Source: Tubiluchus corallicola
Lineage: Eukaryota > Animalia > Priapulida
Length of the DNA stretch: 64,000 nt
Direction: 5' to 3'
NCBI GenBank assembly: GCA_030141605.1
Contig: JAQGDQ010000767.1
Coordinates: forward strand, 35,566 to 99,565
Below the pieces are notes generated by a model that saw only the letters and a program-made list of their open reading frames with translations, made no database searches and was not told the origin of the DNA. A program made the translations under genes and the position numbers. Positions 1 to 64,000 of this stretch are shown piece after piece. Positions within the stretch are counted from its first letter, which is position 1. Every line of letters begins with the position of its first letter.

Positions 1-972
1 GCTACACGAAAAGCAGTTTGAACATAAGACATCTAAACATGCATACGCTGCCAGCAGCATAGCATAAACGGTTTCAACCTAAAAATAAAAGCTGTGGCCA
101 CTAGACGGCAGCACAAGTCGGGTAATTAATGTTACGTATAAAACACAAGTTTATATACATGAGTATTCCGCTAAGTAAAGTACTAATCACTACTATTATT
201 ACGTAAAAATGAATGTTCTCATGCTGCCTATTGAAAAAACTCATAAATTAATTATTTAATTAGACAAGTAATGTATCATTCATAATAAAAATCTACTTAG
301 ACACTCGCATGTAAATATAATATAAAAAAATTATAATAATCTATGTTCACAATTGATACCTCATACAAAACAAATTCACTATGATAGAGATTCGAAATAG
401 AGAGATTACTTCCCCCCCCCAAAGACAAAAACTCATTTAAAAGAAATTGCGTGATAGCATACATGTGTTTTTGATCATTAATTCTCAGCTTGCGTTTTGA
501 TTTTATGTTTCTGCCAAAGCATCACCCTGTTGAATTTATAAACAAAAGATCATCGGCCAATATAAATCGCTCATAAAAAAAAATTTACAATTAAAACTGA
601 TTAGCCACAACTGACCATTACAGATGGGAAGCCTAAACAGTTTTAGTTGTGTCAATTCAAGATTATGGCGTTGCTTATTATAATGCGAGTTGCATCATGG
701 CGTTACTTCATGTTCGTTACATGAAATTATTGTCACCGATTAGTAATTTTCCCCCAAATTTTGGGAAGTTTAAACGCTAAAATACTGTCAAGAGAGAGAA
801 AGCAAAGCCACATCGATCACAGGAATAATCCCGATTACTCAATAACAAATACTCGCTTCACAAAGATCCTGCGGTATGATTATCATGTGATTGATACGCA
901 CAGAAGCAAATAAAAATCGTAGATAATCACATGAAATCATAATCGTTGCGGCCGAAACTCGTCTAAACTTGT

Positions 973-3900
973 TTACCCCACGACTACTCGTCTATGCGCC
1001 ACAAACATGGACGCTACCGTCAGCACCGTCAGACCCCACGAGCCGACCATGAGCCAAAATGCCCATCCCAGGTCGCGGTTCATGGTCACACCGCGCAGTG
1101 ATTGTGCGTCCTCGTTCAGGTACAGCTCCAATCCAAATACCAGCAGGGCCACGCCCATAACAAGAGCTAAATAAAGTAAATAAAGTAAATAAAGTAATGA
1201 AGTATATGATGTACGGTTTCATAGAAACAAGAGACAGTTCTGTAGAATGTTGTTGTTGTTATTATTATTGCTGTTTTTTTAGTATTATTATTATAATTAT
1301 TATTATTACTATTATTATCAATATCATTATCACTCACTATTATTATTATTATTAGTGTCATTATCAGTATTATTAGTATTATTATAGATGCCAATTAATA
1401 GAAATTTATTTTAAATTTAAAAAATGATCAACTATTGCTTATTTTCAATTGTTTCAAAGTCAGAATAAAATTTGGAGAATTGTACATTAAATTACATTAA
1501 CTACATAACAACACACAGTCAATTTTATTTAGAATTTCGCTATTAAATAAAGTAAATAATGAATGAGTAAATAGTAAATAAGTAATGAAGTATATGATGC
1601 AAGGTTAAATAGAAACAAGAGACAGTTCTATAGAATCATTTGCAAAAGTTTAAGACCAAAGTGATTTTTTTCACGAAAATTGACAAAACCATCGTTTAAC
1701 ACGGTTCCATCTAAAAACTATTCATTTATTCTTCTAGAAAAATATACTACAGCATAGTTTGTATGTTTTTATCCAAAAATAGTCACAGTTCTTGAACATT
1801 TTGGTACTTTGTATAACCACCGAAGTTGTCAATCACTGCCTTCATTCTAAGAGGCATACTGGAAATTAGGTTTTGGCAGTACTCGGAAGTAATTTCTTTA
1901 ACCTAAACGTCCTTGATAACTCTTCGCAAGTCTTCAGCACTTGATGGTACAGTACAATATTTCACAATATAATGATGGTACAATCAGGGTACAGTATGAT
2001 GAAAATCCCGAAAACTCGAGCTTGGTCTTAAACTTTTGCAAATGACTGTAGAATACATAACACACAATCAATTTCATTTAGAATTTTGCTGCACGTCAGA
2101 AGAATATAACATTTTATATATGTACAGAGTTCAGGGCATTGCAAATTTGAACCCAGTGCTCAATAAGGGTGAGCATTCTCTACCAGAAAACGAATTCGAA
2201 ATCGAATCGAATTCGTGACTTTCGGATTTAAATCAAACCGAATTTCAGTATTTCGAATTCGAATCGAGTTTGAAAGATTTTCGAACAAGTTTTCGAACCC
2301 TCAGTAAAAAGCAGTTTTTACAAAGATCGTGCATAGGGTCTGTTACTCGATTTTGTTCTGCAAAAAAACCATAGGGAGGGGGGAATGAGCCACCTCTGGG
2401 GGGAGGGGGGACGCGAATAGGTGCAAAAATAAAAATGAAACATTATTCAAAGTGTTTGTGGGCTAGGGGGAACGAGAATCAGAAAAGGTTGGGGCCCCAC
2501 TGTGCTAAACTATCGACATTTTTGTGAAAATATTGCCGTCAGTGACGAGTTAACTCCTTCAGGACCGTAAGCTTCGCTGCGTTTTGCACGGTTGCTATAG
2601 AAACTGCTCTCACTAAGCAGCAATTTATTTATATTTGATAATTTTTGTGAGTTTCTACTCCTCACACGATGGATTTTCACGCACAATTATATATGAAATG
2701 CATTTGCTTAACTTAAACATTAAAAATAGATTTCTGATGAAGAAATCGAAAAAAGCTTTTCAGTAACTGCAGTGTTTACACTATAACAAAGTACAGTATC
2801 ACTCATGTGATATCAGCTAATGCAGAAAATTTCAGCTATCCAGACACAACACTCTGATACACGTTGGCTCCTGCTAAAGGATGAAACGGTCTTAATTTGT
2901 TCTTGGCTGATCGGTTTTTCCTGGAATAGCAGCAGAACACTGCACAGGTTGTGACCATAACAAGCAGGTCGTCAATAAATTAGTGTGTACGATCACGCAA
3001 GTGTACACCAGGCTAAGCTACTCAATAGGCTAAGTTGACATACCTGAAGAGGGTGTGTTTTTCTTGATTTTATCCAATTAAATCACTTATAAATGTTTAA
3101 ACAAACAGAAAGATTTGATAGCTGATATTCTCCTGAATGGAACAGTACCAAATTTGTAATCACTTAGTTATGTCTGTCCTCGTACAGTAGCAGAAAAGTC
3201 AAAAATCTCATAAGACCTATTTTGAATGGTGTGGTCCTGAAGGAGTTGATGGCCAATGGACTATGGTCAACTTTAGTTTAGACGATATTTATATACAGAC
3301 TTATCATATTGGATTTGCAGGAGCTTGGAGATAATGTAATTACAGAAGTTTGAAAGTCGACTCTCTTTAATTTAAGACACATATTTTAATATTATTGATG
3401 TCTTAGTGACACAATTACAGTTTGCAATCGGGAAGGAGGGGTGCTTGAATACTCACCAGTAAAAAGTAGTGACGAATAGATCATGACTCCGATGCAACGG
3501 AAGCAAGCGCCTCCTTTCGTGCACGTACAGCTGTAAAAGGGCAGCAATACGCACAGGTTCAGAACCAGGGTGCCGACGGCAATCGTGAACATGATCTGAC
3601 ACGCCATGAACCAGTCTGTAATCGGAATAAAGCGGTTTTAAAAGAACGGCCGCAAGCGGAATGCGACTCGTCGTATGAAATTCATCAAGACGATTAAGAC
3701 GGCATCAACAAAACGCGCGGTTACAGCTGGTTATCATAACCTAAACTGCTGTGCTGAGTAGCAGAAATGGTTGATGATACACCAACGTATGAATGACGCA
3801 TTACGGATTGACTTTTATAACTCCGACAACCCGAAGCCAAAGAGTGTCGGTTGTGCTAATTAAGAGAAAGACGGTTGCAATTATCACTGCTTGTAGGACA

Positions 3901-5690
3901 GAGAAGCCAGCTAACGTAGCTGCTGTTAAATATAGCCGCAACCGCGAGGCTTCGCGAGGTTGATAACAAACAGAAGCACATGTCAAACACGAGAGACACT
4001 TTGAAATATCAGCAGCTGTTCATACCAACCATCATCATGAAACCTGAATTTAGTTATAAGTATTTGGCATCGAATAAAAAAAAGCGGCACAGTAAAAACA
4101 TGGATAGCAGACGGATGTAGCCAATAATTACCACAGAAATTACAGCTTTGTTTCTTCTACATCTTTCATTACACTTACAAAAACACACAATTCAAGGAAA
4201 TAAATTGTCACTAAGCTTGAATGGAATGCAAACTTTATTGTTATTACAGCAAATTTTAATCCCTCAAGGCAAACACGCCAAGGTAGATTCAAGTCTACAG
4301 CAGGGCTGGATTTAAAATCAGAAAAATGTATAAAAGTGAAAGAAAGTCAGAAACATTTTGTACACAAAAATAGGCAGGGTGCATAAGATTATGGATATGT
4401 ATAAAATAAATAAAATAGCTTATTTTATGGATTTTTGAAATTTTATTTTTTGGATATCAATAAAATAAGAAATAGACTATATCTGGAACGAGATGCCCAG
4501 GGGGAAATCAATTAAAAAGTAAAAACAGGAATGCTTGAAACGTTTTTTTAAACACGCGGAACTTAGTTTTAATTTTATCGGTTTCGTTTTAATTTTATCG
4601 GTTTCATATCACTTCAAGTTTAATCAAATTTTACAAGACAATGCCTTGTAATTCATCACTTCAGTTCAAATAATTCGTCTATTTCGTACAAATGTAGAAT
4701 GCCCTCTAGGCTGAAGTTTCCGATCCAATGCCTGTATTCAGTTTTGATTGCCTTATTTTGTACAAAAAAAGTTAAAAAAAAAATTTTTTATTTTATGCAT
4801 TTCTTATTTTATGGATTTTTCAAATTTTATTTTATGGATTTTTGGTCTTATTTTATGGATATCCATAATCTTACGCAGCCTGACAATAGGACTCGAGCCC
4901 GAGACATTCTATTTTTCGGGCAGCTATCTCTCATCATTAAACCGGTGCTCTGACTTTTATGGTTTAGGAATTCACACTACAAATGTGTTTGCTTTGATGC
5001 TTCGTGTTTTTGCTTCAGATCTGGGCAATTTTTGCACCGAGAACTTATTACTAAGAAGCATAATAAATGTAACAGCCAGAATGTTTATTCTGCAGTGTGT
5101 AAAATCTGGCCAATCGTGTATGCTGTACTGATATTACTGCTGAAACAAACCAATTGAAAGGAGCGATGCAAACAGGTAGACTTTATAACTTTTAACGGGT
5201 TGCTTACAAAGATTTCGACAAATTTTACCTTTTACGCTAACTGACAGACATTGGTGTATTTTGTTCATCTATGGAATTAAATCCTTTTGAAGTGAATTTT
5301 CATTTAGCTGAGCATAAAGTTTATTTCGGGCAATTTAGCTAATAATACGATACATCGTATGGGCCCGGTTTAGCAAATCTTGGGCCCGTGTTTTAAAAAA
5401 CCATGGGATTCTTGTCCCCAGCCGGGAAGAACGCAAAAAAACCACTGCAACTTACTTGGAATTTCGCCCCAGTTTCTCGTGTCGAACAGACGGTCACTGT
5501 CTCCGTACAGCCAGTTGCACGAATCACTCCCACCCAGGTTGGCTAGTCCTCCGCACTTTTTCCACAGACCGTAATTGGTTTTCCTCAAGGCGAGCGTGCC
5601 CCACTCATTGACAAAAAATGCTATGACAGCGGCAGCGGTCGCCAGGAATAGGAACACAATGACAAGCGAAACAGAACAGCGAGCTCCCAT
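973..5690 (-). CDS. Claudin/PMP22/EMP-superfamily tetraspan protein, paralogue A (195 aa, 3 coding exons: 5690-5456, 3615-3457, 1166-973)
   Basis: GT-AG introns, both phase 1, join into 588 nt. Four hydrophobic segments. First loop has the W...GLWxxC...C signature (VNEW...NYGLWKKC...SC), then WFMACQ, then LGWAFWL before TM4. A splice acceptor (ctacag) just upstream of the ATG implies a non-coding first exon. Confidence 0.88.
2554..3245. mobile_element. Non-autonomous DNA transposon, piggyBac-like (TTAA)
   Basis: TIRs ctccttcaggacc / ggtcctgaaggag flanked by TTAA / TTGA; second partial copy at 54335-54711. Confidence 0.7.
4375..4882. mobile_element. hAT-type MITE, long copy
   Basis: TIRs cagggtgcataagattatggatat / atatccataatcttacgcagcctg; 8-bp TSD aaaatagg / acaatagg. 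Confidence 0.8.
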
Positions 5691-5868
5691 GATGAAGAAA
5701 TTACGCAATCCTCCCTGTAGCGGAAAAATCTTTTAAGAAATTTTATACTGAACCTATCGATCTTTAATAGAATAACCAAAGTAAAGAATTAGTGTTGCTC
5801 CGGATATGTCATTCGTGTATCAGAAACAACATTAGTATCAATAACCTACAAGAACAGCTCTTCTTAAA

Positions 5869-6634
5869 ACAAGAACATGTGGTACGAAACCAAGAACACA
5901 TGGTGAGAAACCAAGAACACACGGTAAGAAACCAAGAACACGTAGTAAGAAACCAAGAATACATGGTAAGTACCAAGAACACATGGTAAGAAACCAATAA
6001 CACACGGCAAGAGACCAAGAACACATGGTAAGAAACCAATAACACACAGTAAGAAAACAAGTACACACGGTAAGAACCAAGAACACATGGTAAGAAAACA
6101 ATAGCACACAGTAAAAAATTAAGCACATGCGGTAAGAAAACAAGAACACACGGTAAGAAACCAGAAACACATGGTAAGAAAACAAGAGCACACGGTAAGA
6201 AAACAGAAACACATGGTAAGAAAACAAGAGCACACGGTAAGAAAACAGAAACACATGGTAAGAAAACAAGAGCACACGGTAAGAAAACAAGAACACAAGG
6301 TAAGAAACCAAGAACACATGGTGAGAAAACAAGAACACATGGTACGAAACCAAGAACACATGGTGAGCATACGGTAAGAAACCAGGAACACGTGGTAAGA
6401 AAACAAGACACACGGTAAGAACCCAGAAACACATGGTAAGAAAACAAGAGCACACGGTGAGAAAACAAGAACACATGGTACGAAACCAAAAACACATGGT
6501 GAGAAAACAAGAACATAGGGTAAGAAACCAAGAGCACACGGTAAGAAACCAAGAGCACATGGTGAGAAACCAAGAGCACATGGTGAGAAAACAAGAATAC
6601 ATAGTAAAAAACCAAGCATACATGGTAAGAAAAC
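5869..6634. repeat. 21-bp minisatellite (caagaacacatggtaagaaac, ~36 copies)
   Basis: Direct tandem periodicity; source of the ORFs at 5809-6724. Confidence 0.95.
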
Positions 6635-7479
6635 TACTAACAAGTAGTCAAGTAATCTACCAACAAAACTACTAATGATAATGATGGCGCTGACAATAAC
6701 ACTAATGATGATGACAGAATGCAATCACATAAAGAAGTAAAAACATTAAACTGTTGAATTCCATTTACAAACTTTAGGGACAAAGTTAATTAATAATTCT
6801 TTGTTAAAAGTAACAACAGATTAACTGATTTACTAGGCAACTAAAATCTAAACAAACTATGTTTCTAGAATGCTGCACACACTAGAGATTAGATTGCCAA
6901 GGCTACAAATACATTTTAACTAACACGGTCGTGTGCAGTCTAATAGTTATATACCACACTGCCACTCTCAAAATTTAAGGGCATTAAATGTTAATCGAAA
7001 AATGTTAAATGTTAAGAAATATTTCAAAAGTATTGAGAGTAACACAGTTTGATAATGGTAATCACCTGCATTCTTTTTCCACAGAAATCTTAATAAAACG
7101 TGACTATGCTCAACAGGTTACTGAACACTTTATAATAATGATCACAGTTTTTCTTAGTTCTCGCTCCATTTCATCTTTCATTCACTACTCCCCCCCCCAC
7201 TTTTATGTATACATTATCATTATTTCAATTACCAATCACTTCTTTAAGATTTCCACGTACAGTTTGGCCTGTCAAGCTATGCTTTTAGGCTCAAAATGTA
7301 TGCATCAAAATTTTTCTGTAATGTAATTTGCACACGTATATGCTGCATAAGAATCTCTTTTGTAATTGTGTAATTTCTGGATAATATTGCATAAATTTAT
7401 ATTTATATTCAGTGAAATGACCTGTATTTTTATTATAACTGTTAGATGCAGAATGGAAATAAATAAACTTAACTTTACT

Positions 7480-7835
7480 TATCGAATAAACTCATTGTAA
7501 CCCATATCTGACATCTAAATATCTGTTCAGCTTATTCTTGAATTTGTTCACCGAGGAAGCTCTAAACGGTATCAGATAAGCGTACATTTTGCTCTCTAAC
7601 CACACTTTAGTATTTTTTGCAGTACAGCAGGGCACCGTGTTTACAGATATTAAGAGTGCTGCCCCCTGGTTCTACTTTCATTAATTGATGTAAACAATTC
7701 TTCTCTTTTTATGCCACCTACACACACATAATTTTTATAAGCTTGTATAAAATCTCTTCGATATCTCTTCAACTCTGTGGTTGTAAGTCAAACATTTTCT
7801 AAGCTTCTCTTGATAAGACATTCCCAACACACCTT
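7480..7835 (-). mobile_element. Degenerate CR1-type LINE 3' fragment
   Basis: Frameshifted GMSYQEKLRK..LTTTELKRYRRDFIQAYK on the minus strand. Confidence 0.55.
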
Positions 7836-9299
7836 CAATTCAATTCAATTTTATTTCCTCAATAGCAGTTAAAATTTGTCATAATTATTTTTACATTTCA
7901 TTGCAGCTGAGAAAGAGCAGAGAAAGACCTGTTGGTCACTTGGTCAGCTGCCCCTTATTGAAAATACAAGTTTACTCACAGGCTCATGACATTTTCAGGT
8001 GTTTGTGCATATATAAAAAAGGCAAAAGCAACAAAAATCAAGATGATCATTGCCCTAAGTTTCATGCTATTAAGCTCACTTTAATACAGACATTTAAAGT
8101 GCTTCTTTATTTCCACTGTTTTCAGATGTTTTCATTTCCAAGCTACGAAACTCTTTCCCTGGAGCAATTTTCAAAATTTGCTGCAAACTTAAAACACGAA
8201 CAGATGTTCTGCTGGAAATGAAAACATCAGAAAACCGTGCAAATAAAGAAGCACTTTAAAGGCCTGTGAAAAAGTGACATTAATGGCATCATATCACTAC
8301 CCAATTAATTGAAATTATGGCAACAGTATCTCATTTAACAAGTAACCAACCATTTGGAATTATTAAAACAAAGAGAGGGGTAATATATAATAAGAATTTG
8401 CACTTGCCATCTTGCCAATGTGGCTTTGTATTAAAACAAAGAGAGGAGTAATATATAACGAGAATTGGCGCTTGACAACTTGCCAATGTGGCTTTGACTG
8501 AATTGGACGAATAGTAAAACCACTTTCTTAGCTTCATATACACTTCACTGATCCTAAAAAAGCTAAATGAGATTTGCTGCCTTGCCGTCTTAGTATTGAT
8601 AGACAGATACAAATGACAATATTCCCCGAACATTATTCAATTTATTTTGTCGTTAAAATTAAAAATAAACTTCGTGAATTTGTTTAATCAGGCATTCGCT
8701 TAGTTCGTCATTTTGTCATCATAGTAAAATAACCCATTAAATATCAAATTTGAACTAAACAAATACAAACATTTTAATTATTCGTCCTAGGTTAATAAAA
8801 AACAAAACTTACAACAAGTTATTACAACCACACCTACTTTCCTTCACTGTAATTTCGCAAAAGATGACAATGTTGAATGTTGAAATAGGGAGGGTCAGTA
8901 AAGACAACGAAGTTGAAAATAACTGCAGAATCGTAAAAAACAGTTCTGAAGATGACGCCCCACTTAAAAAATATGCTCACGACCACGTTCTTCATTTTCC
9001 AATACATAATTATTACTTACAATGCTCGTACGATGTCCATACCTTTTTTTAATATCTCGTATCAGCTAATGTACAAACAGCTATTGTTTCAAGATTCAGC
9101 CAGTGAACAGTCTAGATGTAAGTGAACAGCCACTGGATAAAAAAGAAATCATTGTGTGATACTTTAATGTGTTTTACATAATATTATGCTGATTTATCGC
9201 ACATTTAATTTCCTTCTTTGATGAAACTCTGTAAAAAATAAGAAGTAAATCAAAAGTGTGATTCTTAAGTAATAGAGCAATCCAGTATGTAAACCAGTG

Positions 9300-9720
9300 A
9301 AATATGTCATAGAGTGTATAGAAAAAGACAGCAAAATTGAAGTGGAAGTGTGGCTAGACCAATTTCTTGAAGCCTTTGTGAATAAGTTAGATTGCTCATT
9401 CCTGGAATCATCCCTGTCACTATTTGTTGAATATTCTTGACTGTGTGGATAGAATCGTGTCTTGATGGGTCCCACACTACATCCGCGTAGCCAAGGATGG
9501 GTCTGACCAATGACTTACATAACCTCAGAACCATTGCTTTACGGAGAAATTGAAAATGTGCTTGATTAGTGCTAACCTGCAGTGAGCCTTCTGCGTGATG
9601 TATGCAATGTGAGGCTGTAAGTCAAGGCTGCTGTCTGCAATGACCCCAATGTCTGTTTTCTTATCAAATTTGCTAGTACTTGACTTTTGATTACCAAAGC
9701 TGATGGTGCAGTTAGATGGG
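9300..9720 (-). mobile_element. CR1-type LINE reverse transcriptase C-terminal fragment
   Basis: LCKSLVRPILGYADVVWDP...IQQIVTGMIPGMSNLTYSQRLQEIGLATL matches the CR1 ORF2 tail pattern LYKxLVRPxLEY...W.P...IERVQRRATKMI. Confidence 0.8.
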
Positions 9721-10581
9721 AAACAGCTCTACCAACTGCGGATTGTGTTAGGTGTTTTGTATCAAATTTTTAATTTGTTGATTCTTTCCTTAATGTCTAG
9801 CATGTTTAATTTCGCTCTTATTCTATAGTAAGCGCAGTGAGTGGCCCTATTTCGCGATGACGTAAACGAAATAACGGCGATATCCCATATTGAAAAATAA
9901 CATCTCCTGAAGTTTGTTTTGGTTAGTTTGTTAACTAGAAAATAAAAATTATTTTTTGTTTTGTTGTTCGTTTCTTTGTTAGATGAAGTTTTGTAGGCGT
10001 TTGGTTGGAAAGTGACACGTGACTGTAATAATCGCCAACTTTCTTATCAATTTGGGTAAAGCAAAAAATAGCAAATTATTGGGACGTTATTTGTAGGGAG
10101 CTAGGGAGGGGCTTTTTTAATTTTTGTGAGAATCACTTCATGAGATTTTCGTTTGATTCGACAAACCAAATGTTTTGGTGGCCAATATTTAAATTTAAAT
10201 ATTTAAATAATAAATAAACTGTTACGAATGACATTATCAATTTTATGTCATTCGTAACACTAACAGTAACAGTTTATTTATTATAAGCAGTACTAACACT
10301 AATACACTGTAGCATAGCGCCTATAAAAAATGTTTATCACTAACGAAAGGGCAGCTGACTAGATGACCAATTGGTCTTTCGGTGCCCTTTCTTCACATTT
10401 TTGTTGCTAAATTAATTGTATTGTAATTGTGCGTGTGTTAAAAGACAAATAAAAGATTATTATTATTAGGTTGTGTTAAGATTTAGATATTTTATTTTTC
10501 TTTAAAATTTTACTCGTACACCTAGTTAAATGTGCGCTGTACGATTAATTCACGTTTCATAATCGTTTTTTGCTAGGAAAC

Positions 10582-10939
10582 ATGGGTGTTCACTGCTCTT
10601 TGGGATTAGTCATAACGTTCTTGTTCCTTGCAACATTAACGGCTGTTGTATCTTTCTTTGTGACTGAGTGGGGAGAATTTACTCTGGGAGGTAAATACGG
10701 TCTGTGGAGAGAATGCGCAGAAAGTTTGAGGTTCCAACTGTTTGCCAAAGATTGCCGATGGCTTTACAACTTTGAGCGATTTGGCGTTTATCGTGGGAGT
10801 ATTCCAGGTAATGTCTTAGGCTTAGGTGTTGAGCTTGCTCGTTTTTACTTTTGGATTTTTAATTTTTAATTGTTTCTTTTTTTATTATTGTTGTACATTT
10901 ACATCATGCTTTGCAATTAATACTTATGTAAGAGAAAGA

Positions 10940-10984
<45 letters not shown>

Positions 10985-13900
10985 AGGGAAAGCGAGAGAC
11001 ATGGAGGGAGAAAGAAAGAGAGAGAGAGAAAAGAGAGAAAGAGAAAGAAAGGGAGAGAACGAAAGAAAGAGAGAGAGAAAGAAAGAGAAAGAGTGTGTGA
11101 GAGGGGGAAAGACAGAGAGGGAGGAAAAGAGAGAGAGGGAAGGGAAGGACAGAGAAGAGAAAGGAGAGAGGGAGGGAAAGAGAGAAAGAGAGGAAACATA
11201 AGACGTTATTGAAACTTGTAGTCCGTTGGTTCAAGAATTATAAGTTTATCGATCTCTCGAGACCGAGACAAATATGGCCACAGCGCCAAGTGATTAACTT
11301 TCTAACATTGAAGGTCGTAAATCAGGAGAACGTTTAAACAATCTCTAAGAAATCTTATAAAAATACACAAAAGTTTAACCCGTGTGAGAGATCATGTTTC
11401 TCGTGAAGATTTCCCTCGACAGAACGAGTCTATCGGTTGAATTGCTAAACAATGGCTTCTTCAAAATATAATTCTATCTCAGGGGCTCTTGAAAAAGCTT
11501 TGGAAATTGGCTGCAGCTTTGCAGGTCCAGTAACTGGACATAACAACAGGGGGGCGTATTGACCAATGGAATAGCTCAGTTAGCAGCAAGCTGCTTACTT
11601 TCAATCTAAGAATATGTCGTTTATGCGTATTTAGGTTTTAACAAGTTCGACTCAAACTATCCGTCTTTGAACTTGCTGAACTCAAGATCGCGGATTGGAA
11701 ATGACGTCAATTCCACCATTTTGAATTTAAGATAGCAAATCGAAAATCCAACTCTCTCAGTCGATGCAGAATTCATTCTTATATATTTCTGTTGGATTTC
11801 ATTACGATTCGTTGCAAATTGGTGGAGCGTTAGGCTTCTTTTGAAAATGGTGTCATTGCGCCATCATCTTGAACTGAAAACGTCAGATCGAAAATCTAAT
11901 GTCGTCAGTAGACACGGAATTCTCTGACGTATTCTGTTGGAATTAACTGTGAAATAAAATAAATTCTAAATAAATTGAAATTCTTTCTAGTACATTTCTG
12001 TCAAACTTTATGACAATCTGTTGTGAACTGGCAGAACGTTAGACTTCTCTAATCAGTGTCGCTTTCGTTACCATCTTGATTTCAAAGTGAAGATTGAAAA
12101 TCCTGCTCTGTCAGTCGGTGCAGAATTTGTTCTTGTGTATCCTTTAAGGTTTCATGATGATCAACTGGGAATTGGTAGAGGCTTGGGCTTTCTTAAAAAG
12201 TTATGTTATCGCCAATCTTGAATTCAAGATGGCAAGTCAAAATTTTGACCCGTCAGTTAATGCAGAACTAGTATATTCACATGAAGTTTCGTGACAATTC
12301 ACTGCGAATTCGCGAAGCCTCAGGATTCCCCAACAACAATAGCAATAAAATCCAGAAGGGTAGTGATTTGGATTGAGTCGCTTGACCTAGAATTTAATAG
12401 TACCTGGTTTGTTCAAGTTTTTGTACAAGTCATTTAACACACATAGTTATGCTTATTAGTTTCTGTATTAATATTTGAGCATGTATTTTAGCACAGAGGA
12501 TGCTCCAACCCAGGGGTGTGCAAATTGTGGCCCGCCAAGAGAATTTGTGCGACCCGCGAAGAGATTTGTCAACCTAATGAAAGTGCGGCCCGGGCGATTA
12601 ATTGAGTGTATCCAGCTGAAGTCCGTGCCACGATCCCAAAGATAGTGCGGGTAGTTTTTTCTACTAGATCAGATGCCATTAACCCTTACAAGATGGTTGT
12701 AGCTTAATGTCGCGGTACTACACAGACTGTGTGATACACATTACTAATATGCATTGTAATGAAATTACCACTATCTGTCCTGAAAGTAGAAATATATGCT
12801 TTTGTAATATAAATTTTATTAACTTCTAAAATAGTTTCTTGAGTGTAGTAGTAATGATGTACGCAGGTCGGATGCAAAAAAATTGTTATTAGGTCTTTCT
12901 GTACTTGGCTCCTTGATCAAACTGCCTGTGGCCCGCAGGAATTGCGGAAAAGTTTAATGTGGCCTGGCTAGTCAGATAATTTGCACACCCCTGCTCCAAC
13001 CTAATGATTAACTCTTCTATCACTTTGTTTCCATGACAATCGTTTGAGTTGAGATCCGTTTCCACTGTTTCAGGATGAACAACACAAATTGATAACGTGC
13101 TTACATAAGTTGGTTAATTAATTAAACGGTTAATCAATTATTCTTTGTACATTTCAGCTTGGTTTATAGCTTGTCAAATCATGTTTACCATTTCCGTTGC
13201 CGTTCTCGTTGTCAACCTGTGTATACTCATGCCGTTCTACAGTTGCACTTGTGGAAAAGGAGGTGACTGCTTCCGCTGCATTGGAGTTGTCATTTACTCC
13301 TCGCTTCTCTGCACAGGTAAGCTTACACATTGCTTGCCTGCACTTTTAATTTACATTGAAAAATGTTCAGGGTCAAATTAACACTTTTCTATGTTTTTGT
13401 TGCAATTTGTTATTATTCATTGAATAAGTACTTAAAAGAGGCATCAGCTTATAACAGTTCATCCTTTTTATCATTAGATGTCGCCAAACTATGCATTTAT
13501 GTACTACAGTAAACTCCGCATAAGTCAAAATCGCATAACTCGAAGAATTTCAGAGGAACGGATGAAATCCTTCGTTCGTCTCACAAAAACGTCGCTTAAC
13601 TCAAAATTTTGCCCGATTCAAATGAGAAATTGTTGTCCATTTAATCAAAATACATGTAATTTACTTCACCTAACTCAAACTATGCGCATACTCAACCGCA
13701 GTAAGTAACACATTGGTAGCCACACTGTCACATTGTTTAACAGTGTTGTGTACGTGTCCTTTTGTAACATAAAAAAATCGTGTTTCACTACATAATTTGT
13801 TATTCTTTACGCAATTGTCATCAAATCTCGTCGTTTACGTATAGGAGAGTTGATTTTCCGCCTTCTATTTAGCTCGCTATCTGGAGGACGAGGTTAGAGT

Positions 13901-15741
13901 TTCTGCGCAGAAAAATACTCAACATCTCCTAACTCAAAATATCGCCTAGCTCAAAGTTTTATCAGTCTGGTTGAACTTGAGTTATACAGAGTTTACTGTA
14001 TGAGTAGCGTTGTTTAAATGAATGTGGTGTTGTGAACTAAAACTGGCACCTTTAATCAAATACTAAAGGGGGCGAAATGGAAATTTTAAAGAGAGTCCCA
14101 AGAAACTTTCTGTAAAAAGTTGTGTTAGTTACTATCATACTTATCTGCTTAACAAACTTGCATAGCAGGACAAGGCAATTCTTGATAGTTTAAAATGTTT
14201 GTCCCAAGTAATAAAACGTCACCGTTTCCTTATCCCGGTGGTCATCATTGGCTCACAAAAACACATTATTGATCTTATTGACAATGTGAATAAAGTAATT
14301 TAAACTTTCGCTTAGTTCACGGAGAGTGGCGCAAGGAATGCACTGATTACTTTTTCAAACTTTACGCAATGTTATCTGGACTTGTTTGAAATGACTTACC
14401 GCTAAAAAGGCTGCGCCTAACGGTCATCGCAGGTGTTTAAACTTTGAAGTTTTGTACAGTGTTACTACTAATGCAAACTCTGCAAGCAATGAGAACATGT
14501 AGGTGATATAAAATTTCATGACAAATTTTTTAAGGTTTACTTATGAATGGTGTTTTCTTGTCCTTTAACCCTTTCACTACGTAGTTGCTTTTTAACTGGG
14601 CCGCATTGGCTTTTGTATGTTTCACAATAACTTCTTGTGGTGTGTTACTAAAACACAATCTCGTACATAAACAAATAGCAATTTGTTATTAAACATTAAT
14701 ATTAAATACTAGTATTATTTATACATATGCGCACACATCTGCTGACACATACATGCACTCATGCACACACGCATGTGCACACCCATTTAAATAAGCACAT
14801 GCTTATATTTAGAGGCCAATTTTCACAAAAGACATAACACTAATCCATAAAAAGTGATAATTTTATAAGAAATGCAGAACAATCAACTAAACGTATGTTT
14901 CACCAACTATCAACAAACAATTTTGCGCGAGAATGTACTATACTGTACAGTATTGTGGAATGCACCTGGCTTCAGATGCTGATTGGCTGGTTAGTGTTAC
15001 TTGCTGCGAAGCAACACCAATCCCACGACTGTTGAAGTTTTCTACAAAATTTTTGCATGGTCGTAGCAGTGAAATTTTAGCAAAAAACTAAAACTATAAT
15101 ATGTAAACCTACTCCTATGACCGTCTCTCTCCAAACTGTTTTTAGCACTATCCTGTTCTTACTGACCTACCTAACTTTTCCTTTTTCACAATTATTAAAT
15201 AATTCTTTTCTCTCTAGTACAAACTACATTACTAACAATTGCCACGTGCCACTAGCTGGTCGGCTGCTGCTTTGCGATGTACTTCAGTACAACCTAAAGA
15301 CATGTGCTCGCACCTAGCATAACCTCTTTGGTTATCGCATTTCAAGGACCAATTTTTACATTGGTTTTCATAAACAATAAACACACCCAGGCGACCGTGC
15401 TTAGTAGAGAACTGAGGCGGCAGTCTACCACTTTCCGTCCCTTGCATGAAAAACACAGTGCAGAGTGAAAGGTTTAAACCGAAACCAAAATTCCTGCTTT
15501 CCGCATGTATTCACAAGCAAAGCTGTATTTATTTTCAGTGCTCGTCATGGGAATCTCCCTCTTAATCTTCGGTTTGGAAATTCACCTGAACAAATATTCG
15601 CAAGCGCTGAGAATGGGGACGATGCGTCGGACGCTGGGATGGGCGTACTGGATGATGGTCTGTTCGTGGGTGTTCACCGTGTCGTCGGTTGCCACCATGT
15701 TTGTCACGCACAAGCGAATAACTAATGTGGAAGAAGAATAG
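10582..15741 (+). CDS. Claudin/PMP22/EMP-superfamily tetraspan protein, paralogue B (195 aa, 3 coding exons: 10582-10807, 13158-13316, 15539-15741)
   Basis: Same exon phases and identical 159-nt middle exon as paralogue A. Motifs VTEW...KYGLWREC...DCRW, WFIACQIMFTI and LGWAYWMM. Acceptor gctag lies 5 nt before the ATG. Confidence 0.88.
10929..11196. repeat. (GA)n / purine-rich microsatellite
   Basis: Direct reading. Confidence 0.95.
11700..12320. repeat. Degenerate ~150-200-bp repeats with a ccatcttgaattcaagatgg-like palindrome (4 copies)
   Basis: Recurrent ccatcttga...aaaatcc...gtcagtcgatgcagaatt. Confidence 0.55.
12511..12993. mobile_element. hAT (Charlie-like) MITE
   Basis: TIRs caggggtgtgcaaatt / aatttgcacacccctg; perfect 8-bp TSD CTCCAACC; subterminal ggcccgc motifs. 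Confidence 0.88.
13507..13998. mobile_element. pogo/Tigger-like MITE
   Basis: TA|cagtaaactccgcataa ... ttatacagagtttactg|TA; internal taactcaaa motifs. Confidence 0.78.
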
Positions 15742-15849
15742 CAGGCTATTGTAGGAGCTCGGCGTGCCTGTTCCGGGAAAAACAGAAGTTTCTTTAGTTA
15801 TTTGGAGGACATGTTATCTGGAAACGTTTAACTTTCTCGTACAGAAAAA

Positions 15850-16010
15850 GCTTTTTAGAAAAGAATTATAAAATCTTGAGAATTAATTTAATTTTGAATA
15901 AGAACACTCATTTTTACAAAAGAATTATAAAATCATGAGAATTAATTTGATTTTCAATAAGAACACTCATTTTTAGAAAAGAATTATAAAATCATGAGAA
16001 TTAATTTAAT
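15850..16010. repeat. ~57-bp tandem repeat x3 in the 3' region of paralogue B
   Basis: tttttagaaaagaattataaaatcatgagaattaattt... Confidence 0.85.
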
Positions 16011-16619
16011 TAACGTATTAACGAGGTGCATTAATACATAGATCTGTAGGCAAATATGGACAGTTTGTTTTGCCAAATATCTGGGCATTAAGAGAGGCAT
16101 TAAATTTTGGGGGGGGGGGGAATAAGGAGGTTTGCAGTATGGGGAAATATACTTTTGTTTTATTGTGAACTTTGCTGTCCTTTAGATGGCCATCTTTGTT
16201 AAGCATTAAGTAACTTTTCTGTACAAATAATGAATATGTATGATTACCATCAGTTCCTAAGAATTCTGCTGCGTCTTCGTCTCTTTATAACTAGATAGGT
16301 TCATGAAATGAAAACCAACTTTGGGACGGGAAGGTCACAAATGTCTATTGTGTTTAAGCACGATATGTTCTTCTTTGAAGGTATTTAAACTTAGTTATTA
16401 TAAGCGTGTGAATTTATTCTATGTTTATGCAGTGAAAACGTCTATGATTTAAGAAGGTGTCTTCACTTTGGCCTGAGTTTCCAGTTTCTAACTTCCTTTT
16501 TTCTGAAAAACCGCAAAAAAATCAAACAATGACTTTTACCAAGGTATTTTTGTAATGTTTACGATATGCTGTTGTGATTGTGTCTTTTTGCATTATATTT
16601 TGTGAATGTTAGTCAAAGT

Positions 16620-17243
16620 TGTCGTATATTTTACATTAGACGTGTCGCTGTTAAACGGTGTTGTAATTATAATTATGAGTGTTATTCTCATTGTTCCATC
16701 CATCTTACAAGTGACAAAATTTGAATCTCTCTATTTGTCTCCGTCGTCGTATATTTTACATTAGACATATCGCTGTTAAACGGTGTTGTAATTTATAATT
16801 ATGAGTGTTATTCTCATTGTTCCATCCATCTTACAAGTGACAAAATTTGAATCTCTACTTCTCTCCGTCGTCGTATATTTTACATTAGACATATCGCTGT
16901 TAAACGGTGTTGTAATTTATAATTATGAGTGTTATTCTCATTGTTCCATCCATCTTACAAGTGACAAAATTTGAATCTCTACTTCTCTCCGTCGTCGTAT
17001 ATTTTACATTAGACATATCGCTGTTAAACGGTGTTGTAATTTATAATTATGAGTGTTATTCTCATTGTTCCATCCATCTTACAAGTGACAAAATTTGAAT
17101 CTCTACTTCTCTCCGTCGTCGTATATTTTACATTAGACATATCGCTGTTAAACGGTGTTGTAATTTATAATTATGAGTGTTATTCTCATTGTTCCATCCA
17201 TCTTACAAGTGACAAAATTTGAATCTCTCTATTTGTCTCCGTC
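16620..17243. repeat. ~124-bp tandem repeat x5, nearly identical copies
   Basis: gtcgtatattttacattagac recurs at 16621, 16746, 16870 and onward. Confidence 0.95.
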
Positions 17244-17524
17244 CATCTTGGTTAAAAATTTGTTACAAATTTTTATCGCTCGTTCCTGCCTACATCGATC
17301 TAATTGTTGTTTAATGTTTTTGCTGGTTGAGTGAGATTTAAACACTTTATTGTGTTTATTGACTCAGTTTGATGTATTTTCTTTCGTTAGGATGAATCAT
17401 GCTGTAAATGTTCCGTCCCGTGTGATTTCAAATCTTGACAAAAGGTTATTAATTATGTAAGTGACCTAATGGGCGAAATCTTATTGTTCTTATATGAAGT
17501 GACTTTTAATATGCATTTATTGCT

Positions 17525-18300
17525 TAGGCTTTGTTCACACATTCTCTTGTTTAGGCTGTGTTTAAACATTCTATTGTTTAGGCTGTGTTTACACATTCTA
17601 TTGTTAGGCTATGTTTACACATTCTGCTGTTAGGCTATGTCCACACATTCTATTGTTAGGCTATGTTCACACATTCTATTGTTTAGGCTATGTTCACACA
17701 TTCTGCTGTTAGGCTGTGTTCACACATTCTGTTGTTAGGCTATTTTCACACATTCTGTTGTTAGGCTGTGTTCACACATTCTGTTGTTAGGCTGTGTTCA
17801 TACTTTCTGTTGTCTGTGTTCATACTTTCTGTTGTTAGGCTATGTCCACATATTCTATTGTTAGGCTATGTTCACACATTCTGTTGTTAGGCTGTGTTCA
17901 TACTTTCTGTTGTTAGGCTATGTCCACATATTCTATTGTTAGGCTATGTTCACACATTCTGTTGTTAGGCTGTGTTCACACATTCTATTGTTAGGCTGTG
18001 TTCACACATTCTGTTGTTAGGCTGTGTCCACACATTCTATTGTTAGGCTATGTTCACACATTTTGTTGTTAGGCTATGTTCACACATTATATTGTTTAGG
18101 CTATGTTCACACATTCTGTTGTTAGGCTATGTCCACACATTCTATTGTTAGGCTGTATTCACACATTCTGTTGTTAAACTGTGTTCACACATTCTATTAT
18201 TGGCTGTGTTCATACATTCTATTGTTCGGCTGTGTTCACACATTTTTTTGTTCAGCTGTGTTCACACATTCTATTTTTTAGGCAGCATTCACACATTCTT
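17525..18300. repeat. 26-bp minisatellite (ttaggctgtgttcacacattctgttg, ~29 copies)
   Basis: Direct periodicity. Confidence 0.95.
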
Positions 18301-21300
18301 GTTCAGCAACAAAAATACAACAAAATAATGTACATTATGTTAATGATATGGACCATTTGCTACATGTTTATTCGTCATCTTGAACGCATTTCTTGCTAGC
18401 TAGCGGGATGTGCTGGAGTTCTACATCCATCTGCTCATTCTGATTCATTTATTTGTCAGCCTGCAAGCATGTGAACGCTGCAGTAGATTGTTGTGACTGC
18501 ATAGTTACTGTACAAGTTAATGCAGCTTAACTTTAACCGTCCTTATACCGTATGCACATGACATCCTAATGTGTATTTTTGCCTATCGTGAAATTCAATT
18601 ACTGACATGTAACTTGCCAAAAATTGGACCCAAATGTTACTTCACATCCTCTTCAAGTGAAATCCGACCAAATGTTTGGATTTTTGAAACATTCTGATGA
18701 GTGGTAAAATTTCTTTGGTTAGTGGGGGAGGTGATGGTTATTTTTAAACAGAAGTTTCGTTGGTCGATGGGAGGCGACAGTTATTTTCGAACACACTTGT
18801 ACTTAGATGTAAGCGAAACATTCAGTAGTCGATTTTAATTCATTGCATACATTTTTAGTTGGTGTGAATGTGCCTTTAGCAGTAGCATTTCAGCTTGTCG
18901 TTTGACACTCTTACCCGTAACACCATCACAGTGTTCTTATAGCATTCGCTTTAAAAAATCTTCTTTTTCACCAACTTTTATTTGTACAGAAATAACAAAT
19001 TTACTAAACTTATCAAAACAGTAAACAATATCTATCACATGAATTAGAATGTGTTTCCTTTAATCCAAGTCTGACTTTATGCAGCTATATTTTTTTAGTA
19101 TTTTACATTTCTAACTTTTACAGAGATTATATCTTTTATCCAGAGTTTATCGTGGGTTGTTTACTTGTTTGTTTGTATACTGTAATTAGATTCAGATGTT
19201 GTAATATCAACTGTTTTATACATGCGTGTAGTATAGGTTGTATTGTTAGTCAGAGTATTAGAGATCATACTGGGTGGCCCATTAAAAATGATATGAAGGT
19301 TGTATTATTAGTCAGAGTATTAGAGATCATACTGGGTGGCCCATTAAAAATGAAGCATTTTTTTCAGGCTGTACTGCTGTTTTCTTGTGTTAAGCAGTTT
19401 TTATCATAATAACCATTTTGTGTGTAAAGTAGATTTGGTGTTTCTTGTGAAATCAGCTATGATTGGCACTTGTTCTGAAATCAGTTATAACTGGTGTTTG
19501 TTATGAAATATTTCCAAACTTTTTGAATGTGATTTCTTCTGATTTTGCCAGGAATATATAGAGTGTTTATTGTTAATACTTAAAGGCAAATCAAATTAAA
19601 AGTGTTGGTACAATTGTGCCATTGTAATTGGTCAGAACATGGAAATAAAACTGTACATTTCAGAACGAAATCGTGTAACTAAAATAATTCTACAGCTTAC
19701 ACTAAAAACGTGTTTAGCACTTGCCAATTGTTCATTTGTGTTAAGTGAAAATTTGTCATTTTTTGTGGGCCACCATGTAGCATAATAATAATAACTGATA
19801 TTACTTTTAAAATACTATTTTTAGCTTAGAGAATTTATGGAGTTAGCTACATAAGCTATACAATATAATACTGTATAATATAATATAATGTACAGTGCAT
19901 TAGAATATTGTATGTCACATATATTTTTGTCTGATGATTTACTAACTAATATCATCTTAAACAATTGTTAAAAACTTGCATTTCTGTAAGCTACCTTGTA
20001 TTCATCTTTATTTAACATTTTTCTTCTTTCTGACGTTAATGTATGAAGTTAACAATTATCTAGATTCACTGCAAATTTTGCTCTTACCGTAAACATAACC
20101 TAATCATGTATATTGCAGTAACAATGCATATATCTTTTATTGATCTGCAGATATCATTAATTATGAATGACTATTACAGATGCTGTACGGTGCTCAGTTT
20201 TGTCTAGGCAACAGAATATCACCTTCGTTTTCTCCCCGAATTTCTAATGAGTCGTGAATTTTATAATAATTCTGGCATAAATATTTAATTTCAAATAAAT
20301 ATTGTCGTATAAAAATAACATCTATTACGAATTTGTTGTCACAAGTAAAATGTATTCTACAGTAGTTTCTAGTCCAAAAGTAATATGCAAAAACAGTAAA
20401 CAGTTGATATTTTATACGGTGATATATTTATCATACAATACGTAATCATGGACGGCACGGGGATCACAATAGTACAGAGATTCAAAACAAAATTCTAATC
20501 TGCTTCCTAAACAATTCAAACAGCTGTTTTTATCTCACTGAAAAAGCAATACTTGTAAATAGATAGGTTAAACATGCACCAGCTTATAAGCTCCATTTTT
20601 GTATCAACAGATGTCAGCACTTCATGCATATTACATTGTTTAAACTAACTTTTATATGATTACCACTGTTTACACACTGATGTTGTCATCTGCTAAAATT
20701 AGTGTTGAACTAATACCTCGCTTAAGTGTTAACTAGTAGCCGTGAACTTGACCTGGTAAAATAAACAGTATACCATCATGCTACCAGAATTATTCATCAC
20801 ACAGAAATTGTGAAAAACAATAAAAAAAATGAAAAGAAATGAACAGTTAAATAGCTTTCCTAACCAAAGCTAGGCGTAGAATGATGCCAAAATCTAGTAC
20901 CAGCCAATTTTAAAGTAGAAACAATGTAAAGTAACAATGTGGAATTGTAATTTTTTTCCCTTAAGATAACCGAATCATTTATTCCCATAAGAAATAATGT
21001 AAAACGAAAAGCAAATAATCCGTTTTCAAGCACCAAATGAACTGTAAAGTATTACTAAAATAAAATATAATAATGTAAAAATGTTTATTTAAACAGTAGA
21101 TATGATATAACTGACCAGAAAAACATAATAGAATTACTTAGAAAGAAAAACAAAATTATTCCTGCATAAAAAACCTTGCAATGTTGGTAGCAGTGTGATG
21201 GCAGCAACATCAGAAACACGTGCGTGACAACTCTCGGGTGTGGTCGGTTACGCTCGGCTATACTCGGCGCGGCGCGCATGCGTTCATCGCGTGTTGGGTC

Positions 21301-22339
21301 GAGTAGAAAAATTCTGGTCCGAGAATGGAGACAATTTCAGCTCGAATTTCTGGTCGAAAACCGAGTTGTACGAGTACGGGGACGTTCGAAAGCGGATACT
21401 TTTACTGGGACTTTGCTAGTACACAAATAACATTCACGACATTAATACACAATACAATAATAAAAGTAGAATAGATATTGTTTTTCTTTCCACGTAACTG
21501 AGATAATGAAATTTTTTGAATCTGTTGTATAGTAGTTATTGATGCGATGCCCTGTCTCATTGCACAACCTTCAGAGATACTGTGGAGAACATGCTAATTA
21601 GACGATTAATTTTTAACAACAAACGAGTTCAAACACTTCAACGACTGGTTATAATTGTATATTAAAGAAACAGTAAACACAGAAAATGCAATCAATAATG
21701 ATGCACTGTTCTAAACACCAAAGGAATTAGAAAAATGTGACAGAGTCTTAAAACGCCACTACTCCGTCTTCTACAGACACGTGCGTGTTGAAACAATAGG
21801 CGGTCACGTGACCATTCTGACTGATTGCGTCAGTACAGTTCAGTTATGGCACAGAACACCTATAAGTTAAAAATCAGGTACAGTAGTGAGAATGCAATGA
21901 GTTTACTGTGAACAATACAATAATAATATTGATAAATCTTTATTTCGTATCTAAGATACAGTACATCATAAAAACGTTACAGTATAATACAATAAAATTA
22001 CAATACAATCAAATTCAATCTAAAATAAATTACAACATATACAATAACACAGTCTCTTTTATACAGAAACACACCAATTTCTGCAAGTTGGCATACCTAA
22101 ATAGTTGCTAACATATTCACACCTGTTACCTGCTGTTTATTACGTGGGTGTTATAATATCCTGCACTTGTAGTCAAGATGTTACCTGTTTGCACAACGTA
22201 CATTGCACTATGGATTTAGTTTGTTCACTACAGTTCTAGTTTTAGTGAATTATTATCATTTACAATAAATGCAAATTGAAAAAGAACTGAAACATTCAAA
22301 TATTCGTAATTGGCACCCAACCAGGTTGTCTGTAGCAAC

Positions 22340-25300
22340 ATGTTGCGTAAGTTGCGTCGACACCCGGTATTGCTAGCTTTCTTGTACATTAGCTCAGTTC
22401 TTGTGATGCATAAACTCATTGCTGGCGACGTATCCATTCATATTAATGATAAGTTATTCATTGAAAAAAGGAGCGGCACATTGTCGAAAATTACCACCGG
22501 AATCACTATGCTAACCGCGCCTTTCAGCAGTTGGACTGTTCAGCCTCTTCAGCCTCTTCGGTTAGTTTTGACGAACTCAAAGCCAAAACGTGCCGACACT
22601 ATCATAATGATAGAGGCGACAAATACTACTACTCAAAATCACACCTTTGACGATGCAAAACGTTCCAATTTGGTTTCACCAGATGAGCCTCGGAAAGTTG
22701 TTTGTGGTAACAAGACTTTAATTGTGGAGTAAGTACTTAAAAATTACTAACATGCTTAAAACTTAGTAAAGCCCTGAAACCTAAAGTACTTATTAACATT
22801 TTACTGCTATAAGTGTTATGAGTGTGGAGAAAGTACTATTTAACTTTCTAGAACCCTTAATACTTACTAAAGCAGGGAAAACTTGTTAACATTTTACTGC
22901 TGTAAGTGCTGACGAGTGTGGAATAAGTGCCACTTAATTTACTAAAGTACTTAAAATTTACTAAAGTACGAAAACGTATTAACATTTTGCTGCTAGAAGT
23001 ACTATGAGTGTGGAGAAAGTGCTATTTAACATACTAAAGTACGAAAACTCATTAACATTTCATTGCTTTAAGTGCCGTGAGTGTGGAGCAAATGCCATTT
23101 AACTCACTAAACTACCGAAAATCATTAGCATTATTTTCTACTATAAATATCAATACTTTTTATAAACTTTGGTTACTGCAAACTGGAAGCCATAAGACAG
23201 TGACAGGGAATACTTCTTGTGGATGTTTGTAGCAGGGCCAGAATCTAGGTCGTTATCAAAACTAATCCTCTGAGATGAAACACTGAACCAACTGAAGAGT
23301 CTCAGCATTGTTCGGATATGAATGCATTGACGCATTGATGAATGGTTTTACTCATATCTTTGCACTTCGGGAAGAGTATCTTCGCACACAAATAATTATT
23401 TAGTGAAGTTATAATACAGGCTGTTCCAAAAGAAATAGCGCACTAACAAATGCTATAAGCAGGCTGCATAAGATTATGGATATCCATAAAATAAGACCAA
23501 AAATCCATAAAATAAAATTTCAAAAATCCAAAAAATAAGCTATTTTATTTATTTTATGCATATCCATAATCTTATGCACCCTGGCTATAAGCATACCTAT
23601 ATTACAGCATAGAGAATGCAGTAAGTCTGTATATTTCTCCAGGATATTTCTATAGTATTGCTTATTTTGGAACAACCTGTACGTAGAACGCATGAGCTTT
23701 ATAGAGCATTGCAATGAAAACTACTATGGCACCCAGTATTCATCTATATTTTTTTGCGATTTGTTCAGCTCATTTCTACTATAGCACTTCTTTTAGAACA
23801 CCCTGTAGGTAAAGTGTACAAGCTATGTAGAGCGTCGGAGTACCGCTTCTTTTAGAACACTGTGTGTAGAATATATAACGTAAACACCAGTCTGTGTGAA
23901 GTGTGTGAAGCAGCACCCCACTAATTTTAACTTACGAGCCGCCCCTGCCGTTGTGGAAGAAAAGTTTCTATTAAAAAGCCAGTTTTCTAGTCATTGATAC
24001 TCTGTGATTTCATTTCAATCATCAAATCTTTTTACTTCAGCCCAGTTCCGGGAGGTCCGGGAGACATGGGCAAGCCAATAATGACAAAGAAGGAGGAACT
24101 GACGCCCGAACAACGTCATCTCTATAATCGCGGCATAGCCAAAAATGGTTTTGATGAGTATTTGAGTGACCAGATATCTTTACGTAGGCGTTTACCTGAT
24201 ATGCGACATCCAGAGTAAGTTAGTACTAGTTTCTTGCTTGTCAGGGGAAGTAAATTGCTATAATTACATTGTAATTTCTTAATTTTTACTTTATATAGTA
24301 ATGCATTTTTTGGATTTACTATTGCGCTTGACTAAGCTGTTCATGAGCCATAGATATAATAACACCTTGATTAGTGAACTCGTTGGGCAAGTTTAGGGGA
24401 TGGAGCAGAATGGAGCAAAAGAGAGTTGTCAGATTAGCAGAAAGCGAGAATTCTGGCGCGGAAATTTGTTCCTTTATTTTGTTATGAACTACTTGCTTTT
24501 ATATTAAACTTTTGTGAATTTGTACCCAAGAAGTTAGAAGTATGTCAGCTCTACAAACTGTAACATTACTCCTTTTTGTCTTAAATTTCAATGGTTTCCA
24601 CTATACCATCATTGCCACCATTCATTCGTTACAGCCATCATAATCTTGTGAACTTATTAAAGCAAATGAGGCCAACATGATTAACGGCAGCAACGCGGTC
24701 ATATGTTTATCAACTGAAGGTGCTTTTGTGGTGTTATTTTTAGCTGTTTGAAGCAATCCTACGTGAAGAACTTACCCACGGTCAGCGTGATCATTGTATT
24801 CCACGAGGAGGCGCTGTCTGTTTTACTGCGGACCGTACACAGCGTCTTGGACAGATCTCCGGCTGACATCCTACACGAGATAATACTTGTAGATGATTTT
24901 TCTAAGAGAAGTAAACCTTAAATTTCATTTTTTGTAAAAAGAATGTAAACAGTCCATATTACTATGTGTATATGCATATATATCCATAAACGTTGGTTAT
25001 TGTTGTGACCATTTTATGCACTTTGGTGTGATATAAACGAAGCTGTAATTCAGCATTTAGCATTTTTGCTGGGAAGTAAATAGATCTTTTCTTAAAGAGT
25101 TAAACAGCCAGAATCGGCACGGCGAGTTAAACTTTCCAGAGTAAGTATTTAAGTTAGGTTGTCACCAACTATTCACTCACCAGGTTTAATTTTGGTCACA
25201 GTGAACACTTGGCTGTATACCCCGTCTTATGCCAGCTGTTGTTTTTTGCTTAATGCATTGATATTGTTGTTGCAACTCCTACTGTTGAAATCACTGTCAT

Positions 25301-28300
25301 GGAAATCACGACAAGTGGACGGTCTGGCATATTGCCAGCTGTGACAGCAGCAACAATGGCAACAATATAAACAAGAGCTTCCGTTACTGAGGCCATTGTG
25401 ACAACCTGCTAAATGTGTAGTACCAGTAGACAATGTGACTCTGAGTATCTTGAAGTATTTGTTTCTAAACTTGGTAGTAAATATTGTCACTGTGAGTATA
25501 GGAGAGTATTGGTTTCAAAACCAGTTTCTTACCAGCAAAAATCTTTGCATCTTATTGGTATAGATTTTTGTCTTAATTATGTGCTGATTAGTATTGGCTA
25601 AAACATATCTTGAAACGTGGTCTTGACATTTGTTCTACTTTGTACAGGAAAAACTTAATTTTGCTGTGCCTGGTAGATACGTTGTCGCCTGTTTTCCTCT
25701 CTTTCCGAGGAGCTATAAAATTTCCTCCGAGATCCCCACCAAGCACCTCTAGGTCGTTTTTAGATGGAGTAAAATTAGACATTTCTGGAGGTTTTGCTCG
25801 CTGTTCTCAGAGAAACTTCCTCCAAAAAAATGTCATAACAGTCTATAGGGGGTCTTGGAGAGAAACTCATCGATCTTTGGAAAGAGGAGAAATCGGGCCA
25901 TGTGATGAAGTGGATCTCTTTTACCAGGATGAAAGGCTTGGGGTTAGATTTGGGGAAAGTCTTTCTCCGGATTACTCTGTAATTTATTTGAACTTGAATT
26001 GTTCTTTCATTATCTGGTGACAGAGAGCTGCTACTTTTTACAGGTCATACAAACAAACCCCTGGAAGAATATGTGAGTACGATGAAAAAAGTAAAGATTG
26101 TCAGAGCGAGCAAAAGAGAAGGTCTTATTCGAGCTCGGCTAATAGGAGGGAAACATGCCTCGGGAGAAGTCCTAGTCTATCTGGATTCACATTGCGAGTG
26201 TACAGAAGGTAAGCTTCTCTTGAGTAGTTATCTGTTCGGGTATTTTTGTTGGCTAATCACGTGGTCTAGAGGGCAGATCGTTCACTTCACTCTTAGGAAA
26301 TTTTCTCTATACTTGTTTTGGAGGTGTAACTTTGGGTGTGGTTTGCATTTTTGTAGTCAGTTTGATTGTTTGTCATTAAAGGAAACTTTTTTCATGGTTT
26401 TTGACAATGTCCAATTGACAATCGTATCTTATACAGGTTGTACCTAAAATTTTGCCAAAGGTTTACATCATTTAGCAAACGTCTTAATGCATATGTAGTC
26501 TAGATAGCTTTTGTCTTTTTTAGATATACATTTTAAGATTTTTTTTGTTCTTTTTTTAGTTGAGGAAATTTTTAAAGTTTGGTCTATACAGTGTTCCCTC
26601 ACTTATGGCGGTGTTCCATTCCAGGCCCACCCGCGATAAGTGAATTTCCGCGATGTAGGGACGCTATACTCATTTAATACTTACAGTTTTGGATGGCATC
26701 GTAGGGTTTGAATAAATTCTGTCTCTAACAAAAATTTCACAAATAGCGTACAAGAAAACAAATTGCAGGGTACCTCAGCCAATCAGCGACTGGGATACAG
26801 ATCAGCATTATCTGGTTGGTCGCTTTCCATCAATCAACCAATTGTGTGTTGTGTACAATCTCACGTCGGTACGTAGCGTCTCAAGCGGGCGCAAGTACTA
26901 CATTTCGTTTTTGATGTGTATTCATCCGCCGAATAAATACACTATTTACTGTAACTGATAATGCTTCATACAGACAGAAGAAGTGTAAAATCGTTTAGCT
27001 TCTACCGCACGAGTTTTTTCCTGCAGGCTGGCTTCCAGCACTTATTGACCCCATCGCGCGGAACAACCGGACCGTTACCGTTCCCGTCATTCCCGTCATT
27101 GGTACTAAAGACTTTGCTTTCGAAAATTCAGCACTTCCAGAGAACATTCAGGTGGGAGGCTTTGCCTGGACACTCATTTTCAACTGGCATGTTTTGCCAC
27201 CAGGGGAACAGCAGCGCCGGGTTTCTGAAGGCCTTACAAGCGTCGACCCAATCAGGTACGCCAAAATTTAGTGGTCCTTTTATTCATTACAATGGAGAAG
27301 GACGATAGGTGAACAAATTTAGTGAATTAAATTGTAATTGGATGAGTATAAATTTTACTGATCTGTAAGGATTAGATAAGGAAACGATAGTGTTAAGATC
27401 TCTTATGTTCGTAACCAAGATGTAGAGTTTATAGTAAAACTAGTAGACTTATAGGAGTTCACGCCAAATTGACCAAGGATTAAAAACCCTTACACTATTT
27501 AAAGAGGTGCACTTTCTCAGTGCTTCCATAATGCGTGGATTTTTTTTAAGTTCGCGCAGTGTATCTCCTGTATCTTGCATGTTAGGACTCAAAATAATGC
27601 ATACAATCAACATCAGAGGTAGTATAAAACAGACAGAAATTTTATTATAAGAACAAGGTATAAAATTATCTTAAAAAATTTTAACATCAGCTAAAATTCG
27701 AATAAGTTTTGCTTTTAACGGCCTTTCCAATTGTAACGACGGGTTTACGCTAGTGAGTTTTCACTTGTGAACACTCCCTGAGAGTAAACTCAGCAATTCT
27801 CAGAAAGTTTGCAAAAACTTGCCGACACAACTCGCAGAGTCCGCGATAAACTTGCGAGCTTCTGGTCAGAGGGAAAACTCACGAGAGAAAACTGTCTAGT
27901 CTAAACGCGCCATTAGTATGATGAGCAAGATTACATTGGTGTGCATTATGCGTATTATTTGAGACTTAATGAGTGCCAAGCTGATTGGCAAAGTTTGATT
28001 GGTAAGGGTAAGTTCATACTGGGTACCTTGAATGCATTTTCTCATGCATGGAGGCTTTGGTCGCATGTTTGCATGTTAAATGTACCCAATACTAACGTAT
28101 TGTGGGAGACGGTACTCGATAGTAATGTATTATGGGAGACGGTACCTAATACTAACGTATTATGAGAGACGGATCCCAATACTAACGTTTTATGGGGGAC
28201 AGTACCCGATAATAACGTATTATGGGGGACGGAGCCCGATACTAATGTTTTATGGGAGACGGTACCCAATACTAACGTATTATGGGGGATGGTACCCAAT

Positions 28301-31300
28301 ACTAACGTATTATGGGGGATGGTTCCCGATACTAACGTATTATGGGGGACGGTACCCGATAGTAACATATTGTGGGGGACGGTACCCGATACTAACGTAT
28401 TATGGGGGATGGTTCCCGATAGTAACGTATTATGGGAGACGGTACCCGATAGTAACGTATTATGGAGGATGGTACCCGATAGTAACGTATTATGGGGGAT
28501 GGTACCCGATAGTAACGTATTATGGGGGATGGTACCCGATAATAACGTATTATGGGGGATGGTACCCGATAGTAACGTATTATGGGGATGGTACCCGATA
28601 GTAACGTATTATGGGGGATGGTACCCGATAGTAACGTATTATGGGGGACGGTACCCGATAGTAACGTATTATGGGGGATGGTACCCGATAGTAACGTATT
28701 ATGGGGGATGGTACCCGATAGTAACGTATTATGGGGGATGGTACCCGATAGTAACGTATTATGGGGGATGGTACCCGATAGTAACGTATTATGGAGGACG
28801 GTACCCGATACTAATAGCATATCCAGAGTAGCATACTTGGGAATACCTGGAAGTGGCGTCCTCTCTCAGATGTCTTTTGAAACTGTCGACTGACGAAGCA
28901 TTGATGATTGATGACAGCCTCAATGCCCAAAGAAGTGAGATCTGATGTTGGTTCTTGCTTTTTGCACAAATAACTTTAACTCATGACCAAGAAGAACTCT
29001 GTGAGGTCTGGAAAAAGTCTATCTCTGTCAGAACAGTGTTTCCACTAATTATTTTGAAGCAGTTCAACAAGGTCAGAACAGTGTTTCCACTAATTATTTT
29101 GAAGCAGTTCAACAAGGTCAGAACAGTGTTTCCACTAATTATTTTGAAGCAGTTCAACAAAGTCAGAACAGTGTTTCCACTAATTATTTTGAAGCAATTC
29201 AACAACGTCTACAGTCTCACGCGTCTGCTGAAGTGAAATCCAATTGCTTGATCATGCCAATACAACGGTTTGCTTTTGCAATGATGTGGTCACATGGGAA
29301 TTCCATTTGAAGTCATTGGAAATCATTACTTCCAAGTCTGTGATACATATTTCTTCAGCCATTTGAACATTATTTAGAACACAGACTGTTGTTAGCATCC
29401 TGCTCGGAAGACAATGGAGTGTGTGCCAAGAGAGTCAGTTGTTGATCACATTGATGGAGCTGCAGCGTCGACTGTGGCTGAGCAGTCTGATCCTTGAACG
29501 GCAGTTAGACAGCCGTAATTGCTGCCTTCCGTGTTGTTTCTGCCACTGAAACTGTGACACTGGAGTGGCCTCACGCCTGGGCAAGGTGTATGGAGATCCT
29601 GAGTTGCCCAGACAACAGGAACCCCCTCTCTTCCTCCCTGGTGTAGTCCAAAGGAAAGCTGAGCGATATGTTTGGCACCAGGTTGGCTGCAGGAGCTGCC
29701 GGAGTCAGTGAGCATGCTGCACTAGTCCGCCTTCGGGGTTCCACTCCTGATTTGGAAAGTTTACTCCTCAACACATGTCCGTTGGGTCACTTGACCTCCT
29801 CCGGCCTCTGGCCGTTGGCTGCTTGTGCAGCTCCTCCTCCACCTAGTGTCGAGATACAGTGTCCAGATCCGGCAGGCCTACAGCACCTGGTATTCCTAGG
29901 CGATCACCCATCCAAGTACTAACCAGGCTCCACGTTGCTTAACTTCGGTAATCAGAGAAGAATCGGCATTTTTAACGTGATTTGGTCGTAGAACACAGAC
30001 TACAAGGTACCTAACAAAATTGTGTTTGTTGCAACAAGCTACTACAAGTGCCATAGGCCTACTGTTTTCTTAAACATTCATAATTTTTACACTTTTCCAA
30101 TTTCTCTATATTTTTAGGATGGTTGCCATCCCTACTGAGTCCAATAAAAGAGAATCACACCACTGTGACAATTCCAATAGTGGAAATGATAAATCCGCTC
30201 ACTTTCTCCGTCTATCCGACTCCTCCAGATTATATCCGCGTTGGTGGATTCGGCTGGGATTTGATTTTTCACTGGCACAAGATACCTCTCCGGGAAAAAA
30301 TGCGCCGTGAAGGAAAAGGGGAAAGTTATCCCATTAGGTAGGCTTTCCCTCTTTCTTACAATTTGGCATCCCGGAACTGAACACTTCATAGTTAGAAAAG
30401 TTGCGAGCCAATCAAGATTTGAACTCGGAGCCTTGCAATTAAACTCTACCGCATAAGCTACTGGTTTAACATTACAGAGTATGTATGAAATCTCATGCTA
30501 GTAATACGCAGTCAATCAGCGCCACCTGTCCACAGTGTGGTGAAACTGATTTGACTTATCACACTTCATTATCTGAGTAATTGAGTAATGGGCGGCTAAT
30601 ATGAGCACGTTAACTTTGTTTTCGTTGCATGCAACTCTTCTAATTTTTTAAGTTCTTTTCCTTTAATCGCTATTTATTTCATTGCACGCGGTTTTTGTTT
30701 TTTCACCACGTGTTTTTCATTTTGAAATTGCGATTTTTTATTACTAGCGGCATGTGTTTATATGGAACTGTTTTTTTTTCTTTATTTTGTCAAGCAATAA
30801 TGGTGGTTATGTTTGGCATGCAGTTCAATTTCCGTATTTTTGCTTGCATACGTTATGCATTTTTATAACTTGACAAGACAGGTGTTATAATTTTCTGCAT
30901 TCATCTTGCATATTCTGGGACGCATGTTGGGTTGCATTGCAGTATAGGCTGCATCTGAATGAAGCTTATGCGTGCAGGTAAGTTGAAGCTGAAGAGAGAA
31001 AGAGTAATTTTTTCCTAGCCAAAATTGTGACATTTTCCGGTGACTTTTTCCTGTGAGTTTATTACAGGTTGGCCCGCTCAAGGGCAAATGCATTTGACCT
31101 TTGCTTGACCGTTACTTGACACATTGAAATTTTTTGTCTTTTTCATTGTTCTTGTATTTTTAGATTTAGCAGCTAATGCATTTGACCTTTGTTTGACCTT
31201 TACTTGACACATTGACATTTTTTTGTCGTTTTCTTTGTTCTTGAATTTTTAGATTTAGCACTAAATGCATTTGACCTTTGTTTGACCTTAACTTGACATT

Positions 31301-34300
31301 GACATTTGTCGTTTTCTGTGTACTTGTACTTTTAGATTTAGCACTAAATGCATTTGACTTTTGTTTGACCTTTACTTGACACATTGACATTTCCTTTGTC
31401 ATCTTCTTTGTTCTTGTATTTTTAGATTTGCACAAATGATGCAAATTAATTTAGTTAAAGGAACTTATGACTAAGTCAATTACGCTTTTTCAGAAGTCCT
31501 ACCATGGCAGGCGGTCTGTTTGCAATAAACAAAAAATGGTTTGAAACTTTGGGAACTTATGATCCGGAGTACGATGTCTGGGGTGGCGAAAATTTGGAGT
31601 TGTCTTTTAAGGTAAGATAAACTGAGGTTGTGTTAAAGCGTTCACATCATTTAAGGTCTTAGAATACCTTACTTTTTATGATGAGTTAATGCAGTGTTCA
31701 CATTCACATTAAAAACAGTGTTTTCTCATGTTTGAGAGAGGAGACAACTTCAGACAGCCGTGCTAGCAATGCAGTGAATGTTAAATTATACACTGCATGT
31801 TATTAAAATGCTAATTCACCATCAATCAAAATTTGCTAAGCAAATCTCCTGTACTGCAGAAAGATGTTCACTCACCTGGTAAACCACGTAAGTATTGATT
31901 GTACGGTGATTGAATGGTTGTTGAGATGCATAACTATTTAAAAATGCACATTTTTTATACCGTTTGCCATTCTGCCTGCTCAGGTCCAACCCTTAAGAAC
32001 AGGATGCTGCTTAATGTAGGCATTCAGGGTAGTTATCATGTGAAGTTTTTCAAATGAAGTACTGAACACGTAGAACAAGTGGTATGCTGTGTGAAGCCAT
32101 CCAAAAGCAGTTCTTTGCAATCACCGGTCTAGATTTTTAGATTTAACAGCAAATGCATTCGACCTTTGTTTGACCTTTACTTGAGACCATTGACATTTCC
32201 TTTGTCGTCTTTTTTGTTCTTGTATTTTTAGATTTAACAGCAAATGCATTTGACCTTTGTTTGACCTTTACTTGACACCATTGACATTTCCTTTGTCGTC
32301 TTCTTTGTTCTTGTATTTTTAGATTTAACAGCAAATGCATTTGACCTTTGTTTGACCTTTACTTGACACCATTGACATTTCCTTTGTCGTCTTCTTTGTT
32401 CTTGTATTTTTAGATTTAACAGCAAATGCATTTGACCTTTGTTTGACCTTTACTTGACACCATTGACATTTCCTTTGTCGTTTTCTTTGTTCTTGTATTT
32501 TTAGAATTAACAGCAAATGCATTTGACCTTTGTTTGACCTTTACTTGACATCATTGACACTTCCTTTGTCGTTCTCTTTGTTCTTGTATTGCAGACGGTA
32601 ATTGAAAACATTAATTAACTAAAAATACCATTTTCAAATCTAAAGCTACAACTCTAGTCTCTTTTATTTTTGATGTTGCAGGTCTGGATGTGCGGCGGGT
32701 CATTGGTCACGGCTCCGTGCTCCCATGTGGGCCATATTTACCGTTCGAAGTCGCCTCACACTTGGCCAGAAGGCACAAACTACTTCCGTAACTTCGTACG
32801 ACTAGCCGAAGTGTGGCTGGACGAGTACAAGCAATATTTCTACGAGTATGTGCCGAGTCAGGTGAGATATTGTGTTGTAGTTTGTGGTTGGCTGCATCCT
32901 GGAAGTGGTGCTGACGAGACAAAAAATTACTCAGCAATTATTTGATTCTATTGTGTGAAAGTGTCATTTGGAAAACAGACTTCTTATGGAAAACAGACTA
33001 ACTTTTGAGTAAAATGTTGTCTTTTGTCTGGTGTCAATTTCAAAGATTTTCTGTAATAGGCAAGTTGTTCAGGCAAGCATACATGTAAAGCACAGATCCT
33101 ATGAAACATGTAGAGCCTTTCCATAACTTGCATTTTCTTACATTTGTTGTTTTAGCGTGTAGGAGTAACTGACGTGGCACAACCGTGCTTGCGTTGTTTT
33201 TGAGAATTGCTAATTAATTTACACCCTGTGCATCTGTGTGTGTGCTTAATTTTATTTGTAATAATCCATATAAGTTGGAATTGCCACAGTTTACAATAAA
33301 ATAAATAATTCCCAGTTTTTTTCCGGCAAAAATACATTTATCATCCCCAGGGTAAATGGACTACCTTCAAATGTCGTTATGACTGCGGCCTGAGCCCTTT
33401 ATAATGCTAACCTTGCTTAGAAACCCTCCACTTACATAAAACATTTAAGTCTTTCCAGCAGGTAAGTGAAATGCTGAGTAATATAACTTTGGATGAAAAG
33501 TGTTTTGGGACATAATTTAACATTTCCTTTTCTTTCCCTGATTTACGTGGCGTAGTGACGTCATGTAATGGTGCCGTCGTAACAATATTGTGGAAGATTT
33601 AAAATGAAAACAAACAAAAATTCCTTTGAATGCAAATACGATATGTGCATGAAATTGCTGTAAGATTGTAGTACAATTTTTTAAGGCGAATTTTTTGAAA
33701 CCTACTTCAGGTACCCCTTTTCTTGTCCTTTAATTTTCGTCAAAAGAAAGTGTCTATATATGTAGACAGTTTGTTTTGCCGAAAATCTGAGCGCTAAGCG
33801 AGGTTGGCATTATGAAGGTGGAGGGAGGGGGAGGGGGGGGAGTGTATGCGTTGTGCATTTTCTATTTAAAACAGACGGACTTTTTTCCACTGTTGCAGAT
33901 GAAATTTACTGAAAACTGTTTTTAGGTGAAAGAGATAAACTATGGTGATATTTCATCACGATTAGCCATACGCAAACGTTTGCAATGTAAGAACTTTGAC
34001 TGGTTTATGAATAACGTGTGGCCAGAAAAATTCCATCCTGGAAAATCTGTGTATTCCGGTTGGGTAAGTTCCGGTAGAGTTGCTTTTCAAAATTCAAGGT
34101 CTTTCGTATTTAAAATGATTTAACTCCAGATATGAGACAAATAAGTTGAAACATCTTTATTTTGCCAACCGGAACAGGAAGCCGTTTTTGCTATGAAAGC
34201 TGAAAAGGGCCACAGCTCTTTGTGTAACTAGGTTAATTTAATAACCATTTCTTACATACTATGCAAACTTCTGTAATTTTCAGAAGTTGTTTATAATGTA

Positions 34301-34898
34301 CCAGCGTTTTAATTTACCAACTAAACAATTAGTATTGTACAAGTAATTAAAGTCTTTAATTATGTCTTTACACATTACTTTCATATAAAATTATAGAAAA
34401 AATGGAGCCTATTATTTTTCCCATCTTGCTGTAGTTTTCTTTTTACATGTGTTTTCTTTCTGTGACTTTTTTACCTGTGACTTTTTTACTTCTGACATTC
34501 TTACCTGTCACTTTTTTCCTGTGACTTTTTTACCTGTGAAATTGGTAGTTGTCAAGTTGATTACTCGTATTAAAAATGGTTTTTATAAAAAGTTAAATAA
34601 TTTTACAGCTGAGAAATCACATTAATGATGGAAGTTCAGATGCCTGTTTAGACAGCTCTGATTCCCAGGCTTATCATGGAAAAGCCATGAGATTGTGGCC
34701 TTGTCATAATCAACGTGGCAATCAGGTAAGATGTTCACATGATTGTTCTTACTGATAAAATTGCTACTCCTAATAACAGTCATTTTGTATTATGTAATAA
34801 AAGTTCCATTTCAACAAGTTTTGGACACTAGAGTTTGTTATAATGAATTTTGGATATAGCGAACTATTTTTGATTCTTGTTTGTATTAAAAAATGAGA

Positions 34899-34962
<64 letters not shown>

Positions 34963-37900
34963 GGAGGGAGAGACAGCTGAAAATACAACTTGGCAGCAAA
35001 AGGAATGAGTTTTGGACGCTCAGTCTCTTGACAGAATTCAATTACCGGTTGTTTTGTCATTGACTACAAATGTGAATTGTGCACCAGCCTTTAGTTTATT
35101 TGAACAGTGTGAACGCTATTTCTACTGATGTATGTAATTTGTCTGGAGAAGATGACCTCAGTTTGCCTTTCCTTGCAGCTTTGGCATCTTACAAGAGACG
35201 GTGAATTGCGCAGGGAGGAGTCGTGCATGGACGCAGGACCAGAACACATCATGATGAATCAATGTCATGGTCTTCGCCACAATCAGTACTGGATTTACAA
35301 CAAATTGGTAAGTTTGACTCAACAAGGCTTACATTGTAGCCTGAGTAGCTGAAAATATGCGAGTAGATATGGTATTTATTTAATACCTGAAGTTAAGCAA
35401 CACCAAGCCTGATTAGTGAAGGAACTAATGATCGCCACATTCTGTCTGCGACACTGATTGTATCTTCTTAGGAGGATTTGTACATTTGTGTCTAAGATAT
35501 TTAATACCTGAAGTTAAGCAACACCAAGCCTGATTAGTGAAGGAATTGATGATCTAGGCGGCTCCTTGCTACGCTGATTTTGACTTCGTGGGAGGATTTG
35601 TACAAATGTGTCTGAGACATTTAATACCTGAAGTTAAGCAACAACAAGCCTGATTATTGAAGAATGGATGATCTAGGCGGTTCGGTTTGCTACACTGATT
35701 TTGGTTTCTTAGGAGGATTTGTACAAATGTGTCTGAGACATTTAATACTTGAAGTTAAGCAACACCAAACCTTAGTGAAGGAATGGATGATCGCCACATT
35801 CGATATTTGCTCTAGGCTGTTCTGTTTGCTACACTGATTTTGGCTTTCGTACCTGTTTGCAGCTTCTCATTCCTCTTAGGTCATGACCTTCGTACCTGTT
35901 TGCAGCTTCTCATTCCTCTTAGGTCATGACCTTCATACCTGTTTGCAGCTTCTCAATCCTCTTAGGTCATGACCTTCGTACCTGTTTGCAGTTTCTCAAT
36001 CCTCTTAGCTCATGACCTTCATACCTGTTTGCAGCTTCTCAATCCTCTTAGGTCATGACCTTCGTACCTGTTTGCAGCTTCTCAGTCCTCTTAAGTCATG
36101 ACCTTCGTACCTGTTTGCAGCTTCTCAATCCTTTTAGGTCATGACCTTCGTACCTGTTCGCAGCTTCTCAATCCTCTTAGGTCATGACCTTCATACCTGT
36201 TTGCAGCTTCTCATTCCTCTTAGGTCATGACCTTCGTACCTGTTTGCAGCTTCTCAATCCTCTTAGGTCATGACCTTCGTACCTGTTTGCAGCTTCTCAA
36301 TCCTCTTAGGTCATGACCTTCATACCTGTTTGCAGCTTCTCAGTCCTCTTAGGTCATGACCTTCATACCTGTTTGCGGTTTCTCAATCCTCTTAGGTCAT
36401 GACCTTCGTACCTGTTTGCGGTTTCTCAATCCTCTTAGGTCATGACCTTCGTACCTGTTTGCAGTTTCTCAATCCTCTTAGGTCATGATCTTCGTACCTG
36501 TTTGCAGTTTCTCAATCCTCTTAGGTCATGACCTTCGTACCTGTTTGCAGTTTCTCAATCCTCTTAGGTCATGACCTTCTTACCTGTTTGCAGTTTCTCA
36601 ATCTTCTTAGGTCATGACCTTCGTACCTGTTTGCAGTTTCTCAATCCTCTTAGGTCATGACCTTCGTACCTGATTGCAGCTTCTCAATCCTCTTAGGTCA
36701 TGAACTTCGTACCTGTTTGCAGCTTCTCAATCCTCTTAAGTCATGAGCTTCGTACCTGATTGCAGCTTCTCAATCCTCTTAGGTCATGACCTTCGTACCT
36801 GTTTGCAGCTTCTCAATCCTCTTAGGTCATGACCTTCGTACCTGTTTGCAGCTTCTCAATCCTCTTAAGTCATGACCTTTGTACCTGTTTGCAGCTTCTT
36901 AATCCTCTTAGGTCATGACCTTCGTACCTGTTTGCAGCTTCTCAATCCTCTTAGGTCATGACCTTCGTACCTGTTTGCAGCTTCTCAATCCTCTTAAGTC
37001 ATGATCTTCGTACCTGTTTGCAGCTTCTCAATCCTCTTAGGTCATGACCTTCGTATCTGTTTGCAGATTCTCAATCCTCTTAGGTCATGACCTTCGTACC
37101 TGTTTGCAGCTTCTCAATCCTCTTAGGTCATGACCTTCGTACCTGTTTGCAGCTTCTCAATCCTCTTAGGTCATGACCTTCGTACCTGTTTGCAGTTTCT
37201 CAATCCTCTTAGGTCATGACCTTCGTACCTGTTTGCAGCTTCTCAATCCTCTTAGGTCATGACCTTTGTACCTGTTTGCATCTTCTCAATCCTCTTAGGT
37301 CATGACCTTCGTACCTGTTTGCAGTTTCTCAATCCTCTTAGGTCATGACCTTCGTACCTGTTTGCAGTTTCTCAATCCTCTTAGGTCATGACCTTTGTAC
37401 CTGTTTGCAGTTTCTCAATCCTCTTAGGTCATGACCTTCGTACCTGTTTGCATCTTCTCAATCCTCTTAGGTCATGTCCTTCGTACCTGTTTGCAGCTTC
37501 TCAATCCTCTTAGGTCATGACCTTCGTACCTGTTTGCAGTTTCTCAAACCTCTTAGGTCATGACCTTCGTACCTGTTTGCAGCTTCTCAATCCTCTTAGG
37601 TCATGACCTTCATACCTGTTTGCAGCTTCTCAATCCTCTTAGGTCATGACCTTCACACCTGTTTGCAGCTTCTCAATCCTCTTAGGTCATGACCTTCACA
37701 CCTGTTTGCAGCTTCTCAGTGCTCTTAGGTCACGACCTTTGTACCTGTTTGCAGTTTCTCAATCCTCTTAGGTCACGACCTTCGTACCTGTTTGCGGCTT
37801 CTCAGTGCTGTTAGGTCATGACCTTCGTACCTGTTTGCAGCTTCTCAATCCTCTTAGGTCATGACCTTCGTACCTGTTTGCAGCTTCTCAATCCTCTTAG

Positions 37901-38832
37901 GTCATGACCTTCGTACCTGTTTGCAGCTTCTCAATCCTCGTAGGTCATGACCTTCGTACCTGTTTGCAGCTTCTCAATCCTCTTAGCTCATGACCTTCGT
38001 ACCTGTTTGCAGCTTCTCAATCCTCTTAGGTCATGACCTTCGTACCTGTTTGCAGCTTCTCAATCCTCTTAGGTCATGACCTTCGTGCCTGTTTGTAGCT
38101 TCTCAATCCTCTTAGGTCATGACCTTCGTACCTGTTTGCAGCTTCTCAATCCTCTTAAGTCATGATCTTCGTACCTGTTTGCAGCTTCTCAATCCTCTTA
38201 GGTCATGACCTTCGTACCTGTTTGCAGATTCTCAATCCTCTTAGGTCATGACCTTCGTACCTGTTTGCAGCTTCTCAATCCTCTTAGGTCATGACCTTCG
38301 TACCTGTTTGCAGCTTCTCAATCCTCTTAAGTCATGACCTTCGTACCTGTTTGCAGCTTCTCAATCCTCTTAAGTCATGACCTTCGTACCTGTTTGCAGC
38401 TTCTTAATCCTCTTAGGTCATGACCTTCGTACCTGTTTGCAGCTTCTCAATCCTCTTAGGTCATGACCTTCGTACCTGTTTGCAGTTTCTCAATCCTCTT
38501 AGGTCATGACCTTCATACCTGTTTGCAGCTTCTCAATCCTCTTAGGTCATGACCTTCACACCTGTTTGCAGCTTCTCAATCCTCTTAGCTCATGACCTTC
38601 GTACCTGTTTGCAGCTTCTCAATCCTCTTAGCTCATGACCTTCGTACCTGTTTGCAGTTAATTTACCATTTTATGCTTTCAGACTCTTGCGCTGTACCAC
38701 CCAGAAAGTAACAAGTGTCTGGAAGTGAAGCCAGATCGGAGGAACCTCCTGATGGCAGAATGCTCTGCGATGCCTCAGCAACAATGGCAGGTTGAAGCCA
38801 GCGGATGGAGAAATAATCCGTTAAATAATTAA
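22340..38832 (+). CDS. GALNT: Polypeptide N-acetylgalactosaminyltransferase (GT27 plus ricin-type lectin), about 651 or 648 aa. Exons 22340-22728, 24041-24214, 24744-24910, 26044-26208, [27027-27255 or 30118-30337], 31494-31611, 32682-32861, 33926-34063, 34609-34725, 35179-35307, 38683-38832
   Basis: N-terminal TM plus stem; GPGDMGKP; [13 protein letters not shown]...LLRTVHSV...EIILVDDFS; REGLIRARL; DxH motif LDSHCEC; [11 protein letters not shown]; [17 protein letters not shown]; CSHVGHIYR; [10 protein letters not shown]; three lectin repeats (CLD..NQLW, CMD..NQYW, CLE..QQW). All junctions are GT-AG and phase-consistent. Exact orthologue not assignable by eye. Confidence 0.95.
22790..23140. 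repeat. Degenerate ~90-bp tandem repeat x4
   Basis: ttaacattttactgct..aagtg...gagtgtgga recurs. Confidence 0.65.
23417..23678. mobile_element. Tc1/mariner-type MITE hosting the nested hAT MITE
   Basis: TA|caggctgttccaaaa ... ttttggaacaacctg|TA. Confidence 0.7.
23460..23583. mobile_element. hAT-type MITE, 124-bp internally deleted copy of the same family
   Basis: Same TIRs as 4375-4882; perfect 8-bp TSD GCTATAAG. Confidence 0.88.
26589..26950. mobile_element. Tigger-like transposon end (partial)
   Basis: TA|cagtgttccctcacttat...ccgcgataagtgaatttccgcgat; matching right TIR not found. Confidence 0.45.
27027..27255 (+). CDS. GALNT: GALNT coding exon 5a (alternative catalytic-domain exon)
   Basis: ctgcag|...|gtacgc, 229 nt, phase 1 to 2. 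Encodes [77 protein letters not shown]. Confidence 0.9.
27741..27911. mobile_element. Short palindromic MITE remnant
   Basis: Imperfect TIRs ggtttacgctagtgagttttc / gaaaactgtctagtctaaacg. Confidence 0.45.
28082..28813. repeat. 30-bp minisatellite (gtacccgatagtaacgtattatgggggatg, ~24 copies)
   Basis: Direct periodicity; lies between GALNT exons 5a and 5b. Confidence 0.95.
29027..29205. repeat. 45-bp tandem repeat x4
   Basis: gtcagaacagtgtttccactaattattttgaagcagttcaacaag. Confidence 0.95.
29440..29873 (-). mobile_element. GC-rich body following the 5S head (possible retroposon 5'UTR-derived SINE body)
   Basis: Abrupt GC-rich block contiguous with the 5S 3' end. Motifs such as GGAGTAAAC...GGAGTGGAACCCCGAAGGCGG and CTCCATACACCTTGCCCAGGC resemble, from memory and unverified, RTE-clade 5'UTRs. 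Confidence 0.45.
29874..29993 (-). pseudogene. 5S rRNA-derived sequence (120 nt), probably the head of a SINE3-type element rather than a functional 5S gene
   Basis: Reverse complement reads TTCTACGACCAAATCACG...CCGAAGTTAAGCAACGTGGAGCCTGGTTAGTACTTGGATGGGTGATCGCCTAGGAATACCAGGTGCTGTAGGCCT. Single copy, several substitutions, no oligo-T terminator. Confidence 0.85.
30118..30337 (+). CDS. GALNT: GALNT coding exon 5b (duplicate alternative catalytic-domain exon)
   Basis: ttttag|...|gtaggc, 220 nt, phase 1 to 2. Encodes [74 protein letters not shown]. Confidence 0.9.
31085..31428. repeat. ~90-bp tandem repeat, upstream block (4 copies)
   Basis: aaatgcatttgacctttgtttgacctttacttgacac...ttcttgtatttttagattta. 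Confidence 0.9.
32130..32590. repeat. 91-bp tandem repeat, downstream block of the same family (5 copies)
   Basis: Same unit as 31085-31428, on the other side of GALNT exon 31494-31611. Confidence 0.92.
34894..34975. repeat. (GA)n microsatellite
   Basis: Direct reading. Confidence 0.95.
35380..35850 (+). repeat. ~120-bp tandem repeat x4 containing a 5S internal-control-region-like segment
   Basis: ctgaagttaagcaacaccaagcctgattagtgaaggaatggatgatcgcc compared with the 5S copy in this window, ccgaagttaagcaacgtggagcctggttagtacttggatgggtgatcgcc. Confidence 0.8.
35846..38657. repeat. 43-bp minisatellite (cttcgtacctgtttgcagcttctcaatcctcttaggtcatgac, ~65 copies)
   Basis: Very homogeneous array filling the last GALNT intron. 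Confidence 0.97.
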
Positions 38833-39090
38833 TTGAATAGTTAATTAAACAATGTAGGTAATCACTAAATAGTAACTGTAAGTAGCAAGTAAGAGATATA
38901 CAGAAGGAAGCCATTGATAAGTTTTTTGTGAAGATATTTAAACTGACCACGTGATCTCTACTATAGTTTTCATAACAGAGAATTTGTTTACCAAAGCCAG
39001 CCCTGGATTAACCTTTAAGCAAAACAAGCACATGCTTAGGGCTTCAGGAGAAGAGTTTTTCAATTCGAATAATTTTCCAAAAGTAAAATA

Positions 39091-40700
39091 CAGTCAACTT
39101 TGGGTATAAGGGACACCTCGGGACCATCAAAAATCGTCCCTTATAGCTCAACTTCGGATATAAAGGACACCTCGGGACTGAAAAAAACCGTCCCTTATAT
39201 AGCTCAACCTCGGAGATAAAGGACACCTCCGGACCTGAAAAAACCATCTCTTATAGCTCAACCTTGGATATAAAGGACACCTCGGGACGGGAAAAACCGT
39301 CCCTTATAGCTCAACCTCAGATATAAAGGACACCTCGGGACCGGAAAAAACCATCTCTTATAGCTCAACCTTGGATATAAAGGACACCTCGGGACCGGAA
39401 AAACCGTCCCTTATAGCTCAACCTCAGATATAAAGAACACCTCGGGACCGGAAAAAAACGTCCCTTATAGCTCAACCTCGGATATAAAGGACACCTCGGG
39501 ACCGGAAAAAAACGTCCCTTATAGCTCAACCTCGGATATAAAGGACACCTCGGGACCGGAAAAAACTGTCCCTTATAGCTCAACCTCGGATATAAAGGAC
39601 ACCTCGGGACCAGAAAAAACTGTCTCTTATAGCTCAACCTCGGATATAAAGAACACCTCGGGACCGGAAAAAACCGTCCCTTATAGCTCAACCTGGGATA
39701 TAAAGGACACCTCGGGACCAGAAAAAACTGTCCGTTATAGCTCAACCTGGGATATAAGGGACGCCTCGGGACCGGAAAAAACCGTCCCTTATAGCTCAAC
39801 CTCGGATATAACGGACACCTCGGGACCGGAAAAAACCGTCCCGTATAGCTCAACCTCGGATATAAAGGACACCTCGGGACGGGGAAAAAACCGTCCCTTA
39901 TAGCTCAACCTGGGATATAAAGAACACCTCGGGACTGGAAAAAACCGTCCCTTATAGCTCAACCTGGGATATAAAGGACACCTCGGGACTGAAAAAACCG
40001 TCCCTTATAGCTCAACCTCGGATATAAAGGACACCTCGGGACCAGAAAAAACTGTCCGTTATAGCTCAACCTGGGATATAAAGGACACCTCGGGACCGGA
40101 AAAAACTGTCCGTTATAGCTCAACCTGGGATATAAAGGACACCTCGGGACCAGAAAAAACCGTCCCTTATAGCTCAACCTCGGATATAAAGAACACCTCG
40201 GGACCAGAAAAAAACTGTCCGTTATAGCTCAACCTGGGATATAAGGGACACCTCGGGACGGGGAAAAAACCGTCCCTTATAGCTCAACCTCGGATATAAA
40301 GGACACCTCGAGACCAGAAAAAACTGTCCCTTATAGCTCAACCTCGGATATAAAGACACCTCGGGACCGGAAAAAACCGTCCCTTGTAGCTCAACCTGGG
40401 ATATAAAGGACACCTCGGGACGGGAAAAAACTGTCCCTTATAGCTCAACCTTGGAGTTTGCCGAAAAATTGAGGTTAAAAATCGATCAATTTCGCTTTGA
40501 TCATAGGGTCCCTTATATACGAGGTAATTTATCTGTTTTTCTATTACGCGGGACCTGAAGATATCGTCCCTTATAACCGAAAGACCGTTACATCCGAGTA
40601 CCTTATATACGAAGATCTTCAGATAGGAAAAGCGTTACGAAAAATCAGGACTGGTGTTGGTGGCGCTTATAAGCGAGTACCTTATACCCGAGGTTGTCTG
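39091..40700. mobile_element. pogo/Tigger-like MITE inflated by an internal ~60-bp tandem array (about 39095-40455, ~22 copies)
   Basis: TA|cagtcaactttgggtataagg ... ccttatacccgaggttgtctg|TA. The unit ctcaacctcggatataaaggacacctcgggaccggaaaaaaccgtcccttatag is a copy of the left terminus. Confidence 0.8.
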
Positions 40701-40999
40701 TAGTTTTCTACAATGAAGTTGAGCTGAAATAGTTTAAATATATAAAAAGTAGTTTGTCTTGTACACAAATGCATTCTAGACTTCAAACATTTGCTGTTAA
40801 TTATGATGATGATGATCATCATTATTATTATTATCATTATTATTATTATTATTATTAACTACAGTGACGTGCACCGTGCAGTCATTATGTAAATTATGAA
40901 CTTGAATATTAGTGCAAACTGTTGACCGACTACTTTACTTGGTTACATTGATTGTCTATGTATAACAACTGGGAAATGAAGTTTTAATACATCCTCCCT

Positions 41000-41168
41000 C
41001 CATGAGGTGAACAGCCAGAATCGGCATGGTGAACGAAACTGTCACGAGAATGAGCGATACCAAGAATGAGTATGTAACCTAGCCATGTGCCTTTTGCTGA
41101 CACGTCTCAGCGTTACTTAACATTGCTCGCTAAGCACAAACTCTGACCACTCGGCTATGCCACACACC
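41000..41168 (-). mobile_element. Possible tRNA-derived SINE remnant
   Basis: Box-A-like TAGCCGAGTGG on the minus strand; segment acagccagaatcggca is shared with 25104-25125. Confidence 0.35.
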
Positions 41169-43369
41169 CGAACAATGGTGGCGATGTCCTGTCAGTGGTA
41201 TCAACAAAAACAGAAGCAGTTCTGGATGGGAAAATTGAAATTAATTCGCAGCATTTACACATAAGAGTGTAAGAAATTAAAGTAGACAGTTTGCACCGGC
41301 GTTGAAGTACACACATCCTCTTTACATCGGAAGCCAGTCACACAACACCATTTCAAAGCAAAAAGAGACGACTGGCATATGCAGATGAATCGATTGGCAG
41401 CTGCTACTGATCAAATTCATGGACTGATTTATATTGGATTTAAGTGGTGACGCCTCGTGTATACGTACTGCGGAACAGCAGCACCCCCTATTTTCACTCA
41501 ATACTATTTATAATATTCAATATAATAAGTCTTTTTCTTATTGCACAGTACTTATATTCCTGCAGGCTGTTTGTTGTGTGATACCTTGCACCTGTTCGTT
41601 ATGTGGTACTTATGTAAAAGCTGTGTGTGGTCTTTTTTCGTTAGTTCTTTCTTTATACTTGTACGGATGTAGAACACGTGAGGGTAGTACTGTTTGCTTC
41701 ACAGCCCAGCACAGTGGTGTGTTTTACTGTTGTGCGCATGCGCCTATTCACACATGTCTGATATAACACACTGTACACATATTACACTCAAGTAGTGAAT
41801 TCTCTGTTCATTTCAAAAGATGAAATTTCGTTTTACAGCTTAAAATTGTTTCTGTTTGTTTACAATACGGTATGGATGAGTATCGAGATTCTGGCTACTG
41901 GTCAGCATGAGCTGGTCACTGTCCATATGAAGACATACGTAGATTGACTATATAACGCGTCATAATATATTTCGTGTGTCGTAATGCTTACAAAAATGTT
42001 GTGATGCTGAAATGAGAATGTTGTGTGTTTTTTATGCAAAGTAAGCCTCGTGTTCTAGCAATGAATAATGTTTTACACAATGAAAAGCAAATGTCTCATA
42101 GCATTTACTGTAAATAAATTTCATTTTCATTTGGAAAGATGAAATTTCATGTAACAGTTCAGATATTTGGAGGCACCATAACCTTTCTGTGATTAGGGCT
42201 TCTCGAGGTCTTAATCCAGCCCTGGAAAAAGGCCTAGCATTTGGGAAGGCAGCTTCTAAGAATCATGATCACGTTTATTAGTGAGTTTATTATATTCATT
42301 TCACAGTTTGCAGTTACGTGTAGCTAATATCCAAAAAACTGTTTCGTTTTTTTGTTGTCATTTAAATTAATGATAAATTCACAAAAGACGAAAATAGATC
42401 TTGCAAATTTTTTTATTAAACATTGTAATGTATGTACAGTATAAAGTAAAGGCGGTAACGTAGGCAATTAAAGTTATATAAAAACATTTACACAATAATA
42501 ATAATAATACATGAAAAAAATGGAAAGTACACACTTCTCGACACACGCAGTTCTCTAATTAAATTCATTCGTTAATAATTACTTAATTTACACTTAATTA
42601 GGTAGCTGCTCAAATCATGAGAATTCATATTACTTAAAAAATGACGGCACTATTACGTGAGCAAAGACCCGACGGTAGGTCTTTACCATTACACACAGTT
42701 TGGTTTAAACTGTAATAGCTAATGACGTAATAATTAATTAAGACGACTATTAATATCTACTACTAAAAACAGTAAGTACTGTTGATGGAAACTGATATTA
42801 TACGGAATGAAAAGAAGCTTAAGCTCTCAGGGTTGATGTCAGACAATTTTTCGTCTTCTTATAGTGCATTTATTCTTAAGAAACAATCCAAAATTATGAG
42901 ACAGCATAATGCACAAACGTAAAGTGGTAGGCCACGAACCTCTGAAGCCATTTTAACAATACGTGTTTAAAAAAGACACAATGAAGATTTTGGGAGTAGA
43001 AGAGAAGGGAGGTAAAACTTCTTTGACTTGGCGCGATTCGGATACTAAACAATTTTCTCGCTTGCAAGAAAACGTAACAAAAATACCCATAAGAAAATAG
43101 CGAATGCGAAGAGAGATCAATGGTAGTGATGAGTACATAGATGTAGGTTGCGTAGATGCAGTAGTAGCTACAGACGGAAACATCGACATTGCCAAGTTGT
43201 ACGGAACGGTCAGAAGTGTTGTAAATGTTACTGTTTCGAGTGGAAAACATATGAAAACTGCAATAACAGAATTATATTGCACCTGGACAATGTAGTGGTC
43301 AAGTTGACAAACTAGAATGAAAACGCCTTTGTCCGGTTTTGAAATGCAAACTCTGTTTCTCCGGTGAGG

Positions 43370-44616
43370 AAGTAACTGCTGCGAGTTGAGTGAAAAAAGA
43401 AACTGCTAAAAGCCGAGTGGAAAAGGAAACTGATACGAGCTTGAGTGGAAAAAGAAAGTGCTACGAGTTGAGTGGAAAAAGAAAGTGCTACGAGTTGAGT
43501 GGAAAAAGAAAGTGCTACGAGTTGAATGGAAAAAGAAACTGCTGCAAGTTGAATGGAAAAAGAAACTGCTGTGAGTTGAATGGAAAAAGAAACTGCTGCG
43601 AGTTGAATGGAAAAAGAAAGTGCTACGAGTTGAGTGGAAAAAGAAAGTGCTACGAGTTGAATGGAAAAAGAAACTGCTGCAAGTTGAATGGAAAAAGAAA
43701 GTGCTCCGAGTTGAATGGAAAAAGAAACTGCTGCGAGTTGAGTGGAAAAAGAAACTGCTGTGAGTGAGTGGAAAAAGAAACTGCTGTGAATGGAAAAAGA
43801 AACTGCTGCGAGTTGAATGGAAAAAGAAACTGCTACGAGTTGAGTGGAAAAAGAAACTGCTGTGAGTTGAATGGAAAAAGAAACTGCTGCGAGTTGAATG
43901 GAAAAAGAAACTGCTACGAGTTGAGTGGAAAAAGAAAGTGCTACGAGTTGAGTGGAAAAAGAAACTGCTGCGAGTTTAGTGGAAAAGGAAACTGATACGA
44001 GCTGAGTGGAAAAAGAAAGTGCTACGAGTTGAGTGGAAAAAGAAACTGCTAAAAGCTGAGTGGAAAAGGAAACTGATACGAGTTGAGTGAAAAAAGAAAC
44101 TGCTAAAAGCTGAGTGGAAAAGGAAACTGATACGAGCTGAGTGGAAAAAGAAAGTGCTACGAGTTGAGTGGAAAAAGAAACTGCTGCGAGTTGAATGGAA
44201 AAAGAAAGTGCTACGAGTTGAGTGGAAAAAGAAAGTGCTACGAGTTGAGTGGAAAAAGAAACTGCTGCGAGTTTAGTGGAAAAGGAAACTGATACGAGTT
44301 GAGTGGAAAAAGAAAGTGCTACGAGTTGAGTGGAAAAAGAAACTGCTAAAAGCTGAGTGGAAAAGGAAACTGATACGAGTTGAGTGAAAAAAGAAACTGC
44401 TAAAAGCTGAGTGGAAAAGGAAACTGATACGAGCTGAGTGGAAAAAGAAAGTGCTACGAGTTGAGTGGAAAAAGAAAGTGCTACGAGTTGAATGGAAAAA
44501 GAAAGTGCTCCGAGTTGAATGGAAAAAGAAAGTGCTACGAGTTGAGTGGAAAAAGAAACTGCTGCGAGTTGAATGGAAAAAGAAACTGTAGCGAGTTGAG
44601 TGGAAAAAGAAAGTGC
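43370..44616. repeat. 27-bp minisatellite (gagttgagtggaaaaagaaagtgctac, ~46 copies)
   Basis: Direct periodicity. Confidence 0.95.
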
Positions 44617-45196
44617 GTCAAGTTACAAATTTGCTATTAACCAGATCTGAGTCAAGCAGATTTCACTATAGTGCTTCCTTCGCAAAAATGGTTACATTTT
44701 GAAATTATAGTCCATTTCCCCAAAACAATGTAAAAGTCATTATCATTCTTTGAGTACGTTTTATACGTAGCATGTGACATGTACGATTCCTAAGCAATAA
44801 CTGCTCTTCATATAGACCCAACTGGACAAACACTTTAGCCTAAACAAGACCACGAGAAAGTTTCAAATTTAAACATCAGTTGACTCTCGGACATTTGGAT
44901 AATTTGCAAACAGAACTGGTATTAATGGTACATGAACAATCTGTAGTGCATAAGTAGACTCCAAGATACGACAAGACTGCGGACGCAGAAAAATATATAA
45001 ATATCACAGATAAGAGTTTATCCATCCAATAAGTTTCTGATGCAAAGTAACACGACCCTACTATGACAATAGTTGATGAATTAATATTGTCAGGCCACAC
45101 ATAATCCGTTTCCCAGCACATAATGCTTTGATGCCCTTTGTTCGCAAAACCAGGCAAAATCAGTCAAATTCACGGCTACTGAACGAGTGAAGCATT

Positions 45197-45880
45197 AAGA
45201 ATATTTCACAAAGAAGAGAACATTTGAGAAAAAGTATAAGAATAATTCCCAAAGAAGTGAACATTTGAGAAAAAGTATAAGAATAATTCGCAAAGTGAAC
45301 ATTTCAGAAAAAGTATAAGAACAATTCCCAAAGAAGTGAACATTTCAGAAAAAGTATCAGAACAATTCCCAAAGAAGTGAACATTTGAGAAAAAGTATCA
45401 GAACAATTCCCAAAGAAGTGAACATTTGAGAAAAAGTATCAGAACAATTCCCAAAGAAGTGAACATTTGAGAAAAAGTATCAGAACAATTCCCAAAGAAG
45501 TGAACATTTGAGAAAAAGTATCAGAACAATTCCCAAAGAAGTGAACATTTGAGAAAAAGTATCAGAACAATTCCCAAAGAAGTGAACATTTGAGAAAAAG
45601 TATCAGAACAATTCCCAAAGAAGTGAACATTTGAGAAAAAGTATCAGAACAATTCCCAAAGAAGTGAACATTTGAGAAAAAGTATAAGAACAATTCCCAA
45701 AGAAGTGAACATTTGAGAAAAAGTATAAGAACAATTCCCAAAGAAGTGAACATTTGAGAAAAAGTATAAGAACAATTCCCAAAGAAGTGAACATTTGAGA
45801 AAAAGTATAAGAACAATTCCCAAAGAAGTGAACATTTGAGAAAAAGTATAAGAATATTTCGCAAAGAAATGAACACTCGA
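45197..45880. repeat. 41-bp minisatellite (~16 copies)
   Basis: agaacaattcccaaagaagtgaacatttgagaaaaagtat(a/c). Confidence 0.95.
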
Positions 45881-46195
45881 GAAAGAAATGTTAAAGAAAT
45901 TCGAAGTGCAATTCTGCAAGATCAAAGCCATTAGATGGTTGCTAATTATACGTGGCAAAGTCGGCTGAAAAAAGTGTGAAATAACACAAGTTCCAACTGT
46001 CCCTGATTTTTTACCAATGTTGCCAGAAACACAGCCACTCTTTTACTTGACAATGGGATTTCATGACTTATAAGTACAATATAGCTAAAAATGCCGTGTA
46101 CAACAGGTATCTGTGAATATACACGCTGCAATGATAAGTAAGAGAGGAAGGTTTTCATTTAAATTTGAAATAACCCCCGGGGATTCTTCAAGTAC

Positions 46196-46590
46196 ATACA
46201 CATGGTGACCATTCACGTGACAACCGTACATGTGGCGACCGTTTACATGACAACTGTATGCATGGCAACCGTACACATGGTGACCGTTCACATGACAACC
46301 GTACACATGGCGACCATTTACAAGGCAACCGTACACATGGCGACCATTTACAAGGCAACCGTACACATGGTGACCATTTACATGGCAACCATACACATGG
46401 CGACCGTTCACATGACAACCGTACACATGGCAACCGTACAGATGGCGACCGTACACATGGCGACCATACACATGGCGGCCATTCACATGGCAACCGTACA
46501 CATGGTGACCATTCACATGACAACCGTACACATGGCAACTGTTCACATGGCAACCGTTTACATGGCAACCGTACACATGGCAACCGTTCA
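46196..46590. repeat. 15-bp minisatellite (catggcaaccgtaca, ~26 copies)
   Basis: Direct periodicity. Confidence 0.95.
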
Positions 46591-49034
46591 AAAACTTGCA
46601 AAAATAACTGCTGTTGTGAATGAGCCGAGTTGAGAACACAAATTGATATGTTGAAAAAATACTTCAGTAATCAAAAGTAATAAGTTTTATTTATGTACAA
46701 GATATTAGGTTGTTTGGTTCTTGGCGGACAGACAACAAAACTGCCTGAGAATAATTTACGAAACGACTTGATTAAAAGTTTATAAATACTGTGCTTAGAT
46801 ATTTTTCATTCTATTAAGTTACTATCGGCAGTGCTAGCTTACAAGTTGCTTAAGCTTGATAGTTCTAAGCGATTAAGAGCTAACAAAAAAAGTACACAAA
46901 GCAGTGAAAACGTACTACATAATAAATATAGTTTTATACAGTAAGATCAAAACTGATCAGGCATATGCTTAGACCTTCAGCCAGAATCCTTTGTGTTGAT
47001 CGAGCAACATATCAACATTTAGTCATACAAGAAGCTTGGGCATAATACGTGATGCTCAGGTTTGGTCATCTGTCGGAGTAGGATTGGTAAAGGAAGTCTC
47101 TCGACTACTCCTAAATGACCCCCCCCCACCCCCCAATGTGGCCCAGATCGAAAGGTAACTTGTCGTTCTTTTTTATTTTTGTGGTACACGACGGATCATC
47201 GTTTACATTTGACATACATTCGATTGAGGTCAAAATTTGGTCTTATTTCAATGTACCTAGTAGACTATCAAGTGAAGTGGTTGTCAATACATATTTCAGT
47301 CTGCAAGGATGATGTAACAAAGTCAGGAGGTAATTAAGAGATGACAGCAGGTTTTAATTTTACGTGTACGGCCTATGATCCATGAAGCCCATGATTTTTA
47401 AGTGTCATCGGGTGCCGGCCAGACACCCCAAATTTAGGGCAAGTTGGTACCCGAAGGGTGAAGTCTGGGCAAAGGACAATCGGAAATTAAGTGAAAATGG
47501 TGGCCTATCTTTCTTAGTTTTACTTAGTCTTTCTTATCTTCTATCTAGGCCATTTTGGTGGGTCATTCGAGGTACACCAGAGACTACATACCCCTGGCAC
47601 CGTAACAAGTGCCCATGAACATCACATATTATATTCAAGCATCTTATACGACTAAATACAGTGAAATACCAATATAGTATAGCAAATACGGCTTACTGCA
47701 TACATTATAGCAAACATGGTTTATTGGGTGCGCACTGGTAATGCGAACTCTCAAAAAAGAACGAATTTTCATCACTTATTTAACTAGTTTAATACCGTTG
47801 AATACAGCGTACTGGGTTTTTGCATACTTAAATGTATCTATGTGTACTTTGTAGTTTTTTGAGTACCTTAACTTTGCTAGCCGTTTGCGAATTAATTTGC
47901 AGTTAAAAGTTTAACCAGTCATTCCTGGCACTGCTAAACACAGTTGCCGAGCAGGTAACACGCAGAGTTATTAACGTGTGATAACCAAAAGTCATTTTGT
48001 CTGCCAACTGTATAAAAACAACGAGTCCTTCGGTGGACTGGCACCCAGTTGTTTTACATACGCACACCGATAACTAACATGTTTCGTCAAGCGACGAAAA
48101 CTACCGAAGTTACTCTGTTACAAAAACTTTTTACACGAGAAATTTCGTGCAAACAAAACCGACTGGCGTTTCTGAAATTCGAGCGTCGACTTTGCTTAAA
48201 GTCACAACTGAACGTGCGCGTGAAATTTAACATGAAATGTTCATTAATATTTAGTTTATAAAGACGTTACACTGGTATCTTGCACGGTCAATCTGAAGGA
48301 TTATGGCAGAAGGTTATAAAGTTTTTTAAAGATGGCACCTACTGATGTCTGACTGACATTACAGAAAACAATCCTAGGTCTGTCATGCTCAAGCCACATT
48401 TAAAATAGCTGAACATTTTGCCTAAAAATATCAAAATACACTTTTCATACGAAATTTACAACAGAAGTGAAATTATGTAACGCGTCCTTGCTTATAAAAT
48501 GCAAAATAAAATTTACACGTACCGTATTCGATGCTAATGCATATCTGTACATATGTACAACAAAACATTTGACATTACGACAAGCATTTGTATCACAAAA
48601 TCGGCCGACTGTAATTGGTGGACGAGCGGATGAGTAAAGAGGAGCAGAGGAACGACTCGAGAGGCACGGGGAGAAGGTGGGTGCAAACAACAGTGAAGGA
48701 GAAAGAGCAGGAGGACTAGAAAGAGGAAGCTCTTTAACGAAACCGCACGATACAAACAAATAAGTGCGCAACTTCTTTGGAATCATTGTGTAGGTTTTCA
48801 TACAAGATGGCCGACGTTACTAACAGAACCAAGATGGCCGGAAGTTGTGAAGAACTGGCTAGGAACTGAAACGAAACAGGCAATCGTAGGAGATTGTGAT
48901 AAGAATGAAACTAAAGTTTGCAAAACATGATTAGCTGTAAGGAATAAGCAGAGAATTGCTGCTGACTGTAGACTCATCGTAACACAGGCAGCAATATAAG
49001 GCAACAAGGAGGTACATTTGCTACTGTACAATAC

Positions 49035-49492
49035 CTACGCCATGCTCGGATTGCTTCGTGACTTGAAGGGACCCCTGCCCTTGCCGTACCCAGCAGGCGG
49101 AGGCTTTTCGTATGGCGGAGGAGGCTCGTTGCCGTACGGAGGCGACGTGTAACCTTGTTGCTGGGAACTGGCTAGATTCGGACTGGACGAGTTCGCCCCG
49201 GATGGCCGTGACACGTGATCTGTCGGACGAAGGCGCGGATTGGACTTAGCTCTCTCCCCCTGAGGTTTGGATCGATCCGGCTGAGACTTGGGCCGCTCCG
49301 ATTGAGGTTTCGATCGCTCTCCTTGAGTTTTAGGCCGTTCCGCCTGAGGCTTAGATCTCTCCGCCTGGGGCTTAGCTCGGTCCGCCTGAGGATTTGATCG
49401 CGCCTGCTGTTCGGTCTTCCGATCGCCCCCGGATCTTTCCGCGGGACTATTCCTATTGTTGTTTGCACCCACTCTACCTCCTCTTGAGCGAC
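49035..49492 (-). CDS. ADAM10: ADAM10 distal terminal exon (Pro/Arg/Ser-rich tail with PPPPY)
   Basis: Acceptor tttttttttggacttcag|, phase 1, in frame GRSRGGRVG...[11 protein letters not shown]...NPSMA*. Confidence 0.85.
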
Positions 49493-52400
49493 CTGAAGTC
49501 CAAAAAAAAATCATCAGGTTAGAAGTCGCAAGAAGAATTAAGTGCAGTTGAAAATGATAATTATACTGACGCAAAAGCAACAATCGTCTTTTTGTCAGTT
49601 GTCACAGAATCTGTGTCAACAAACAAGAGTCAGAAAAATCAACATTCTTCTTCTAAATGCGAAATAAACTTTTCAAATCTGTGAAACAGTTAAACCTTGT
49701 TATAATGCCCCCTCCCTTATAATGCCAGCCTCCTTAACACCCAATTTTTGGCAAAATGCCTCGCAACCAATTTGAAACAAATGTCTTTTTGCATAGACAT
49801 GTGTATTAATGGCCTTTTATAATGCCACCTCCTTAACACCAAATTTTTGGCAAAACAAAATGTCTTTTTGCAAGACATGTATGTATTAATGTGCCTTGTT
49901 ATAATGCCAGCCTCGCTTAACACTCAAATTTTTGGCAAAAACAAAATGTCTGCTTTTGCATAGACATGTATGTATTAATGCGCCTTGTTATAATGCCAGC
50001 CTCGCTTAACACCCAATTTTTTGGCAAAAACAAAATGTCTGCTTTTGCATAGACATGTATGTATTAATGCGCCTTGTTATAATGCCAGCCTCGCTTAACA
50101 CACAAATTTTTGGCTAAAACAAAATGTCTGCTTTTGCATAGACATGTATGTATTAATGCGCCTTGTTATGATGCCAGCCTCGCTTAACACTCAAATTTTT
50201 GGCAAAAACAAAATGTCTGCTTTTGCATAGACATGTATGTATTAATGCACCTTGTTATAATGCCAGCCTCGCTTAACACTCAAATTTTTGGCAAAACAAA
50301 ATGTCTGTTTTGCATAGACATGTATGTATTAATGCCCTTATAATGCCCCCTTAACCTAAATTTTGGCAAAACAAAATGTCTTTTTGCATAGACATGTATG
50401 ATTAATGCCCTTATAATGCCACCTCGCTTAACAAATTTGGCAAAACAAATGTCTTTTTGATAGACATGTATGTATTAATGCCCTTATATGCCCCTCCTTA
50501 ACCAAATTTTGCAAAACAAAATGTCTTTTTGCATAGACATGTATGTATTAATGCCTATAATGCAAATTGAAGAATGTATATAATGCTATATGTGCTTTTT
50601 TTGTGTTGTATTAATGTTATATGCCTCCTTAAAATTTCAAATTTGCTTTGCATAGACATGTATGTATTAATGTAACTTGTTATAATGCCAAACATGCTTA
50701 ATGCAAAGTTTTTCTGTCCCAAAATGGACGATATAAAGAGAATTTGATCACAAATCTGCAAGTGGAAATAGCGTTGATTACAATGTGAATTTCTGAACAG
50801 TAAGATGGCTGACAATAACAACAACAGTGGCAGCCATGTGTTGTACTATTAGACTATTGAGAATAATAAGCGGAACTAAAACATTTGCTGTAGTTTGTGG
50901 AAGCTGGAATACGACATATTATCATTGTAACAACGCTGCAAATCTAAACAAGTGATTAGAGTCAACGAAAACGACCTCTAGTTTCATTCCTCATGCTTAG
51001 CAAGAACAGCAACCTTTAAAAACCACATAAGTCTGATAATAGCCTTTAATCTCATTTCTGATGCTCAGCAAGAAGAGCAATCTTTGAAAACAATATCAAT
51101 CGAAGAGTAGTCGCCACTCTTATTTCTGGTCATTAGCAAGAACAGCAATCTTCGAAAATGATACCACTCTGCAAATAGCCTTCAACCTCATTCCTGATGT
51201 GCAGCAAGAACAGTAATCTTCGAAAATGATATCACTCTAATAATAGTCTTTAATCTCGTTTCTGGTGGTTAGCAAGAACAGCAATCTTCGAAAATCACAT
51301 CAGTCTGAGAAGAGAAATATTTTGAGTGACTTTATTCGTCGAGAAATCTTGACAATATTCATTAATCTCCCAATGTTTAGAGTTGATTCCACAAGGCGGC
51401 AGCACTGTGAGCAACTAAGACGTAACAATAACAAATGTACAACTAACAGAAAATCGTTATTAAAAGAAAAAAAACTCAGCTACCGTCACTGTGCAAGGAA
51501 AATAAAGCAGCATCTAACAGCAAGCCTTTTCACAGTTCCAGCGATTGATGGCGATCGTGAAAAGTCAAAGGTTAAGTGTACCAGACAACGTTCTCTGAAC
51601 CAAACAGCCATTTGTTTACATTTGACAAAGCCTCTCTCTTACAAAACAAACCATGCAAATAAATTAACTTAGGCCTCATTGGCTTGCGACGCTAGTAATG
51701 CATGAAATTACTTTGTTCACGACCGTACATAATTTATAGTAATTAATTGCTCTAATCATTAACGGCACACTACCTTGTGTAATTGCTAAAAGTTTATTTT
51801 CACTTTTGCTTCTTCTAGTAAAGGTATTTTAGAGTGAAAACCGATAAACCTTTTCGCAGTTCCAGCATTTGATGACGATTGTGAAAAGGTCAAAGGTTAA
51901 ATGTACCAGACAACTCATTTGTGTACACTTGCCAACGCCTCGCACACCAAGCTACTGTAATAGTAACAGTTTTAACAGCTAGCTAGAACCTTACCTAGTT
52001 CATTTTTTCTTCTTTCCAAGCAAGATCCTGCTAGTAAATTGCTCTACACAAACTAAGGCATAATTAATTAAAGCCTATGTAAAAAAAACTGAAGTTATTG
52101 AACTGACACAGCAGACAGCTTTGCCTTACCCACATGTCACGTGACGGTTGTTGCTATGGTACACTTAACCTTTGGCTTACAGCAACAAAATTGTGAAAAG
52201 GCTTACTGATTCTAATCATTAGAGACATAGATTTACATTACATTATTTGCATACATTAAGCTCAGTGGTACGTCTTACTCGTTTAGAATGGGAACTCTTC
52301 CACACGGACATACGGATAATAGCTTTTTAAGTCACAGCGCTAGACTGGAGGCACAGATAAATTACGACTTGAATTTACTTATAGTAGTTGCACACGGGAA

Positions 52401-55400
52401 AAATCTGTCTGATGCAAACTGTCTCAGACCAAAATATGCAAGCACACAGAAGCTTTCGAATGAAGTAAACTTTTGACAGTAATCATTGATTAGATGATTA
52501 GTGACACATGACAAAAAGGTGTTTTATTGGTCTTATCTGGATTTGTCAGATCGAATTGCAGGACCGAGCGTGCACACGGGCACTGGACAAGTTTGTCCGA
52601 CACAGAAAGTTCAAACCGTGTGTAGGAAAGTTAGTAAAATATCTTTTTTCGAGTACGTTCGCAAACAAATATCTGTGTCATGCAAGTTGATGAAGTCATA
52701 TTTTGTCTCGTGTGCGACAAGTGACAGCAGACAGATTCTGCCTCGTGTGCACCAGGTGACAGCAGACAAATTTCATAGCAGATAGATTTTGCCTCGTGTG
52801 CACCGGCATGTTAGCAGATTGATTTTGTTGAAGCGTGTGTGCCGAGTGATAGCAGACAGATTCTGCCTCGTGTGCAGCGGGTGTTAGCAGACAGAAGTCG
52901 ATATTAGTTACTGTGATTCTCATGTGCAATACAAGTATTTGACACATTCTTATTTTCCAACTACTTCACACAGTAATTCAAGGATCGTTAATTTGAGACA
53001 TTTGCATTGACTTTCTACAGACAAAATGGCTGAAATGCATTCTTCGATTAATGATCGCCGTGCTGCCAAAGTCCTTTCCACGTGCCTTCCACAAGTTTAT
53101 GCCTCCACTGACCCTTCCACGTGCCGGAGACTAGGCACGGATGAGATTTCTCTTTCCAAGCGCCGGAAATGTGTTTATTGTGCCAACTCTTGTCCCAAAC
53201 GGGATGATCCTCCCGATGCCAGGAGCTGTGCCAAGTGCCAGACATGAGCGCTCGATAATGTGCACTTTTGTGCGAAGCACGTTTGCTAGAAGGATCTGTA
53301 CGACAATTCCACGTGCCGGATACGTGACTGTGATCCAACGTGCTTTTAAAGTGACCCCAAAAGTGCTGCTTCGAATTTTCGCTTTTCCAAATCCCGTAGA
53401 TGTGGTTTTCATAGAATCGGCCCTCCCACATGCCAGAAATACGTTGCGCACCTAATCAGACAGTATTCCGGTAAAAAATACAGTATACGATATGAAATGT
53501 ATAGACTAAGCGATTCTTCATTTGTAAATTCAGCAAACTTCCCAATTTTGTTAAGTCGTAATTAAATGCTGAAATGTTGGCAGGAAAGTTTTTTATTGAC
53601 CTAGATAGCTTTTTGTGTAAATTTTAGAAAATGTTACTGCCTAAAATTTTTATGTTGTTATAAATTTTTCTTGTAGCAATACCTCTGGTGGCATCCAAAA
53701 GATTTTAAGAAGTACATATTATTACCATGTTATCGCTCATATACATTATGTTTGATATCGGTTTACGAGCTTTAAGCTCATGTTTCTACAAATATGTACT
53801 GTTTATATCATACCCATGAAAATAAATATTATCTTATCTTATCTTATCTTATCTTACAACATTTGCAAATTTTAGCGACTCTGTTTTTTATGCAGTAGTT
53901 ACGATAGAGTTTAAAACTGCACTGCTTTGAAAGCATGGCACTAAGACACCAACAATGCATAATGCATAACATTCTCAAATAGCAGTCTAACTTATCCAAA
54001 ATTGACATTTCTTTTGAAACAACTAGTACAGTACTACATTTGCAAAAAAATAATATAAACGCGGTACATATTACGCGCAACTTGTCTACCAGCTATTACT
54101 TTCTTAGAGTAAACGAGAAATGACCTTTTTTGGACGGACTGCAAAAAATTACACCATACTCTCTACCTGTATTCTTGCAACACAGGAAAAATCTTGCTTG
54201 TTCGGTGATTAGACGATTGTTGTCACGTGTTTTAATGCATACGCATGTTTATGATGATATAAAGAGCTTGTAGGATTTCTTAGACATGCGTAGGCATTTG
54301 TTTATTCAGAATGACACATGCTGTTTGACTGTGTTTTAACACTCCTAGACCGCACCATTCAAAATAGGTCTTATAAGATTCATCACTTTTCTGCTACTGT
54401 ATGAGCACAGACATAACTAAATGATTACAAATTAGGTACTGTTCTATTCAGGAGAATCTCGGCTATCCAATCATGCTATTTGTTTAAACATTTACAAGTG
54501 ATTTAATTGGATAAAATTGAGAAAAATACGCCCTTTTCGGTCACTCCAACTTAGCCTATTGACTAGCTTAGTCTGGTGTACACTGGCGTGATCGTACACA
54601 CTAATTTATTGATCGCCTACTTACAGCGCAAGCTGTGCAGCGTTCTGTTGCTATTCCAGGAAAAACCAACAATCAGCCAAGGTCAAATTAAGGTCGTTTC
54701 ATCTTTTAACAGAAATTTCTCCTTAAAAAGAGATGTTCGAAAACGGAAGTATGACTGTACTTAGTGACAAGATACTTTAACTGGGACTTTGCTAGGACAG
54801 AAATAAAAGCAAAACACAATCACTAAACAATTAAATAAACAAGTTAGAAAAGAATGTTTTTGGTACAATAAAAATGTCTACCAGCCAGCCTGCTAACAGG
54901 CAATACCATCTAGACACCAGAATATATGTATAAACAATGGCCATACTTTCATATTGAGAAAGTACGCGTCAGCTAAAATGTATGTAAAATAATTTGAGAA
55001 ATTTAATCAGGTTTTTTTGATAGACAATACCTTGGTTACCCCAACTTTTAGTGAACTTTTACACTAAACATCATAACCCCATCAGTAAAAACAAAAGTTT
55101 ATCTGCTACACCAGCCAGAAATCATTAAAACAGTCCAAATAGAAATACAATTTTCCTGAATGGTCATTTGTAATATATATATAAAAAAACCCAGCAGGTC
55201 TTAAACAGGTTTGAACTGACAAATGGCTAAATGAAAGGGTACCATTCTAACATTTAAATTCAAAAGACAAGTTACGATAACTGAGTCACATTTCCGGCTA
55301 GAACTTCAATCTCGTTTTCTTCCGTAACACACGTCTTTGCGCATTATTTTATTTGTGAATTACAAAATAGATATTTGTGCCGTTTACCTAGGTTCTACAT

Positions 55401-57062
55401 GACAAGATGTATTTTATCTGCGCCTCCAGCTTTGTTTTAAAAGTGATGTAAAAACTCGTTACCATGGTTACTGTAGCAAACACGACGTTTTACTTACCGC
55501 CGTTATTGCGTGCACCGTCGGCACTGGATTCGGCAGCACGATTGCTAGGTCTACTGCTGCTGGCAGGGGGCGCTGTGGGTCGAAGCTCGTTGTTCCTCCC
55601 GCGGTGATGCCCGTGACGAGAGGCACCATCTCCGGCCTGCAAGAACGAACGTTAAAGAGCGCTGTATCATCAGCTTCGGCAACATTAACGATCACTCAAC
55701 ATTGATTTCTTACAAGTTACACGCAGCAAAGGCTGCCCGTCAAACGTGAGATTTGAAGTCATGTTCAAACGCAACATTCCAAGTTATAATCCCATTTTTA
55801 CTTTTATTATTTTGCATTTCAAATACGATACAATGTTAACTGTATTCCACTCCATCAGATAAATTAACCACAGAAAACTTTAGACCTAATAAATTTAACG
55901 CATGATTTATGGCCGAGTTTGTGTTATATTTGATGATCGTCTTAAATTCTTGAACGTTCAGCCTCTCGTTGGGCCTTTTTAATAAAATTTTTCAAAACAC
56001 CAAAGCCCACGTGGACTCCGATTTAACGTGATTTAAATTAAAATGTCTTAATTTAATTTCGGTTCAAGGAAAACAGGAAGATTTTTCATATTCTACCCCA
56101 TTTTTAAGCACGGTAAAAAGTATACATTTTAACACTTAACATAATAATGTCAAAATGTTTCTGATAATTAAATCATAGATCAAAAACTTAAGCAGAGGTA
56201 GGCGAGCCCAAACTACTGATGACATCACAAACTAACATGATTTTCGACAGTAAAAATATTCCACGAGCGTGTTGCACTTGTTTGTAAAAGCGAAAAATGC
56301 AGTTCAGTGCTACCGTAAGATATTCAATGTGACATATAAAAGCTCGGCAGATTTTCCGTTTAAATTAAATTTTTCAAGCTTACCGGGCCGTGCTCACACA
56401 CGAGCTTTGGAATGTATGCACTACATCACAACTGAACACCTCTGAAGTGAAAGCTACAGCACCTTTTTTGTGTGCAACACTATCCGAAATGCAGGAGCTA
56501 GTGCCTGTCTAACTAATGAACGGCGAAATGCATGTAAGAATAAAGAATGCAATTACTTTTTTGCATTATTAATTCTTTCACTTACGCCATTTTTTAGAAA
56601 TTAGTAAATTCGTTTTCAATATTTTATATATTAGGTTGCTTTAAGCAATAGTTTAAGACTGGATCTGATTTTCTTTTAAGATATGAACGTGTTACATTTG
56701 ACTTTTCACCACAGACGGACAGCCTTACTCGCACAGCAGCGTCTTACCGGGTGTGGTCTCATGGAACGCCGTCGTAGCGTACTGTGCAAGGTCTCTGAAA
56801 ACTTCCTGGCGGGTGCTTTATGCGGGTTGCTACTGGGCGTGTGCACCGCACAGCACTTTATGAACAATGCCATGAAGAAGATGAGACCAATGACCATGAG
56901 AACAACAGCCCACCAAAATTCCTAGAAACACAACAGACATTGGTTTCAAAGGTTTTTCATCACCTGTAAACTGACTGCAAGGTTAAATTGTTATTTATTC
57001 ATTATTATTGTTGTTCTTGTTGTTGTTGTTGCTGTTGTTGTTGTTGTTGTTGTTGTTGTTGC

Positions 57063-57094
<32 letters not shown>

Positions 57095-60000
57095 CTGTTG
57101 TTTGTTGTTGTTCTTGTTGTTGTTGTTGTTGTTGTTGTTGCTGCTGCTGCTGTTGTTGTTGTTGCTGTTGTTATTGTTGTTGTTGTTGTGGTGGTGGTGA
57201 TTATTATTATTGTTGTTGTTGTTGTTGTTGTTATTATTATTATTATTATTATGAAAGCTTTATTTATAGTGCAAGAATACATACAGTCTAGCCTCGTTAT
57301 CTCACCCCTCGTTATGCCGCCAAACTCGTCTCTCGCCATAGAAAGTACCAAGATGCATTTCCTGCTTTGATATTTACCTCGTTAAGTCGCCACCCTCGCT
57401 TCTCGCCCTCGCCACGTCATGCTAGGATGAGTGCTTATGTAAACTATATTCGTTATGTCACCAAACAGACAAACTCAGAGGTGAATCGATCAATACATAT
57501 ACCGCGTGTCGATCAATATAACTGCGGTATGTAGACAATGCTGCTGTACTCGATAGACAGACAAAATTAATCTAGTGCGTGTCTCACCAGGATTAGATTA
57601 GGAGTGCTGTGGTTGGTTAATGCGCAGAGAAACTAAAACGTCACCGATATCCTTACTCTATAACACCAAAACTGTGTTTAAGTTTGAGTTTCCACAAAGT
57701 GTGAGCAACTTTACATGATGTCTATACATACAGACCAACTTCGTTATATTCCCGTTATCTCGCCATACTCGCCTCTCGCCAAAAATTTGCACTAGACGGA
57801 CAGTGGCGAGATAACGAGACTAGACTGTACTATAAAACAAGAAATTGCTTTGAGCGAAAGCAAAATGCTGTTAAAATCAAATGTGTCGTTAAGTGAGAAA
57901 AAGGTGTCAAATGATCAGCTTCGTCGAAAGGGAATGACGCTAAACGAGTTTAACAAATGTTTAACAAAAGAACGAACAAGCAGTCAGTTTTTATAAAACT
58001 AAAATCATTATTATTTGTTAAAACTACTATCATTATTAGTTAAAAATATGTGTGAATACAGCGTGAAGTTTAATAACATACATATTGATCACTTCTAAAT
58101 TTGAAGACCTTACAATCATTTTGTTGAAATATGACGAGTACACTATTGTTTGACTTACCTGAATCATAATGAGTACACTATTGTTTGACTTACCTGAATC
58201 CATTGTGCTATTTTGTTGAAAGTATCTTGGTTAAAAATGAGATTTTTTAATCTGGCAAGAGGACCGTCAGCGTCCACTTCTCGGCACTTGAGGAAAACAT
58301 CACAGTAACCCTGAAGAAGAGAGAAACAATTGTGATAAACTGATGGTGGTAAACAATGCACAATGAACAAATGACAATATAAAATGAGACAATGAGCAAC
58401 TGATGGTAAACAATGCACAATGAACAAATGACAATATAAAATGAGACAATGAGCAACTGATGGTAAACAATGCACAATGAACAAATGACAATATAAAATG
58501 AGACAATGAGCAACTGATGGTAAACAATGCACAATGAACAAACGACAATATAAAATGAGACAATGAGCAAGTGATGGTAAACAATGCACAATGAACAAAT
58601 GACAATATAAAATGAGACAATGAGCAACTGATGGTAAACAATGCACAATGAACAAATGACAATATAAAATGAGACAATGAGCAACTGATGGTAAACAATG
58701 CACAATGAACAAATGACAATATAAAATGAGACAATGAGCAACTGATGGTAAACAATGCACAATGAACAAACGACAATATAAAATGAGACAATGAGCAAGT
58801 GATGGTAAACAATGCACAATGAACAAATGACAATATAAAATGAGACAATGAGCAACTGATGGTAAACAATGCACAATGAACAAATGACAATATAAAATGA
58901 GACAATGAGCAATTGATGGTAAACAATGCACAATGAACAAACGACAATATAAAATGAGACAATGAGCAACTGATGGTAAACAATGCACAATGAACAAATG
59001 ACAATATAAAATGAGACAATGAGCAAGTGATGGTAAACAATGCACAATGAACGAAAGACAATACAAAATGAGACAATGAGCAACTGATGGGAAACAATGT
59101 AGTTTGGTAAATGGTAAATCATCATCATCATCACCATCACCATCATCATCATCACCACCATCGTCATCATCATTGTCATTGCTATTATCATCATCATCAT
59201 CACTGTCATTGCTATTATCATCATCATTATTGTCATTGCTATCATCAACATCATCATCATCATAATCATCATCATCACCGTCGCTGCCGCCATCCTTGTT
59301 GCAACAAAATTTAATGCAGCTACATCCACAAATGACAGATAGAGCTACTCCATTGAAAATGTGCCATTAAATTTACCAACCTGGAAATCGTTGCACGGAG
59401 CACCGGGTTGCAGGGTGATTCCATGTCCCTTGTTGAGCTTAATCAGTTGGTCAATTTCAAAACTACTCCGGCAAGATTCTGGAACGCCTATCAACAACCG
59501 AATGTTCTTAATTTTGTGCAGTTTAGTGCAGTGTGCAGAACAAATGTGCAGTTCCGGACTGAGCAATATTTCGTGAGATGATTGATAAAACAAGTGAAAT
59601 AAACAAATGGTTTCCTTTAATTCATTCTTAATGCGCTTGTTTTAATTTTCTTCTTGGCTAAACTAAACTTTTTTTTATATTTGGTGACTCTACAAGCTCT
59701 GTGGATTAATTCATCTTTAACGCTAGCAATACAGTGTTACTTAATTTGCTAGTGGGACATTTGACAAAACGCCAGATGTTGAATTTGTGAGTGTGTGGTA
59801 GAATCGTTAATTCTGATGAAAAAAAGATAAAAGAAATTCTTTGGTTACTATGGCATATTTAAACTGGACGTCTTCCACCATAAATGTCTTCGGAAAATCC
59901 TAAAAATATCCTATCGCGACCACGTTACCAATGTGGAAGTCCTACAGCAGGCGCAGTCAAGGCGGTTGCAGGAAAGAGTCGCAGAGAGAAGGCGGAGATT

Positions 60001-60727
60001 GGCTGGACGTATTCTCCGCCTACCAGAACAACGCCACTACAAAATAGCGTTACGCTGGGAGCCACCTGGTGGAAAAAGGAAAAGAGGTCGGCCAAAAACA
60101 ACGTGGCGCAGATCTTTCAAAGAAGACCTTCGGGCTATGAACAGACGTTGGGAGAACATCGAAAGAGAACCCAGTGGAAAATGCTGTCTGCCCAATGTGC
60201 ATCCGTGCACGGGAAGGACTAAAGTCTAAGGTAAGGTACGGCATGTTTAACAAAGTCCACCATATTGAGTGCTGCGTGGTAATCATATTAACACGTTTTA
60301 CCTTTTTGTTGGCAGGCAAGATGGCAAAGTTGGTCCCGGTTTGTGTCACTATCATCTACGGTAAGAAAGCACTCTTCCCACTTGATCCCGGCCGGATCGT
60401 TGATATACTCACAGATGGAGCCAGTGCACTCCTGGAAAACAGCCGCACTTTAACACTCACGCATTGTTTAATTAAAAACTGCCTACACGTCTTCGCGTGT
60501 AACTATGACGGCTGCTTTGCAAGCTGCGTAGGCCAAACATCTAGCAACTGGAAAGTGCAGGCAAACAAGCAAATTTGCTTGAGCAGTCACCCACATCACA
60601 AACGAAACAACATGTCAGCTAAAAATCATTTGAAATTGCATCATTTTAAAATGTCTGACAGTGCTAAGTAACTATAGTTTGGATCAGCTAAGCACAGGTT
60701 TCTTAGTCACCAAATCTGTATATATAC

Positions 60728-60774
<47 letters not shown>

Positions 60775-63700
60775 TTTGGTGACTAAGAAACATCTGTCGT
60801 CTTCGGGAGGAGGATATATAGATATATATATGCCCCCTCAATGATGACAAATGCCAAAAAAGCAGTGCAGCACATGAAACCACCTAAAAGCAAAAATGGT
60901 CACCCATTATTTGCCAGCCAAACTCAGTGCTGCTTGACTGCTTTCATAACCAAGTGCATACACTGTTGCCACTCAGGTATTCGTCTCGCCACATAAACAA
61001 TAAACAATGCGATATGTTTATCGCCAAGTATGCGATAAATACCACAAACATGTGGCAACTATCAATTTATTAGCATAGCAGTCAGTTATCCATCTATTAT
61101 CAATCAATAAAAAAAAATCGATGACCACCATTGATCAATCGAAAAACTTACCCCCGCCCAACACACTTGAGTGTTCTTGTTGCAAGTCGTACGGTTTGCT
61201 TTGGGCTCGGGTGTCGGACACTGCGACTTATTACCAGTGCAGAGAAGTTAAGGGTTCAAACTTTACATGCAAAGATCACAGAACAAGAGCGACACGTTTT
61301 ACTGTTACGTGACGAATATTAATTACAAAGCTTAAAAACAAAACTGTTACGACACAGTCATTAATAAAATACGTCATCTAGGAAATTTCTATGTGAAACT
61401 GAGCCAAACAAAGGATGGCAACACTTGTTCTTCTAATAACTAGAGGGCCTATTTGCTTGAACGAAAGCATTCCTTACACACTTGCAGGTCCTACAGTTGG
61501 GGAAGACCCATGGTTTAGAGGAGCCCTTGACCATGAAGAGGAGCTGCCAAGGACGCCAAAGTAATGGCAACACTTGTTCTTCTAATAACTAGAGGGCCTA
61601 CTTGCTTGGACAAAAGCATTCCTTACACACTTGCAGGCCTTGTAGTTGTGGAAGATCCATGGTTTAGAGGGGCCCTTGGGTAATATAAAATTATATATTA
61701 ATTTTTAATATACTAATCTATTTATAAGAAAGATCAGGAGACTAGATGACCCTATGGTCCTTTCCTGCCCTGCTCCATGATTATAATTACTTAATATTTA
61801 ACAAACTTTTGATGTAAAACTAATTGGAGAAAATAAATGTTCTATGTCTATGTCTATGTCTATGTCTATTCCTATGTCTATGTCTATTTGTATGTCTATG
61901 TCTATGTCTATGTCTATTCCTATGCCTATGTCTATTCCTATGTCTATGTCTATTCCTATGTCTATGTCTACGTCTATTCCTATGCCTATGTCTATTCCTA
62001 TGTCTACGTCTATTCCTATGTCTATGTCTCTTTGTATGTCTATGTCTATTCCTATGCCTATGTCTATTCCTATGTCTACGTCTATTCCTATGTCTATGTC
62101 TCTTTGTATGTCTATGTCTATTCCTATGTCTATGTCTATTTGTATGTCTATGTCTATTCCTATGCCTATGTCTATTCCTATGCCTATGTCTATTCCTATG
62201 TCTACGTCTATTCCTATGTCTATGTCTATTTGTATGTCTATGTCTATTCCTATGTCTATGTCTATTTGTATGTCTATGTCTATTCCTATGTCTATGTCGA
62301 CATCTATTCGTATGTCTATGTCTATTCCTATGTCTATGTCTATGTCTATTCCTATGTCTACGTCTATGTCTGTTCCTATGTTTATGCCTATGTATATGTC
62401 TATTCGTATGTCTATGTCTATTCCTATGTCTATGTCTATATCTATGTCTATTCCTATGTCTTGTCTATGTCTATGTTCTATGTATATGTCTATTGTCTTC
62501 TGAAATTAAACTAGCACATGATTTACACGTGCAGTAAAGGATATTCGCACGCTGATGAGCCGTGGCACTCGGCAGCTTGCTTGCACTCAAAGTTGCGGCT
62601 CTCTGGCAAGTATTCACAGTTACTGCCACAACATGGCCCCTGACTTGGACTAAACGAATAAGAACAATTTTAGTCTTCACATTTCACAAACATGTGTTTA
62701 CAAACCAAAACCGTCCATAAGTCGGTATAGTTAAAACTACATTATTATGCTTCAAAGTAGAAAGCACCAAAAATTTGGTCAAACGTCGATTTTTATTTTT
62801 TATGAAAAGAAATGCTAAATATATTGGACTTTTATATTCTAGCATCAAATTATCAGGAAAATGTCCAAAAAATACTAAAAATCTAATTTTACAACTCCTT
62901 ACCCACTTTTCCGTCTAGAAACTAGTACTGCAATTGTAAAAAAACTTGTATTTTCAAACTCCGATTGTAGTTCGTCAAAGCAGCCATTTTGCTGCGGTTT
63001 TTTCTCTTGATAAAACCAGATTTTCGTCAGGAAGAGCCATCTACTGGATTTAAACGCAACTTCAATTTGCTCTCGTAAAATCCATAGCAACCACACTTTC
63101 GTACGGTTGCTAAGTGTTTCTTAGCAACGACACGAAAAAACAATGGCTAACTTAACAATGATTCTCTCAAGATTAAGTTTTTCAGTGCATAGCCTGCACC
63201 TCAACTTCAATGTAGATTATCTCAGCTTAGAAATAACATAGAGCCATGAAATTGGTATCAAAATGATCCTCGTGAAATGGAGATTCAGGATGTGTGAAAA
63301 ACTAAAAAAAGCTTAATTACCGACTTGTGGATGATTTTACTATGCAAACACGCATATGTTTAATTAGTAATTACTAATTAGACAGATCTTTGACAGATAA
63401 CAATATAACAAGTGTCCGTGCTAAATACAACTAATCCACAATACTTCTACTTATAAACTTTCCAACTTACATACAAACGTTTATAAAATGTTTTCCTCTA
63501 CAAACATCAAACAAACACTGTTACTAACTGGAACTGAAGTCAATAGATTTGCAAATATAGTTCAAAGGTCACACAGCACGTGTCATGGATCCATTTTAGC
63601 AAATTCCATAATCTTGGCAAAAACACAGAACATAAACTAACTAATCTAATGGCTATTTATTTTAAGAAGAAAGAAGACACTGAAAAACGTGACCTAACCA

Positions 63701-63924
63701 AGCCTTGAACCCAGAGGTTTAGGATTACAGCTTCGAGCTATCGGCCCAAACTTACCTGCATCGTTTGCCACCTTTCAGTGTACATGGCTTACTGCCAGGT
63801 GGTCCCAAATTTTGGGAGGTCAAGCGCGGCCAGCAGCATTCCTCGGTGCACTCGTCTTCATAACCGCAATCACACTCTTCACCCTCCTCTACCAAACCAT
63901 TGCCACAGAACGCCCCCTCGTTGT
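49035..63924 (-). CDS. ADAM10: ADAM10/kuzbanian, 5'-truncated by the window edge: disintegrin, Cys-rich, TM and cytoplasmic tail. Exons 63924-63756, 62649-62545, 61236-61152, 60431-60302, 59487-59381, 58310-58194, 56921-56748, 55636-55498, then 49492-49035 (or 53451-53048)
   Basis: [16 protein letters not shown]; CSPSQGPCC; CNKNTQVC; ECTGSICE; [34 protein letters not shown]; WWAVVLM...[13 protein letters not shown]...TLRRR. These are diagnostic ADAM10-family strings, and all phases are consistent. Confidence 0.95.
49695..50700. repeat. ~89-bp tandem repeat (~11 copies, decaying)
   Basis: ccttgttataatgccagcctcgcttaacac...gcatagacatgtatgtattaatg. Confidence 0.92.
50985..51310. repeat. Degenerate ~70-bp tandem repeat (4-5 copies)
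   Basis: agcaagaacagcaatcttcgaaaa recurs. Confidence 0.7.
52705..52895. repeat. Degenerate short tandem repeat (cctcgtgtgca...agcagacaga)
   Basis: About 5 imperfect copies. Confidence 0.6.
53048..53451 (-). CDS. ADAM10: Putative alternative terminal exon of ADAM10 (Trp/His-rich tail)
   Basis: gattag|GT acceptor. The phase-1 join with exon 55636-55498 puts it in the stop-free frame of ORF 53048..53431 ([11 protein letters not shown]...WQHGDH*). More GC-rich than the flanking intron. Confidence 0.55.
54335..54711. mobile_element. Partial inverted copy of the element at 2554-3245
   Basis: Colinear reverse-complement similarity to about 2870-3245 (e.g. cgtgatcgtacacactaatttattga; caccattcaaaataggtcttat). 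Confidence 0.75.
57000..57252. repeat. (TTG)n/(CTG)n/(ATT)n trinucleotide tract
   Basis: Direct reading. Confidence 0.95.
57284..57827. mobile_element. pogo/Tigger-like MITE
   Basis: TA|cagtctagcctcgttatctc ... gagataacgagactagactg|TA. Confidence 0.82.
58339..59098. repeat. 57-bp minisatellite (~13 copies) abutting an ADAM10 acceptor
   Basis: actgatggtaaacaatgcacaatgaacaaatgacaatataaaatgagacaatgagca. Confidence 0.95.
59118..59280. repeat. (CAT)n microsatellite
   Basis: Direct reading. Confidence 0.95.
59850..60238 (+). mobile_element. RTE-clade LINE 3' fragment in an ADAM10 intron
   Basis: [16 protein letters not shown]...[23 protein letters not shown], ending ggactaaagtctaaggtaaggta (short-repeat tail). 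Confidence 0.82.
60698..60791. repeat. Inverted repeat with (AT)n core
   Basis: gtttcttagtcaccaaatctgta ... tacagatttggtgactaagaaac. Confidence 0.9.
61415..61680. repeat. Tandem duplication of about 115 bp (period ~150 bp)
   Basis: atggcaacacttgttcttctaataactagagggccta...ccatggtttagagg.gcccttg occurs twice. Confidence 0.85.
61838..62495. repeat. (TATGTC)n-type hexamer satellite inside the U12 intron
   Basis: Direct reading. Confidence 0.95.
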
Positions 63925-64000
63925 CTGCAAGGAAAATGATGAACATTATGCGCAAAATCGCTGTCCATATACTGACACAGTTTGTTTTGTATAAACGAAT

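Follow-up and report, generated by a model that had tools for sequence, protein, structure and literature searches.

Two candidate alternative peptide-groove exons in a PGANT9/gly-5-type GalNAc-transferase gene of Tubiluchus corallicola

Introduction

The choice of acceptor sites by a polypeptide GalNAc-transferase (GalNAc-T) is an old question, usually approached through paralogues that differ everywhere. Splice variants of GalNAc-T13 have reportedly been published already, and the alternative exons of gly-5 and gly-6 in Caenorhabditis elegans encode a lectin repeat. In Drosophila, PGANT9A and PGANT9B arise from either-or use of exon 8, which encodes the lectin alpha repeat and constitutes a specificity switch (PMC6115407). 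Exons 9a/b/c of C. elegans gly-5 and 8a/b of gly-6 are mutually exclusive, as confirmed experimentally; these exons are 102-111 nt long, a multiple of three (3n), and are partly excluded by very short introns (PMC4165533). Drosophila PGANT5A and PGANT5B differ in the flexible loop and helix-turn-helix of the catalytic domain (residues 398-457), and assay and rescue experiments in a 2025 preprint show that this splicing alters acceptor specificity by charge (bioRxiv 10.64898/2025.12.22.695686).

The first-pass annotation of the locus described here held that the known splice-switched pgants (Drosophila PGANT9 and PGANT5, C. elegans gly-5) vary the lectin domain and not the exon lining the peptide groove. 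This holds for PGANT9, with its lectin alpha exon, and fails for PGANT5, where the catalytic region differs; a splice-level switch of catalytic specificity is thus already in print, for another exon. No paper on an alternative groove exon was found in a literature search that was thin on subscription journals and does not establish absence from print.

Gene organisation

The window analysed is a stretch of 64,000 nt from T. corallicola contig JAQGDQ010000767.1; all positions are those of this window. An intact PGANT9/gly-5-type GalNAc-transferase gene occupies 22340-38832 of the + strand. Exon 1 (22340..22728), recognised by its open frame, GT donor and in-frame join, contains the ATG, a membrane-anchor-like hydrophobic stretch and the stem; basic residues precede the hydrophobic stretch, as read from the sequence without a membrane predictor. 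Exon 2 (24041..24214; end of the stem and start of the catalytic domain), exon 3 (24744..24910; the GT1 region, with a 17-residue stretch), exon 6 (31494..31611; SPTMAGG and the Gal/GalNAc-T motif WGGEN), exon 7 (32682..32861; third metal histidine, in HVGH, and flexible loop) and exon 8 (33926..34063; end of the catalytic domain and linker) were located by tblastn with pgant9-type proteins and by exon joining. Exon 4 (26044..26208), which ends in phase 1, encodes the metal-binding DxH motif as DSH and was identified by Pfam PF00535 (39.7 bits) and joining. Two versions of the peptide-groove exon, 5a (27027..27255) and 5b (30118..30337), follow it, each placed by frame, HMMER, profile and selection tests. 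A ricin-type lectin closes the protein, its three repeats matching successive thirds of PF00652: alpha in exon 9 (34609..34725; 21.9 bits), beta in exon 10 (35179..35307; 29.3 bits) and gamma, with the stop codon, in exon 11 (38683..38832; 21.3 bits, and joining), of which beta alone exceeds the curated cut-off. Exons 7 and 9 are single copies here; exon 7 corresponds by position to what is spliced in Drosophila PGANT5. Repeats are abundant in the introns.

The GT-A hallmarks (DSH, WGGEN, HVGH and the PF00535 match) are present, and all metal and donor residues are intact and lie in constant exons. Judged by sequence, the gene is a GT27 polypeptide GalNAc-transferase, with transfer of GalNAc to Ser/Thr as its predicted activity. 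The closest named relatives are pgant9 and GalNAc-T5-like proteins. In a tree of the constant exons (midpoint rooting) the gene falls, as a long branch, in a starred 27-row group with pgant9-type proteins.

The duplicated groove exon

Recheck bore out the first-pass description of 5a and 5b as homologous open exons of 229 and 220 nt, both 3n+1 in length, bounded by AG and GT and running from phase 1 to phase 2. Joined to the ten other exons, 5a gives a protein of 651 aa and 5b one of 648 aa, neither with an internal stop. The prediction that inclusion of both or of neither would break the frame was also correct, with stops at codon 439 and codon 310, respectively. Since only one copy at a time fits the frame, the gene likely makes two enzymes.

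The two peptides are 44% identical (30/68; E 3e-21 for the pair). Each matches solved GalNAc-Ts in HMMER searches, the best PDB match being PGANT9 in both cases (E 3e-10 for 5a and 2e-10 for 5b). When 5a and 5b were compared with longer proteins by word index, nothing matched, which is weak evidence; an HMMER search recovered 915 relatives. A profile built from 83 homologous segments found exactly two copies in the window, scoring 61.8 (5a) and 57.1 (5b) bits, with the next best hit at 1.3 bits and hence no third, hidden copy. The splice-site scores of both exons are no more extreme than those of the nine constitutive sites. As expected of tandem exons, 5a and 5b are adjacent and homologous, share their phases, are of similar length and have their own splice sites.

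Selection was assessed by comparing the two paralogous exons and by family conservation. Identity between 5a and 5b at codon positions 1, 2 and 3 is 36, 52 and 18 of 72, a pattern which argues that neither is a chance open frame. Fourfold degenerate sites agree at 3/16, pS is 0.89 (saturated) and dN is 0.55. At columns at least 90% conserved in the family, 5a matches the consensus at 24/32 and 5b at 20/32, compared with 5/39 and 7/39 at other columns. The saturated silent sites, together with the retention of conserved columns, indicate that both copies have been under purifying selection. When neutral evolution was simulated at 1 substitution per site, frame and flanking AG/GT were retained in only 3/3000 and 6/3000 cases.

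Residues of the GalNAc-T2 peptide groove (V255, L270, F280, W282 and Y284; PMC4432651) were placed on the copies through the HMMER ranges to GalNAc-T2. All five fall in the duplicated exon, which extends the first-pass view that it lines the groove and includes F280 and W282. The equivalents of these last two are retained in both copies, and those of V255, L270 and Y284 are V/Q/V in 5a and M/R/K in 5b. The loop following F-x-W has a net charge of +3 in 5b versus -1 in 5a, in line with the more basic loop originally ascribed to 5b. From the differences at these three positions and in loop charge, the 5b enzyme is predicted to favour acceptors more acidic or less basic than those of 5a.

The same exon in relatives

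The arrangement is not confined to this genome, as public oyster and insect gene models, with two to seven versions of the groove segment, show it too. Five RefSeq isoforms of Crassostrea virginica have zero differences outside exactly the groove segment and 38-59% identity inside it. The psyllid Cacopsylla has six isoforms, Cryptotermes three, and six further insects (Zootermopsis, Periplaneta, Planococcus, Macrosteles, Homalodisca and Anabrus) two each; the RefSeq isoforms were all modelled automatically. One canonical CPVID member persists in each of the oyster and insect series. Tandem copies are also present in genomic DNA of relatives, two each at L008/L009, L037 and L067 and three at L080 (214, 217 and 217 nt, AG..GT, same phases). 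Duplication is not universal: two copies occur in 2/17 intron-bearing loci spanning exon 4 to exon 6, many of the single-copy loci among the 17 being near-identical repeats of one kind. P0162, a protein of 615 aa carried by a transcript-like Logan contig of 2290 nt, agrees at 100% with both the second copy of L008 and the exon after it, against 62% for the first copy, and therefore skips copy 1. This contig and the isoform models support one-at-a-time use of the same exon in relatives. For oyster isoform X3, taken as a stand-in, an AlphaFold model gave pLDDT of about 87-98 over the cassette; because its alignment consists mostly of canonical rows, the model is not counted as evidence.

Trees of the groove exon, based on 49-70 columns, place 5a and 5b within one starred group (95/87; 98/94 in a second tree) alongside Logan, JGI and ENA sequences, and the test of 5a and 5b as sisters gave an AU p of 0.355. 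Orthology of either copy to an oyster or insect variant was unsupported, the window copies grouping apart from the oyster copies. The trees suggest that the duplications were independent across lineages. It is about evenly balanced whether the groove exon of PGANT9/gly-5-type genes is a recurrent hypervariable cassette, in which independent arrays of two to seven versions would let splicing reprogramme O-GalNAc targets; T. corallicola would then be an extreme case, the canonical version lost and both remaining versions specialised.

Splicing and alternative explanations

Because no RNA of T. corallicola was found in a search of sequencing runs, we infer exclusive splicing rather than observe it. 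Run X1 behaves as DNA, its contigs containing no exon-exon joints, and run X2 placed three short low-identity pieces on the window, none on an exon; neither run covered 5b or the exons after it. The reading preferred here, to which we assign a probability of about 0.75, is that of a PGANT9/gly-5-type gene whose groove exon was anciently duplicated and whose copies are likely spliced singly, yielding two enzymes of different predicted acceptor preference. Each message would include either 5a or 5b, and messages with both or neither would presumably be removed by nonsense-mediated decay, the early stops having exon junctions downstream. The two enzymes would share metal site, flexible loop and lectin and differ in the groove; both would keep the F-x-W proline pocket, with the differences lying at the V255, L270 and Y284 equivalents and in loop charge. 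As to how exclusion is achieved, steric hindrance and U2/U12 incompatibility are ruled out by the 2862 nt (~2.9 kb) between the copies and the GT-AG ends throughout. No arm pairing the flanks of both exons, as in a Dscam-type docking/selector system, was present among the 25 listed of 33 inverted repeats.

Even with single-exon splicing, one isoform might have little or no activity and act as a regulator or decoy that bears a lectin; alternatively, the two might differ in rate and stability instead of peptide preference. Both copies lack the Cys and Asp of the canonical CPVID type, so one or both may be weak enzymes; the position equivalent to D254 is Pro in 5a, exon 7 has Tyr at the position of the proline-pocket residue F361 of GalNAc-T2, and the gene as a whole forms a long branch of 1.73 changes per column. 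The intact metal and donor residues of the constant exons and the F280/W282 equivalents kept in both copies nevertheless speak for activity. Moreover, the Pro of 5a recurs in oyster isoform X3, which occurs as a 640-aa protein on a 2068-nt Logan contig, and the nearest-group sequences P0173, P0175 and P0182 also lack the Cys, loci of this type (L018, L024 and L064) having one copy only. We regard this explanation as unlikely.

It is rather improbable that one copy functioned until recently and is now silent or rarely used, leaving a single isoform. The lack of RNA fits such a history, as does the simulation at 0.1 substitutions per site, where an abandoned exon often stayed open (1002/3000 and 874/3000). 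One X1 contig spans 5a with its flanks and over 389 bases departs from the window by 19 letters and 4 gaps, whereas the X1 contigs over exons 2 and 3 depart less, by 4 and 2 letters in about 250 bases; these extra differences leave room for relaxed selection on 5a in the X1 sample. Both copies nonetheless have good splice sites, equal family scores and their conserved columns, and the extra copies of relatives appear in isoform models and transcript-like contigs. Assignment of the second exon to a separate gene copy, or to an assembly or haplotype artefact, finds some footing in the repeat-rich introns and is very improbable: every other exon is single within the window, the introns flanking 5a and 5b show no DNA similarity to each other, silent sites are saturated, unlike those of any haplotype pair, other animals show the same layout, and an independent contig crosses 5a and its flanks. 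That X1 contig may come from the source sample itself.

Comparison with known systems

Under the preferred reading of two singly spliced exons, the locus would be one of several natural swap series, with two versions here, five in oyster and six or more in psyllid, that exchange about 70 residues of the groove and leave the rest of the enzyme the same. The contribution of the segment is thereby directly assayable, and the series may guide the engineering of GalNAc-T specificity. It is further implied that GalNAc-T gene counts understate the enzyme repertoire of many invertebrates.

The closest parallel is provided by C. virginica GalNAc-T5-like X1-X5 (XP_078320782 to XP_078320790), in which one gene swaps the same segment, with matching boundaries (from WLxP to PI/PV ahead of RSPTMAGG), and all else is identical. 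The oyster has five versions, one of them canonical, whereas T. corallicola has two, both non-canonical. As here, the versions in the insect pgant9 sets begin at the phase-1 acceptor that follows the DxH exon, and they vary at the V255 and L270 equivalents, but the cassette is shorter, ending at WNLQ before F-x-W, and so leaves F-x-W and the loop behind it constant; the lectin alpha exon is also switched in most of these sets. Drosophila PGANT9A/B, of the same subfamily by best match, likewise uses an either-or exon, although there it is lectin alpha that is switched, a single copy in T. corallicola. The C. elegans gly-5 and gly-6 exons resemble 5a and 5b in being mutually exclusive exons of GalNAc-T genes, yet at 102-111 nt and 3n they are, by size, a different exon. 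PGANT5A/B shares alternative splicing within the catalytic domain; it is, however, a GalNAc-T1 orthologue with modest changes in another exon, whereas the predicted swap in T. corallicola involves the groove exon upstream of it, whose two versions are 44% identical. The groove exon would stand as a third splice-switched region beside the two in flies, lectin alpha and the flexible loop.

Gene structure and reading frame

The gene comprises eleven exon positions on the plus strand (22340-38832), as determined from tblastn searches using full-length homologues together with a scan of exon borders. Between exon 4 (DxH) and exon 6 (SPTMAGG/WGGEN) lie two homologous versions of the peptide-groove exon, 5a (27027-27255, plus strand, 229 nt) and 5b (30118-30337, plus strand, 220 nt). 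Each is preceded by AG, followed by GT and runs from phase 1 to phase 2, confirming the places and borders proposed in the first-pass annotation. Translation with 5a alone yielded 651 amino acids and with 5b alone 648, in both cases without stops; joining both introduced a stop at codon 439 and joining neither a stop at codon 310. The reading frame is therefore kept solely by single inclusion of 5a or 5b. The two peptides are 44% identical and both were matched by a profile built from 83 homologous segments, which detected no third copy of the groove exon in the window. No second copy of any other exon of the gene was found within the window, and the introns flanking 5a had no DNA similarity to those flanking 5b.

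The DSH, WGGEN and HVGH motifs and three lectin repeats are all encoded by the constant exons, that is, the ten others. The closest solved relatives of both 5a and 5b are PGANT9A/B, and the named matches to the DxH exon, among the best 120 of 436, were mostly pgant9 or GalNAc-T5-like proteins. A tree built from the constant catalytic parts placed the gene among these proteins as a long branch, a loose placement because of the midpoint root.

Selection on both copies

Identity between 5a and 5b at codon positions 1, 2 and 3 was 36/72, 52/72 and 18/72, with a pS of 0.89 (silent sites saturated) and a dN of 0.55. The family consensus was matched at conserved columns by 24/32 residues of 5a and 20/32 of 5b, and outside them by 5/39 and 7/39. 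Acceptor scores (7.1 for 5a, 5.5 for 5b) and donor scores (7.3 and 6.7) were inside the range of nine constitutive sites. Of 3000 runs of a neutral simulation without indels, 3 and 6 retained the frame and both splice dinucleotides at one substitution per site; about a third did so at 0.1 substitutions per site, which leaves room for recent abandonment of a copy. Among the sequencing runs listed for the window none was of RNA. Run X1, which behaves as DNA, yielded one contig covering 5a plus flanks with 19 differing letters and 4 gaps, more differences than over exons 2 and 3.

5a and 5b are real, and the substrate-groove exon is likely to be spliced mutually exclusively, a reading to which we assign a probability of roughly three in four. 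Double-inclusion and skipping messages would be cleared by nonsense-mediated decay, and regulated choice would yield two Golgi enzymes with different grooves.

As to how exclusion might be enforced, steric exclusion was rejected since 2862 nt separate the copies, as was U2/U12 exclusion, given GT-AG ends throughout. No docking structure for exon choice stood out among the 25 of 33 inverted repeats listed.

Groove residues and predicted specificity

According to PMC4432651, acceptor peptides are bound in GalNAc-T2 by residues that include Val255, Leu270, Phe280, Trp282 and Tyr284, and the Pro-x-Pro pocket consists of Phe280/Trp282/Phe361; PMC6994419 agrees. Both copies align to GalNAc-T2 starting at residue 233. 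The equivalents of positions 255, 270, 280, 282 and 284, placed by counting from this anchor and the GGF motif and not by structural alignment, are V, Q, F, W and V in 5a and M, R, F, W and K in 5b. The net charge of the loop after F-x-W is -1 in 5a and +3 in 5b. The proline pocket (F, W) is preserved in both copies while its surroundings differ, and the two isoforms are predicted to differ in acceptor preference.

Exon 7 (32682-32861) encodes Tyr at the Phe361 position of the pocket (HVGHIY), a constant change common to both isoforms.

The groove exon in other animals

Five RefSeq isoforms of one Crassostrea virginica gene had zero differences outside exactly the groove-exon segment and were 38-59% identical within it. 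Six full versions of the segment occurred in Cacopsylla, where a partial protein contained a seventh. Cryptotermes had three versions, and there were two each in Zootermopsis, Periplaneta, Planococcus, Macrosteles, Homalodisca and Anabrus. Two to five tandem-fused copies were present in gene models of Blattella, two Timema, Diaphorina and the shrimp Halocaridina. All these clusters were picked for looking variant, and no frequency is derivable from them. Across the relatives' series F and W are invariant, whereas the residues equivalent to V255 and L270 vary freely; the insect cassette stops before F-x-W. The oyster and insect series contain a canonical copy (CPVID type), whereas the window gene is without one.

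Of 80 loci in metagenome contigs, 39 covered the stretch from exon 4 to exon 6. An intron follows exon 4 in 17 of the 39, and two of the 17 have two copies. Nine further loci were incomplete but contained one copy or more; of these, L008 and L009, whose peptides are the same, carry two and L080 carries three. The three copies of L080 (214, 217 and 217 nt) share ends and phases with 5a and 5b. The 615-aa protein P0162, from a Logan contig of 2290 nt that is most likely a spliced transcript, matched the second L008 copy and the exon after it at 100% but the first copy at 62%; therefore one L008 copy is retained and the other left out.

In short trees (49-70 columns, many forks open), 5a and 5b fell in one supported group with unnamed sequences and away from the variants of oyster and insects, a pattern that suggests independent groove-exon duplications between lineages.

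The two closest relatives of 5a are the Logan singletons P0172 (52%) and P0176 (46%), both from contigs 959 nt long; were these one and the same contig, a related animal would have two adjacent copies. In termite and cockroach pgant9 models (P0082/P0080/P0081, P0138/P0139/P0031 and P0167/P0028/P0165/P0166) the lectin alpha exon is switched as well as the groove exon, an arrangement that would permit combinatorial isoforms.

Other features of the window

A full-length 5S rRNA match (29875-29993, minus strand; Rfam RF00001, 75.1 bits) sits approximately 125 nt upstream of the 5b acceptor, and X1 word depth over the adjoining stretch (~29330-29800) was thousands of times the single-copy level. 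Together these likely represent a 5S-headed, SINE3-like repeat or a dispersed 5S unit. A tandem repeat (35378-35792, 121-nt unit, 3.5 copies) resembles degenerate 5S sequence by eye and was not reported by Rfam at gathering score. The 53 tandem-repeat rows in the window include satellites in the last intron of the gene (35846-38657, 43-nt unit x 65) and directly downstream of it (39094-40455, 54-nt unit x 25). Two paralogous genes, each of two coding pieces and with weak claudin-like matches (PF06653, below cut-off), lie in divergent orientation at 976-5732 (minus strand) and 10549-15738 (plus strand), their pieces 59% and 45% identical. A 188-codon open frame (49038-49601, minus strand) encodes a 7-residue repeat (QAERSKP-like) and PPPY motifs; Pfam gave no convincing match to it.

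Comparison with known splice switches

Splicing switches specificity at the lectin alpha exon in PGANT9 (PMC6115407) and at the catalytic flexible loop in PGANT5 (bioRxiv 10.64898/2025.12.22.695686), so that the lectin-domain switch ascribed to PGANT5 in the first-pass annotation does not hold. Exclusive exons of 102-111 nt have been confirmed in C. elegans gly-5 and gly-6 (PMC4165533), and PMC9741552 counts GALNT13/Pgant5/gly-5 among the families in which tandem exon duplication is convergent. None of these passages on PGANT9, PGANT5, gly-5/gly-6 or GALNT13 concerns the groove exon represented by 5a and 5b, and no paper on it was found in a literature search mostly confined to sources outside subscription journals. 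Groove-exon switching is present in automatic annotations of other animals yet, as far as searched, undescribed in the literature. The principle of splice-switched GalNAc-T specificity is known already; of interest to glycobiologists would be the recurrence and size of the groove-exon arrays and their use as a natural swap series.
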